This document shows positions 1 through 64,000 of a DNA stretch of 64,000 nt, in pieces. The stretch lies in NCBI GenBank assembly GCA_964016885.1, contig OZ024744.1, positions 98,394,001-98,458,000 on the forward strand, read 5' to 3'. Under the pieces are notes generated by a model. It worked only from the letters and a program-made list of their open reading frames with translations. It searched no databases and was not told where the DNA came from. The number at the start of each line of letters is the position of its first letter. The first letter of the stretch is position 1. This stretch comes from Eledone cirrhosa. Its lineage: Eukaryota. A program made the translations under genes and the position numbers.

Positions 1-260
1 TAGTTTTTCCAAATTGAAGGATGAGTATTTTAAACTTTATTTTATTCTGAGTTAAGGCTCTATTGATTTTTCCCTGGATTTCACTAAATTCTGTGGATGA
101 ATCTATATCCTGATTCTTTTTGAATTGAGTTTGAATTATTTTCCCACATCTTACGTTAACTATTTTTCCATTTTGACGCTACAGTCACTTATATATTATG
201 GAATACTGTTGGCTTCTTTGCTCACAATAATTTCTATACTTTTCATTTATATATATATAT

Positions 261-681
261 AAAGACCTGAAAATCCGCCTCTTCATTGCTGTAGTGGAGT
301 CTATGCTGATGTATAGGTCTGAGACTTGGACACTGACCAAGAAACTCACTCAGATGGTGGATGGGTGCTACACGACAATGCTGAGGATGGCTCTGAACAT
401 TAATAAGTATACACTGAGGATGAAAAACTCAGAGCTGTATGGGAGCATCCCAAAAGTCAGCTGGACATGCTCACCGACATCCAAAGTGGACATTGCACTC
501 AGTACTCCTTTGGGAGCCCCTACATGGACACACTGGAAGAGGAAGACCAAGGTTAACGTATGTTGATGCCCTAAGGACAGACACTGGTCTGTTGGAGACG
601 CAGGACATGGCAGCGATGATGAGGGAGAGAGACTGCTGGAGAGAACTCGTCCATGGATTTCGGGAATTTTACCCGCCCTAG
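261..681 (+). pseudogene. 3' fragment of an RTE-type LINE ORF (frameshifted)
   Basis: Translations 'ESMLMYRSETWTLTKK...DGCYTTMLRMAL' and 'LLWEPLHGHTGRGRPRLTYVDAL...RDCWRELV' are typical of the RTE C-terminus. Confidence 0.8.
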
Positions 682-702
682 AAAATATATATATATATAT
701 AT

Positions 703-838
703 AACGGAGGAGTTGTGGTAAGGAACCAGATGGACCATAATGCACCAGAGTACTCAATACTTAGGGTAGTAGAGTGGGTAATAGGAGAGAGTATGACCCC
801 GACGGCAGAGCTCAAGCCATTTCGACGGCTATTTCTGG
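703..838 (-). repeat. Short interspersed repeat in (TA)n, probably a Penelope pseudo-LTR fragment; related copies at ~18138-18233 and ~48311-48413
   Basis: Shared motif gtggtaaggaaccagatggaccataatgcaccag in all three copies; each flanked by TA microsatellite. Confidence 0.6.
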
Positions 839-954
839 ATATATATATATATATATACATATATATATTTATATATATATCTCTTATATATATATATATA
901 TTTATATACATATATACATATATACATATATACATATATATATTTATATATATA

Positions 955-1270
955 TCTCTTAGTAGCTTTTTCATGTCGTTAATATTATGATGTTCCCTGC
1001 TGTATTAGCGTTAAATTTTCCCTGCTGTATTAGCGATAAATTTTCGAGGGTTTCTCTTAGTAGCTTTTTCATGTCGTTAATATTATGATGTTCCCTGCTG
1101 TATTAGCATTAAATTTTCCCTGCTGTATTAGCGATAAATTTTCGAGGGTTTCTCTTAGTAGCTTTTTCATGTCGTTAATATTATGATGTTCCCTGCTGTA
1201 TTAGCGTTAAATTTTCCCTGCTGTATTAGCGATAAATTTTCGAGGGTTTCTCTTAGTAGCTTTTTTCATG
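955..1270. repeat. Tandem array of a 98-bp monomer (~3 copies)
   Basis: Unit tctcttagtagc...cgagggtt starts at 955, 1053, 1151, 1249. Confidence 0.97.
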
Positions 1271-1579
1271 ACGTTATTATTGTTAATTTTACTGATGTAG
1301 TATTAACTTATTAACTTGGATATTTACCATGCGGTATTCTAATCCTATTGTATCTCTCTCAGTTATTTACCATGCGACCCTCAGTTCCTACCCCCCCCCC
1401 CCTCTATGCACTTCTTTAAGGCTTACTACCCTGTCTTTAACCTAATTCATTCAATCTGAAAATATTGAAGAGATAAGACACTTTGCCATTCTTCTCTGCT
1501 AAAATGTACCACTAGAGCTGATTCAAATTTTCCCAGCCAGCCATCCACCTAATCTACGAAGGTATTTTAGCCTACATAT

Positions 1580-2563
1580 TGTCGTTAATATTATGATGTT
1601 CCCTGCTGTATTAGCGTTAAATTTTCCCTGCTGTATTAGCGATAAATTTTCGAGGGTTTCTCTTAGTAGCTTTTTCATGTCGTTAATATTATGATGTTCC
1701 CTGCTGTATTAGCGTTAAATTTTCCCTGCTGTATTAGCGATAAATTTTCGAGGGTTTCTCTTAGTAGCTTTTTCATGTCGTTAATATTATGATGTTCCCT
1801 GCTGTATTAGCGTTAAATTTTCCCTGCTGTATTAGCGATAAATTTTCGAGGGTTTCTCTTAGTAGCTTTTTCATGTCGTTAATATTATGATGTTCCCTGC
1901 TGTATTAGCGTTAAATTTTCCCTGCTGTATTAGCGATAAATTTTCGAGGGTTTCTCTTAGTAGCTTTTTTCATGTCGTTAATATTATGATGTTCCCTGCT
2001 GTATTAGCGTTAAATTTTCCCTGCTGTATTAGCGATAAATTTTCGAGGGTTTCTCTTAGTAGCTTTTTCATGTCGTTAATATTATGATGTTCCCTGCTGT
2101 ATTAGCGTTAAATTTTCCCTGCTGTATTAGCGATAAATTTTCGAGGGTTTCTCTTAGTAGCTTTTTCATGTCGTTAATATTATGATGTTCCCTGCTGTAT
2201 TAGCGTTAAATTTTCCCTGCTGTATTAGCGATAAATTTTCGAGGGTTTCTCTTAGTAGCTTTTTCATGTCGTTAATATTATGATGTTCCCTGCTGTATTA
2301 GCGTTAAATTTTCCCTGCTGTATTAGCGATAAATTTTCGAGGGTTTCTCTTAGTAGCTTTTTCATGTCGTTAATATTATGATGTTCCCTGCTGTATTAGC
2401 GTTAAATTTTCCCTGCTGTATTAGCGATAAATTTTCGAGGGTTTCTCTTAGTAGCTTTTTCATGTCGTTAATATTATGATGTTCCCTGCTGTATTAGCGT
2501 TAAATTTTCCCTGCTGTATTAGCGATAAATTTTCGAGGGTTTCTCTTAGTAGCTTTTTTCATG
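1580..2563. repeat. Tandem array of the same 98-bp monomer (~10 near-identical copies) directly upstream of the LINE 5' UTR
   Basis: Direct observation; each monomer contains an internal duplicate of ccctgctgtattagcg(t/a)taaatttt. Confidence 0.97.
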
Positions 2564-2878
2564 ACGTTATTATTGTTAATTTTACTGATGTAGTATTAAC
2601 TTGGATATTTACCATGCGACCCTCAGTTCCTACCTCACAATTTCCCTCCCCCACCCCCACACACCACCATAGCCTATTCGACCAATCAAACCTAGCATGC
2701 CATTTCCACTGCTGCTGCTGCTGCTACTACCTGCCTAACTAACTCTCTCCTCCTCTGGCGCATCCCAACACACCCTGCCATTACCCCACCACCACTGTCC
2801 TTCTAGCCCTCAATTTTCCCACCGTTAGGGATGGATGAGCTGGGAATACACGAGCAACTCTGAATCAATAGATGAAAT

Positions 2879-5800
2879 ATGAATCTGCGAGCTACCAAGC
2901 ACCCACGTGAAGCGCCAACCCAGAGACCCTCCCCTACGAGTGTCGACAAATGCCCAAAACTCCGAGTTGGTACCATCAATGTAGGCTCAATGAAAGGAAG
3001 AGCAGGAGAAATCGTAGAAATGCTAGAGCGAAAGGAAGTTGATGTATGCTGTGTGCAAGAGACTAGATGGAGAGGAGGGTCTGCTAGAGTCCTTGTAGGA
3101 AAAAGCCAGTGCTACAAATTTTTCTGGGTGGGAAATGACGATGGGATGGGTGGTGTAGGTATACTATTAGCTGACAAGTGGGTAGATAAAGTAATCTCAG
3201 TGTACAGGGTAAATGCAAGAATCATTAAACTCAGACTAGTCCTGAATAAGACAATTACCACAATAATATCAGCTTACGCACCCCAATCGGGGCTGCCAGA
3301 CGAACTTAAGGATAGGTTTTACGAGTCCCTAATACACACTACTGCTCTAACAGACGACAAGGACTTCCTAATCATTGCAGGAGATTTTAACGGACACGTA
3401 GGTAAACACTGCGACGGCTTCAATAGAGTACATGGAGGCCATGGAGTTGGCACAAGGAATGAGGAAGGATTCAGACTTCTAGAATTCTGCGACGCCAATG
3501 ACATGTCGATATGTAACACAAACTTTAAAAAACCCGACAACCACCTGATCACCTATAGATCAGGGGAGCACTCTAGTCAGTTAGATTTTATCCTCATCAG
3601 AGGACGTGACAGATGGACGGTCGTAAACACAAAAGCCTTCCCTAGTGAGGAATGTACATCCCAACATAGCTTAGTTGTCAGCGACCTCACGGTCAGAACT
3701 AGACGAGCCCTGAAACAGAGGCCAACCTGGAGAAGAAAGATCTGGAAGCTGAAAGTCCCCTCAACCAGTAACAGATTTAAAGATATTTTACTCAACGCCT
3801 ACGACAGTAAAGAAGAACAGATAGAGACATTTAACGTAGAAGAGAACTGGGAGTTCCTAAAAAATAACTTACTAGAGGCGACGGATGAGGTTTGTGGCTG
3901 GAGTAAGACCTCAAGCAGGAGGAGAGTGACTTGGTGGTGGAACAATAAGGTAGATGAAGCAGTCAAGGCCAAGAGACAGGCATGGAAAGAATGGAAGAAC
4001 GGGGGGAGCAGGGTACATTACATAGAGACCAAGAGGGAAGCTAGGCGACAAGTATACTTAGCTAGGAGGGAAGCAGAGGATAGAAAATTCAAGCATGTTT
4101 TACAACGTGAGGACCAGAAACAGGAGGTATTCAAGATTGCGAGGCAGTGTGTCAGAGATAGTTGTGATGTCATTGGAGAGAAGTGTATCCGGAATGATAA
4201 AGGTGAGCTTGCCCTCACAAGTGCTGAGAAGAAAGATGCATGGAAGAGTCATTATGATAGATTACTAAATGAGGAGAATGCATGGGAAGAAGAGACCCTA
4301 CCCCACGTAGACCCTATAGAGGGACCAGCAGTACAAGTCAGCGGCAGCGTAGTAAGTAAGGCAATCAGAGATATGAAGATAGGGAAGGCAACCGGTCCAT
4401 CGGGTATAGCTGCCGAGATGCTGAAGGCATCTGGGTCTGTAGGTCACACTATAACCACACGTATCGTTAACCAGGTAATACTAGAGGGGGCCATACCAAA
4501 AGATTGGTGCAGTAGCATCATTGTCAACTGCTACAAAGGTAAAGGCGATGCACTAGATAGAGGAAACTATAGAGGTATAAAGTTGATGGACCAGGTCATG
4601 AAAGTAACAGAAAGAGTTATAGCACAGCTGATTAGGGACCGGGTGAATATAGACGAGATGCAATTTGGGTTTGTTCCAGGGAAAGGCACCACTGATGCGC
4701 TCTTCCTTGTGAGGCAATTACAGGAAAAGTACCTAGCTAAAAGTAAGCCACTCTACTTGGCATTTGTCGACCTTGAGAAAGCCTTTGACAGAGTTCCACG
4801 TGCAGTAATCTGGTGGGCTCTTAGAAAACTAGGAGTAGATGAATGGCTTGTGAAAGCGGTACAAGCCATGTATAGGGGAGCAGTCAGCAAAGTTAGGATT
4901 GGCAATGAGTATAGCGAGGAATTTAGCGTACAGGTTGGGGTCCACCAGGGCTCTGTTCTTAGCCCTCTCCTGTTCATCATAGTCCTGCAGGCAATAACGG
5001 AGGAGTTTAAGACCGGATGCCCATGGGAACTCCTGTATGCTGATGACCTCGCACTCATAGCTGAATCTATGGTAGAACTAGAGAATAAATTCCAAACCTG
5101 GAAGCAGGGACTAGAGAGAAAGGGCCTCAAAGTCAACATGACAAAGACTAAGGTCCTTATAAGTAGACGAGAAAACAGAACCCAGATCCCCTCAGGGAAA
5201 TGGCCTTGCTCAGTATGTAGGAAAGGTGTAGGTAGGAACTCCATTCTTTGCCCCAAATGCAAACAATGGGTACACAAGAGATGTAGCGGGATCTCAGGAA
5301 GCTTAATTAAGAATGTAGGATTCACATGCAGCAGCTGTGCTGAAACAGCAAGCAAACAGCCACAGGAAACAAGTACCACCAATCTCTGGGAGGGCCCTGT
5401 AGAAACAGTAGACAGCTTCTGCTACCTAGGTGACCGAATTAGCAACGGAGGTGGGTGCTCAGAAAGTACAATAACTAGGGTAAGAACGGGATGGAAGAAG
5501 TTTAGGGAACTACTACCACTGCTAGCTGCAAAAGGCTTCTCCCTCAGAATGAAAGGCAGACTGTATGATGCGTGTATCCGAACAGCGATGTTGCATGGTA
5601 GTGAGACCTGGGCGCTGAAGGTGGAAGACTTACGTAGATTAGAGAGAAACGAAGCCTGCATGCTCCGATGGATGTGTAACAGTAATATACGTGAACGACA
5701 AAGCATAAATGAATTGAGAGAGAGACTGAGCATAAGAGGAATCAAATGCTGCGTGCAGGAGAGGCGGTTACGCTGGTATGGACATGTGATGCGTATGAAG

Positions 5801-5998
5801 GATGACAGCTGCATAAAAAGGTGCAGAGCACTAGAAGTTGATGGAAACCGTGGAGTGGGGAGACCCAAGATGACTTGGGATGAGGTGATAAAAGCCGACC
5901 TTACCCAACTACACCTCTCAAAGTCAATGACACACGACCGTGACTTCTGGCGTCACGCAGTAATACAGGGTACCCGACCTCCCATGGGTACATGCTGA
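2879..5998 (+). CDS. RTE-clade non-LTR retrotransposon protein: APE endonuclease + reverse transcriptase + PHD-like zinc finger (1039 aa, uninterrupted)
   Basis: APE motifs GTINV, CCVQET, GDFNGH, QLDFIL, SQH; RT motifs QFGFVPGKGTTD, FVDLEKAFD, GVHQGSVLSPLLF, YADDL; C-terminal RLRWYGHVMR...GRPKMTW. Confidence 0.97.
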   Translation: MNLRATKHPREAPTQRPSPTSVDKCPKLRVGTINVGSMKGRAGEIVEMLERKEVDVCCVQETRWRGGSARVLVGKSQCYKFFWVGNDDGMGGVGILLADKWVDKVISVYRVNARIIKLRLVLNKTITTIISAYAPQSGLPDELKDRFYESLIHTTALTDDKDFLIIAGDFNGHVGKHCDGFNRVHGGHGVGTRNEEGFRLLEFCDANDMSICNTNFKKPDNHLITYRSGEHSSQLDFILIRGRDRWTVVNTKAFPSEECTSQHSLVVSDLTVRTRRALKQRPTWRRKIWKLKVPSTSNRFKDILLNAYDSKEEQIETFNVEENWEFLKNNLLEATDEVCGWSKTSSRRRVTWWWNNKVDEAVKAKRQAWKEWKNGGSRVHYIETKREARRQVYLARREAEDRKFKHVLQREDQKQEVFKIARQCVRDSCDVIGEKCIRNDKGELALTSAEKKDAWKSHYDRLLNEENAWEEETLPHVDPIEGPAVQVSGSVVSKAIRDMKIGKATGPSGIAAEMLKASGSVGHTITTRIVNQVILEGAIPKDWCSSIIVNCYKGKGDALDRGNYRGIKLMDQVMKVTERVIAQLIRDRVNIDEMQFGFVPGKGTTDALFLVRQLQEKYLAKSKPLYLAFVDLEKAFDRVPRAVIWWALRKLGVDEWLVKAVQAMYRGAVSKVRIGNEYSEEFSVQVGVHQGSVLSPLLFIIVLQAITEEFKTGCPWELLYADDLALIAESMVELENKFQTWKQGLERKGLKVNMTKTKVLISRRENRTQIPSGKWPCSVCRKGVGRNSILCPKCKQWVHKRCSGISGSLIKNVGFTCSSCAETASKQPQETSTTNLWEGPVETVDSFCYLGDRISNGGGCSESTITRVRTGWKKFRELLPLLAAKGFSLRMKGRLYDACIRTAMLHGSETWALKVEDLRRLERNEACMLRWMCNSNIRERQSINELRERLSIRGIKCCVQERRLRWYGHVMRMKDDSCIKRCRALEVDGNRGVGRPKMTWDEVIKADLTQLHLSKSMTHDRDFWRHAVIQGTRPPMGTC

Positions 5999-6324
5999 AG
6001 CATATAAACAATATGCCCCCCCCCCCCCCACCGCAAGGTGGTCGTGGAGGTGCCACGGCAAAAAAGCACCCAGCCCACACTGTAAAGTGGACGTGTAGGC
6101 GCCACGAAAAAGCACCCAGCACTCACTGTAAATGAGGTTGGTGTTAGGAAGGGCATCCAGCTGTAGAAATCAAGCCAGATCAGTTCCTGTATGAGCAAGG
6201 CATGGTCAGCCGACCAGACACTGCCCACAACAGGACAACCCGTCTAACCCATGCTAGCGTGGAAGAACGGACGTAAAACGGTGATGATGATGATGATGAT
6301 GATATATACATATATATATATATT

Positions 6325-6357
<33 letters not shown>

Positions 6358-6819
6358 ATATATACATGCACACACACACACACTCATACACACATACATC
6401 ACACACACCGGCACACCAATGTAGAAAATGCTTGCATTTAGTGCTGGAATTGTCTCTATTATTCAGATGTTTCAGATTATTATGGAAAGAAATAGTATGC
6501 TTGCCCACATCCATGGTTTTGCAGCATATTACTACGTCCCTGCCCAACCTAGTTTCAAGACAGAACACTCCCAACAGTGTAAGTAATAGATGTATATAAG
6601 TGTACATGCCTCTGTGTATGAGTGCGTGCATGTACGTGTGTATGTAAAGGATATGAAGATAGGCAAAGCAGCAAAATAATCAGGGAAAGTCACTGAGCTG
6701 CTGAAAGCATTTGGTATGGTGTAACACTAGTTAACCACTCGTATAGTAACTCGAGTAATACAGGGCGATGACACAGCTAACTAATGTTTGGTGTAGTCAC
6801 ATGAACATCCACTGCTACT

Positions 6820-7330
6820 AAGTGATGCTCTAGACAGAAAACTATAAAGGAATCGAGTTACTAAAAGAGTTATTGCACAACTAATTGGGGATAGAATTAA
6901 CCTAGACAAGATTCAGATTAGCCTTTTACTTGGTAAAAGAACTACAAATACCTTCTTCCTTGTGAGACAGCTGCAAGCGAAGTACCTAGCTAAGAGTAAG
7001 CCATAAGAGAGGGCTTTAGGGAGGGTTTCCTGCTCCAAATTCTGGTACACTCCTAGAAAACTAAAGGTCAATAAAGTTAGAATTAATGATGAATATAATG
7101 AAGAATTTAGTGTGCAGTTGGAGGTCAACTAGAGCTGTTATCACTAACCTCCTGTTTATTATTGTCCTCCAGGCCTTAACAGGGGAGTTTATGACTGGCT
7201 GTTCATGGAAACGCCCATATATATAGATCTAGTTCTCATACCCAAATCTGCAACAGAATTAGAGAAGAAATTCCTGACTCGGTAGCAAAAGGCTTCAGAT
7301 TCAACTTAACACAACTAAAGTCGTAGTAAG
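6820..7330 (+). pseudogene. Degenerate RT fragment of the same RTE family
   Basis: Nucleotide similarity to ~4545-5160 (gatgctctagacaga, ttcttccttgtgagacagctgca, gaagaatttagtgtgcag). Confidence 0.8.
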
Positions 7331-9555
7331 TAAAAAAAGAAACCAAGATCCTGACTTATACACCCTTATTTCCATGGATGCCTAACTAACCTGACCAAGG
7401 ACACATTGAGCACTCTAGCACACTAATGTGTCTTTGGTCAAGCTGGTGAGGTATTGATGGAAATAGTGCTGGTGCCACCATAAAATGCACCCAGTCAAAC
7501 ATGTGGTAGTGCCATAATCATGATAAAATGCTCCAAGTACAAACTGTGAAATGGTTGAGTTTTACTAAGGGCATCCAGCCATAGAAATATGGAAATATGA
7601 TAACATGCCTAATCCATGCACCCAGTCCACCCTGTGAAGTGGTAGTGCCAGAACCACAATAAAATGCTCCCAGCAAGTTGTAAAATATTGATGTGTGTTG
7701 TGTTCTTGAGCAAAAAACTTCATTTCACGTTGCTCCAGTATACCCAGTGTGGACGTGTGGTAAGGGTGTTGGACTTAGGATCTTAATGTCGTGGGTTCAA
7801 TTCCTGGACTGGTTTGTGCGTTGTGTGTTCTTGAGCAAAACACTTCATTTCACATTGCTCCAGTATACTCAGCTGAAAATGAGTACCAGCAGAAATAGTT
7901 AGGAGTTTAACCCTGTGTTGGACTGGTGTCATGTCCAGAGGAGAGTCTGGTTCTCAGTTGCTTCCTATAATGGAAACTGCAATAAGCTCCAGTCTGATGA
8001 GCCTTTGGAATTGAGACAAACTTTAGGCTTAAAATTTCTTAACAAAATTAAAAATGACAATTTATTACTTAGAAAAATAGTTTCAAGTAAAAAATATGAA
8101 AGTAATGAAGAATGAATAAAATATTTCTTTATGAAAAATGATGTGAAGTTTATTTTATTTTAAAATGTTACTGTTCTACTGGACAATATTTTACATAGAT
8201 ATGGTGTCACGTAAAGAACAACTATTCTGTACATCTTCTGTTTTCTATGTCCCTCAGTCTGACTCTCAAACTTCTAAGTAATAAACACAAGTTATATATC
8301 TTACCATCTCACATATATCACTTCAACACTTGCTAGGAACTTCCTTCATATAAGAAGAAAACATGCAATTATGTTAATATATTTGCAGTAAAAGAAACCC
8401 AGAACCTTCTGGCTGGTGGGGAGAAGAGACTGACTCTCCTTTAATATCCAACCCAAATGCCGAGTCTCTTCAGACTTTGCATGATAATCTCAGTCCCAGT
8501 TTCACCTCTGAAAATTGTGGCACACACACACACACACATGTACATATGTACATTTATTTATTATGATTCATACACATGATAATCCATTTGCAACCAATGA
8601 TTTCATAAGCTAACAAAGCGTACAGAAATGCAAGCTATGGATGTTAGTCATATCTTCAGGTGAAAGTACATACAAATGGCTGAACAGATTTTGCAAAAAA
8701 AAAGTTTCCCAGAAAAGGATAAGAGGATATGAGAGAAAAACACAAAACTATGGAAAATATTATTATTATCGTGTCCACAAGAGTGTCAGCTACAAAGCTT
8801 GGCTAGATGCGGTTCCACCTCAGATGAACACATTGCTGTCCTTTCTCATTAAAGACTGCCAAGTCCAATATATATTGGAAAATGTGTGAAATCCTTGGTA
8901 CAGTTAGGTATATTTGAAAAAATAGGAAAAGAATGACTTCACTCGTAGTTCTAAACAATTTAATTTTATAATTTTACAATTTTGAGCAAAATTGTATAAT
9001 TGTAAAATTATAAAATTAAATTGTTTAGAACACCAACTAAAAGTTCTTATCGTGACCACAAGATTTTCAGCTACAAAGTTTGGCTAGATGTGGTTCCGCC
9101 ACAGCTGAACATATTGCTGTCCTTTCTCATTAAAGACTGCCAAGTCCAATGCTGTGCAGGGGTGTTCCAGCAGGGGAAATATCAGGAGGTGCTGCATAGT
9201 CTGTGGTTTCACACAGAACGTCCCCATCCTTTAAATACCCCCATTTTGCCAGATTGACCTTTGCACGACCAACACCAGATCTTAAACTGTTGAGGCATTT
9301 ACACACTGCTTAGTTTGTATCTGCTCCGGGGGCAGTGCTTCACTCGCCTTTAGCTCCATTGTTGTTACAGAGGGGTGGTTGATAAGTTTTTCTTCCCAGT
9401 GTGTGACTCTTTCACTATGTTTGCTTGATGTTCCAAGGGGGTGTGATACTCTTTAGGAAAGTTTTCCTGGATTTAAGGTGGCTTTTGTCTGGCCGAAGAG
9501 AGGATGTTTTTGATCTGTAGTCTGTTGTTTACGCTCTTTATTGCTTGTTGCACAA
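7086..9555 (+). repeat. Copy A of a ~2.4-kb inverted, permuted segmental duplication (partner ~31050-33385)
   Basis: Near-identical reverse-complement match; ORFs 7915-8115/32185-32385, 8641-8889/31383-31661 and 9021-9257/33008-33232 are paired. Confidence 0.95.
7690..8020 (+). mobile_element. tRNA-derived SINE with CORE-like central segment (partly duplicated)
   Basis: A/B-box-like gtggtaagggtg...gtgggttcaattcctgg followed by tgtgttcttgagcaaaacacttcatttcac...aaaatgagtacc. Confidence 0.7.
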
Positions 9556-9779
9556 TGGAAGGTAAGAGAAATGTAACTCAGGTATGTAATTTTTTTTTTT
9601 TTTTCTTAGGAAAATAATTGGAAAAAAAGAAAAATACAAAAAATATGGAAAATTAATCTGTCTAATATATACTCATATATCGACAGTCGATTGACCTTCA
9701 TCAAATCGGACCGAGCAAACAATGTTTCCATTGGTCTTTCTAATTGCTAATACTCTCTATCGGTCACAACTCCAGGTAG

Positions 9780-9900
9780 AAGGAGCAACGTGAAATAAAG
9801 TGTCTTGCCCAAGGACATAATGCATCGCCCGGCCTGGGAATCAAACTCCCAACCTCACAATTGCAAATCCAATTCTCTAACCACTCAACCATGTTCCTCC
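9780..9900 (-). mobile_element. tRNA-derived SINE fragment
   Basis: aagtgtcttgcccaaggacat...gggaatcaaactc...ctctaaccact is the reverse complement of a tRNA-like head plus CORE-like segment. Confidence 0.65.
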
Positions 9901-10066
9901 ACTATATTCATATATGAGCAACATAATTTATTTTAGAAAAATCTAAATTTTTAATTACATAAATATAATAAAGAATTTGATATTTAGTCAAACATAAAGA
10001 AAAAGAAAGTAGCATTGCAAGAGACTATAAATGAGAGGAAAATGAAATGGGCAAGGATTATCAAGC

Positions 10067-10250
10067 GAAGGAAGGAAGGAAGGAAAGAGAGAAGGAAGAA
10101 AGGAAGGAAGGAAAGAGAGAAGGAAGAAAAGAAAGAAGGAAGGAAGGAAGGAAGAAAGAAAGAAAAAAAGAAAGAAAGAGAGAAGGAAAGAAAGCAGGAA
10201 GGAAAGAGAGAAGGAAGAAAGGAAAGAAGGAAAGAAAGAAAGGGAGAGAG
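10067..10250. repeat. (GGAA)n/(GAAA)n purine-rich microsatellite
   Basis: Direct observation. Confidence 0.95.
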
Positions 10251-10271
10251 TGACAGAATTCTTCTTCTTCT

Positions 10272-10790
10272 TCATCATCATCACCCTCAAACACTCCCTC
10301 CAGCAGGTCCTGTCAGAAGCAACCATCTCCAACTGACCCAGCTGGATCCCCAAGAGTGACCAGCCAAGCTCATGGATGTAATCCAACCATCTTGCTCGGG
10401 GTCTACCCTTGGGTCTCCTGCCGGTTGGTTTTGCCCGTAAAAATCTGTGACCAGTGATTCTTTCCTGAGACATTCTAACCACGTGTCCATAGTATCGGAG
10501 CTGTGATTAGAGAAGTAGTGGTGCTACATAGAGTGACTCTCTGATCTCCAAGTTACGCACTTTATCAAGTAACATTACTCCAAAGACTCTTTGGAGGAAC
10601 CCCCATTTTGGCCGCTTGTATTCGCAATAATATTCTTTCGGTCATTACCCAAGATTCACGCCCATAGGGAAGGATTGGCACAATTATCGATTGAAGATAT
10701 CGATTTTGGCTTTTACACTTACCTCCCTTTTTCTGATTACTGAATTAACCAGCTCGTGCAATTCTTGCACTTAATTCAGCCTCTTGTCTT
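10272..10790 (-). pseudogene. 3' fragment of an RTE-type LINE with (GAT)n/(GAA)n tail
   Basis: 'RRPKGRPRARWLDYIHELGW...DRTCWRECL'; catcatcat at the left end. Confidence 0.8.
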
Positions 10791-11541
10791 TGATCATTCA
10801 AGAACACAGCCGATGAATGGCAGGAAGCTGAATTAAGTTAAAAAATATGGGAGGGGTACGATAAAGAACTATACTGCATCGTCCTTCGCACGGGTTAACA
10901 AGGGACTCGTTCAGGCCTTAGTTAGAGGGGCCTATTCAAAAAATATATTGCAGTCTCTATTTCATGCACAAAAACTGGCGATGGGCCTGCGACCTGCTGT
11001 TGGAGGCGTGGGATGGACGCACAAAGATTGCATATCCCAAGACCCCAAAGAGGGTGACTACACCTTAGTCAGAGTGGTGTTTCGGTTGTGCCTTGCAGAC
11101 TAAATGACAAAATGTAATCGATATTTTAAAATATTCTTATTCATATAAAGACACACACGTGAAGAAGGAACGAATAGGATGAGAAAGACACAACAGGTAG
11201 TAATTTCGTGGTCAGAATATTAATGTTAGTCTAATGTTTGCTTTCAAAATGTGTTAAAGGGAAGAGGACTCAGTGGTGAAGAGTATGGGTTATTTCCCTT
11301 ATCTCGTCCATTTGCTTTTTTCCAATGCCTAGAATACATTGCTTATTGTCCTTAAATATGCAAGACGTCTCTTCGCGTTCCAGAAGAGCGTGATGAAGGG
11401 ATTTTGTAATTATTACATGGCACAGGTAACAGTCAGAAAGCAATAACCATTGCATTCTGTCTGGCAGGATGGGTTATGGGTTGGTAGGTTAGGTAGATAG
11501 GTAGGTAGGTGAGTAACTAGGCATGTAGGTAGTTAGATAGC

Positions 11542-13832
11542 TATATTTCTTTATTTGCCACAAGGGCGCAAAAGATGGGGACAAATACAATTGGGGAGTT
11601 TACATACAATGCGTGTAAAAATGTATAACAAAAATAATGAATAAAACAAACGAAATCCCCAATTGGGGGGAGGGAGGCGTTACAAATGGGTTGCACACAC
11701 CCCGAAAAAAATGTACAACCCTCATCTCCAGGAGCACGAAGAGCGAGCACTCCTTTCCTCTCTTCCTCGACCTACAGGCTTATATAAAAAGAAAGCCCAA
11801 CCACTCGGGCCATCCTTGCGACATTCACCCACCTTTCCTAAAATTTGCTGGGGTGCAGCTCCTCTCTCTCCACTCTGATTCTTCTTCTAAAATGATATTT
11901 GAAGAAGCGAACTAGTTGTTCGCCGGAGAGAAAGGTGTCTGACCTCAGCCCTTTCAGTCTCGTCCACCATATAACCTCTTTTACCATAGCGATTACACAG
12001 AGGAAAACCGCCTCTCCTTCGTTTTTGAAGGAAGGTGGCGGTTTGATCGTAATAATGGACTCCGTGGTCAACCGGATTTGTCCCACCCGCGACAGTAGTC
12101 GTTCTGCGTAGCTCCACAGGTCGGCAACGTCCGGGCAGTGTACGAATGCGTGCGCGACGGTTTCCTCGTCCCGCACGAATCACGAACAGATCTTTTTCGA
12201 GGGATCCCTGCCCGGGCGCCCGTGTCTGTAGAGCTTGTCTCGAACGGGTAGAGCTCCTCGGGAGCACTGACAGGCTAGGGACTTTTGGAAGTGGTCCATC
12301 GGTCCCGGGCGGAAGGTACTACCGAACAGACTGGCCTGTTTGTCTTCCTCTACGGCTAGAGTTTCTCCGAGAGTGTCGTCGCACTTGTTGCGGTCTAACC
12401 CTCTATAGAATTACGAGGTGGAGTCTCCACTGATCACCGGATCCTTTTGCCAGAGGACTGTGAGCGCCTGAGCACATTCAATGTGCCAGTCACCCATTTT
12501 TCTCGGTCTTTGCTTGACCCAGGACTGCGGCTCGGTCAGCGAGACGAGTCGCGGGAAGGCTCGCCTCACGAAAGGGGCCCACACCGGTTGTTCGGTGAGG
12601 AATACATGGAGGTACCGCAGCCTGAGCGCGTGTTTGCGCATCATCAGCCACGGCATCCCCAGCCCCCCGTTTGAAGGGTGTTGACAGCAGATGGATCTTC
12701 TCACCAAAGGAGCCCGCTTCTTCCAAAGGTATTGGAAGAGCGCGCGCTCCATTTTGGTGAACGTTTTACTTGGACAAGGCACGACGGTCAAGCGGTAGTA
12801 GTTGACGGACACTATGAAAGCGTTCGCCACCTCCGCTCGACATTTCAAAGATAGTTTGCACTCGGCCCACTTCTGGGCGAGCGCAAACATCTTGGTCGTC
12901 ACCTCGTTCCAGTTTTTCGCCACCTGGAAGTCCAGTCCGAACCAGACCCCGAGCAGCTTCACCGGTCCCTAGGTCCAGCGTCCGACGACGCCGTCGGAAG
13001 GCATCGGTTTGCCTCTCCACGATCCGAGTTGCAAACCGACGGACTTGTCCCGGTTCAGCTTCGTTCCTGTGAACCTCTCGTATTCCTTCAGTAAGGTGCC
13101 GACCGCCCCGATTTGCGAGGTGCTCGACACCATTACGGTGACGTCGTCGGCGTAGGCCGACGCCGCTTTTCGCAGTCTTGGTTCCAACGGGATGCCCTGC
13201 AGTAGCTCCAACCTCCGCAGTAGTGGTTCTAGAGTCAGTACGTACACAAGGGAGGAGAGAGGGCATCCCTGTCGAATGGATCGCGTGATTTGGAACGGCT
13301 CCGAGAGGTAGCCATTCACCTTGACCCTTGAGCAGATATTGTTGCTGTGCATGGCAGCAATTCAGCCCCTGAACACGGGTCCGAAGCCTGTCGCCGCATC
13401 CAGGTAACGATGGTCGACTCTATCGAATGCCTTAGACTGATCCAAATTTATCAGTGCCCCACGGAAGCCGGGTTTACACCAACCCTCTCTACGATGTATC
13501 GCATGAGGTGGAGGTTGTCGTGTATGGACCTGGTCGGGATTGCGCATGTCTGCGCTTCTCCCACCAGGTTTTCGACGACAAGCGCCAGCCTCTTTGCTAA
13601 CACCTTGGCCAAAATCTGTAACTCTGTGTTTAGTAGATTTATGGGCCTGAAGTTATTAATGTCGCCCCCTTTGTTCTCGTCCTTCTTGACCAGCATGACT
13701 ACTACCCCCTTGGTCACAGAACTGGGAATTCTCCTGTTCTGCTGCCAGTTGCAGTAGACCGCTTCGAGGAGACCGGAGAACAAGTCCGGCATTGCTACGT
13801 AAAATTCGTAGGGTAGACCGTCGAGCCCTGGC
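11542..13832 (-). mobile_element. Tx1/L1-clade LINE, 5'-truncated ORF2 (RT + C-terminal zinc-binding region), frameshifted
   Basis: SPGLDGLPYEFY, NFRPINLLN, DQSKAFDRVDH, RQGCPLS, AYADD, 'ETVAHAFVHC'; AATAAA near the 3' end at ~11550. Confidence 0.93.
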
Positions 13833-13899
13833 GAAGAAATACCAACGATAATCAGCAGACTACTGATGAAGGACATTCTTGTTTCTCGGTCTATTTTTA

Positions 13900-13974
<75 letters not shown>

Positions 13975-13997
13975 GAGGTTACACAACAGTTAGTTCA

Positions 13998-14047
13998 CCA
14001 TACCGAGAACAATTGTTTCACCTTAGCGGATCCTCAGCTCGTAATGG
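13998..14047 (-). ncRNA. Type I hammerhead ribozyme motif (minimal, PLE-type)
   Basis: Minus strand ccau-ua-cgag CUGAGGA u-cc-gcuaa-gg-u GAA A-caauug-U U cucg-gu-augg: stem I 4 bp + 2x2 loop + 4 bp, palindromic stem III, GUU site. Confidence 0.7.
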
Positions 14048-14112
14048 GCATGGTTATACGTCCCATGGACTGAGTGCTCTACCACTACGGATATTACCTT
14101 CCAGTGTTCTAC

Positions 14113-14139
<27 letters not shown>

Positions 14140-14150
<11 letters not shown>

Positions 14151-14355
14151 ATATTAAATAAATGGAAACTATATTTATAAAGCCATATTTATTCTATTAT
14201 ATATATTTCAAGGGTACCAAAATGTTGGTACGCTATCATCAGATAAAATATGAAGTGTGTTTTATAAATTTTGACATAACCAAGAAAAATATACCTTAAC
14301 GGTTCAAGTTTTCCTGTCGAGTGTTCTGAATCAGTTATAAACATTTATATTTGTA
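14140..14355. repeat. Penelope-type pseudo-LTR fragment (related sequence at ~34040-34145) with a degenerate hammerhead-like motif
   Basis: Sequence shared with 34040-34145; minus-strand CTGATGA-stem(gtaccaa/ttggtac)-GAAA at ~14203-14243. Confidence 0.55.
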
Positions 14356-15954
14356 TATATATATATTTATTTATTTATTTATGATGATGATCATCAATCA
14401 TCACTATTTAACGTCCATTTTCTATGCTGTCATAGGTTAGATGGGTTGTCATGTCATGAGACAAGTCAGGCCAGGTGACCTTGTCTTGCTCATATGGATC
14501 TGTATTTTGGCTTGGTGTCTGTGGATGCATTGCCTTTCCTAACGACAACCACATGGACTGGGTGCTATATATTGTGGCACCCGAAGAACTCCCTACAACA
14601 TGATAGACATGTTACTTTTTTTTTTATCATGGTACCAACATGTCCAGCTAACCTGGTGGACCTGGTGTTTTTGTTTTTGTGGCACCAGCACTATCACTGT
14701 ACAGGCTTATCTGGGTAGCACTTTGTCATGACAACAACAGTATGGGAGCTCAGGTGAAGAACATGTCCAGCTTTCCATCCATGAATGTATATTTTGGACA
14801 GGTGTGGAAGGTGGTTCTGGTGGTGTGTAGTGGAGTACATCCTGATCATTGTAAACCATCTATATCCCACACTCTCCTGAGAAGGCAGGTTGTCATGCTC
14901 TGAAACAAAGGCTGGACAGAAGAACATGTCTAGTTCATACATTCCATATTCTTCGTTTTTCCATGTTGGCATGGGTTGGACAGGGAGTGAAGTGCACCCA
15001 TTTTTGTATGTTGACATGGGTGAGGGAGGGGATTGAATGTAAGGGCTACCCCTTTTATAGAGAAATGGAGTGGGGCAAGCGTGGAGGGGAGGAACTGTCT
15101 TTGTTGGAAGTGAATGAAGGAGGAATAAGGTAGAGGGAGTATACAGGATGGGGTTGGGGGAAGTGAGTGAGTGAGGTCTAAGATGGAATATTCAGCTGGA
15201 TGAGTATTAAGATGGGTGGGTGGGAGGGGGGGAATTATAGGGTGGGAGATTGGTGCAGACTAATGTCCTCTAAAGGTTTGTTTCATCCTATACACGTGGA
15301 AAGGAGGATATTCTGCAATACAACATAACACCAGAGAACTTGATCCTGCATCCTCACTTTGGAGAGGTTTAATCAACTGTCATCAACCATATGCATCATA
15401 TGGTGGTGGTGGTGGTGGTGGTGAGGAGGAGGAGGAGGGGGAGGAGGAGGAGGGAGGGGGAGTATCTAAACTATTTATAATTTTTTTCTCTTTGATGGTG
15501 TCTCATAAAATGTTCAGCCTTGTGTTCTGTCCAAGATATTCTCAAATTCTTCTATAAACCCACATCTTAAAAATCTCTATGAGGTGGGGCTGAAAAGTTC
15601 TTGGCTTTGGGTAAAAAAAAAAAAAATACAGGAGGATCATTGGTGCAGACTTGTGTGCTCTGTATTTGTTTCATCCTATGCACATGGTCGTGATGTAGTG
15701 GTGGTGGTGGTAGTGGTAGTGATGATGTGTGGGTGTTTGTGCTTGAATAAGTGTGTGCAAATGCTTGTGTTGTATGTGTGAGTGTGTATATATAGATATA
15801 TATATATCTGTGTGTGTGTCTATATATATATATATATGTGTGTGTATGTATAAAACTCACTTAATTACATGCAATACAACTGGGTGTATATATATATATA
15901 TATATACTTCCCTACAGGACATAAATACAGACCTATCTTTAATAGATACAGAGT

Positions 15955-16480
15955 AAAACTTAGATATTCCTGTGCTAAAAATATGAAAGCCCACATCATG
16001 ACCAGCACCAAGAGCTCTTCCCCGACCAGATGCTCTTGCAGAAGGCCACAATCATGCCCTCTACTACAACAGTGTAACACACCTACAGTCGTCTATGAGG
16101 CTGAAGTTACAACCACTCGGACAAATCAACAGCAGGAGGTCAAAACATATGTAAGTATGTTGGAGGGTTGGTTTAAAGAATGCTTCCTTAACAATCAGAC
16201 AACCTTTAAACGCTCTGATAAGTGATCGTCCACGAAGCTGGCAAGCCATGTATGATCACTCAAAATGCAGACATGAATTTTTCCAATGAAAAGTTTTAGT
16301 CAAATCCAGGCCATACAAAAAAGGAGCAGTGTCCTGTAAGTTGTGTATTGATGAAAGAGGGAATATCTTGCGGAGCTTACGTAACAGCACCTGCCTTAAC
16401 ACGGCAGCTGATTATTTTTAATTGCTGCTCCCACACTGCAAAGTTTCTATTATATAACTGGAAGGACCCAAGATAACCAG
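15955..16480 (+). pseudogene. Penelope-like element 3' fragment (Cys linker + GIY-YIG endonuclease)
   Basis: 'KLRYSCAKNMKAHI...CSCRRPQSCPLLQQCNTPTVVYEAEV...TYVSMLEGWFKE'. Confidence 0.85.
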
Positions 16481-16885
16481 AAATTTAACCTGGATTCAAC
16501 TAACACAAATGAAAGGTATCCCCCTTTCAACAGTCTAATTTGAGTTGTCTCCCTTGTCATCAAACTACTGACATTTGCCACACAGTCAGCTCATATATAT
16601 ATATATATATGTCTGTTCTTACCACTACCATGCATGGATTGAAAATCCCTCCAATGAAACACGTCCTTGAATATGGTTATGCACCCTCCACACACACACA
16701 TACACACATAAGTGTTAATTCCTATTTTATCATCATAAAATAAAAATTATATCAAATTTTGGTATAGGGCTACCAATCTTATGGGGAAGGAGGGAAAGTC
16801 GATTATATCAAACCCTAGTAAGTAACTGGTACTTTATTTTATCGACCCTGGAAGAATGAAAGGCAACGGACAGTTATCGCCTATT

Positions 16886-16917
<32 letters not shown>

Positions 16918-17094
16918 GGCAATAGCCAATGACCCTGCATCTTTGGTCAAAGCAGGCATTGGAGCTTCAGCAGCCAGCCTGACAGCCGAAATAGGTAGCA
17001 GTATCAACTATCACTACCATTAACAAGAGAAAGCCAACAACAGCAGAAGTGACAATAACAACAACACCAGCAACAACAACATATAATTTCCTTC

Positions 17095-17360
17095 TCCTTA
17101 TATCAGCCTATAGGTTGAGGAAAAAGAGGAAGAGAAGAAAGGGATTCACTCTTCGTACTCCTGGAGATGAGGGTTGCACATTTTTTCGGGGTTATGTGTT
17201 ACCCATATGTAATGTCTCCCCCTATTGGGGAAAATCGATTAATTTTTAAATTACATTTGTGATAGTATTTTACCCATTTTTATTGAATGTAAACTTCCCC
17301 CTTTGTATTTGACCCCTTCTTTTATGCCACTGTGGCTAATAAAGAAACATATCATTATTA
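17095..17360 (+). mobile_element. Tx1-type LINE 3' UTR fragment
   Basis: Matches the reverse complement of 11545-11790 (ctcctggagatgagggttg, ccccctattgggga, aataaagaaa). Confidence 0.8.
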
Positions 17361-17384
17361 TATATCTTTATTGTACACAATAGG

Positions 17385-17576
17385 GTGGTGGATTGGCAGT
17401 ATCGGTAGAGGGTCGGACGCCATGCTTTGCAGCATAGAGTTACAGTCCTTTATGGTCTGAGTTCAAATCCCGCCGAGGTTAACTTTGCCTTTCATCCTTA
17501 CGGGGGTCGATAAAATAAAGTACCAGTAATACACTGGTTAATTGCTGGCCTTGTGCCAAAAGTAGAAACAATTATT
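17385..17576 (+). mobile_element. tRNA-derived SINE with Nin/Deu-like domain; further copies at ~16750-16870(-), 17800-18000(+), 33840-34025(-), 36735-36835(+), 48810-49000(-), 59190-59380(-), 63540-63675(-)
   Basis: gagttcaaatcccgccgagg B-box followed by gcctttcatccttacgggggtcgataaaataaagtaccag, repeated across the window. Confidence 0.85.
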
Positions 17577-18081
17577 GTACACAATAATTTCCTTATTATC
17601 ATTATCATATATGTGTATACACCATTATCATACCAGCAGTTGACCTTGTTATAAAATTAAAATAAAAGTGTATATTTTCATTATTGAATACTTTCTTTTT
17701 TATGATCTCATATCAAATCGTTTGATAATCAATTTCCTAAAAAAATATAATAATGTGAAAATAAAAACCCAATGGAAATAAAAGTGGAGAAATGCATGTG
17801 GTGTTTCACGGTATATAGTTACGTCACTTTACGTTCTAAGTTCAAATCTCACCAAAGTTAGCTGCTTTGCCTTTCACCCTTACATGATCGATAAAATAAA
17901 ATACCAGTAACGTACTGGGGTATATTTAGTCTTCTCCCCCCCCCCCCCCCCCCTCCCTCTATCCCAGAATTGTTGGCTTTGTACCTAAATCAGAAGCAAT
18001 TTTGAAAGAAGTGAGTATAAAATAAATAAAAATACAAAATTAACGAAATATAATACAACATACTGTTAACTGATGCGGAAA

Positions 18082-18112
<31 letters not shown>

Positions 18113-18402
18113 ATTATATATCTATATATATATATATAACGAAGGAGGTGTGGTAAGGAACTAGATGGACCATAATACACCAGAAATAGTCGTCGAAACG
18201 GCTTGAGCTCTGCCATCGGGGTCAAACATTTTCCTATATATATATATATATATATTGAGCTCAAGGAAATTTTTTCCAGGTTCTTCAAAATATATAGGAG
18301 AGAATACATGAAATATATAGGAGAGAACATGCTTTACCATTACAGGGTATTTTTATCACCAGAGTACCTCCATAACTATTACACCTGTACAGTCCCATAG
18401 AG

Positions 18403-20500
18403 CAGTGGTCGCCAACCTTTCTAAAACCGAGGAACCCTCTAAATATTTTGAATTCTTCACGGAACCTATACAATACAAAACTTTTCAAAAAAATAATAAA
18501 GTATTTATTTATTTTAGTGTTTCATGCGTGTGTATGTAATCGAACACAATGGCTTTTCTGCTGCTGCGCCTCATCAGTGAGTTTAGAAAATCGAGGTTCA
18601 ACACTAGTTAATGCCAGTCTCATACACTCGTCAATTGCTGACAGTTTATTCCTCTTCTTTGTGCAGATTTCCACCAACTGCGAAAACCCTTTTTCGCACA
18701 AGTAGCTAGATGGGAATAAAGTCAAATACTTCAATGCAAGTTGGCTGATTTCATTAAACTCCCCAATCAAGAATAAGTCGATCCATAGTTCTTTCTTTCT
18801 GCTTTCGAATATCACTTTCAGGTCTTCGTTTGAATTCAAATCCATCAACTGATGTAAGCATTGGGCAGGTAGTAAATTTTTACAATTTCCAGCGTCATTT
18901 TCTGACACTAACTGCTCGATCTCGGTGAACGGGTTTTTTATCCATAAATTTCCGCTAACAATATATTTTTCCATCAAGTCAAAATAATCTGAAAAACCTG
19001 TGGAAGAATAATCTTCTTTAGATTGCTGGAGTCAAAATTTTCTCTCTTTTTAAGCTCTATTTCAAGGTTTGAAAGTAATTGTCCGATTCAATTCTTTTTA
19101 TAAAGATGTTTAATTTTGATTGAAAATATGTAATAAAATTGATTGAAGTAAAAATATCTGCATTGTTACCCTGAAGACACTTATTTAGTTTGTTCAGTTC
19201 AGTTCACCAAAAATGTCTACTAAATAATCGAGTTGCAAATTCCATTCATTGGTTTCTAATACACTTGCTCTTTCATCATTCTGTTTTTTTAGAAAAACTA
19301 TTATTTCTTCTCTCAGTTCAAAACTCTCTTCATAGCATCCCCAAAAGACAGCCAACGCACATCATTGTTCAATAACAATCTATTATAATTACTTCTAGAA
19401 GATTCACAAATAGATTCAAACATTCTAGAATTTTTTGCTCTTGCATGGATCAAATTGATAATTTTGACAATGTCTTTCAGCTGGCCATTTAATATTTGAG
19501 CATTTCTGTCTTTGAATTTTTTTTAACACAAAACCTCTCGATGAATCATACAATGGTTTGAAATACAATTTGGGGTCTGTTCTTTAATTTTTGCAATCAA
19601 ACCAGAATTTTTACCAGTCATTGCAGCTGCTCCATCTGTTGTTATTGAAGTCAACTTGCTCCAAGATACACCATTTAAAAAAAAATACTCTTCAATTTTA
19701 TTGAATATATCTTGACCTTTAGTTGTGATGTCTAATGTCAGACAAAACAAATACTCTTCTACTAATTCTTTTTTATCAAGGTCTACAAACCGTACATAGC
19801 AAATTAATTGAGCCTTGTTTTTAATATCCGTAGTTTCGTCCACTTGCAGTCCAAAACATGGGCTTTTCTTTAGTGCAGTTAGTATCTGATTTTCTATATC
19901 AGAAGAAATATCAATTATCCCTCTTTTAACGGTATTTGCTGACAATGGTAACTGGCTTAATTTTTCTTTGTCCTTAATACTGCAGCTTTCAAAAAGATTC
20001 TCTGTAGCAATTTTTATACTTGGTAGAATTAACTGTTCTCCTAATGTAAATGGTTTCTTGTTTTTACCAATCAAATGTGAAATCTCAAAAGATGTTCTTG
20101 TTAAAGCTTTATTTCTATCTGACTTTTTACAAAACAAGTCCATACATATTAGCTTGTGATTTTTTTATGTTGTTTTTCAGCGAAGTAAAGTATTCCAGTG
20201 ACTTGTTTTTATCATTGGTGTGATTAGTATCAATGTGTCTTTTAGGTTTTGCAGGATTTAAACAGCTATTTAATAGAACTTTTGAACATAGCAAACACAT
20301 GGGCTGATCTGGTGTATCTTTTTTAGTGTCAGCTTTTTGAAATCTATATCTAACATAATCATCACACCACTGTCTAACCTTACTGCTGGTATCTAACTTC
20401 AGCTTCTTTGCAGTAGACATCATATCAACGTTATTTATCTACAGTTAACTAGAAGAAATTTTTTTCAGAGTCCAGCACTTCCGGCATATACTACTTTAGG
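18403..20500 (-). mobile_element. hAT DNA transposon (Buster/Charlie/ZBED5-SCAND3-like), degenerate transposase; only one TIR found
   Basis: TIR-like cagtggtcgccaacc at 18403; BED-like 'PMCLLCSKVL...KRHIDTNH', 'KKPFTLGEQLILP', 'FGLQVDETTD', 'TTDGAAAM', 'HCMIHRE', dimerisation 'FPSSYLCEKGFS'. Confidence 0.92.
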
Positions 20501-20899
20501 GTCGTATTAAATATTATTGGTAATGTAAATATATTTAAATATCCGCCATACTAAAAGGTGCAAAAAATGCAAATCAGCTGATAGTGTAGATGTGACGATG
20601 GTATTGGAAATTAATTCAGATATCTTCTATCTATTTTGACTCAAAGTTAGATATAATATAAGAAGGCTTTTAGGCTGCATTAAACATATATTAGATTGGA
20701 ACAAATAAAGTTTAGTCAAATGTTTGTGGACATATATATTTATTGTATAAAGTAATTTCTCAATTGTGAATGCAGATGTCATCAAATGAATACATAATTG
20801 TGTGGCAAAGTTTATAGTGTATGCATGGAATACAAAATTACCTTTGTTAGTAGTCGAAACTTTACAGGCGTTATATTTTCTGTGCAAAGTACAACAGAA

Positions 20900-22470
20900 T
20901 GTAACGTGTTCTTATTTAGAATTGTCTGTGGAACTGGATGCATGTTGAAAACGACTAGTAACGACTCGTATATTTTACAGTTTTATTGTAATGGACAGTC
21001 GTCTTTTTTTCTGCAAGAGCATCCCGGATCTTCATCTGGTTTGTTTTTTGGCAGTCATTTTGGATCTCATGGATGGCGCGCAAGAATAGGAAACTCACTG
21101 AACGTCTATTGGCAGTTTTACTGTATCTATGTTGCGGAATGAAGTGCTTATAAATAAGGTATAAGAATTTCTTAACTACATTAGTTTTTATATTTAATGA
21201 GAAAGGTGGTACAAACCAGATCAATTTTATTTCTCGGTGGGTGACTATTAGGTATGTATTTGATCTGTTCCTTAAACCCACTATCTCGGAGGACCTTGTT
21301 ATATACGGCGCCGCCTTTTGAAATATGTTTCTATTGGCTGATAAGTTAATGTTGGGCACTAGATTTTTTAAAAACCGTAGGTGGGTGGCATGATCCTCTG
21401 TTGATGTATTTTGCTCTCTCATTCACTTTATGTTGGGGTTTATATGTGCCTGTTGATAGGTCCAAGCTGATGTCAAGAAAGTGACGTCCGAATCGACTGT
21501 GCTAAAGGTGCATATCAGATCATTAAAGAAGCTGTCCATATCGTGCCTGCTGTAGTCGTGGGTCAAAGAAAGACCAATGTCGTGATGGTGTGGTCGAGAG
21601 ATTTACGTTTAAGTGTATAGTGGATGTATAATCCAACAAGATTACATATATACACGCTGTCATACGATCCCATCGTGACGTCGAATGAATCTTTTGGGCC
21701 GGATTTTCTTTTTTACGGAAGCGGTGCAGATGTTAAATGTTCTTTGTGTGTGGTAATCAAGTCAATCTCTTGGTCACTGATAGATCCAAAGGCCTTGTCT
21801 AGTAGTGGTTTAGTAATAGAAGGGTAAAAATCGATTATATCGAATTGGGTAAATTTAGCTCTGTTCTTATATATATTGTAGTGTGACCTACAAACAGGTC
21901 ACACTACAACTCATAAACCATGCAAGAACAGAATTAGGGCTAGCCAGTAAGAACATTTTAGGAGAAATTAACACACGTATCATAAACAACACAAATGTGC
22001 TGCTGTGGAACAATACTAGATTGGTTATGTCTTTGAACCAGGATATAACCAATCTAGTATTGTTCCACAGCAGCACATTTGTGTTGTTTATGATACGTGT
22101 GTTAATTTCTCCTAAAATGTTCTTACTGTCTAGCCCTAATTCTATTCTTGCATCGTTTATGAGTTGTAGTGTGACCTGTTTGTAAAACCCAATTTGTTAT
22201 CCTTCAGGGTAATAAAGGCATCATACTTAGCCAATCTTTCTAGTCTATTATCAATTTTAAAGCTTCTAGCTACTCATTTGGCCTCGTTGTTAATATAATT
22301 GTAAGAGTCAGGTTTGGTCTTCTGGTACTTGTTTGTTATATTGCTTAGCATAAGGTGACAATATCTATCTCTATTTACCTCATATAAGTTTTAAATCTTG
22401 TCAGAAAAAAAAAAAATATATATTATTTGACGATCTAAATTTCTTAATATCTTTTATGGAGGTTTCTTTA
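20900..22470 (-). mobile_element. Penelope-like retroelement RT/thumb fragment, degenerate, with internal foldback
   Basis: Minus-strand 'FTQFDIIDFYPSIT', 'SFDVTMGSYD', 'IWFVPPFSLNIKTNVVKKFLYLI'. Confidence 0.85.
21889..22184. repeat. Near-perfect palindrome (~140-bp arms)
   Basis: tacaaacaggtc...tagattggttat / ataaccaatcta...gacctgtttgta. Confidence 0.95.
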
Positions 22471-23180
22471 ACACGCCGACGTGTATGTGTATATGTGTGT
22501 GTGCGTGTGTGTGTAGATTGTATGTAGACTGTACAACATCAAGGGCGATGCCCCAGCATGGCCTCAGCTGGATGGCAGGAACAGGTAAAAGAGTATGCTG
22601 TTTTCTGTAGTCTGCCATTACCCCTTCCTTCCTCAGTCATCTCTAGTGCATGAAGTCATCACGCCTTCCTTCCTCAGTCATCTCTGGTATGTGACGGATA
22701 GATGGATGGAAGCGGCTCAAATTTATATATAGATGAACGTATTTTGGAAGGAACTTTGGTACTTATGCAAGCGATTTGATGTCTGCTAAATCTTTAACTT
22801 TGAGTGGGTACTAGGTTGACTTGAAATTGAATCTTTCAGTGGCAGTAGTTACCATATCTCTGTCAAAATGTAGAGCCTTACATCTCAATCTTCGTACCAC
22901 AGCCTCCACTTTTTCTAATAGGATTTTGGAGTAGAAGATAGTAGGTATCAGAATGTTCTTGGAAGAGTAGTCTATTTCGTATATGTCTATTATGTTGATA
23001 GGAGGATTTTTTTTCAATATGCTGACGCATATGTGTTTTGCCTGTGTGTATGTGTATGTGCATATGCATACATTTATATGTATGAATATATAAATATAAA
23101 CGCACAAACACAGACATGTATTCACACAAACACACACACACAAACACACACACACAAACACACACATACACTCGCACACA

Positions 23181-23450
23181 CAGGGGCCTCGTTTGCCTTA
23201 AAAAAGTAAGGGGAGCAAACCAACATTTGTTGATTCTTAAAGGAGCATAAATTGCTTATGGTCCCTTTCCCGGACCCTATCACATAAGTAAAATTTTACG
23301 CTAATTAAATTTTATATATTCAAATGAAGTTCAGATATAAAATAATAAGCTTAAAAAGAATTTATTATATCAAATAAACAAAAAATAAAACAGTCGTTTG
23401 AAAAAGTAGGGGGACTTTCCCCCTAGTACCCTCCTAAAACAAGGCCCTTC
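23181..23450. mobile_element. hAT-type MITE
   Basis: Imperfect TIRs caggggcctcgttt / aaacaaggcccttc; inserted in a CA repeat. Confidence 0.7.
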
Positions 23451-23499
23451 TACACACATCATAGCAAATGAAACGCCAGCCTCTGTTTTGCTATAGTTC

Positions 23500-23606
23500 T
23501 TTCACCATCCCCTTCCTTCCTTTTACACACACATACATTCACACACACACACAAACACACACACTGTATGTGTGACGGACGGAAGTCGCTCAACTTTATA
23601 TATAGA
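23500..23606 (-). mobile_element. Helitron-like 5' terminus (second copy ends at 22733)
   Basis: Minus strand A|TCTATATATAAA...tccgtccgtcac in both copies. Confidence 0.55.
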
Positions 23607-23729
23607 TGTTGAAAATGATCCTTGTCTGAAGAGTGCTCAACTGTTCTGGCTACGTATTTTTGTCCTTGAGCTCGACGAGGGACCAGTTTGGAAGAGCCTC
23701 ATCATTAGAACACTGCCGAAACTTGGGAA

Positions 23730-23874
23730 GGTTTTCTAAGAACTTTAGACCAATCTCACTTTTGAGTTACACCTACAAGCTCTTTGGACGCCTGATCCTC
23801 AACAGAATTGGCCCCTTTGTGGACGAACACCTCATCCGTGAACAAGCCGGCTTCCGCCCTGGCAAGTCGACAAT
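23730..23874 (+). pseudogene. Vingi/Ingi-like LINE RT N-terminal fragment
   Basis: 'KNFRPISLLSYTYKLFGRLILNRI...EQAGFRPGKST'. Confidence 0.8.
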
Positions 23875-23875
23875 A

Positions 23876-24863
23876 TCATAATCTATAAAGCTCATGTGTG
23901 TGGTCATGCTCCTTCATTATAGAAATCTACGATATAGAATTTCTTCAATTGAAATTTACAATTCAGTATTCGAAATAGTTTCGATTGCGTCTTGACGCAG
24001 ATAATTTTTTCAATTTCACCCACAATTACGCAAAAAATAGATAAAACTCAATATTTTACGATTTTTTTCTCTCATTTAAACTGCTAAACTCTTTCTACTA
24101 CCATTCAAAATCTATACAACTTCATACTTTCTGCTACTTTCTCTTTCCAAGCTTGATGGTGATACTGTCCGTTCACACCACTCCCTACTGTCTTAAATTT
24201 AGAAAACACATCCTCTATGAGGTTACTAAACCTGCTAGAAACAGCAGCTAACTCTCCCCCATATCACACCCCTCCCCACTGTCTTAAATTTAGAAAACAC
24301 ATATCCTCTATGAGGTTACTAAACCTGCTAGAAACAGCAGCTAACTCTCCCCCATATCACACCCCTCCCTACTGTCTTAAATTTAGAAAACATATCTTCT
24401 ATGAGGTCACTAAACCTGCTAGAAACAGCAGCTAACTCTCCCCCATATCTCACCACTCCCTACTGTCTTAAATTTAGAAAACACATATCCTCTATGAGGT
24501 CACTAAACCTGCTAGAAACAACAGCTAACTCTCCCTCATATCACAACCCTCCCTACTGTCTTAAATTTAGAAAACACACAGACATCCATGCAGAACAACT
24601 CCATCGCAGCTCTGTTGTTCGGCTGGCATCGTCTACGCGCGTGTTGCGCAAGTACTGTGAAACAATAAATTTCAACACTTTTTGCACAGAGATAATATCC
24701 ATAGGCGAAACTACAATTGTCACTGCTGGCGCAGCTCCTGCTTCCAGGTTTGCAATTCATTCACCCAGTGCCTAGCAGACAAAAAAGTGCTGCCATAAAA
24801 TGGGTGGTGCAACCTAACTTTGGTAACTTAATGACCCCGAGCAACGCCGGGCTTTAATGCTAG
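23876..24863 (+). mobile_element. Non-autonomous Helitron with an internal minisatellite
   Basis: 3' hairpin cccgagcaacgccggg followed by CTAG|T at 24860-24864; putative A|TC 5' end (less certain). Confidence 0.65.
24175..24580. repeat. ~93-bp tandem repeat (~4.3 copies)
   Basis: Repeated ctccctactgtcttaaatttagaaaacac...gctaactctcccccatatc. Confidence 0.93.
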
Positions 24864-25019
24864 TTACATATAAGAGTACAATCTAATCATTGTAAAATAA
24901 GGCTTCGAAGAAATACCTTTGTCCGGAGTTATCATACATTTTCACTGGTATCTAATTGTTGTCTTGTGGAAAGCTTACAACGTAATGTCATGATGATTCT
25001 TCCTTAACACATGCAACGG

Positions 25020-25438
25020 CCTTCTGATACCAATATACAAATAATTATGCCTTCGACACTCAGTAATGTTATATAAACATTTTATTGTCCTGTAGACTAA
25101 ATGAGCACACACCAGGATATTCAATTACAAGCAGTAATTAGCCATCCATTTAATAAGTTAGCCAGAGCTAGAAAGAAACTTCCTGGAACAATGCAGGAAA
25201 TATTCAACACATCTTCGTAGGAAATATTCCGTACATCTTCATAGGAAATATGCACTACATGGTAGGAAATAGCCAGAACATCTTCTGTTGGCAGTCAGAA
25301 ACTCTCTCTCCGTCTCAACCCCGTTTACTAGAATGAAAGAAATAGTATATTCATGCGCGACTTACACGATTGGTCAACCAGTAACCAAAGCGCGCATGAA
25401 AAATTGTTGTTGGGAGATACGAAATAATGCTGCTACAT
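25020..25438 (-). mobile_element. LTR plus primer-binding site of a second, truncated LTR retrotransposon
   Basis: Minus strand begins TGTAGCAGC, contains AATAAA near its end and is followed by TGGTATCAGAAG (PBS-like). Confidence 0.6.
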
Positions 25439-25467
25439 CTCTCTTTTAAGATCCACATTGAGAAGAC

Positions 25468-25918
25468 TTTAGTGTTGCTAGACCCAGGGTTACTTACTCC
25501 GGTAAGTAGCACCGGAATCTAACTACTAAATTTAATCGAAATATGAGGTAAGAGAAATTTTATACAACACCATATCGTGTGAGAATTATCTCTCACTACA
25601 AAGGTAATGATGAAAAGCATAACCAGTTTGTCAAAGCGAGTATCAAATATAAACTTTCATTTATTGTAGTTCCATGTTACAATTGTGGTAAACAAATATC
25701 CTCGTACATAATTAGGTACAATCCTGATCCATGAGAAGTGGTTAGAGAAAAATTAACATGCTTGTGCTCGTTGATGTCAATTCGAAGAAAAGCGCCAAAA
25801 GAGAGTGAGAGATTTTGAGTTCCCTCTTTTATATCCTTTGACCAGAAGTTACAAGGAAGGTTCTAGAATTCCAACGGGAAGTAACTCTAGCTAGTTCCCT
25901 TGTCTAGAGAGCGCTACA
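25468..25918 (-). repeat. 3' LTR of the Gypsy element (PPT gagaggggag at ~25923-25932)
   Basis: About 4 mismatches against 30345-30795 by eye. Confidence 0.96.
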
Positions 25919-26427
25919 AGACTCCCCTCTCAGACGAGAAGTCGAATAACCAATCGAAGATCATTGTAGCGAGAACATGTAAGAAATGAGGAGCAAAACA
26001 AAAGGTACAAGAACATGAATGAATAAAACATGAGCAAGCAAATAGCAAAAATGAGCATAAAACAAGTAATGCATTTTTACAAAGAATATGTTTGAATGTA
26101 ATGATTGATAAATCATAGTCAATACAAAGGAACAGAGAAAATTGATGCTCAATGGTAAAATCAAAGTCAAATAGTTCATCCTTTACTAGTGTACAGACTT
26201 TCTGACACTAGTTCTATAAAAAAACTGAAAAAAAGAGGTATGTTAATGCCACTAGAAGTTAAAAGTATATTGTTTTTGATAGTTTTTGTGGCCTGCCCCC
26301 TCGTGTGACATAAGGTTGTGAGGCATGTGGTGTTTGCGGTGGAGGTGAAGGTGTTGGTGTAGGAGTGTATGTATGAGGTGTATCAGGCAGTGTGATGAGA
26401 CTTTCAGAGAAAGCCTTTTTTGCTCTG

Positions 26428-27330
26428 TCAATGGATCTCTTTTCGTCCATTGACAGCCACTGTGAAATGTTTGGGGGTGTGCGAAAGCACACGAAAAGGT
26501 CCATTATAAGGTGACGTAAGAGGTCCCTTGACGGAATCATTCCGTATGAAAATGTGTGTCCATGTAGAGATGTCCGATGGGACAGCAGAAGAAATAGACT
26601 GGTCACGAGGGTTCATCGGTGGAAGATCCGAGAAATACGAACGAATTCTGGTGACATATGATGCTGGGTCAAGATGTGATGAATCCACTGGTGCTAACAT
26701 TTGTCCAGGAAGAGACAAGGTGGTACCATAAAGAAGTTCAGCAGAAGAAAAACCTAAATCTGTCTTAATGGCAGAACAACAACTAAGAAGCACGATTGGC
26801 AAAAATTCAGTCCAACGTTGCAGATCAGGAGTAGCGCGAAGTGCAGCTTTCAACTGTCTATGAAACCTCTCGACCATTCCATTGGAGGCTGGGTGATAGC
26901 TGGTCGTATGAATGTGATGAGCACCCAAGAGTCGTGATATTTCACAAAATAAGGAAGCTTCAAATTGGCGTCCATGATCCGTAGTTATTTTAGTAGGAAC
27001 ACCGAAACGAGCAATCCAATTGGAAATGAAGGCTCGCGCAATGGACTCTGCTGTTATGTCCATGAGGGGTATGGCTTCAGGCTACCGAGAGAAACGATCG
27101 ATACAAGTCAATATGTATGTGAACCCACGACTAACGGGCCATGGACCAACAATATCCATGTGTATATGACGGAAACGTGCGTCTGGCGGGCTGAATTTCC
27201 TAAGAGGAGCGCGGATATGCCGATAAATCTTAGAGCGCTGACACTTCAAGCAAGAACGTGCCCAAACTGGTGATTAAACGACATATTAGACCAGAAGAAT
27301 CAAGCCGTAATAAGCTTCACCATGGTAGCT
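26428..27330 (-). pseudogene. Gypsy integrase (disrupted)
   Basis: 'FGVPTKITTDHGRQFE', 'HTTSYHPASNGMVERFHRQLK', GPY/F-like 'PYNGPFRVL'. Confidence 0.92.
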
Positions 27331-28657
27331 ATGCCAAGGTGTGACAAGGAATAAGTGCATCAAAAACGGTACGCTGATGACAATCCGGAACAAACGGTCT
27401 GGGTGAACCAGTAGAAATATCACAAAGAATTTTTCCTTCAGCAGATGGAAGAGGTAAATAATCAAACTTACAGCAGGAAAGTTGGGTAGAAGAAATGTTC
27501 AACGAATCCAAAGTAGTTTGGTCAGTTGCTATGGCAACTAAATCGATATGTGCAGGAGACGCAAGAGAACACACAGAAAGTCGAGATAGTGCATCCGCAG
27601 GTATGGTGGCAGTTCCAGCTATATGACGAATGTCACTGGTATACTGGGAGATGAGATCCAGATGCCTATACGCTCTCGGAGAGTACCTGTCGGATTTGGT
27701 GTGAAGAGCGAATGTGAGTGGTTTATGGTCTGTGAATACCGTGAATTCCCGACCTTCAAGAAGATGGTGGAAATGTCTCACAGCAAGATAAATCGCTAGA
27801 AGCTCTCTGTCAAAAGTACTGTATCGTTGCTCTGTTGGTTTTAGTTGGCATGAGAAAAATGCCAGTGGTTGAACCTGGTGATCGGTCGCATCTTGCAAAA
27901 CTGCATCAACAGATAAGGAAAGTCTCGCATTTGCAACAGGATGGGCAAGGAAGGAAACTTTGGCTAGCTCAGACTTGATGGATTCAAAAGACTGCAAGGC
28001 ATTGGCAGAAAGTAAAATAGGAGCATCTTTCTTTTTTGCAGCCTTTAAAAACTGTGTCAAGGGGAATAACTTGTCCGCACAGTTAGGAATAAAGCGACGA
28101 TAAAAGTTAATTAATCCCAAGAAATGGCGTAATTGTTTCAAGGATGTTGGTGGTGCGATATGCTGAATCGCTTCTACCTTAGATGGCAAAGGTCGAATGC
28201 CTTCTGAATCTATAAGGTGTCCAAGGAATTCCAGTGAATCTGTCCCAAACACACATTTAGCTGGGTTGATTCTGACTTGGTACGATTGGAGACGTTGAAA
28301 TAACTGAGGTAGATGTTGATGATGATGCTCAGCTGAATCACTGGCTATTAGGAGATCATCAATGTAAGCAAACACGAAATCCAATCCACGCGTGACTTCA
28401 TCGATAAAACACTGGAACGTACTAGAAGCATTCCGCAAACCAAAAGGCATGGACAGAAATTCAAACGAACCAAAAGGGGTGGTCACAGCTGTTTTTGGTA
28501 TGTCTTCTGGATGCACGGGTATTTGATGGTAAGCGCGTACCAGGTCTATTTTAGAAAATATCTTGCATCCATGCAGAACAGATGAAAAATCCTCTAAATT
28601 TGGTAAAGGATAACGATCAGGTGTAGTGATGGCATTAAGTCGTCTATAATCTCCCAC
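27329..28657 (-). pseudogene. Gypsy reverse transcriptase + RNase H
   Basis: 'DYRRLNAIT', 'FSKIDLVRAYHQI', 'MPFGLRNA', 'YIDDLL', 'YSTFDRELLAIY', 'TDHKPL', 'ADALSR'. Confidence 0.95.
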
Positions 28658-28705
28658 AGGTCTAAAATCTGCCTCACCCTTACGAGCTAAATGAAGCGGA
28701 GATGC

Positions 28706-29330
28706 TCACGGGCTGGTTGACGGTCGTATAAGACCAGGCTGAAGCATGTGATCGAACTCATCCCTGGCTTTCTTTAACCTGTCTGGAGCCAGCCTACGTG
28801 GACAAGAAAAAACAGGCGGAGCAGTTGTTGTAATAAAATGTCGAGTCGAGTGGACTACTTGGTTCGGTTTAAATGAAATGTCAGTTAACTCAGGAAACGA
28901 GGCAAGAAGTGAATGAAACTGGTTTCCAGAAGCAGCTATAAAACACGCGGGACTTATGACAGTAGGGGTAGAACCATGAGCAGGCGTAGATAAGGATGTG
29001 GTACCATCCACAAGTTTCTGTCTCCTGACATCTACTAACAGTGAATAGTGGTGTAAAAAATCAGCACCGACAATAGGAGGAGGTACGTCCGCTACGACGA
29101 AAATCCATTTGAAATCTCGACGCAAAGCTAGGTCCAATGATAAAGATATTTGTCCATAAGTTTTTATAGGAGACTGGTTTACTGCATACAAGGAAATACC
29201 GGAAAAATTTGGCTTGGTAGAGCTGAACCGAAGGGGCCAAATACTGCAGCTAGATCCTGTGTAGACCATAAATGATTTGTTTGAAGCTCGATCTCTGATA
29301 AAGAAAGCACGATAAGGAGAATTAATGAGG
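28706..29330 (-). pseudogene. Gypsy aspartic protease region (catalytic DTG appears as YTG)
   Basis: 'FMVYTGSSCSIWP...PIVGADFLHHYSLLVD'. Confidence 0.85.
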
Positions 29331-29361
29331 GAGAGGTCTGCTGTGCCCAGACTCTCCAATT

Positions 29362-30143
29362 TTAGTTTTCCGAGGTCTCGAAAGAGCAGGGCTGAATACA
29401 ATGATTCGCCTTTTCACGAAAACGCACGTGATACCAACACAAAGACGAGTTGTTGGCGGGGAGGTTGGTGCGACGAAGAAGAGAAAGAGACCGATTCCAT
29501 GAACGCCACCTGGATGGTGTTCGCTCCCGACACAGTTTAGCCATTTGACGAGTTAACGCGTCAATGGCTCTCAGTATAGAGTCCTCACGAGATGAAACAG
29601 GCTGTTTTAAAGGTAGAAGAAGCAATGAGTGGATCTGCCGAAGTAGGCACTCGAGAAAATTCCATTATGCGATCCGTCGAGGCTGCAATTTGGTCCAGAG
29701 AACTGGTGTCGACCATATTTGCCAATATGGTCTGCACATTTGTTGGCAAACGGGAGAAAAATAATTGTTTCACGAAAGAGTTGTCCTCTGCTGTTGAGTC
29801 GCTCAGTTCCCAGATGTGCCATAAAAACTGAGACAGGGTTCTATCTTCCAGGTTTTCCTCCTCCAACAAGGAACGAAATTTGCTCTCAGACGAACGGCTG
29901 TTCTGTCTGAGCACTTCAGCCTTTAGTGTTTCATAAGTTATGCCTTGTGGGGGGATCTGTGATTATGTCTTTCACTGACGTGGCGAGCGATGCAGGAATT
30001 CCGCTTATGAGCACATGTAACCTTTGTTGTGCTGCTTGAACGCCGTGGACAGCAAAATACGAATCTAGTTGTGCAAACCACAACTTTGCATCACCTGAAT
30101 ACGTCGGTAGCGAAGAATTGCTCATTATGAATGTAGTAGCCAC
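29362..30143 (-). pseudogene. Gypsy gag (frameshifted)
   Basis: 'LPTYSGDAKLWFAQLDSYF', 'LEDRTLSQFL', 'LCWYHVRF...CIQPC'. Confidence 0.85.
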
Positions 30144-30344
30144 TGAGCGAAATGTTTTTTTTTAACTGCCGCACACGTGGTAGTACCATGAATAGCTGAA
30201 GTGATGTAACATGGAGGAAGCAAGATGGCGAATTCAAAACGAAAGCTTTGTTGAAACCGACGACACGAGGTACAATTTTTTTTTTTCTGCGTATTCGGAG
30301 ATTACTATTCTTCAGTTGGTGTTTTTTTACGTTAGGATCACCAT

Positions 30345-30795
30345 TTTAGTGGTGCTAGACCCAGGGTTACTTACTCCGGTATGTAGCACCGGAATCTAAC
30401 TACTAAATTTAATCGAAATATGAGGTAAGAGAAATTTTATACAACACCATATCGTGTGAGAATTATCTCTCACTACAAAGGTAATGATGAAAAGCATAAC
30501 CAGTTTGTCAAAGCGAGTATCAAATATAAACTTTCATTTATTGTAGTTCCATGTTACAATTGTGGTAAACAAATATCCTCGTACATAATTAGGTACAATC
30601 CTGATCCATGAGAAGTGGTTAGAGAAAAATTAACATGCTTGTGCTCGTTGATGTCAATTCGAAGAAAAGCGCCAAAAGAGAGTGAGAGATTTTGAGTTCC
30701 CTCTTTTATATCCTTTGACCAGAAGTTACAAGGAAGGTTCTAGAATTTCAACGGGAAGTAACTCTAGCTACTTCCCTTGTCTAGAGAGCGCTACA
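30345..30795 (-). repeat. 5' LTR of the Gypsy element; PBS tggtgatcctaacgt (degenerate tRNA-Trp-like) at ~30329-30343
   Basis: Direct repeat of 25468-25918; TGG immediately follows the LTR on the minus strand. Confidence 0.95.
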
Positions 30796-30799
30796 AGAC

Positions 30800-31500
30800 C
30801 AAGTACAAAGTGAATGCGAAGAACAACATCATCGCAAGCTCACTGGTATAACCTGGCGTGCAAACCCACAGACTCTGAAGACAACTGCCCTAGCTCTCTG
30901 CTACTCAGCTGCCGAGTATGCAAGCGCAATATGGGAGCCAGCTCTCCATGTCCAGAAGCTAGATCCTTATCGCAGCCTGAAATCTACACCTACAGACCGT
31001 CTACATATCCTGGCAGACATAGCCCCACCAGAGACACAACGAAGTTCAGCAAGCAAGAAAGAGCATCAACAACACACTACAGATCAAAAACATTCTCTCT
31101 TCGGCCATATGCCAGACAAAAGCCGCCTTAAATCCAGGAAAAGTTTCCTTGAAACTTGAAGCACACATAGTGAAAGAGTCACACGCTGGGAAGAAAAACT
31201 TAACCACCCCTCTGTAACAACAATGGAGCTAAAGGCGAGCAAGGCACTGCCCCCGGAGCAGATACAAACTAAGCAGTGTGGAAATGCCTCAACAGTTTAA
31301 GATCTGGTGTTAGTCGTGCAAAGGTCAATCTGGCAAAATGGGGATATTTAAAGGATGGGGACGTTCTGTGTGAAACCACAGACTATGCAGCACCTCCTGA
31401 TATGACCCCTGCTGGAACAATCCCTGCACAGCATTGGACTTGGCAGAGTTTAATGAGAAAGAACAGAAATGTGTTCATCTGTGGTGGAACCACATCTAGC
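30800..31500 (+). pseudogene. Vingi/Ingi-like LINE 3' part (host of the Gypsy insertion); similar tails at ~32991-33170, 9080-9250(-) and 60800-61000
   Basis: Reading 'LSFKIHIEKT|KYKVNAKNNII' is restored across the Gypsy; 'TTALALCYSAAEYA'; tail 'WGYLKDGDVLCDC..PQTMQHLL'. Confidence 0.8.
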
Positions 31501-33385
31501 CAAGCTTTGTAGCTGACACTCTTGTGGACACGATAATAATAATATTTTCCATAATTTTGTGTTTTTTTCTCATATCCTCTTATCCTTTTCCGGGAAACTT
31601 TTTTTTTGCAAAATCTGTTCAGCCATTTGTATGTACTTTCACCTGAAGATATGACTAACATCCATAGCTTGCATTTCTGTACGCTTTGTTAGCTTATGAA
31701 ATCATTGGTTGCAAATGGATTATCATGTGTATGAATCATAATAAATAAATGTACATATGTACATGTGTGTGTGTGTGTGCCACAATTTTCAGAGGTGAAA
31801 CTGGGACTGAGATTATCATGCAAAGTCTGAAGAGACTCGGCATTTGGGTTGGATATTAAAGGAGAGTCAGTCTCTTCTCCCCACCAGCCAGAAGGTTCTG
31901 GGTTTCTTTTACTGCAAATATATTAACATAATTGCATGTTTTCTTCTTATATGAAGGAAGTTCCTAGCAAGTGTTGAAGTGGTATATGTGAGTTGGTAAG
32001 ATATATAACTTGTGTTTATTACTTAGAAGTTTGAGAGTCAGACTGAGGGACATAGAAAACAGAAGATGTACAGAATAGTTGTTCTTTACGTGACACCATA
32101 TCTATGTAAAATATTGTCCAGTTGAACAGTAACATTTTAAAATAAAGTAAACTTCACATCATTTTTCATAAAGAAATATTTTATTCATTCTTCATTACTT
32201 TCATATTTTTTACTTGAAACTATTTTTCTAAGTAATAAATTGTCATTTTTAATTTTGTTAAGAAATTTTAAGCCTAAAGTTTGTCTCAATTCCAAAGGCT
32301 CATCAGACCGGAGCTTATTGCAGTTTCCATTATAGGAAGCAACTGAGAACCAGACTCTCCTCTGGACATGACACCAGTCTAACACAGGGTTAAACTCCTA
32401 ACTATTTCTGCTGGTACTCATTTTCAGCTGAGTATACTGGAGCAATGTGAAATGAAGTTTTTTGCTCAAGAACACAACACACATCAATATTTCTATGGCT
32501 GGATGCCCTTAGTAAAACTCAACCATTTCATAGTTTGTACTTGGAGCATTTTATCATGATTATGGCACTACCACATGTTTGACTGGGTGCATTTTATGGT
32601 GGCACCAGCACTATTTCCATCAATACCTCACCAGCTTGACCAAAGACACATTAGTGTGCTAGAGTGCTCAATGTGTCCTTGGTCAGGTTAGTTAGGCATC
32701 CATGGAAATAAGGGTGTATAAGTCAGGATCTTGGTTTCTTTTTTTACTTACTACGACTTTAGTTGTGTTAAGTTGAATCTGAAGCCTTTTGCTACCGAGT
32801 CAGGAATTTCTTCTCTAATTCTGTTGCAGATTTGGGTATGAGGACTAGATCTATATATATAGGCGTTTCCATGAACAGCCAGTCATAAACTCCCCTGTTA
32901 AGGCCTGGAAGACAATAATAAACAGGAGGTTAGTGATAACAGCTCTAGTTGACCTCCAACTGCACACTAAATTCTTCATTATATTCATCATGGCAAAATG
33001 GGGATATTTAAAGGATGGGGACGTTCTGTGTGACTGTGTCATCGAACCACAGACTATGCAGCACCTCCTGATATTCCCCCTGCTGGAACACCCCTGCACA
33101 GCATTGGACTTGGCAGAGTTTAATGAGAAAGGACAGCAATATGTTCAGCTGTGGCGGAACCACATCTAGCCAAACTTTGTAGCTGAAAATCTTGTGGTCA
33201 CGATAAGAACTTTTAGTTGGTGTTCTAAACAATTTGATTTTATAATTTTACAATTATACAATTTTGCTCAAAATTGTAAAATTATAAAATTAAATTGTTT
33301 AGAATTACGAATGATGTCATTCTTTTCCTATTTTTTCAAATATACCTAACTGTACCAAGGATTTCACACATTTTCCAATATATAT
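31050..33385 (-). repeat. Copy B of the inverted, permuted segmental duplication
   Basis: Reverse complement of 7086-9555 with a changed block order. Confidence 0.95.
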
Positions 33386-33394
33386 ATATATATA

Positions 33395-33810
33395 TTGTTA
33401 TACTTTGGGAGGGTCATGTTGCCAATAAGAAACACACGCACCAGTTGCTTTCACTCCAATTTATTATAAATTAAATTTATAAATTTCCGGTTGGTTGGTT
33501 GGTTCCATAACCAGACGGTTGTTCATATATTGTTAAAGTTCTTTCGTCACACATTCTGTGACCTCTTCAGTGACTGGGGATTCTTTTCTTTGTTTTGTGC
33601 CTCTCCTACGCCATTTTGTTTTTTCAAAACAAGATGGCATTGGACAGAACAAAGGAGAGGCACAAAACAAAGAAAAGAATCCCCAGTTACATAAGAGGTC
33701 ACAGAATGTGTGACGAAAGAACTTTGACAATATGTGAACAACCGTCCGGTTGTGGAACCAACCAACCAACCGGAAATTTATAAATTCTTAAATTTATAAA
33801 TTTAATTTAT
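33395..33810. repeat. Inverted pair of Penelope-type pseudo-LTR segments, each with a hammerhead-like motif
   Basis: 33470-33605 is the reverse complement of ~33657-33790. Confidence 0.8.
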
Positions 33811-34181
33811 AGTACCACTGCTAGTATATATATAGTAATAATTGTTTCTATTTTAGGCACAAGGACATCAATTACCCAGTACATTACTGGTACTTTATTT
33901 TATCGACCCCGTAAGGATGAAAGGTAAAGTTAACCTCGGCCGGTTTTGAACTCAGATCGTAAAGGGACGTAACTATGCTGGAAAGCATGTCTGACCCTCT
34001 ACCGATACTGCCAATTCACCGCCCCTATAATTGTTAATAATGATATATGGTTTTATAAATATAGTTTCCATTTATTTAATATCATTGTATATTATACTCC
34101 AGAAAACTTGTTGAGTGCTCTGAATCAGCTATAAACATTTATATTTGTTGAATTACCAACAAATTGAATATCCCTTATGCT

Positions 34182-34212
<31 letters not shown>

Positions 34213-34219
34213 CTGTGTG

Positions 34220-36685
34220 AGAGGCTTTTCAGCAGCACTTTGCTGAACTGTTCGGGAGCAGCGGCGGGCCAGATTGGGGTATGGACTTCAGTGCATACCT
34301 CGACGGATTGCCTCGGCTCTCGACGACCGCAGCACAGGGTTGCAAAAAGCCAATAACAGCCGGTGAAATACGGGAAGCGATGGCTAACTGCATGAGGGGT
34401 AAATTGCCAGGTTTGGATGGTCTGCCCTACGAGCTTTATGCATTTATGCCAGACTTGTTCGGTGACCTCTTGGCAGACGTCTACAACAACTGGCAGCAGA
34501 ACGAGAGCATTCCCAGTTTTGTGAGCTGGGGAGCGGTGACGCTGCTGAGAAAAGACCTGAATAGGGGGATGTTATCGATAACTTCAGGCCCATAACCCTG
34601 CTAAACGCAGAGTTCAAGATTTTTGCCAAGGTGTTACCAACGAGGTTGGCGCTTGTCGTCGAGGGTCTGGTGGGAGAGGTGCAGACATGCGCCATTCCAG
34701 ACAGATCCATACACAACAACCTCGACCTCATGCAATACATCGTAGAGAGGGTGGTTAAGGAACCTGGCACGGGTGGGGCCCTGATCAACTTGGATCAATC
34801 CAAAGCATTCGATAGGGTCGACCATCGGTACCTGGCGGCGGTCCTCAAGGCAGCCGGTTTCGGGCCCGTTTTCAGGGGTTGGATCGCTGCAATGTACAGC
34901 GACATGTGCTCAGTTGTGAGGGTGAACGGTCACCTGTCGCAGCCGTTCAGCATCATGCACTCAGTCCGCCAGGGTTGTCCCCTCTCATCCCTCTTGTACG
35001 TATTGGCTCTCGAGCCGTTACTGCACAAACTGGGAGCGATGAGGGGTGTCCCACGCGAACTAGGATGCGGGAAATCCGAGTCGGCTGACACTGACGACGT
35101 CACCGTGGTGGTGTCGAGTACCAGACACGTCCAGATGCTCGGCACCGCTCTCAAGGAATACGAAGTAGTGACAGGAGCAAAGATAAACCAGGAAAAGTCG
35201 GTGGGCTTGCAGCTCGGCACCTGGAGAGGCAAGTCCATGCCATCCGACGTCGTGGGGCGTTGGACGGACTGGTTAAATTGCTTGGGGTCTGGTTCAGACT
35301 GGACCTCCAGATGGAGAAAAACTGGAATGAGGTGACCTCCCTCACCCAGAAATGGGGCGAGAGGAAGCTGTCCCTGAAAGGCCGGGCGGAGGTGGTGAAT
35401 GTGTACATTGCATCCATCATCTGCTACCACCTCACTGTCGTCCCTTGCCTCAGCCCAACTCTCACTAAAATGGAGCGCCTCCTCTTCCGCTTTTTGTGGA
35501 AGAGACGCGCTCTCATGGTCAGACAATCCATCTGCTGTCAACACCCGTTGCGTGGAGGACTGGGCATGCCATGGCTGATGATGCGAAAACATGCGATGAG
35601 GCTGCGACATCTCTGGTGCTTCCTTGATGGTGAACAGGTGTGGTCGCTGTTCGCCAGGCACATTTTCCCACAGTTCGTCTCCTTGACGGAGCTGCAGTCC
35701 TGGGTCAGGAAAAGACCAAGGGATAGCGCTTGGAAACTGGAATGTCTCCAGGCGTTCACTGCCCTCTGCCAGCTGGGCACCAGTATTGGTGGAACATCCA
35801 CCTCGGCGTTCTATAGAGGACCAGTGGAGGGGAAGAGCGATGACGTTCTCGGAGAGATCCTGGGCATCGAAGAAGATCAGCTCTTTGCTCTCTTCCGGAG
35901 AACTTTCAGCCCAAGGCCTATGGATAACTTCCAAAAATCCCTGGCCTGGCAGTGTTACCGGGAAGCGTTGCCGGTTCGAGATAAGCTCTACAGGCACAGA
36001 AGTGCCGTCAGCCGAGCCTGTCCGAGATGCGCGCAGAGCGACGAAACCGTCGTGCACGCACTCGTTCAGTGTCCGAGCATTGCTGACTTGTGGAGTTGTC
36101 GAACAGTTGCTGTCGCGTGTGGGACTGATCCGGTTATCGAATGAGTCCATTGTGCAGATGGTCTCGTCGTCTTCCTTCGAGTAGGAAGGGCAGGCGGTTT
36201 TCATCTGCCTGGTGGCCATGGCAAAAGAGATTGTGTGTTGGACAAGGTTGAAAGAGTTAAAGACAGACACTTTCCTCTTTGGCGAATCCCTAATTAACTT
36301 TTTCAAGTTTCACTTGAAGAGGAAAACCAGGGTGGAGAGGCAAGTGCTGCCTTCTAGCTAGTTTGTTGAAAGGTGGGTGAATGTAGCGAGAATATACGCC
36401 TGTAGTTTGAGAGAGGGCGCTTGCCTTGGTGGTCAGGGTGGCCGTGGTCTTTTGTGTGGTTTTTCGCCACGAGTAACCCTCGGAGGTTTCCCCCTATTGG
36501 GGAATTTTTCATTGTTTCAATTTTCATTTTTATTGTTTATATATGTTTCTATGTCTTTTTCTCTTTCTTTTCTTATATAAATAATAAAACTCTTTACAGG
36601 CACACAACCCCCATCGTTCCGTCCTGTGCCGTCTGTAATGTTTTTCTTGATGTCAGCCCTTGTGGCCAATAAAGAAATCATTATT
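34220..36685 (+). mobile_element. Tx1/L1-clade LINE, 5'-truncated ORF2, frameshifted
   Basis: PGLDGLPYELY, DQSKAFDRVDH, RQGCPLS, degenerate YADD (DTDD), 'CPRCAQSDETVVHALVQC'; AATAAA at ~36668. Confidence 0.93.
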
Positions 36686-36936
36686 TTTTTGTTTTAATGA
36701 TATAATATATATCATTAATTATTGGAAATCTCTCCGAGGTTAACTTTGCTTTTCATCCTTATGGGGTCGATAAAATAAAGTACCAGTAATACGCTGGGAT
36801 AATTGCTGGCCTTGTGCCAAATGTAGAAGCAATTAATTATAATATATAATAGTAATAATATAATTTTCTAATAATAATAATAATATAATTTTCGTTTTGG
36901 TAGGGGGTGACAAGATTTTCGGAGGTTGTCATAGAC

Positions 36937-37090
36937 CAGGGGCGTGCAACAGGCGGCTCGCGATCCACAGTCCGGCCCACCAGACCAATCAGAGTGGCCC
37001 GCGATGACCGTTTTTAATTTTTACCTTGTAGGTTTATTTAGAATGTTTTTTGTAACCGTAATACAATTTTCTGTTAGTTGACCTATACTA
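36937..37090 (+). mobile_element. hAT-type terminal fragment
   Basis: caggggcgtgcaac...gcggctcgcg...ccggccc...tggcccgcg resembles hAT/Charlie ends; no partner TIR found. Confidence 0.55.
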
Positions 37091-37100
37091 AAGGGCTTCA

Positions 37101-38022
37101 CTGATAGGGTTATGTGTGTTATAATTTCCCAGTTCCATGTGGTGAATCTTTGGAATAGTGTTTAATAAATATTAATGGCCCTAATAGTTGTTCTAATAGG
37201 GTTATGTGTGTTATAATTTCCCAGTTACATGTTATGGAAAGTTGCGGTGAATCTTTGGAATAGTGCTTAATAAATATTAATGGCCCTAATAGTTGTTCTG
37301 ATAGGGTTATGTGTGTTATAATTTCCCAGTTCCATGTTATGGAAAGTTGCGGTGAATCTTTGGAATAGTGCTTAATAAATATTAATGGCCCTAATAGTTG
37401 TTCTGATAGGGTTATGTGTGTTATAATTTCCCAGTTCCATGTTATGGAAAGTTGCGGTGAATCTTTGGAATAGTGCTTAATAAATATTAATGGCCCTAAT
37501 AGTTGTTCTGATAGGGTTATGTGTTATAATTTCCCAGTTCCATGCTATGGAAAGTTGCGGTGAATCTTTGGAATAGTGCTTAATAAATATTAATGGCTCT
37601 AATAGTTGTTCTGATAGGGTTATGTGTTATAATTTCCCAGTTCCATGTTATGGAAAGTTGCGGTGAATCTTTGGAATAGTGCTTAATAAATATTAATGGC
37701 CCTAATAGTTGTTCTGATAGGGTTATGTGTGTTATAATTTCCCAGTTACATGTTATGGAAAGAAGTTGTGGTGAATCTTTGGAATAGTGTTTAATAAATA
37801 TTAATGGCCCTAATAGTTGTTCTGATAGGGTTATAAATGTGTGTTATAATTTCCCAGTTCCATGTTGTGGAAAGAAATTGTGGTGAACCTTTGGAATAGT
37901 GTTTAATAAATATTACTGACCCTAATAGTTGTTGTGAGTGGGTTATGTGTGTTATAATTTCCCAGTTCCATGTTATGGAAAGAAGTTGTGGTGTATCTTT
38001 GGAATAGTACGTAATAAATATT
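37101..38022. repeat. ~105-bp minisatellite (~9 copies)
   Basis: Unit ctgatagggttatgtgtgttataatttcccag...ccctaatagttgtt, e.g. at 37298 and 37403. Confidence 0.96.
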
Positions 38023-38660
38023 ATATTATATTGCCAATAAACATTAACCCTTTGTGTGCCATTCATCTAACTGTAGACCAACAAATACCAACTAAATGGA
38101 GCGTTGACAACAACGATGGAGAATGAATCTTCGAGGTAAGGAGTTTCCTCCCGAGCTGTTAGTTCACGCGGGATTCTCTGCTATGCCTTTCCGTAATAAT
38201 ACCGAACAACGTACTGCTGGTCACTCCTTCCTCCAAAAGCCATACAAAGTGGGCATGTGCATTGGGCAGATGGATCGGGTGCAAATCTACACCAGGCCTA
38301 CGCGAGAAATTCGCAAGGGACTGCACCGAGCGGGATAGAGAGAAAGAGTAACTTAGTGGAAAGAGTGCGAATGAACTTTTGAGGTAAGTAGCCTACGCCT
38401 TACTGCTATGACGCCCTCTGCCAACTTAACCTGTGACTTTCTCTTTCACATTTACTACAATAGTCCAAAACAGAGGAGTATGAAAAGAAGGGGCTCAACA
38501 ATATTTCTAAGAACAATGCACATAGACAGCTAAACTGTACTTTCAACTTCTTAATTTTCTCCAAATAAAACAAGTTTCCTGTCGGTATATTTTCGTGAAT
38601 TTTTAACAGGCACTCACAAATAAACGTTTCTCATTGGAGGTGCTATTACCAATGTTCTTA

Positions 38661-38687
38661 CCCGTGCAACGCCGGGATACACAGCTA

Positions 38688-38688
<1 letters not shown>
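38661..38688 (+). mobile_element. Helitron 3' terminus
   Basis: Hairpin cccgtgcaacgccggg then CTAG|T; same motif as 24837-24863. Confidence 0.65.
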
Positions 38689-38729
<41 letters not shown>

Positions 38730-38780
38730 GGAAACTACCCCCCGTTCGTGCTTTCCTCTTATATATATATATATATATAT

Positions 38781-38862
38781 ATAGTTATGTAATAAACAAC
38801 ATAAGGCAATTATTCCATTTGTAAATGGAATAATTGCCTTATGTTGTTTATTACATAACTAT
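38781..38862. repeat. Perfect palindrome, 40-bp arms, 2-nt spacer
   Basis: atagttatgtaataaac...ccattt-gt-aaatgg...ttacataactat. Confidence 0.95.
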
Positions 38863-38926
38863 TAAGCTCTGTTACCTACATAGAGCACTCTTTTTTCCTG
38901 GACTTTTCCGACGGAATTACTTCATT

Positions 38927-38964
<38 letters not shown>

Positions 38965-38968
<4 letters not shown>

Positions 38969-39605
38969 AGGAAAGAACGAATGAGCAGTAGTTTCCCTTC
39001 ATCAGTTGTCTTCTGGAGGGCATTAAAGACAATATGTCTACCTCCAGTGCGTCAATAACTATAGGAAGTTATTGGGGGAACATGAGAGTGAAATAAATAT
39101 AACAGAAGGGAAAAAAGAAAGAAAAAAAAAACCGGAAAAAAACATACCGAAGAGGGAAACACGAGAAACGCGCGTAGTAGCAACAGAAGAGAAAGAAAAG
39201 CCGTCAACATCAGCTACTGGACTTAAGAACGAGGCTGAATAGATGGTGAAACAGGGAGCGAAAAAAACAGGTCTGACCTCCACAAGATTAGAAAAACAAG
39301 AGGCAGAGTCGAGAGAAACAGCGGAAGTAGAGAGGGAGAAAGGGAAAAAAAGAAAGAGAAGGGAAGACTTAATAGCGACAAAATAGATAAGGAGAAAGAG
39401 AGAAAAGTCACAGCAAATAAATTTTGTGAAGGAACAGGGACCGTGTTGTTGTAGCTGGATAAAGTGTATTTATAAATAAGAGGAAAGCACGAACGGGGGG
39501 AGGAGGTAATTTCCCTTTCATCAGTTGTCTTCTGGAGGTCATGGACATTTCTACGCATTAAAGACAAGATGCCTAGCTCTAGTGCGTCAATAACTAAAGG
39601 AAGTA
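38965..39605 (-). repeat. Penelope-type pseudo-LTR with terminal direct repeat (~38965-39068 / ~39478-39605)
   Basis: Duplicated ttcatcagttgtcttctggagg...gtgcgtcaataact; flanked by (TA)n. Confidence 0.65.
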
Positions 39606-40242
39606 TATATATATGATATATATATATATCAAGTGAGGTTGTTTGGTTGTTGTGAAAGAGGATGATAAACACAACAAATACCAATAATTCTGGTTGGATA
39701 TATGACTTTACTTCACTTCAGCAAAAAGGAAAAAAGCATATGATTACTTCAGATTGCAAATATAAAGTTTGATTGCAGTATTCACAAATTAATATAGTGT
39801 TCAAAAAGGCTTCTGAGATGTTCTCTTAAAAAGAGACAAGTTGTAGTAAGATAGTATGTACCAGCATAGGTAGTAGTAAGCTCGCAGTGGCAAGAAAGCT
39901 GTGTTGTCTAAGACAACAAGAGGCAGATGAGTGAGTGTGGTTGAAGTGCCAATGGAAGAATTGCTGTCGTGCCCTTGTTGAGAAGGCCGGAGTTTTTATC
40001 TTTCGATTTTTTTTTTTTTTGTTAAGTGCTACATCTCGCTACTTGCTTGAGCAACTCGAAGTGATCCTTCTTTTCCGGGGAGCCAGAGTCGATGGACTCA
40101 ATGAAAAACTTATCTCATTTAACATCAAATTGGCCAGCCTCTCCAGCCACTGACGCTGAGATAAAGAGAAACAGCAACCAGATGTTCGGGGACCAGTATG
40201 TGCGAAGAGATTTCGCTACATGTATGTATATATATATATATA

Positions 40243-41533
40243 CGAGGGGGGATCAAAAAGTTCGCGGAATTTTTCAGAAAATAATCTATTTTTCAAAAAA
40301 TATGATTTACCTTCAATTTATTTTTCTACATAGTTGCCATCCAGGTCAATACACTTCACAAGGCGATGCTTCCAGCTTCGTAAGCCATCTCTAAAGAAAG
40401 TTGAAGGCCTTGTTCGAAGCCATGTATTGGCAGTGTTTTTAGCTTCTTCAACACCACTAAAACGGGTTCCTTTTAGCATTTCTTTGAGTTTTGGAAAGAG
40501 GAAAAAGTCTGATGGGACTAAATCTGGACTATAAAGTGGGCGAGGAAGCACTTCCCATCGAAATTCTCGAAGAACTTTTTTTGCAACCCGCGCTGGTGCA
40601 TTGTCATGGTGAAACAAGATCCCACCATGAAGTTTCCCTTTTCGTTTCTTGACTAATGCCTCTTTCAGCTTCCTTAAAACATTTGCATAGTAAGCTCCTG
40701 TCACAGTTCTTTGACCTTCAAAATAATCTATAAGTATCACCCCATCTGAATCCCAGAAAATGGTGGCCATCACTTTTTTTATCCGACTTTTGAGATTTGA
40801 ACTTGATTGGCCCTGATGATCCACGTGGAAGCCACTGTTTTAACTGCTGTTTGGATTCAGGATCATACTGGTAGATCCAGGTTTCATCTCCGGTGATGAT
40901 TCTGGTCAGGAAATGCTCTTCATCAACTTCAATTTTGTTTAATATCACCAAAGACAGATCACCTCGAAGAATCAGCTGATCAGGGCGCAACGCTTTTGGG
41001 ACCCATCGCACTGAAAGCTTGCTTAGTCCCAAATTATCATGCAGAATTGAATTTGCCGAACCATATGAAATGTCTAGGGACTTAGCTAACTGATTAACTG
41101 TTATTCTTCGATCTTCTTCAATTAAAGTCTGAGCAGCCTCAACGTTTTGGTCATGTTTTGATGTTCCTAGTCTTCCACTGTGATGGTCGTCTCTCCCTTG
41201 TTTGAATCGCTGAATCCACTTGTAGACAGCAGTTTTCTTTGGAGGAGTAGTACCGTAAACTTTAACTAAAGCCTCCATAATCTGTGTCCCTTTCCATTTG
41301 AGTTTCACCAGAAACTTGATATTCGATCTTATAAAATAACTATTTTCCATTGTTCCAAAAAGAGGTTTTTTAAAGAGTGTCAGTACTGTACAATAGTCTG
41401 CGCATAACTGACTGCAAGTGACTAATAGCAAGGTAAACACCCAGTGACACTGTTCTGACATGTTTAATATTGTTTTAACCTGATTTTTTTTCTTGCTACG
41501 ATAAAATTCCGCGAACCTTTTGATCCCCCCTCA
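40243..41533 (-). mobile_element. Full-length mariner (DD34D-type) transposon; transposase split by a frameshift
   Basis: TIRs cgaggggggatcaaaaagttcgcggaattt / aaattccgcgaacctttt...cccctca, TA flanks; WVPKAL, TGDETW, HHDNAP, YSPDLVPSDFFLF. Confidence 0.96.
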
Positions 41534-41579
41534 TATATATGTGTGTGGGTATGTGTGTGTGTGTGTATATATATACATA

Positions 41580-42115
41580 TATAATTGAATATAAAAGAGA
41601 GATAAACGCAGATATATACATATATGTGTTCAAATCGTAAGGGACCAGATTCGCTAGGCTGAAAAAAATACTAACTATGAACAATAGGGTTTGCCAGACT
41701 CAATTTAAAATAATAAATCAAGAAAATAAATACAAACTGATATTGGGGCAACTGCCAGACACCCAGACAGCTGTTTCGCAATTTTAGTGAAAGGGAATTA
41801 CCAATTCTTTTGCTCATCAGTGGGTTAAAATTAGTAAACCCTTCACTTCTAAGTATTTCAAAAGACTGAATAGTGTGCGTATATAAAATAACGCACATGG
41901 CATCAGAACCTAGCGTGTCTCATAAATGTATACTACTAAAAATAGCAGCCAAGTTTATTCGACATTTAAATTAGCTCTACATATTGAAGGAGCCGAATAT
42001 ATCAAAGGTATATATTGAGTTAGAAACTCAAAATAGTCTCTTACAATTAAATAGCTCAAGGAAAGAGATTTTTTCCAAGCCGTGTAGTATAATTGAATAT
42101 AAAAGAGAGATAAAC
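41580..42115 (-). mobile_element. ~508-bp unit with 28-bp terminal direct repeats carrying a hammerhead ribozyme (PLE pseudo-LTR / retrozyme-like)
   Basis: tataattgaatataaaagagagataaac at 41580 and 42088; hammerhead inside. Confidence 0.7.
41761..41825 (-). ncRNA. Type I hammerhead ribozyme with canonical core and GUC cleavage triplet
   Basis: accca CUGAUGA GCAA-(long loop)-UUGC GAA A-cagcug-U C ugggu: 5-bp stem I, G10.1-C11.1 stem II, palindromic stem III. Confidence 0.85.
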
Positions 42116-42134
42116 ATATGCCTGCATGTATGTA

Positions 42135-42595
42135 TGGCAAGCTTTGTGAGGGTAAGAGTCCACCTCACAAGCTAAGGGTCCGATTCAAGGATTGTGTAAA
42201 GGACTCATTGAAAAAAAACTGCTTTGATGATGGCTGACTGGGAGATAGAAGCTCTTGAAAGTGAAACTTGGCGTGGAATGGTGAATGATGGGGTCCATAA
42301 TTTTGAGGACAGCCGCATAGAGCACGAGAAGATGAAACGGGATGTGCGTAAGCAATGCCCTGGTGTAGCTCTCGAAACGATCGGTGTCTCCCTTGAATTG
42401 AAGTGCCCCGAGTGTGGAAAAATTTGCTTGAGCACATCTGATCTCAGGAGTCACAGTCACAGCGGTGTTTTGAGGATTCACGGGCAACCTGATGCAGGAC
42501 CTCAAGCCAGGGAGATCCGTAGTTGTTGTCAGTATGTGAAGGAGTGCAAGTCTCTAGCAGGCTTGAAAAGCCATATCCGAGTGTCACACATCTGA
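42135..42595 (+). pseudogene. Duplicated 3' end of a BovB/RTE-like LINE with C2H2-like fingers
   Basis: Near copy of 44137-44520; 'CPECGKICLSTSDLRSH', 'CKSLAGLKSHIRVSH'. Confidence 0.85.
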
Positions 42596-42687
42596 ATCTG
42601 ACAAGCGATTACAATACTCTTGGCAGAGTTTGCAGCCATCATGTATGTATGTATGTATGTATGTATGTATGTATGTATGTATGTATA

Positions 42688-44522
42688 TGTGATGAGTTCA
42701 TCCGGTCGATTCCATCCAGACCTACAAAGCTGGCTATGGCTGATCCTCCTTCATTTGATAAGGTGGCGAAGGCCATTGCCAAATTAAACAGCGGCAAGTC
42801 ACCTGGAATGGATGGACTGAGTGCCGAGATTTTCAAGTGTGCTGGTGATAACTTCTTAAACTGCCTCACTGATCTCTTTGTGAATGTTTAGAATGAAGAT
42901 GATGTGCCACAGGATTGGAAAGATGCATTGATGGTGGAACTTTACAAAGGAAAGGGAGCCAAAGATGACTGTGGCAACTACAGAGGTATTTCACTGATAT
43001 CTGTGGCTGGGAAGATCTTGTGCAGGATATTGTTGGACAGATTGATACAGCACATTGCTGTTGGGGTACTTCCTGAGTCCTAATGTGGCTTTAGGAATGG
43101 CTAAGGCACTGTTGACATGGTCTTCTCGGCTAAACAACTTCAAGAGAAATGCATTGAGCAGCGCATGGACTTATACCAAGTTTTTGTCGATCTGACCAAG
43201 GCACTTGACACTATTAATCGGAAGGCTTTGTGGGTTATTTTGGAGAGATTGGACTGTCCTGAAAAAGTTTGTGAACATTCTGAAACTCTTCCACGTTGTC
43301 ATGCAGACATGGGTGAATGTTGGAGGTAAACTGTCTGAGCCAATCTTGGTTGAAAATGGTGTCAAGCAGGGTGATATACTTGCACCAACTTTGTTTGCCT
43401 TGTATTTCTCAATGGTGTTCTTCATGGCCTTCAAGGATTGTCAACACGGTATCTATCTGAGATATCGCACTTCCGGCAAGCTGCTTAACCTTAGGCGTCT
43501 CACTGCCAACACTAAGGTACTGAGTGCCTTGATCTGAAAATTTTTATATGCAGATGATTGTGATCTCTTTGCACACTCCCCGAGTGACATGCAACACCTT
43601 ATGGATTCTTTTTCCAATGCGTACAGTGCTTTGGGACTGACAATCAGTCTGAAGAAGACTGTCGTCATGTACCAACCTGCTCCGGATAAAGTTTTCAATG
43701 AACCCTCCATATACGTATACAGTCAAAAGCTGAAGGTTGCTGACACATTTGTGTATTTGGGGAGTACTCTGAGTGTGGCCTGCTCTCTGAATGCAGAAGT
43801 TGGTCTATGTGTTAGTAAGGCAAGCGAGTCATTTGGAAGGCTCAACGACCATCTTTGGTGCAAGCGAGGAATCACAATGAGGACCAAGGTGAGAGTGTAT
43901 GCTGCATGTGTACTGTCAGCTTTGCTGTATGCATGTGAGACATAGGTTGCCTACAAACAGTATATCCACAGACTGGAACGGTTTCACCAGCAGTGTCTCA
44001 GAAAGATGCTCGGTATCAAGTGGCAGATGCATGTGATTGATGTTGAGGTCCTTGAGAGAAGTGAGTGTCGGAGCATTGAGAGTACCATCCACCTCTGCAG
44101 AATGGAGGATGATCGAATCCCAAAACAACTCTTGTATGGCGAGCTTTGTGAGGGTAAGAGACCACCTCACAAGCCAAGGCTCCGATTCAAGGATTGTGTA
44201 AAGGACTCATTGAAAAAAAACTGGTTTGATGATGGCTGACTGGGAGATAGAAGCTCTTGAAAGAGAAACTTGGCGTGGAATGATGAATGATGGGGTCCAT
44301 AATTTTGAGGACAGACGCATAGAGTACGAGAATGTGCGTAAGCAATGCTCTGGTGTATCTCTCGAAACGATCGGTGTCTCCATTGAATTGAAGTGCCCTG
44401 AGTGTGGAAAAGTTTGCTTGAGTAAATCTGGTCTCAGGAGCCACAGTCGCAGCCATGTTCAAAGAGAACCAGTGAACTATGATCTCCACGGTGTTGTGAG
44501 GATTCACGGGCAACCTGATGTA
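42688..44522 (+). mobile_element. BovB/RTE-like LINE, 5'-truncated, with stops and frameshifts
   Basis: KSPGMDGLSAE, FVDLTKA, GVKQGDILAPTLF, YADD, 'DRIPKQLLYGEL...KPRLRFKD'. Confidence 0.92.
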
Positions 44523-45102
44523 GGATGTATGTATGGTTTTTTTTTTTGCCTTTTGTCCTGCGGGGTGTCCAAAATCCCCCTCCTCACTAAGTAAACTTGG
44601 TGGGGTTGCTGGTTTAGTCGCCGACGACTCGACCATGCGACAGGTTGTACTGGGTTACATGTTACCAGTAGCACTCAAGAGTGACCCGACATAAGGCGGA
44701 AGAACTCATAAGAGTCAACGGCTATCCAAAAGTGTGTAAATATGTATATACACATGTACATTCCTCACTTTAAAAATATCTTCACGCACAGGCACGATAG
44801 AATTAATTAATAATTATTAATATTGGTATATCGTGCAATGGCCATACTCGATAACGAGGGGGTAGCCATCATGCATGCATTTATGTATGTATGTATGTAT
44901 ATATGTATGATTGAATGAATGAAATAAAAATAGCGTAGACATTACAATACAATAGGAGGGAACATAATAATAGTACCACTGATGATGTTGCCGATGTGCA
45001 ACGAAAGAACTTTGATATAAATATATATATATATTTATATCTGTATTTTTAACTGCTGGTCAATCAATGATAAACATTGATTGCCAAATGAATTAACTAT
45101 GG

Positions 45103-45143
<41 letters not shown>

Positions 45144-45261
45144 ATTCACCTCTTTCCTGCTGTCGTTTAGTCAAAACATCCGTTTATTTACTTTAGAAAG
45201 CAAAACAAATACCTTGTCCGAAGAGAAGCATTTCTAAGACCCACTGAAATGCCAAGATATA

Positions 45262-45462
45262 CGAGGATCAACTGAAAAGTTCATAGGCTGATTATGAAAG
45301 AGTAATGCTAGGGCTGTGAAATCTTGCATGCATTAAATCCAACTCTTCGTATTAATAAGTGCAATGTTTCTTTCTAGGAGGGACTATTTTGAAAAATAAA
45401 CCTCATTTGGTCATTCCACGAGAGTATCATGGTTTGTCTATGAACTTTTCAACTGACCTCTG
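45262..45462. mobile_element. Mariner-derived MITE (related copy ~51620-51775)
   Basis: TIRs cgaggatcaactgaaaagttcatag / ctatgaacttttcaactgacctc, TA flanks. Confidence 0.85.
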
Positions 45463-46263
45463 TATACTCAGTCAAACGTCTAGAGTGGCACCCTAACGAT
45501 TGGCTACACCAGATACAGGGGACCACGATTATTAAAAATTGATACGTAGCAAAACACAGGCGGAAATTGACCAAAAATACATGAAAATAAGAGGCATAAT
45601 ACTTTCATTGCTATCAACGTTCACTGCACCAAAATCGTTGACATAAATTAGATGACATCCTTTTCATTGGGCTTACCGTCAATATTATACAATTTTTCAT
45701 TATTTTTCGTTTCATTTAAGCTTCAGCATATATTTTACTGTACATTAATTATATTTTATACAAACACAATTTATATTAAATTTCTATTATATTTCAATAA
45801 ACAATTTTTATAATAAATATAATTTTCAATGTCTATTATATTTATAATAATCAATTATCAACAAAACAATCGAATGCATGATTTAAAAAAAAAAATTTCA
45901 ACTACTCTACGTTTATGGAGCTACAATAAAAAAAAAAAGAGGAAAGTATTTAATGAAAATATCAACGAACAAAATATACATACTGTAATGAATGAAAGGA
46001 ATGTATTCAATAAAATGATTTGCTTTATTATATCAAAATAAACAATGTACATTTTACGTCAAACAAATACGCTAACAATATAGAAAGCTTAAAATTACAA
46101 ACACAAATGTCATAACTGTCAAACTTAAACACACACAGATATATCTATTACTTGATTATATAAATATTTTACATGAAAATATAGAATCAAAACGACAGAA
46201 ATTATTAAGTCATCGTTAAGTGAGTCAGTCGGTCATACTCCACAAGAGGTATATGAACCTCGC

Positions 46264-46593
46264 TCAAATATTTTTTTTTAGGCAAGCCAAACACACTGGC
46301 AGCATTACAGCGGGGAATGGCGAGGCTAAGGTGCTGGAACAGCCAAGCACCTTCACCTGATACGAGCCGCTGTCAACGGCCCAGCTCTCCCGAACGACTT
46401 GAATGTCACAGGCTGGAAAAAAATAGTTTGTTGACAATTCCTGGTAGTTTAGGATTTTATTCCGTTCAGCTACGAAAGCAGCGGTCCTCACATTTACCTC
46501 ATCATCCAGGATGTGGGAAGGAACAAAAGAGTTACTGACTGTAGCGTCCCAGATGAGATATCTACCTCTTACCCAAGGAAATAAAATAATCAT
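46264..46593 (-). pseudogene. RLE-type (CRE-like) non-LTR retrotransposon C-terminal fragment
   Basis: 'FPWVRGRYLIWDATVSNSF...AAFVAERNKILNYQEL'. Confidence 0.75.
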
Positions 46594-46989
46594 TTTGTAC
46601 GCGTTGACTTAAGTACCGCCAACGGTACTTACCTTTAATATTTGCAGGCAATATATATATATATATATATATTAGTTAATATTTGCAGAGTTTTTGCATC
46701 AATGAACATCAGCCACCAAATACCTTGTATCGTGGGGTCTTGAAGACAGACCTATGAATCTTATGTCACGTTCAATATATTATTGGAAGGTAAAAATAAA
46801 CGATTGTGTTCAAGACGTGTTAATGAACGATTGTTAGATTGGAAAATATTCAATGTAAGTTAGAAAAGGAAACGTTTGATGCGTGTCTGACATTAGACTG
46901 CGGCCATGGGGCATTAGCTTTAAGGGTTTAAGTGAAATTTTTGATATCAAATAAGGGCTGAAATTTTCGTGTTTTCTATGTGATCTATT

Positions 46990-47425
46990 CAAGTGTATGT
47001 CCGCCTCATGGTCCAGATCGGTAGGATGGAGAAGACATTGCCTCGAAGGCTGGCGAGGGAGACCCGCTGGAATAGCCATTCCACCTAGATAGTAATGATA
47101 TGGTCCGGGACCCAAGAACTGTCACAAACCTATCAGAGAGCGACCGATATTTTGGCAATTTGCCCTCTTTGGCTTGGCGAGCAGCAAAGACTGGGCTGGT
47201 AGCCAAACGCTCCAGGTTTCCGATGGAGAAGTTATCGCAATATGTGACATCCAAGATGAAGGACCTACCCTTGTAGTGAGGGAAGATTGTCATGATGTCG
47301 TCTGGCCTTTTGCCGTTCCCTCGGGCCAGCTCCGTTTGCACGAGATGAGAAGAAAAGTTGCGACGTCCAGTTCATGCTTTATAATCTCGTTGAGAACAGC
47401 ATGGCATGGGAGGCGGCCGGCATTA
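46990..47425 (-). pseudogene. Second RLE-type (CRE-like) C-terminal fragment
   Basis: 'HAVLNEIIK', 'GKRPDDIMTIFP...ILDVT...KLPKYRSL' (PD-(D/E)xK-like). Confidence 0.8.
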
Positions 47426-47634
47426 TAACGGTATGACTGAGTTTTACTTTTATCAACACATATAGAATAGCGTACCCCTTTCGTTTACTCAAACTTTAAC
47501 TGGTATCATTTTTTTTTCGTGGCCACAGGTTGTTTTGTTTTCACGTTGTACTGCAGTCAACTTGAGGTTTTGTTAGAACTATTTTTATTATCGTTATTGA
47601 TGGTATATATATATATATATATATATATAAATAT

Positions 47635-47730
47635 ATAGTGAAATTCCGTTATAACTAGATCGACTGAAACACATGGCGTGTGCGGCTGGGGATTGAAAAA
47701 AATATTCGTTAGAACGGAATTTTACCTGTA
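47635..47730. mobile_element. Small Tc1/pogo-like MITE
   Basis: Imperfect TIRs tagtgaaattccgttataac / gttagaacggaattttacctg, in TA context. Confidence 0.55.
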
Positions 47731-50700
47731 TATATAATTCAAGTTAGAAGATATATGTATATATATAGAGAGAGAAAGAGCCATATATGGTTTGAGAAAC
47801 TGTATTTTGTACATATAAATAAAGCACAAGTATTTAGGAAAAAGTACATACTTTAATAAGATGGAAAAGTTCTTTTTGGTGCTCTTGGTAGGCACCCATT
47901 GAGCTTTTCTATTGAGAAACATAACCATGCATATATGTTATCATACCTTAATTTAGTATATATATATATATATATACACACATACAGCATGTCCCCCAAA
48001 AATGTATACATACTTCAACAGCATTCTAACCAAACTGTATATATTTTTGGGTGACATCCTGTATATTTGTTTTGCAAGGTTTTTGATATGAAATCCTGTG
48101 TCGAAACAAATATTGTTATACTTAGGGAGGGTCATATTGTTATAATATTGCCAGAAATAATAACAGAACACACTCACTGTTTGGTTTGGGTTGGTTTTCG
48201 CTTCTGTATCTTTTATATCTCCATAGTTAATTTACTACTATAATTTCTGGCAATATTATAACAATATGACCCTCCCCAAGTATAACAATACATATATATA
48301 TATATATATAACAAAGAGGGTGTGGTAAGATACCAGGTGGACCATAATGCACCAGAGTACTCAATACTTACGAAACAGCTGAAGCTCAGCAGTCGGGGTC
48401 TTGACTCTTTTCCTATATATATATATGTGTGTGTGTGTGCGCGCGTAATATAAGCTTGTAAATCAAATTATTTGATACAATAACCCTTGCCTTATTATTT
48501 AGTAGTCATTGGATTAAACTTTGAACCGTTTATTACCCTCACATTGTAGACTGTAAAATCACATTTTAAAAATTCTTGGCTATTTATACCGTTGTATTCT
48601 CAACTTAGTTGAACTTATTTAAATAATATGGATTATAAATTTAGGTAATGTTGCTAACTTTTGCAAAAGTTATTTGTTATTTTCAGTTACTTGAGAACTT
48701 CCTGTCACTAAACGATCAGTTGTTGTTTGTAAACAAAATAATTGCGTGATGTAAATATGTTTGAATCACTAATGAGTCAATGAATACATTTGTTTAAATA
48801 ATGGTTTCTGGATTAGCCACATGGCCAGCAATTTGTGGGTGGGGGGTAGTAGAGAAAAGTCGATTAAATCGACCTCAGTACATTACTGGTACTTTATTTT
48901 ATCGACTCCGTAACCTCGGCGGAATTTGAACTCAGAAACGTAGAAAGTCATAACTACATGCCACTAAGTATATTGTCTTACGCTCTACCGATTCTGCTAA
49001 TCTATCAAACTGGACAAATCGGAATGACGGCAACTCGCCCGAAGAAGCCCCGCGAGGTGAGGTGGCTGTTGCCGCGGGTGTCGCTGGCCATTGTCTTTGC
49101 CATTTTGTCCGCGAGGCGCTGCCGAAACACCACTCTGACTTAGGTATAGAGTCTGTCACTTTCTCCCCTTCACCTTTCTTTCATTGCTTAACAACCCAAG
49201 CCATTTCCCTCTTATATAACTCAACGTTATGTGTTTTATTCTATCTCTCATTTAATCTTCTAATGGACCGATAACGTTTAAAATTTTAAGACTTTTCTTG
49301 CAATATAACATATTTTGAAACAAGAACAGTTACAGATTGTTGCCTGTTCTTGAATGATTTAGTGAAACGTTCCTTAAACAAATATACCAGTTGGAAGGGC
49401 TCCATATTATTGGGAATAAAATCGATCATAAATCGATAATATATATTTTGAAAACTGGCGTTCGAATGTTGTTGGCACAGAACATACGTTTGACCAATTA
49501 TATTATGGACCGCGATAGAAATTCCGTCTATTTTGAAACCGTCAAGCACACAGGAGGAGGTATTGAGTGCTTTCGATCGCACGTCTACTTCCCACATTTC
49601 GAAAAGAAAAAAAATAAGGAAGAGGTTATGTTGCCGGTAAGAGTGTCAGACACCACGAGTTGCGACCTGAGTTAAGACAATTTGAAATCTTTTCCACCAT
49701 CAATTGTTAAAAGACAAGTTAAAATCATTTATTCGTACATTCGTAACATACGTTACGCTTTAGTTACAAACACACACATCTACACATAAATACACACATG
49801 GATAAAGGCAACAGAAGGAAGGGGTTGGTGGAACGCAATAGCAATGTGTGTTGCGTCCCTTTAGGGTTTACCGGCTACATAGCTTATTCGAAAAATTAAA
49901 GAGAGCGAATGGTACATGAACATTTCCAATTGTCATTTGAAAGAACTTTTAGTGCAAATGACACATGAGCATTGAAACGATAGATTATTTGAAAAGATTA
50001 TGATTGCTATTTGTGAAAAAACGTTTTTGTCATTGTATATTTCATGGGTTTGCTGTAAATTACGATGGGCAAATATTGTCTCCATTTGTTTAAACATTCT
50101 TATTGCTAGAACATCATCACTATTGATATCATTGCATTGAAGAATTCAAAGGAAAGTTAGTGACCCAAAACGAAAGAAAATTAAAGTTTTAGTGAATAAT
50201 TTGACTTATTTTTCTTCTAAAGGAAAGAGGACAAATTATTTTCGTATTTGAAGTAATAAAAAAAATATTAATTAAAGATTTTCTATTATTTTAAAACCAT
50301 TCCTATTCCAAATCCCGCTTCGATTAAAATAAATAAGACCATTTTCCCCCGCCCCTACTTCCCCCAAAACAACAACAAAACACGTGCATCTTACCCTGAT
50401 CGAAGGGCAAAGTTAATATATACGCCTCATTTTGAAGTCCCACGTCACACCTTAAGAAACATTGTCTGTATGTTCACTTAGAAATCGCAGCTAAATCTTA
50501 TCTTCCTACAATAACATTTCCCATCTTAAACAATAACAACAAACAACCCAAAACAATATGATTACAATGACACCTTCCCATATCAAACCAATGACAAAAA
50601 GTATGTTTAAATTTAACCTCAAAATATCCCCCTATGACATAACAAGCAGTAGACTTTTCAAACGAAACAAAAAATAAATCTGATAACCAGCTAAATTCCT

Positions 50701-51619
50701 GCCTGTTTATGTTCATAAAAGTAATTTAGAAATTACTTATAAATATAAAGATATTTAGGGGAGCTTGACAACGAAGTTTTTGTCATTGTTGGTGGCTCAC
50801 CTTACCGAGATTTCAGGCGATGCTCTAGTTAAAGGTTGGTTATTCCAGTGTCATACATAGCCTCGCTATCACCCACAACAATACTGCGAGTTTGTTGACT
50901 TGCCTAAAAAAATATGAGGGAGGTTCCAGCACCCTCATATAAGTATTATTGCCTGTTTAATGTATATGTATTTTACGTGTGTACGTATTGCGATATTATT
51001 GTCTATTACGTACATTAAATGTTTACTTTGATAGTCTACTATACATGTACAGTCTTTGATATTTCAATAAATCACTCATTGTTTTGAAGAACAATTAACT
51101 ATAGACTACCAAAGTTTGGATATATCAATGTGCTCACTTAAGTTAAACTTAAACGTAATAACCTCAAAGGGACATCAATCTTGTGCTGGATCTTTGCAGT
51201 TAAAATTCGACAGATTATAAATCCATTAAATATATAGACAAAAGTTAATTTACATACATTAATAAGGATTTGTTAAAGGATGAAAAAAAAAAAAACTTAT
51301 ATTTTCAGCAATTATTCGTGAGGAATGTACATGGTTATAGAGGCAATATTCTTTTTTTCAGTCAGCACAAAAATGTTTTTGTTTCTCGGCGATTAAAATT
51401 CAGGGGGAGGTAAGCTACTTGACATTAAGTAAATAAGACATACTTAATTGTTAGCTAAGAAAACATGTAGCGTGCTAACCACTTAGATGAAATTATGTAG
51501 CGTAAACTAAATCACTTGAAGGAATTTGTGGTATGAATTGCATTAAAATAATGCTAGCACTAAGTTATGTAATAGTAATTCTAATATTCAGCACTAAATG
51601 AGAAACATTTATTCAATTA

Positions 51620-51775
51620 CGAGAGTCGACTGAAAAGTTTATAAGCTGACTTTGAAAGATTTATAATTAATAACTGCATTGTTTCTTTCCAGAGACAACG
51701 TTGAAAAATAAACCTCATTTGATCATTTCATGAGAGTATCTTGGTCAGCCTATGAACTTTTCAGCTGACACTCGT
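51620..51775. mobile_element. Mariner-derived MITE
   Basis: cgagagtcgactgaaaagttt / aacttttcagctgacactcg with TA flanks; internal match to 45262-45462. Confidence 0.85.
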
Positions 51776-52739
51776 ATAGTGTTTACAAACAATTTTTCTG
51801 TTAATCTTTCCATGTTAATAATTAAGTCTATTTTTTTCGATAAAAACCATACTAAAATAAATTTTTTTTAATTTTTCGACCGATTCTAGCAGTTATGAAA
51901 AAAAAAAAAAGTTTAACCGCAATTACTTCCCTTAATTCCACACTAATATTAATTTTTAAAAAATACACTACGATTGTTCAAATATTAAAGAATTCATATA
52001 CGGTTCTGAACAGCATTCGAAACACTATTGTTCACACACTTACCATAAACGCGAGTAGCAAATATTATGAAGGAAGGCGACATAAAATAAAATAGTATTG
52101 TCTTTATGTAGTACATCAACAGGGCACACGTTATTGCAGACCACCCCTCCCCCTCCGTGCACGAGGTAGACACGCCATGAACTGATATCCAAACAGAAAA
52201 AAAATGTATCTTTCAACATCTGTAAATAAGAAATTAATAAGGAAGTTTTCAATGATTGTTTATAATTATGAAAATTTATATTTTTATATCCTTAAATTTT
52301 ATTTGAAAAAAAAAAAGAATTCTGTTAAGAAATAAAATTCAAATATATTTCTACACATAATAAAACATGAATGAAAATCAAGGAAATTCTACAACAAATA
52401 TTTTGAAATTTAGTCATAGAAAAGTAAATCTGATAATGAAAGTGAAATCGTGGAATTTATGGTAATTTACACAGATGTTCTTGGAATCATCAGTTTAATT
52501 TTTTTTCTTTTCAGTGAAGACACTGATATAAATTGAAAAAAAAAAAGAAGTGAACATTTAATAATAAAACCAGCTATTCTAGTAGAAAAGTTATATTTGT
52601 ATTAGCTGCACATATATATTGTTCAAACAATTCAATGTGAGATTATTTTATACAAACTTTCTTAAATCAATAGTTCCATGTAAGAGTTGCGTATATATTG
52701 AAAATAATATTATTGTAGACGATACTTAATAATAATAAA

Positions 52740-53070
52740 TCAACCAATCACGGACGAGGTTACAATTAATTTCAGTAACACAATTTTCTTAACCAATAAG
52801 CACGCAGTTTCTAAAATTAAAACTATTGGAAAACTATTTACAAGCCGCATATAATAATTATTAACGGGCTTTAACAGTTCTAAATTTAGAATCAGTCTCA
52901 TAATTGAGTAAGTACTAACTTCTAAGTTAACGCGGACGAAATAATAATGTGATAAAGAATATCTTACTTCCGCTATTATATTTTAGTTTCACAATTAGGA
53001 TTTTTAATTTTTATCTTTTATATAAATGAATTGTGGGATTGTAAGAAATCTTCTTCCGGCCCAGAATGGA
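52740..53070 (+). promoter_or_regulatory. Candidate housekeeping-type Pol II promoter
   Basis: CCAAT at 52744 and 52793, ATTGG at 52825; ETS-like ACTTCCG (52966) and CTTCCGG (53053); ZNF143/ACTACA-like ttacaatcccacaattcatt (minus, 53025-53045); TE-free context. Confidence 0.45.
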
Positions 53071-53219
53071 CGGAATCAAGACTCATTCACCGGCCAAGAT
53101 TGTCTTATCATAGGGAATATATGGCAAAATGGTTCTCCATTTTTTCCCCATCTATTATAAAGAGACTTGAAGAATTATATGGCAAAACCCGATTCAGCCT
53201 CTATCTATTGTAACTGAAT

Positions 53220-53250
53220 ATGGAGCCGGAGACAAAGCAGACCTACCCAT
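53220..53250 (+). CDS. Possible first coding exon (MEPETKQTYP, phase 1) of an unidentified gene
   Basis: Strong Kozak context (A at -3, G at +4), then GTGAGA donor-like site; no downstream exon identified. Confidence 0.25.
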
Positions 53251-53619
53251 GTGAGAATATATTGTCATCTTATTTCTACTTATAGCAGCCTTTTCTACTT
53301 CCCTGTTTATCATTTGTTGATATTTTTATGCTAAATGTTATTTTCCATTTTTGAGAAACAAATCTTTGAAATTATTTCTTTTATATCTAATTTACAATAT
53401 TCACTTTGTTTGAGTAATTCCTTACATGTTATATATATAGGTTTTAAACGTACATAACAATTTGTTACATTTTGGGTTTATTATTGCAACATTTCCAGTT
53501 GTTTTTCTTACATTGTGTACTGTATGACTTTAAATATATATATAAATATATACTTTTTCATTTATATATAAATATATATATATATATATATTATATATAA
53601 AGGTTTGTTATTTGTGTTT

Positions 53620-54060
53620 ATGAATTTGATTCAGATTGTGTTTATGGATGTGGCTCAGTTTGTGTTTATGAATGTGGCTCAGTTTGTGTTTATGAATGTG
53701 GTTCAAATTGTGTTTATGAACGTGGCTCAGTTTGTGTTTATGAATGCGGTTTAGTTTGTGTTTATGAATGTGACTCAGATTGTGTTTATGAATTTGTATT
53801 TATGCATGTCTGTCTGTTAGTGTTTATATTTATGAATATGCCTTTGTTTATGAATATCTGAGTGTGTGTGAGTTTGTGTTTATGAATATTTGTGAGTTTG
53901 TATTTATGCATGTGTGTGAGTTTGTGTTTATTAATATTTGTGAGTTTGTATTTATGCATGTGTGTAAGTTTGTGTTTATGAATATTTGTGAGTTTGTATT
54001 TATGCATGTGTGTGAGTTTGTGTTTATGAATATTTGTGAGTTTGTATTTATGCATGTGTG
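53620..54060. repeat. 24-bp minisatellite with a 48-bp alternating higher-order part
   Basis: tgtgtttatgaatgtggctcagtt repeats, then alternating ...ttatgaatatt / ...ttatgcatgtg units. Confidence 0.9.
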
Positions 54061-54724
54061 CAGTTATGAAAGTAAATGTGCCTTGTTTTTGTATGTGTTT
54101 GTTTATGTATTTCGATATGTATGCGTGTGTCCGTGCGCGTGTATATACATACACATTAAAGTGTAAGCCATGTTTTCAATAAGGTGAAAGTTTAGCGTGC
54201 ATGTAAGTATTGGTCTGGACTTGGATCTCAACCCTCTTTTGTTTATTATAGTTTCCCAGGCCATAAGAGAGGAGTTTAAGACTGGCTATCCAAGAGGACT
54301 TTTGTATGTCACTACCTTAGTTCTCGTAACCGAATCTTTCTAAGAATGAAAGAAATTGCAAATCTAGAAGCAAAACCCTGAATCTTGAGGTTTTAACTCT
54401 TTCATTACCATAATTCTAATGAAAGACACTGCCTGTAATTAAATAATTTTGAAAATAATTTAGAATTTGGAAGTATTTAGAAATAAAACTTTCTCATTAA
54501 GTTGGTGCATAACCTAAAGGTTCTTACGTAAAATTATTATGGAAAGTTTTTAGATAAATATAAGCACTTTAGAATAAACAGCTTTGTATCATAGAACCAA
54601 AGGTCAGTTTTCTGATGATGGGGTTAAGGTAAACCTAGCAAAGACAGAAGCTTTAGTAGGAAAGAAAACAGGACTCTATCATTTAGGTATAGGCTATGCT
54701 TGATATAAATAAATACCAGTTCAT

Positions 54725-55931
54725 TAAGTTATGAAATGTCCGATTTTGAATTGAAAGTTTAGTTTATTGTATCTCAAAAAAGAAGCAGTGCAATTAATCA
54801 AAGTATGCCCCTAAACTATCAACATACTTTTGCCATCTTAATGGTAACTTGTTTATGCCGGCAGCAAAGAAGCTTGGAGGGCAAGAGGCAATGAAATCAT
54901 GAAAGGCTGTTTTCGCAGCTCCTTGAGAATTGAATGTTTTTCCTTGCAAGAAGTGACCCAATGCCTGGAAGACATGATCATCAGTCGGTGCTAGGTCTGG
55001 TGAATATGATGGGTAACAGAGAGTTCCTAAGTCTGGCTCTTGTAGTTTGAGAAGCGTTGTTTGTACAACATGGTCGAGGATTGGCCTATCTCTATTGACC
55101 AATCTTGGCTGTTTAATCGCAAGCTCCCTCATTTCGTTCAATTGGTTGCGGTATACACCCACTGTGATTGATTGACCAGGTCTCACAAAGCTATAACAGA
55201 TGATGCCATCACTGGACCCCACAAACAGACACCATTAGCTTTTTTTGGTGAATATTCTGTTTTGGCAATTCATCTTTATCTAGCCATTGTGCTGAACACT
55301 TGCTATTGATGAAAAGAATCCATTTTTCGACACATAACAATATGATGCAAAAATGATTCACCTTCATGCCATGACAGCAAACAACAGCATGCTTTGAGAC
55401 AAGTGAAGCCCATTGGTCCAGCTTTTTTACTTTGTTAATTTGTTTCAAATGGACCAATATTGTTGGAATAGTAATGTCAAACTTTGCTGCTATTTCATGT
55501 GTAGTTTCAGATGTATCTGCTTCCACTACAGTTTTCAGCTCACCATTATCCACCTTGGTCACAAGTCACCCATGTGACTTTTTTTTTTCAATATTAAAGT
55601 CATCAGAATGGAACTTCTCAAACCATCAGTGTACTGTGTGTTCATTAGCCACATCCTCGCCAAGCACCTTGTTGATGTTTCCAGCTGTCTGTGATGCATT
55701 AGTTCCATGATGCAACTCTTATTGAAAAACATGAATTTTTTACATATCCATGAGTTCACAAAAATTGATCTGAAATAAACAATTCAAAAGACAATCACAA
55801 ACCAAAATGTACATCTGAAAAACTAATGATGTACCTGCACAATAAAACAATACCAAGAACTCTTGAAGTAAAATGTTAGTGATAGCAACTCTCAAACTTA
55901 GTGCTTAAGGAAATCAGACACTTCATACTTA
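54725..55931 (-). mobile_element. Degenerate mariner transposon
   Basis: Imperfect TIRs taagttatgaaatgtccgattt / aaatcagacacttcatactta; 'YSPDLAPTDDHVF', 'GINKLPLRWQK', 'EKWILFIN'. Confidence 0.9.
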
Positions 55932-56019
55932 ATGTTCTAATAAGAGGTTGAAGTGTCATATTGTTTATCCAATGTAAATTAGGAGTACACAAGAAATGTA
56001 ATTGTATCACATAGATACT

Positions 56020-56400
56020 GACATCATCATCATCATACATCTGCTGTTCCATGCTTGCATAAGTTGGTTGGGCCTTTTTCAGTACAGCATCTCTCCACTT
56101 GTCACATTCTTTCGCCATCCCCTCTGTAAGCTTCATCAATTTGAGATCAATTCTTCCTTGGTTTTCCTCTACTGTGGCTTCACCGCCACTGAGATTTCTT
56201 TGCACATTTTTCATCCATGCACATCACATGTATATACCAGTGCAGTCTTTTCTCTTGTACACTACATCTGATTCCTCTTATATCTTGTCTCTTTCTCAGT
56301 TCATCTATGCTTCATCTTTCATGCACATCCATTGAAGCATGCTAGCTTCATTTTTCTCCAACCATCACATATATTCTGCGTTTGCATCCTATGTCTTACT
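56020..56400 (-). pseudogene. RTE-family 3' fragment (inverted relative to the adjacent copy)
   Basis: catcatcat tail at the left; reverse-complement similarity to the RTE 3' region. Confidence 0.75.
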
Positions 56401-57405
56401 ACCAGTGTTAATAAGAAGGAAAGATGACAGAGCCCAGATCCCATCAGGGAAGTGACCATGCTCAATATGTAGAAAAAAAGTAGGGATAAACTCTATAAGA
56501 TGTACACAATCAAGGGGACTGAGAGTGAACATAGCTAAGACAGAAGTGTTGATAAGTAGAAGAGAGGACAATACTCTGATTCCATCAGGGAAATGGCCAT
56601 GTTCAATATGTAGGAAAGGAACTGGCATAAATTCCTTAAAATGTACGCAATACAGATCTTGGGTACACAAGAGATGTAGTAGGATAGCAGGCAAACTAGC
56701 AGGTAGGGAAAACTACGTATGCAGTAGATGTACAGGAAAAGTTGGCAGTAATCGCAGTGATAGACACATTTTTCCAATGCAGGTGGGTTCTATAGAAGTG
56801 GTTGATAGCTTCCGGTACCTAGGTGATCAGATTAGCATGGGAGGGGGGTGTTCCGAGGCCATAGTATCTAGAATAAGGACGAGTTGGAAGAAGTTTAGGG
56901 AGCAGCTTCCTCTGTTAACAAAAAGGGTTTCTCTCTGCGTACGAAAGGACGGTTATATGATGCCTGTGTGAGATGTGCAATGCTGCATGGTAGTGAGACA
57001 TGGGCAGCAACTGCAGATGATATGCGACGGCTGGAGAGAAATAAAGCAAGTATGCTCCGTTGGATGTGCAATGTCAATGTGCGTGAACGACCAAGCTTAG
57101 ACGAGTTGAGAAAGAAATTGGGTATAAGAGGGATAATTTGTGGTGTGCAGGAGAGAAGGCTGAGATGGTATGGACATGTGATGTGCATGGAGAATGACCG
57201 CTGGGTAAAGAAGTGTCAAGAAATCCCAGTAGAAGGAAGACACAGTAGAGGTAGACCACGAAAAATATGGATGGAGGTGGTGGGAGCAGACCTCAGATTG
57301 CTGAAACTCACCGATGAAGGACCGTGACAAGTGGAGAGATGCTGTGCTGAATAGGACCCGTCCAACCCTTGCAAGTAGGGAAAAGCGGACGTAAAATGAT
57401 GATGT
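56400..57405 (+). pseudogene. 5'-truncated RTE copy with PHD-like finger and (GAT)n tail; further decayed copies at ~57510-58320 and 61095-61370
   Basis: 'WPCSICRKGTGINSLKCTQYRSWVHKRC...CSRC', 'RLRWYGHVM', ...ggacgtaaaatgatgatg. Confidence 0.9.
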
Positions 57406-59924
57406 AGTGGGATAGGAGGTAGACTAATCAGAAAGAAGACTTTATATGCAGTTGTTCAGAGACAATTCATAATAAGAATATAAGTGATATAAATACACCT
57501 TTCCCGATCCCAGGTAAGATCCATAGAAGTGGTTGATAGCTTCTGCTACCTAGGTGATATAATCAGCAGTGGAGGTGGGTGCTCTGTGAGCATTGTAACT
57601 AGAATAAGGACAGAATAGAGAGCTACAACCTCTATTGAAAGGTCGGCTGATTATGCTTGTGGACAAAATGAATGCTGCATGGTAGTGAGACATGGGGTGA
57701 CACTGAAGAACTTTTGTATGCAGTAGATGTGCAGTGTAGTTAGTAACTGCACCCATAAAATTCATTGTTTCGAATGTTCAGAGAGCTCCTTTATATTAGT
57801 TGATAGCTATCATTACCTAAGAGACCAAATCAGCAGTGGAAGGTGGAGGTGGTATTGCAAACGCATTATACACATAGTAAGGACTGTGTTTGAAAAGTTC
57901 AGGAGTGAGAAGCAGATTCTATGATTACTTTTTTTTTTGTATGAACTGTGCATGATGTTGGAATGTAATGAAACATGGGCATTAGATAAATAGAATGCAT
58001 GAGAGCTGGAAAGAAATTAAGCAATCAAGCTCTGCTAGATGTGTAATATTGGTGTGCATGGATGATGGCGCACAAATAAGCTGAGAGGAAACAAAATCAG
58101 CATGGAAGAGAGAATGTTGAGATAGTATGGATATGTGATGTATATGGAGGCTGATAGTTGAATAAAAGAAGAAAAAAAATACCAAGTGGAAGGAACATAT
58201 GGAAGACAGAAATAGTGAATGTTAACCTCAAAGCTTATGATAAAGGACCACAAGTGGTGAAATGTGGTGCTAGAGAAGATCTGTCCAACCTATGCATGTA
58301 TGAAAAAATATGATAATGTGTGTATGTATTTATTTGAAGTTACTGTTCTTCTAGGTGTGTTGCCTTCACTGTGACTTGTAGAGCCTACATCTGTCTGGTA
58401 GATTATATATATAGGAACAGTACTTTTATAATTTTATAGGCACCAACAGAATATAATCTCCATGAATATGTTTGCAGAAATTCTGTTAACCAGACAGGTG
58501 AGATAGTTGCAATTGCCAAAATAGAAAGTCTTGTTTTTCCAGTAATTTATGCAAATGCCAAACTCTAATTTATCAAGCTGCTGTCCCATCAGTCCATCTC
58601 AAGCAACTAAGCTAACAGCATCCACTGGGGAAGTGTCAAGTGTGTGCAACATGTTGTGAGTGTAGCTTGCATAGTCTGATGACTTTCTTGTGGTGAATGC
58701 CAGCTTCACTAGACATTGGTACCAACTTGATACTATACATACATATGTATATTTGTATGTGTATATATATATATATATATATAATATCCATATATGCATA
58801 GACATACACACATCATGATCATCACAGTTTAGCGTCCATTTTTCCATGCTTGCATGGGTTAGACGTGTCGTCCATGCTGGGAGGCATGTGAGGCCAGAGT
58901 TGGCCACCTTGCTCCGCGGAGGACTTTGTATTTTACAGCTGGATGTCTTTCCTAACATGAACCACATTTACACACACACACACACACATATAAAAACAAA
59001 TAGTAGAAAGGAAAAAGATTTTTTTCAATAGAAAATGCTGAAGAGATTCTTTCAGTGTAATATCAAAACATTAATTTATTTACAAAGTGGATATTTCCAC
59101 ATTTAATAATGGTACTGGTTTTAGCATTATATGCATTATTAATTGCGGATATGCATAATATGGTAAAGTTGCATACTTAATACAAATAATAATTGTTTCT
59201 ACTTTTGGCACACGACCAGCAATTACCCAGTGCAGTACTGGTACTTTATTTTATCTACCCCGTAAGGATGAAAGGCAAAGTTAACCTTGGCGGGATTTGA
59301 ACTCAGACCGTAAAGAGACGTAACTATGCTGGAAAGCATGGCGTCTGACCTTCTACTGATACTGCCAATCCCCCGCCCTTAATACAAATAATAATAATAA
59401 TAAAAAGGGAAAGAAAAATTAATTTTCACATACATATTCAGAGAGGAGAATTCATTTCTCTGTTAATAGTTTGGTTTTGACTGGTAGTAGTTGGGGGAGA
59501 AGGAGGAGGCAGGGAATAGGTGTGGTGGCAGACTGTTGTGAAAGTCCCTTTCAAGAATGGCTACAAGGCCTAGCTGGGATCAGTTTGAAAGGTTTGATGA
59601 CCTTAGAGTTGACCTGGGGTTGATTGTTTCTAAAAATATCTATCTTGGTATTTTATCTTAGAAGAAATCAACATTGACCTTGTTTTTTTGCCACAAAGAA
59701 GATTCAGAGTTACTGAAATATTAATTCCATCCCTAGCAGAAACTTCCAGATTCAGAGGAATGGAGAAAAGGCAACCAACCAACTATATTGTGGGCTCATG
59801 AAGGGTGAGGAAGAAGGATAGACATAGGTGGGATTCAAAGCTAAAATGTACCGGGCCGTACATATTGTAAAGCAGTTAGTTTGACACCTTAATGCTCCTA
59901 TTTATCCAATTATCTTCGTGAAAG

Positions 59925-60510
59925 TCCTCAAGGACTAGCTGATTTTGGTGTTTCTATGTGGTTGCTTGGTCTGCATAATATAGTTGTCAGAAGTTGCTGG
60001 AATATGATGTTGTTCATTTGAAGGATTTGATTCATTCTTAGGTCTCTTTTTAGTAAAGGTATGTTCTGTAGGATGGTGTCGAATGCCTCATTGTTAAGGG
60101 AGTTGTGTGAGGAGATGTATGGTAGAGTTTTCAGTTTTGGATTCATTCCTTGGTTTGGGTTGTCTAAGTTCTAACCAACAACAAAACAGAAACAGACAAA
60201 TACTATAAACCCACAGACTTCAAACAGTATCTTCGATTCAACTCATGCCACCCTAGACACACCAAAATGAGCATTTCTTACAACCTAGCCAAAAGGATCT
60301 GCACAATAGTATCTGATAAATACACATGCTATATACAACTAGAAGAATTAAAGAACACACTTATTAGCAGGAATTACCCACCATCTCTAATCAACAATGG
60401 ATTCCAACGTGCCCTAAAACTCAACATCCAGGAACTTAGACACCCCAAACCAAGGAATGAATCCAAACTGAAAACTCTACCATACATCTCCACACACAAC
60501 CCCCTTAATG
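59925..60510. pseudogene. Penelope-like RT thumb fragment with an inverted partial duplication
   Basis: 'YKPTDFKQYLRFNSCHPRHTKMSISYNLAKRICTI'; 60093-60171 is the reverse complement of ~60432-60508. Confidence 0.85.
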
Positions 60511-62200
60511 GGAGTGGGGAGATATCGAAATTGGGGTCCCGCCCAATATCTCTCTCTAAATTCTCTGCCTCTCCCCTCCAATCTTCCCCATTCTCAATCA
60601 TTGCACCTTATATCCACTGTACCATACTGGCCACTGATATAGGCATCAGATCTGTTCAGCCCTCTCCTTTTCTTGATATTTTTCTACTCATCTACTCACA
60701 TGTCATCTGCTTTACGAGGTCATCTACATAACCGGAAATATCTTTGGTTCTGTTTGTATTTACTTTATCACTACCACAATCCCTGTCAACCTCACCAACC
60801 AATCTGGCAAAATGGGGATATTTAAAGGTTGGGTACATTGTGTGTGAGTTTGGCATCGAACTACTGACTACTCAGCACCTCCTGATATACCCCCCCCCAC
60901 ACCCCTTCCTGATGGAACACTCCTGCACAGCATTGGACTTGGCAAAGTTTAATGAGAAAGGACAGCAATGTGTTCAGCTGTGGCGGAACCGCATCTAGCC
61001 AAGCTTTGTAGCTGACATTCTTGTGGACATGATAAGAAAGAAAGACCTCACCAGACTACTCACTCTCTTCTAGCATGGTAGTTAAAAACTGGGTTTAAGA
61101 GAAACTAGATGTAGGTGTGCAATAGAGAAGACTGCATTGGTATGGACATGTGATGTGCATGGATGATGAGGAAATGCCAGTGGATGGAATCCGCAGTAGA
61201 GATAGACCAAGAAAGACTTGGGCAGAGGTGGTGAGAGCTAATCTCAAATCACTGAAACTCACAGATGACGATAAAGAAACACAGTGAGTGGAGAGATGCT
61301 GTGCTGAAAAGGACCTGTTCAACCCATGCAAGCATGGGAAAATAGATGTTTAAAACAATGATGATAACGATGGTGGTATCATATCTGTTTATGCCTCCAG
61401 AACCCAACCATCACTCTCTTTTTGATGCCAAGTGTCACTCCCTCTCTCCAAGACAACTTCTTATTGTCATTCATGTTGTTCTCCCACCAACAAATGTGTA
61501 TTTACTATTACACTCTTTCCTGTTTCATAATATTCTCACTACCTTTTCTCATTACTTCTTTTCACTTATCATTCCCGCCAACACAGTCTCTCTCTCATTA
61601 CACCCCTCTGCGACTGCTCCCCTCACCCTAATTCATTCTGTCTTTCTCCAACCATGCGCTCATACTCCTTTGCCTGATCACCCTGTTACTACGTTTGTCA
61701 TACTTTCTCTTTTTGCTGGTCATGTACCTTACCTTTTTAGTATTTACATTACTCTATATTTACTAATATATTTTCACGGTAAACACTTTATCTCATATAA
61801 TATCGAATCTGTCAGCTTTTGATATTAATACCATAGCATAAGTATGAGTGGCCAGTTATGGCTGGTTTGAACAGAAGATGGTGAGAGAATTCTGTCCAGA
61901 TATGGCTGGGTTAAATGCGCAGACAATATCAAGTGTTGAGCCTTCCCATAGTCTTGTTGTTGGTGCCTTACAAATATGCACCCAGTGCTCTCTACAAAAT
62001 GGTTGGTGTTAGGACCGGTTTTGAACAATGTAGAAACCATGTCAAGAATGGGATGTATGAGCCAAGACCTTATTATCAGACTGTGATGACCTGTCCAACC
62101 CATACCATTGTGAAAAAACAAAACAAACATATAGTGATGAGGATGTGTGTGTGTGTGTATATACATATATACATATGCATGTGTATAGTATAAAAATATG

Positions 62201-62248
<48 letters not shown>

Positions 62249-62251
<3 letters not shown>

Positions 62252-62480
62252 TCATCATCATCATCATCATCGTGTAACGTCCGTGTTCCACGCTTGCATG
62301 GGTTTGGACATGGGTATTCCCACTTGAGGCAAGAGTGGTTGTCATTGCTCGCATAGGACTGTCTGGCAGGTTTTCTACAGTTGGATGCCCTTCCTAACAC
62401 CAACCACATTTACAGTGTGGGTCTGGGAGGTTTTTACCGTGTTGCCTACATGGCCACATTACAGCGTGGACTGTGTTTTT
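62249..62480 (-). mobile_element. SINE/LINE 3' end sharing the tail of the intact RTE (related copies ~14395-14560 and 58810-58965)
   Basis: (CAT)n, then cgtccgtgttccacgcttgcatggg and ggatgcccttcctaacaccaacc = reverse complement of 6137-6300. Confidence 0.8.
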
Positions 62481-62654
62481 TTTTGTCGTGACACCTACAC
62501 GATCTCATTTGTTTCGGCCTGGATGGTGTGGCACCAACATAACTTTACATAGAAGGGGGCGGTGTGGATGGGACGGGGGTGTATTTTGTTAGAGATGCCT
62601 ACTGACTGTAGTAGGTTTTACTATGTATTTAGGTAAGGCGGGTCTTCTCTATAT

Positions 62655-63105
62655 GCTTTCCTGATGATTTCCTTCGAATGAAACAGTTCTAGTCTTGTAG
62701 AAGCCATTTCTATATTAAATATTTATACTCTGCTATATATTGCGTACCTTACTTACTGTGGTTACCCTCGATTGAACCCGGGATACACACACATGGGTGT
62801 GTGTGTATATATATATACACACACAAACGTGTGTGTGTGTGTGCGTGTGTATATATATACACACACGTTTATGTATTTGTTTTGCAAGATTGTTGATGTG
62901 AATATATTTGGGGACGGACATGTTGCCAGTATTGCCAATAAAAATATTAAGACCAGAAAGAAGAGGAGGCACAAAGGAGAACAGATGGTCATTGAGGAGG
63001 TCACAGAATGTGTGGTGAAAGAACTTTGAATAACAAATGAATGACAAGCAATAAAGATAAAGTGAAAATCATATGATGCATGTGTTTCTTCATTGGCAAT
63101 ACAGC
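62655..63105. repeat. Penelope-type pseudo-LTR fragments with two degenerate hammerhead-like motifs
   Basis: 62988-63030 matches 33686-33728; CTGATGA-ttc/gaa-GAAA at 62661-62683; 62870-62910 resembles 48060-48095. Confidence 0.55.
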
Positions 63106-63733
63106 GATATCTCTCCTCTCCTAGACATTCACTCTGCCAGTTGCAGACAGTGCATTAACATGAGATATTCTTCTCCACAAAGTTTGATCATCAGCAACAA
63201 AGTTTAAAGAGCAGAGGTCAAGTCCAATTCATAAGTTGACATTATCAAGCCAGTGTTTTGGGTGTCAACCCTTACTTCTCTTACCGGCTAAATTTCCTTC
63301 TAGGTTTAACTTACAACTTAACTTACTCATAGCAACATTACCATCCCCAAATCTAACAATATATGTATGTATGGTCTTGTAACTCATAAGAGAGTCGTAG
63401 GGGCACAATATTGACATACAGCATTTCTAGGGCATTTGTTTTCAAAACCTGGCAGAGCCCATCTCATCTCCAGGTCTAAATTTAGCAGTTTTCTTCCAGA
63501 GAAGGATAGAGAATGTGAGAGAATGGAAATGAGAAAGAATCAACTTTTTTTTTTTATTAACCTTGAATGGATGAAAAGGAAACTTGACCGTGGCAGGATT
63601 TGAACTGAGAGAGCCGAGATGAATACTGCAAAGCATTTTATCCAATGTTCTAATGATTCTGCCAATACGCCCTGTCATTAATATATAACAATACATACAC
63701 ACATCTGTGTGTATAAACCAGTGTAGTGTTGAG

Positions 63734-63795
63734 GGTTACTCCAGAAGATTTTGAATCCACTTCTGGAGTAACCACTCCAGAAGTGGATTCAAAAT
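63734..63795. repeat. Overlapping inverted repeats (22-bp perfect hairpin plus 14-bp inverted copy)
   Basis: attttgaatccacttctggagt-aacc-actccagaagtggattcaaaat; ggttactccagaag / cttctggagtaacc. Confidence 0.93.
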
Positions 63796-64000
63796 AACTG
63801 AGCAGAAAATATGATGATATATATGTATATATTTATTCATTTCATTCATTAGACTGCATCCATGCTTGGAACATGGACACACACACACTTATTGGAAACC
63901 CATTGATTATATATGTTTCCACCTACCAAATTTAACACATAGCATTGGTCAACATGCGGGTATAGTAGAAGGCACATCACCAAGTGGTATTGTGTTAGTT

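Follow-up and report, generated by a model that had tools for sequence, protein, structure and literature searches.

Results and discussion

A short ribozyme-bearing piece between (TA)n tracts

A hammerhead ribozyme with no open reading frame around it, set in a (TA)n tract of the Eledone cirrhosa genome, raises the question of whether so small a piece is mobile in its own right or is the remnant of something larger. The preliminary description of the 64,000-nucleotide stretch analysed here (the window, to which all positions refer) allowed either a self-contained mobile unit of about 150 bp, with an A-box-like sequence ahead of the ribozyme, or a solo pLTR piece. The solo piece is the part that stood: the 146 bp in question are most probably an insertion, inverted and truncated in both arms, that derives from the 3' end of a Penelope-like element (PLE) of the Hydra clade. 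Alone, the locus is one dead fragment among thousands and has no importance.

The piece consists of two arms joined 5' to 5' at CG, and both of its 3' ends face (TA)n (Table 1). Arm 1 runs from about 55 nt before the predicted ribozyme cut to a short 3' end, 36 nt past the cut, and 88 of its 89 nt are identical to many genomic copies. Arm 2 lies in the opposite orientation and extends to a long 3' end, 102 nt beyond the cut. Between the arms, about 9 nt of template are missing.

Table 1. Features of the two-armed insertion and its hammerhead ribozyme
Feature	Position	Strand	Remarks
(TA)n target, left flank	13903-13971		most family copies end in (TA)n
Arm 1	13972-14060	minus	3' end of the element, truncated 5': last part of 3' UTR, hammerhead, short 3' end
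Type I minimal hammerhead	13997-14054	minus	read from the sequence; cleavage predicted
Distal stem I	14054-14048/14003-13997	minus	7 bp including one G-U
Stem I bulge	14047-14042	minus	6 nt, on the 5' strand
Proximal stem I	14041-14038/14007-14004	minus	CGAG/CUCG, 4 bp
Core CUGAGGA	14037-14031	minus
Stem II	14030-14020	minus	2 bp, CC/GG; 5-nt loop; U14030 and U14020 at its flanks
GAAA	14019-14016	minus
Stem III	14016-14009	minus	perfect 8-nt palindrome ACAAUUGU; predicted dimer interface
GUU site	between 14008 and 14007	minus	predicted cut
Inversion junction	14059-14060		2-nt CG microhomology common to both arms
Arm 2	about 14059-14117	plus	final 57 nt of the tail (66 nt in all), up to the long 3' end
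Duplicated 15-mer of the tail	14073-14087 and 14103-14117	plus	each copy ends in an ACCAC motif
(TA)n target, right flank	14116-14145

Contigs from public runs (one sample) diverge from the window exactly at the junction and continue natively on either side. Genome-wide, the junction pattern has 5 matches (2 for a backwards control) and its native continuation 6,399. The same junction, with the same two-arm shape, recurs at three other loci (L003, L004 and L009), and the junctions of the remaining look-alike copies differ from that of the window. In native copies the A-box-like stretch lies downstream of the ribozyme and antisense to it. From the native continuation and the junction evidence, the supposed A box is thus the element's own 3' tail in reverse complement, put ahead of the ribozyme by inversion. 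The duplication noticed there is real, and its ACCAC motif precedes both 3' ends. The antisense of the tail resembles a tRNA D-loop.

No B box was found within 1 mismatch on either strand, no tRNA was found by ARAGORN in the window or by Rfam, and there is no tandem array at the locus. A tRNA-derived SINE begins, in the sense of transcription, with A and B boxes; this is not the arrangement seen here, and the orientation is also wrong for it. Nor is the arrangement that of tandem non-coding units, with a ribozyme in each, amplified as a unit. Non-LTR retrozymes (bioRxiv 10.64898/2026.07.22.740005) share with the window piece a non-coding stretch and a type I hammerhead related to those of PLE pLTRs; however, they are tandem units each with a ribozyme, whereas the window piece is single and truncated and comes from a family with an ORF.

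The hammerhead ribozyme

Most of the minus-strand hammerhead is as first described: the CUGAGGA...GAAA core, a 2-bp stem II closed by U-U, a self-complementary stem III and the GUU site are all present in the setting of (TA)n. The exception is stem I, in which the CGAG/CUCG helix held good and the 2x2 internal loop did not, its place being taken by the bulge and distal helix of Table 1. The core and closure of a minimal type I hammerhead are there (CUGANGA...GAAA, U16.1-H17, both ends closed by stem I), as is the self-complementary stem III of the dimer form. The assignment to the minimal Penelope type with a palindromic stem III is also borne out by the anatomy and sequence of the parent family, set out below.

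Rfam reported no hammerhead family for the stretch up to E=10. A strict descriptor (core, stem II of at least 2 bp, perfectly palindromic stem III and stem I of at least 4 bp), drawn up post hoc with the motif already known, found three sites in the window, including this one; 200 dinucleotide shuffles gave a mean of 0.01 and none reached three. The whole 146 nt fold no better than shuffles (z -0.46), and the ribozyme alone has z -1.56.

The computed energy of the ACAAUUGU self-duplex is -6.4 kcal/mol, and closure of stem III within one molecule costs 1.4 kcal/mol. Cutting is predicted solely for dimers held by the palindromic stem III, for example in tandem transcripts of full-length copies, and the lone hammerhead in the window is probably inert. 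It is inherited cargo of the pLTR. Its 2-bp stem II, U·U closure and unlooped 8-nt palindrome make it a compact object on which to test cleavage assisted by a dimer or by protein. Lunse et al. are said to have described small PLE hammerheads with short stem II variants and dimer cleavage, and may already list a 2-bp U·U variant.

Like the minimal PLE hammerheads of Cervera and de la Pena 2014 (PMC4209133), which come mostly as dispersed single copies from truncated PLEs, the window ribozyme is of type I, is palindromic at 15.2-16.2 and is predicted to act as a dimer. In contrast to the consensus given there, it has neither the G10.1-C11.1 closing pair, which is replaced by U·U, nor a long helix II, and its long stem I carries a 6-nt bulge. 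File S2 of Craig et al. 2021 (PMC8557442) lists 25 families of the Hydra clade; by eye, U...U surrounds stem II in 14 of the 25, and the cleavage site carries U in 10 of the 25. Closure by U·U is thus a variant of the clade, and neither it nor the GUU site is unusual there. Stem II is of 3 bp or more in the listed families and of 2 bp here, and a stem III formed by an 8-nt palindrome without a loop base is slightly more minimal than theirs.

The parent family

A search of the source genome (3.0 Gb) gave 69 matches from the 40 candidates scored, of 1,136; most of these matches align to the query in two oppositely oriented pieces. In those loci a GIY-YIG coding region and a 3' UTR precede the ribozyme, and the reverse complement of the window's "upstream" part follows it. 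In 39 of the 40 copies chosen solely by the GIY-YIG coding region (of which L040 and L063 are possibly one duplicated locus), the ribozyme segment lies downstream, and all 11 core positions are intact in 31 of the 39. By eye, 20 of the 40 have the long 3' end, 17 the short one and 3 another.

Copies that keep the 5' UTR show the 66-nt tail running on into it, from which it follows that the unit is a partial tandem. The layout is a pLTR with hammerhead, tail, 5' UTR, RT-EN ORF, 3' UTR, hammerhead and an optional tail. Two direct ribozymes are present in 9 of 20 full-length candidates, at a ribozyme-to-ribozyme length of 2.54-2.66 kb; the distance from the predicted cut to the ATG is about 250 nt. 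The absence of an ORF is therefore true of the window copy and not of its family, which has an RT-GIY-YIG ORF. No intact version was found in the 22 copies examined, the longest open piece being 619 aa.

The family protein has RT motifs, RWR, SDKT, a CxCX5C linker (CSCRKPEAC), CxxC (CGLC) and CxH (CPH). No Pfam domain was named in it and a PDB search was empty; its Atlas neighbours, at 0.94-0.98, have HTH_animal, RVT_1 and GIY-YIG domains. With the Hydra clade (PMC8557442) it shares a single ORF with RT and then a C-terminal GIY-YIG in less than 3 kb (the frames are broken in all 22 copies), DKT in place of DKG, the CxCX5C linker, and CxxC and CxH around conserved E and N as in the published alignment rows. 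The clade is also marked by an endonuclease lacking the CCHH motif, a trait on which the family protein was judged by eye against the same rows. Also shared are insertion into (TA)n, a pLTR hammerhead that recurs at the 3' end, partial tandems, an inverted 5'-truncated copy and a tail that is often at one end only. RWR is a K-to-R variant of the RWK of the clade, and the tail is 66 nt whereas that of Hydra elements is 30-40. Hydra-1_Obim, the nearest listed family, shares 25 of its first 44 residues with the family protein (by eye); its ribozyme sequence differs.

On these sequence features the family is classed as a Hydra-clade PLE of 2.55 kb with RT and C-terminal GIY-YIG. It is not among the families in the available lists of PMC8557442, and it may already stand in the octopus repeat annotation PMC13282606. 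An exact 30-nt ribozyme pattern has 3,964 matches genome-wide and a 29-nt 5' UTR pattern has 87, indicating that 5' truncation is the rule.

Some individual copies show further features. In L161, L166, L167, L169, L171, L175, L176 and L178-L180 the ATG aligned with Hydra-1_Obim is preceded by about 66 open codons in the frame of the ORF; this open stretch starts inside the tail, and may be due to chance, an N-terminal extension or part of a spliced 5' end. L034, a single case with a core deletion, ends 1-2 nt past the predicted cut into (TA)n. The flanks of L023, L039, L040 and L056 hold another, ribozyme-like repeat (U, short stem, GUUAA loop, U, GAAA), in which A replaces U at core position 4.

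Ribozyme cutting and the 5' ends of copies

Whether ribozyme cutting sets the 5' end of the copied RNA can be read from the 5' ends of the insertions. For 89 loci with a 5' UTR (sets of 30 and 60, L084 being left out as its anchor is missing), the whole upstream ribozyme core is retained in 50. Four of the 89 end within 5 nt of the predicted cut, with 2.2 expected (P = 0.19). Full-length copies starting at the cut, a possibility prompted by L045 and L071, were rejected on this count. Since 5' ends are not piled up at the cut, ribozyme cutting leaves no genomic footprint, in line with uncleaved RNA as the main substrate, as reported for a Poseidon element (PMC11167929). The family shows no sign that cutting defines the 5' end of the copied RNA.

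Pairing of long and short 3' ends

The two 3' ends of the window copy are those of the family at large, and they are paired by rule. From the 3,964 exact matches to the ribozyme 30-mer, 60 loci were chosen in order of position along one contig. A two-armed insertion that could be classified was present at 37 of the 60, and in 35 of the 37 (31 by script, 4 by eye) one arm has the long end and the other the short end. Two are probably long-long and none is short-short; were the ends independent, such an excess of mixed pairs would have P of about 5e-9. Five further loci, either two-armed or with an internal inversion, resisted classification, and the rest of the 60 are single-armed. The short end is the sole 3' end of many single-armed copies.

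In directly joined pairs the inner ends are at most 15 nt apart in 14 of 25, against 7.7 after permutation (P = 0.0009). There is no rank correlation between them (rho 0.09, P = 0.66), and which arm extends further varies among pairs. The arms overlap on the template in all 25 directly joined pairs tested. The window copy, with non-overlapping arms, is atypical; L216 (by eye) is a further non-overlapping case.

Inverted PLE arms of which one bears a tail have already been published (PMC8557442, PMC3846280), and inverted termini are shown in the available part of PMC2377424, without end counts. No count of end pairing in genomic PLE insertions was found in the literature searched. The 35 of 37 loci put numbers on how PLEs acquire inverted arms and a one-sided tail.

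Origin of the two arms

One long and one short end per insertion point to two primings, one on each target strand, at two fixed sites. Insertion is likely to proceed by priming of both (TA)n strands at these sites, judging from the pattern of ends. The RT would prime both strands of the cut (TA)n at start sites 66 nt apart on uncleaved RNA, and two short cDNA arms would then be joined, in the window copy at the CG microhomology; both the paired priming and the microhomology joining are steps that we infer. A stronger version, which we consider less likely than not, is that paired priming is obligatory in Hydra-clade PLEs: one RNP may take both (TA)n ends and assign them different starts, 36 and 102 nt past the cut, with uncleaved RNA as template, and the palindromic stem III may serve to hold template RNAs together and not to make the ends. 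If true, it would explain why PLEs have inverted arms and also why their tail is one-sided, and the family offers thousands of young insertions on which it could be tested.

The closest biochemical parallel is the Anolis element Poseidon PAc (Frangieh et al. 2024, PMC11167929), in which two internal RT starts define the tail, the target is AT-rich, the template is uncleaved RNA and both strands are extended. PAc belongs to another clade, however, and its ORF starts inside the ribozyme, whereas the ATG of the window family lies well past it. In vitro the strands of the PAc target showed no difference in start site, and the available part of that paper gives no count of end pairing in genomic insertions.

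If a single RNA is the template, the overlap of the arms can be explained only given strand displacement. Overlap would need no displacement if two RNAs, possibly held by the palindromic stem III, were each copied once from a different start by a protein dimer. A dimer is predicted for the PAc protein (PMC11167929), and the palindrome has apparently been conserved through sequence change in the lineage. In addition, 12 of the 16 long arms unconstrained by the way the loci were selected stop 24-75 nt upstream of the cut. However, the short arms would be brief in any case, with about 0.02 stops per nt counted from the start, and the pile-up of stops may therefore reflect no more than coupling. 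Catalytic mutants of the ribozyme left PAc insertion unchanged in vitro (PMC11167929), a result that bears on catalysis only and not on dimerisation. The use of two RNAs would by itself leave the different starts in 35 of 37 pairs unexplained, and we regard this explanation as unlikely.

Slightly less probable still is a fold-back, in which, once one arm has been primed at the target, the growing cDNA folds back or changes template, to itself or to antisense RNA, and is copied to a fixed point to give the second arm. Self-priming on an antisense template was proposed in PMC3846280 from palindromes at inverted junctions, and the overlap of arms in every joined pair is as this process would leave it, as are inner ends that often nearly coincide (-302/-293, -67/-68). 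In many pairs, though, one arm outruns the other by hundreds of bases. The short end is also the only 3' end of many single-armed copies, and both ends correspond to RT starts in vitro in the Poseidon element (PMC11167929). The window copy itself cannot have been made by fold-back, as its arms share no sequence. For the family, the pattern of arms and ends is compatible with a single RNA and strand displacement, with two RNAs and with fold-back.

Least probable by a wide distance is a self-contained, non-autonomous unit of about 150 bp, retrozyme- or SINE-like and driven by the A-box-like promoter, since the junction shared with three loci and the D-loop likeness are outweighed by the rarity of that junction beside its native continuations, by the differing junctions of other look-alikes, by the lack of B box, tRNA and tandem array, and by a native stretch that is antisense to and downstream of the ribozyme.

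Ribozyme variation and a sister family

Younger subfamilies of the family vary at position 7, in loop II and in the stem I bulge, with the core unchanged. In young copies the core is mutated at 13 of 429 positions and the 3' UTR at 119 of 2257 (P = 0.051), so that the core is marginally lower; constraint this slight is expected for dead copies.

An older sister family, also of Hydra type and with copies 74-83% alike, is represented in the window by a decayed GIY-YIG end at 15910-16660 (plus strand). This family was traced through the window fragment 15910-16590, and 20 of 40 matches were taken. It has the same two 3' ends and has kept U·U and the 2-bp stem II. Of 18 readable cores, 17 have U at position 3, and U3-A8, a variant reported from Schistosoma (PMC4209133), occurs in 13 (by eye).

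Stem III has changed in the sister family: three copies have the exact palindrome ACACGTGT (by eye), and most others appear to be CpG-decayed forms of ACACGTGT or of a second palindrome, ACGCGCGT, which was deduced from decayed copies, no intact copy having been read. A stem III that is altered and yet apparently still palindromic fits dimers. These sequences provide fair evidence that selection has acted on a dimer-forming ribozyme in the lineage.

Between the two start sites lies a hairpin with a constant stem and a variable loop, across the subfamilies and the sister family. When the surroundings of both start sites were folded by minimum free energy in 6 copies, no structure was consistent among them, the tail hairpin alone being supported. 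The antisense of the sister tail likewise resembles a tRNA D-loop.

Neighbouring elements in the window

No host gene was recognised among the 16 window frames scanned. A second hammerhead, of another family, adjoins the insertion at 14146-14300 (minus strand), with the core CUGAUGA at 14242. It has a long stem II flanked by U·U, a palindromic stem III and a stem I of 7-8 bp, and it ends in the same (TA)n. Neighbours of this kind abut the family tail in L010 and L031 as well. A heterodimer of the two adjacent ribozymes was considered and rejected as unfavourable (+1.7 kcal/mol).

The third site found by the strict descriptor is at 41820 (minus strand); its stem III is palindromic and its cleavage site is GUC. 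Looser hammerhead candidates are at 33526-33570 (minus), 44979-45019 (plus) and 62661-62699 (plus).

Directly left of the (TA)n tract is a 5'-truncated, frame-broken LINE with RVT_1 matches (11838-13900, minus strand). A LINE open frame of 1,040 aa at 2876-5998 (plus strand) encodes an AP endonuclease and RT, with a PHD finger downstream of the RT. Pol pieces like those of LTR retrotransposons (RT, RNase H, integrase), a piece of a hAT-like transposase and a mariner-like transposase were found at 26428-29413, 18522-20164 and 40318-41530, respectively, all on the minus strand.

Follow-up and report, generated by a model that had tools for sequence, protein, structure and literature searches.

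Invertebrate genomes rich in hammerhead-bearing PLEs and retrozymes have already been described, and PLEs have been named as candidate mobilisers of the retrozymes (Cervera and de la Pena 2020, PMC7229834). A recent preprint (Li, Clavereau, Pollet 2026, bioRxiv 10.64898/2026.07.22.740005) makes the case that retrozymes are derived from PLEs and non-autonomous. The enzyme of Poseidon PAc (Frangieh et al. 2024, PMC11167929) is a predicted dimer that uses two internal RT start sites and by which both target strands are cut and extended. Qualitative descriptions also exist of a tail that is present on one of two inverted pLTRs (PMC3846280, PMC8557442).

Here, we compared a hammerhead-bearing repeat with these systems. 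It lies in a 64-kb window, by which we mean the whole stretch of 64,000 nucleotides that was analysed. The repeat is probably a damaged copy of an ORF-less hammerhead element that was copied into a (TA)n tract by a Hydra-clade RT/GIY-YIG protein, with cDNA started at two sites on a circular or tandem RNA. This explanation rests on a closed period without an ORF, the 5′ truncation of the copies, their ends at the two sites A and B, the rule by which these ends are paired, and a similar module in the Hydra 5′ UTR. The features of the window copy and its surroundings are as follows.

41580 to 42115, minus strand: putative retrozyme copy, single-armed and 5′-truncated, of 536 nt (the 508-nt period plus a 28-nt overshoot).
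41761 to 41825, minus strand: type I hammerhead motif, with the predicted cut after C17 at 41766.
41767 to 41774, minus strand: shortened palindromic stem III, resulting from a 12-nt deletion in the window copy.
41829 to 41846, minus strand: arm in the 5′ flank complementary to loop II, a candidate pseudoknot or inactivating helix.
41787 to 41806, minus strand: arm in loop II that pairs with the 5′ flank and overlaps the small loop-II hairpin.
41580 to 41607, minus strand: 3′ end of the window copy at the fixed site A (unit position 28/536), followed by the TA/CA microsatellite.
42053 to 42088, minus strand: internal site A (42088) and, immediately 3′, a GCUC...GAGC-type hairpin with one mismatch in the window copy.
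41973 to 41997, minus strand: fixed site B (41997, unit position 119) and, immediately 3′, a GGCUCC...GAGC hairpin.
41541 to 41579, no strand: TA/CA microsatellite target, common to the retrozyme copy and the adjoining mariner insertion.
40236 to 41540, minus strand: neighbour outside the element, a broken mariner transposon with 38-nt inverted repeats and the domains HTH_48 and Transposase_1.
42131 to 42686, plus strand: neighbour outside the element, a LINE 3′ fragment (presumably RTE-like) with an (ATGT)n tail and a second copy at 44133.

The 28-bp direct repeat of the original prediction is exact, at 41580 and 42088 with a spacing of 508. However, it is only the overshoot of a 5′-truncated copy and no feature of the family. 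The predicted unit or circle length of 508 nt was likewise shortened by the deletion; the family period is 500–519 nt (12 measurements), and the predicted circle is ∼515 nt. No second arm of the copy lies within the 64-kb window. A unit-length circle cannot be cut from this copy, because it holds a single ribozyme. With one arm, one damaged ribozyme and the module at its 5′ end, it is predicted to be inert and is probably a dead end.

All of the hammerhead parts that had been predicted are present on the minus strand at 41825–41761: CUGAUGA, GAAA, GUC, stem II GCAA/UUGC and the loop-II hairpin. When the 64 kb were scanned structurally on both strands, the motif was the sole match; the same scan of shuffled windows produced 0.1 loose and 0.01 strict matches per window. 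An Rfam scan, which had been proposed as a check, returned no hammerhead among 81 window matches; an Rfam hammerhead match is also absent in four other family loci (L014, L090, L042 and L141). The long loop II is the likely cause. In 87 aligned copies, stems I, II and III are mostly 7–8, 4–6 and 5 bp long, and stem III is capped by a loop. The predicted stem I, ACCCA/UGGGU, is present in the window copy, but it is short by one base compared with the family stem of 7–8 bp. An intact core (CUGANGA, GAAA and NUH) was parsed in 59 of the 87 copies, a set partly selected by the core pattern itself. By its core and three helices, with stem I open, the motif is a type I hammerhead for which self-cleavage is predicted.

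The original prediction also saw a minimal, dimer-dependent ribozyme with a palindromic stem III. The palindrome is true of the window copy's sequence, and salamander ribozymes of this type exist (PMC7229834). In the family, however, it is found in one of 87 aligned copies, where it corresponds to a 12-nt deletion between two AGC trimers. Genome-wide, the shortened stem occurs at two places at ≤1 mismatch, the second in a different subfamily, compared with 223 exact matches of the core. The palindrome therefore appears to be a recurrent deletion, and as a definition of the element this reading is refuted for the family and has next to no probability.

Stems I–III are paired in 93–97% of cells, calculated from 74 of the 111 available ribozyme regions. 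The outer pair of stem I, which like the 3′ strands lay outside the search pattern, reads AU in 37 of these 74 copies and UA in another 32, while loop III measures 5 to 10 nt. These counts are of sequences and not of events, and few subfamilies underlie them; two-sided pairs were as many as observed in 322 of 500 shuffles. The compensatory change in stem I and the stems kept across subfamilies would imply selection on the ribozyme fold.

The host genome of 3.0 Gb contains 3873 candidates for this family, and among 40 that were scored the near-full copies show 87–92% identity. The core pattern gave 223 exact matches genome-wide, and its control none. Several subfamilies are visible in the copy alignment. 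A first core pattern was discarded, as its gap was too long for the subfamily of the window copy and it retrieved sister subfamilies instead. The unit is ∼515 nt long with a GC content of 0.33 and has no ORF, as judged from copies that are the top-scoring ones and not a random sample. It is like the metazoan non-LTR retrozymes (PMC7229834) in being a non-coding, low-GC unit with a canonical type I hammerhead in a genome that also holds PLEs. However, their described period is 150–450 bp, and the copies analysed here mostly have fewer than two units, are dispersed and often lie head-to-head. The PLE-terminal-related retrozymes of the preprint (10.64898/2026.07.22.740005), which measure 51–972 bp and occur as dispersed monomers, are also similar. 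The argument for Xenopus given there rests on co-occurrence and pLTR trees, whereas here a two-site module is shared with Hydra elements and the insertion ends are mapped.

The unit copies show 5′ truncation, partial tandems, a head-to-head arm and a tail at one end, which are the marks of PLE-mobilised insertions. The original link between retrozyme and PLE thus gains support from the 5′ truncation, the fixed 3′ ends and the partial tandem arms. Since every PLE end feature is present in the unit and only top-scoring copies were seen, the unit might instead be a tandemised pLTR, or the truncated tail of an autonomous PLE outside those found. Yet, among 132 matches to site B, the unit sequence follows in 73 (68 assigned by rule and five by eye), the remainder end in AT-rich or microsatellite flanks, and none reaches an ORF, compared with 12 of 40 segments of the PLE family Hydra-C. 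A pattern that joins the site-B motif to the Hydra N-terminus matched only a rearranged copy of another such family, Hydra-A, and arms past one period close on themselves. A fixed junction to a PLE ORF was absent in tblastn of the examined loci. Constant attachment to PLE ORFs, by which the prediction would have been reduced to a standard pLTR, was looked for in the copies and did not appear; the unit is therefore not a plain pLTR, and we regard the truncated-tail alternative as highly improbable. By its testable features the family would be a non-LTR retrozyme with PLE-type integration.

The length of the arms bears on the template. Arms exceed 520 nt in 67 of 186 cases, and 28 of 30 copies chosen just 3′ of the predicted cut read through it. 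These long arms and the read-through exclude both a PLE mRNA and a linear monomer left by cleavage as the template, in agreement with the predicted monomer-plus copy from a tandem or circular RNA. A five-fold step of contig depth at the predicted cut, considered as RT run-off on cleaved RNA, was rejected, because the copies read through and depth is not copy number. The longest true arm is 874 nt. Two intact cores in tandem occur at only three of the examined loci (L010, L029 and L089), which could be the kind of locus able to give unit-length RNA. Two apparent tandems were set aside: a triple tandem of 1265 nt (L150), considered as rolling-circle evidence, looks like a later duplication, and two same-strand ribozymes 2.7 kb apart (L088), considered as a pLTR–ORF–pLTR arrangement, are a local duplication.

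The same element and the same Hydra enzyme could also be combined with a different template, namely RNA transcribed from a few source loci as a tandem or by read-through and left uncleaved, for which the hammerhead would be dispensable and no circle would be formed. Several results fit this reading. Arms are rarely longer than 1.7 units, and hammerhead mutants had no effect on insertion in vitro, as described for PAc (PMC11167929). In 59 copies, the ribozyme fold lies a median of 6.0 kcal/mol above the structure predicted to be most stable. Between successive passes in one arm the median divergence is 7.5%, higher than the 5.8% between opposite arms; a tandem source accounts for this no less well than a circle does. 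Shared rare variants, 25 in 7,641 nt with L150 excluded, point to neither source in particular. However, the selection on the fold implied by stem I and the kept stems argues against a dispensable hammerhead, and circles are the demonstrated product of other invertebrate retrozymes (PMC7229834). We consider an uncleaved template unlikely.

The family has two fixed 3′ ends, A at unit position 28 and B at position 119, separated by 91 nt. Among 149 termini in 86 loci, 116 lie at A or B, and 98 of these are then followed by TA, consistent with the (TA)n association that had been predicted. Public-run contigs also have loose ends in TA at 41997 (site B), with 44–49 contigs per large run. A minor third 3′ end is seen at unit position 107, where a short run of TA precedes site B by 12 nt (L011, L041, L059 and L088). 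Arms on both strands are present in 56 of the 86 loci. In a first sample, 107 loci gave 68 head-to-head junctions, of which 42 were classifiable and 40 combine A with B, ends near position 107 being counted as B; the binomial probability under independent choice is 2e-10. In a second sample of 26 further loci, obtained with a different query, 18 junctions were found, and all 14 that could be classified are A+B. We did not find this counted rule in print, although the supplementary data of related papers may hold relevant tails.

The pairing of the ends also bears on how the second arm arises. The mirror arm could be formed by fold-back or self-priming on the antisense template, with the tail on one side trimmed by the endonuclease, and not by a second primed cDNA. 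Such self-priming is proposed in PMC3846280 and PMC8557442, and opposite arms do share rare variants (77 in 10,946 nt, compared with 0.037 per 100 nt between loci). On the other hand, either arm may be the longer one (A in 21 and B in 19 of 40 two-armed insertions), (TA)n is met at both outer ends, and in PAc the tail ends map onto RT start sites, with both strands extended (PMC11167929). Fold-back is therefore an unlikely origin, and we prefer two primed cDNAs. The unit resembles PAc in that two internal RT start sites define the tail and the target is AT-rich. However, the PAc start sites are part of the ORF, where they fall in an AC-rich stem-loop, and in that account the two strands do not differ in where synthesis starts, whereas the sites of the unit are strictly paired in each insertion and belong to a non-coding parasite.

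Regarding the enzyme, PLEs with Hydra marks occur in the flanks of several unit copies. Hydra-clade PLEs (Craig et al. 2021, PMC8557442) are like the unit in their (TA)n targets, hammerhead, head-to-head arms and one-end tail, but the unit has no ORF. Compared with the marks listed in section 11 of that paper, Hydra-A (L092) carries RWR, DKT, a CxCX5C linker, CxxC/CxH and (TA)n ends. The translations of L092, L167 (Hydra-C) and L200 share an RWK-like motif and DKT (DKTK in L167), CxCX5C, a C-terminal GIY-YIG domain and insertion into (TA)n, and none has CCHH. These three would thus belong to the Hydra clade, assigned by motifs. An earlier label of the partner as Neptune was replaced on the same basis, and Pfam, PDB and Atlas provided no clade name for the protein. 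Further Hydra families are seen at L200 (G000:C3:194631000-194637000) and L233; Hydra-B has an uninterrupted frame of 830 codons and a 137-nt tail, and Hydra-C a 102-nt tail.

Hydra-A is young, with 40 scored copies at 99–100% identity, and it obeys the A+B rule in all eight classifiable junctions among 25. Hydra-C has a canonical hammerhead, and of its 40 segments 21 end at B, six at A and 12 enter the ORF. The two ends are 88 nt apart in Hydra-A, ∼102 nt in Hydra-C and 137 nt in Hydra-B; tails of 88–137 nt in this genome are longer than the 30–40 bp given in PMC8557442. A GCUC...GAGC-type hairpin follows each site in the unit, Hydra-A and Hydra-C. The distance from the cut to site A differs, at 186 nt in the unit and ∼27 nt in Hydra-A and Hydra-C.

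The module of the unit aligns in register and end-to-end with that of Hydra-C; for three copies, 4, 2 and 1 of 1000 shuffles score as high, although this score is partly selected, since Hydra-C was found via a pattern containing the site-B motif. The corresponding values in register with Hydra-A are 74, 1 and 45 of 1000, the match of the window copy being weak (74 of 1000, and 120 of 2000 in a separate run). Hydra-B was rejected as partner, as its module is no better than shuffles (500, 603 and 423 of 1000). Identity between the unit and any Hydra family is ∼60–65% over 150 nt; because it is low, the real partner may be an unsampled family. Direct junctions of the unit to Hydra sequence, seen in L090, L052 and L028 and involving two different Hydra families, may be template switches or nested insertions at the shared TA target. 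In all 44 matches, Hydra-A itself has CAGAAGA at the position of CUGANGA, with U-U as the basal pair of stem II (L092:4290-4360 and 7410-7480, minus strand; L097-L126); this may be a core variant that became fixed, or the ribozyme may be dead although the family is active. In the literature we found neither a Hydra-mobilised retrozyme nor a link of retrozymes to Hydra via the start-site module; supplements may hold related families.

Loop II of the unit is large, and a helix between it and the 5′ flank covaries. The duplex of flank and loop II has a median energy of −15.3 kcal/mol compared with −7.0 for shuffled loops, and among 71 parsed copies, 53 have a z value below −2. The 8-bp core of the helix is paired in 93% with no two-sided changes, and the distal 8 bp in 85% with three. 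Circular folding, which cannot represent pseudoknots, succeeded for 11 of 15 copies; the helix has a probability of at least 0.86 in seven and 0.00 in two, and two were unscored. Some subfamily variants lose one core pair of the helix yet retain the small loop-II hairpin; thus, both structures are possible. The helix is likely either a pseudoknot at 8 bp or a lock of the inactive ribozyme at 16–18 bp. Pseudoknots between the stem I side and loop II are known in all three hammerhead types (Perreault et al. 2011, PMC3088659) and are like the unit in this respect. The pairing in the unit, however, extends to 16–18 bp, which is probably too long to coexist with stem II, and the full helix would probably exclude that stem and possibly act as a switch. 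In this it would resemble the ribozyme locks of plant retrozymes, which are not predicted for most animal circles, whose ribozyme is expected to be unblocked (PMC7229834).

Taken as a mechanism, the preferred explanation would run as follows. By analogy with PMC7229834, source loci with two ribozymes would be transcribed, and the RNA would self-cleave and be ligated to unit-length circles. The Hydra protein, which is likely dimeric, would bind the hairpins just 3′ of A and B and nick both strands of the (TA)n tract. One cDNA would start at A and one at B, and the two would converge until their truncated 5′ ends are joined. Because the hairpins lie 3′ of the start sites, the full module is regained only if the RT rounds a circle or runs along a tandem. 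A bolder version, which we put forward tentatively and hold to be possible but doubtful, is that ribozyme-made circular RNA parasitises Hydra PLEs by mimicking their twin RT-start module. One dimer would then hold both hairpins and start one cDNA per target strand, the 'tail at one end' of PLEs would be the obligatory A+B pair, and the helix of flank and loop II would switch the hammerhead off in the circle.

Other repeats in the window were also recorded. The original count of at least four hammerhead families and three PLE coding remnants in 64 kb is roughly borne out, with three more exact-core candidates, which may represent families of their own, and three PLE coding remnants. The candidates lie at 14250-14190 (minus strand), 14041-14004 (minus) and 62657-62703 (plus); the one at 14041 has a (TA)n tract ∼35 nt downstream, like Hydra pLTR ends. 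The PLE remnants lie at 15854-16264 (plus), 21256-22993 (minus) and 60168-60731 (plus). Two are Hydra-like, and one we take by its motifs to be Penelope/Poseidon-like. A LINE frame of 1040 uninterrupted codons with endonuclease and RT motifs is located at 2876-5998 (plus), presumably RTE-like, and a broken LTR-retrotransposon gag-pol with stops and frameshifts at 26428-29962 (minus). A long, near-perfect inverted repeat at 33543-33717, with miRNA-model scores below the cut-offs, may be a head-to-head insertion or a MITE. Minisatellites with periods of 98, 93 and 105 nt lie at 955-2574, 24173-24578 and 37141-38023, respectively. Lastly, a 486-nt public-run contig matches both sides of the ribozyme region (L141:1024-1545) with 86 other letters between, and appears to represent a related family with a replaced hammerhead region.

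Two questions are addressed by this family, namely which enzyme moves animal retrozymes, and how the mirror-image insertions of PLEs with a one-sided tail originate. The family supplies a non-coding substrate of 515 nt, in which two start sites with a common hairpin have been mapped, and a strict pairing rule counted over 56 insertions. With young Hydra ORFs in the same genome, both questions are open to the existing in vitro assay.
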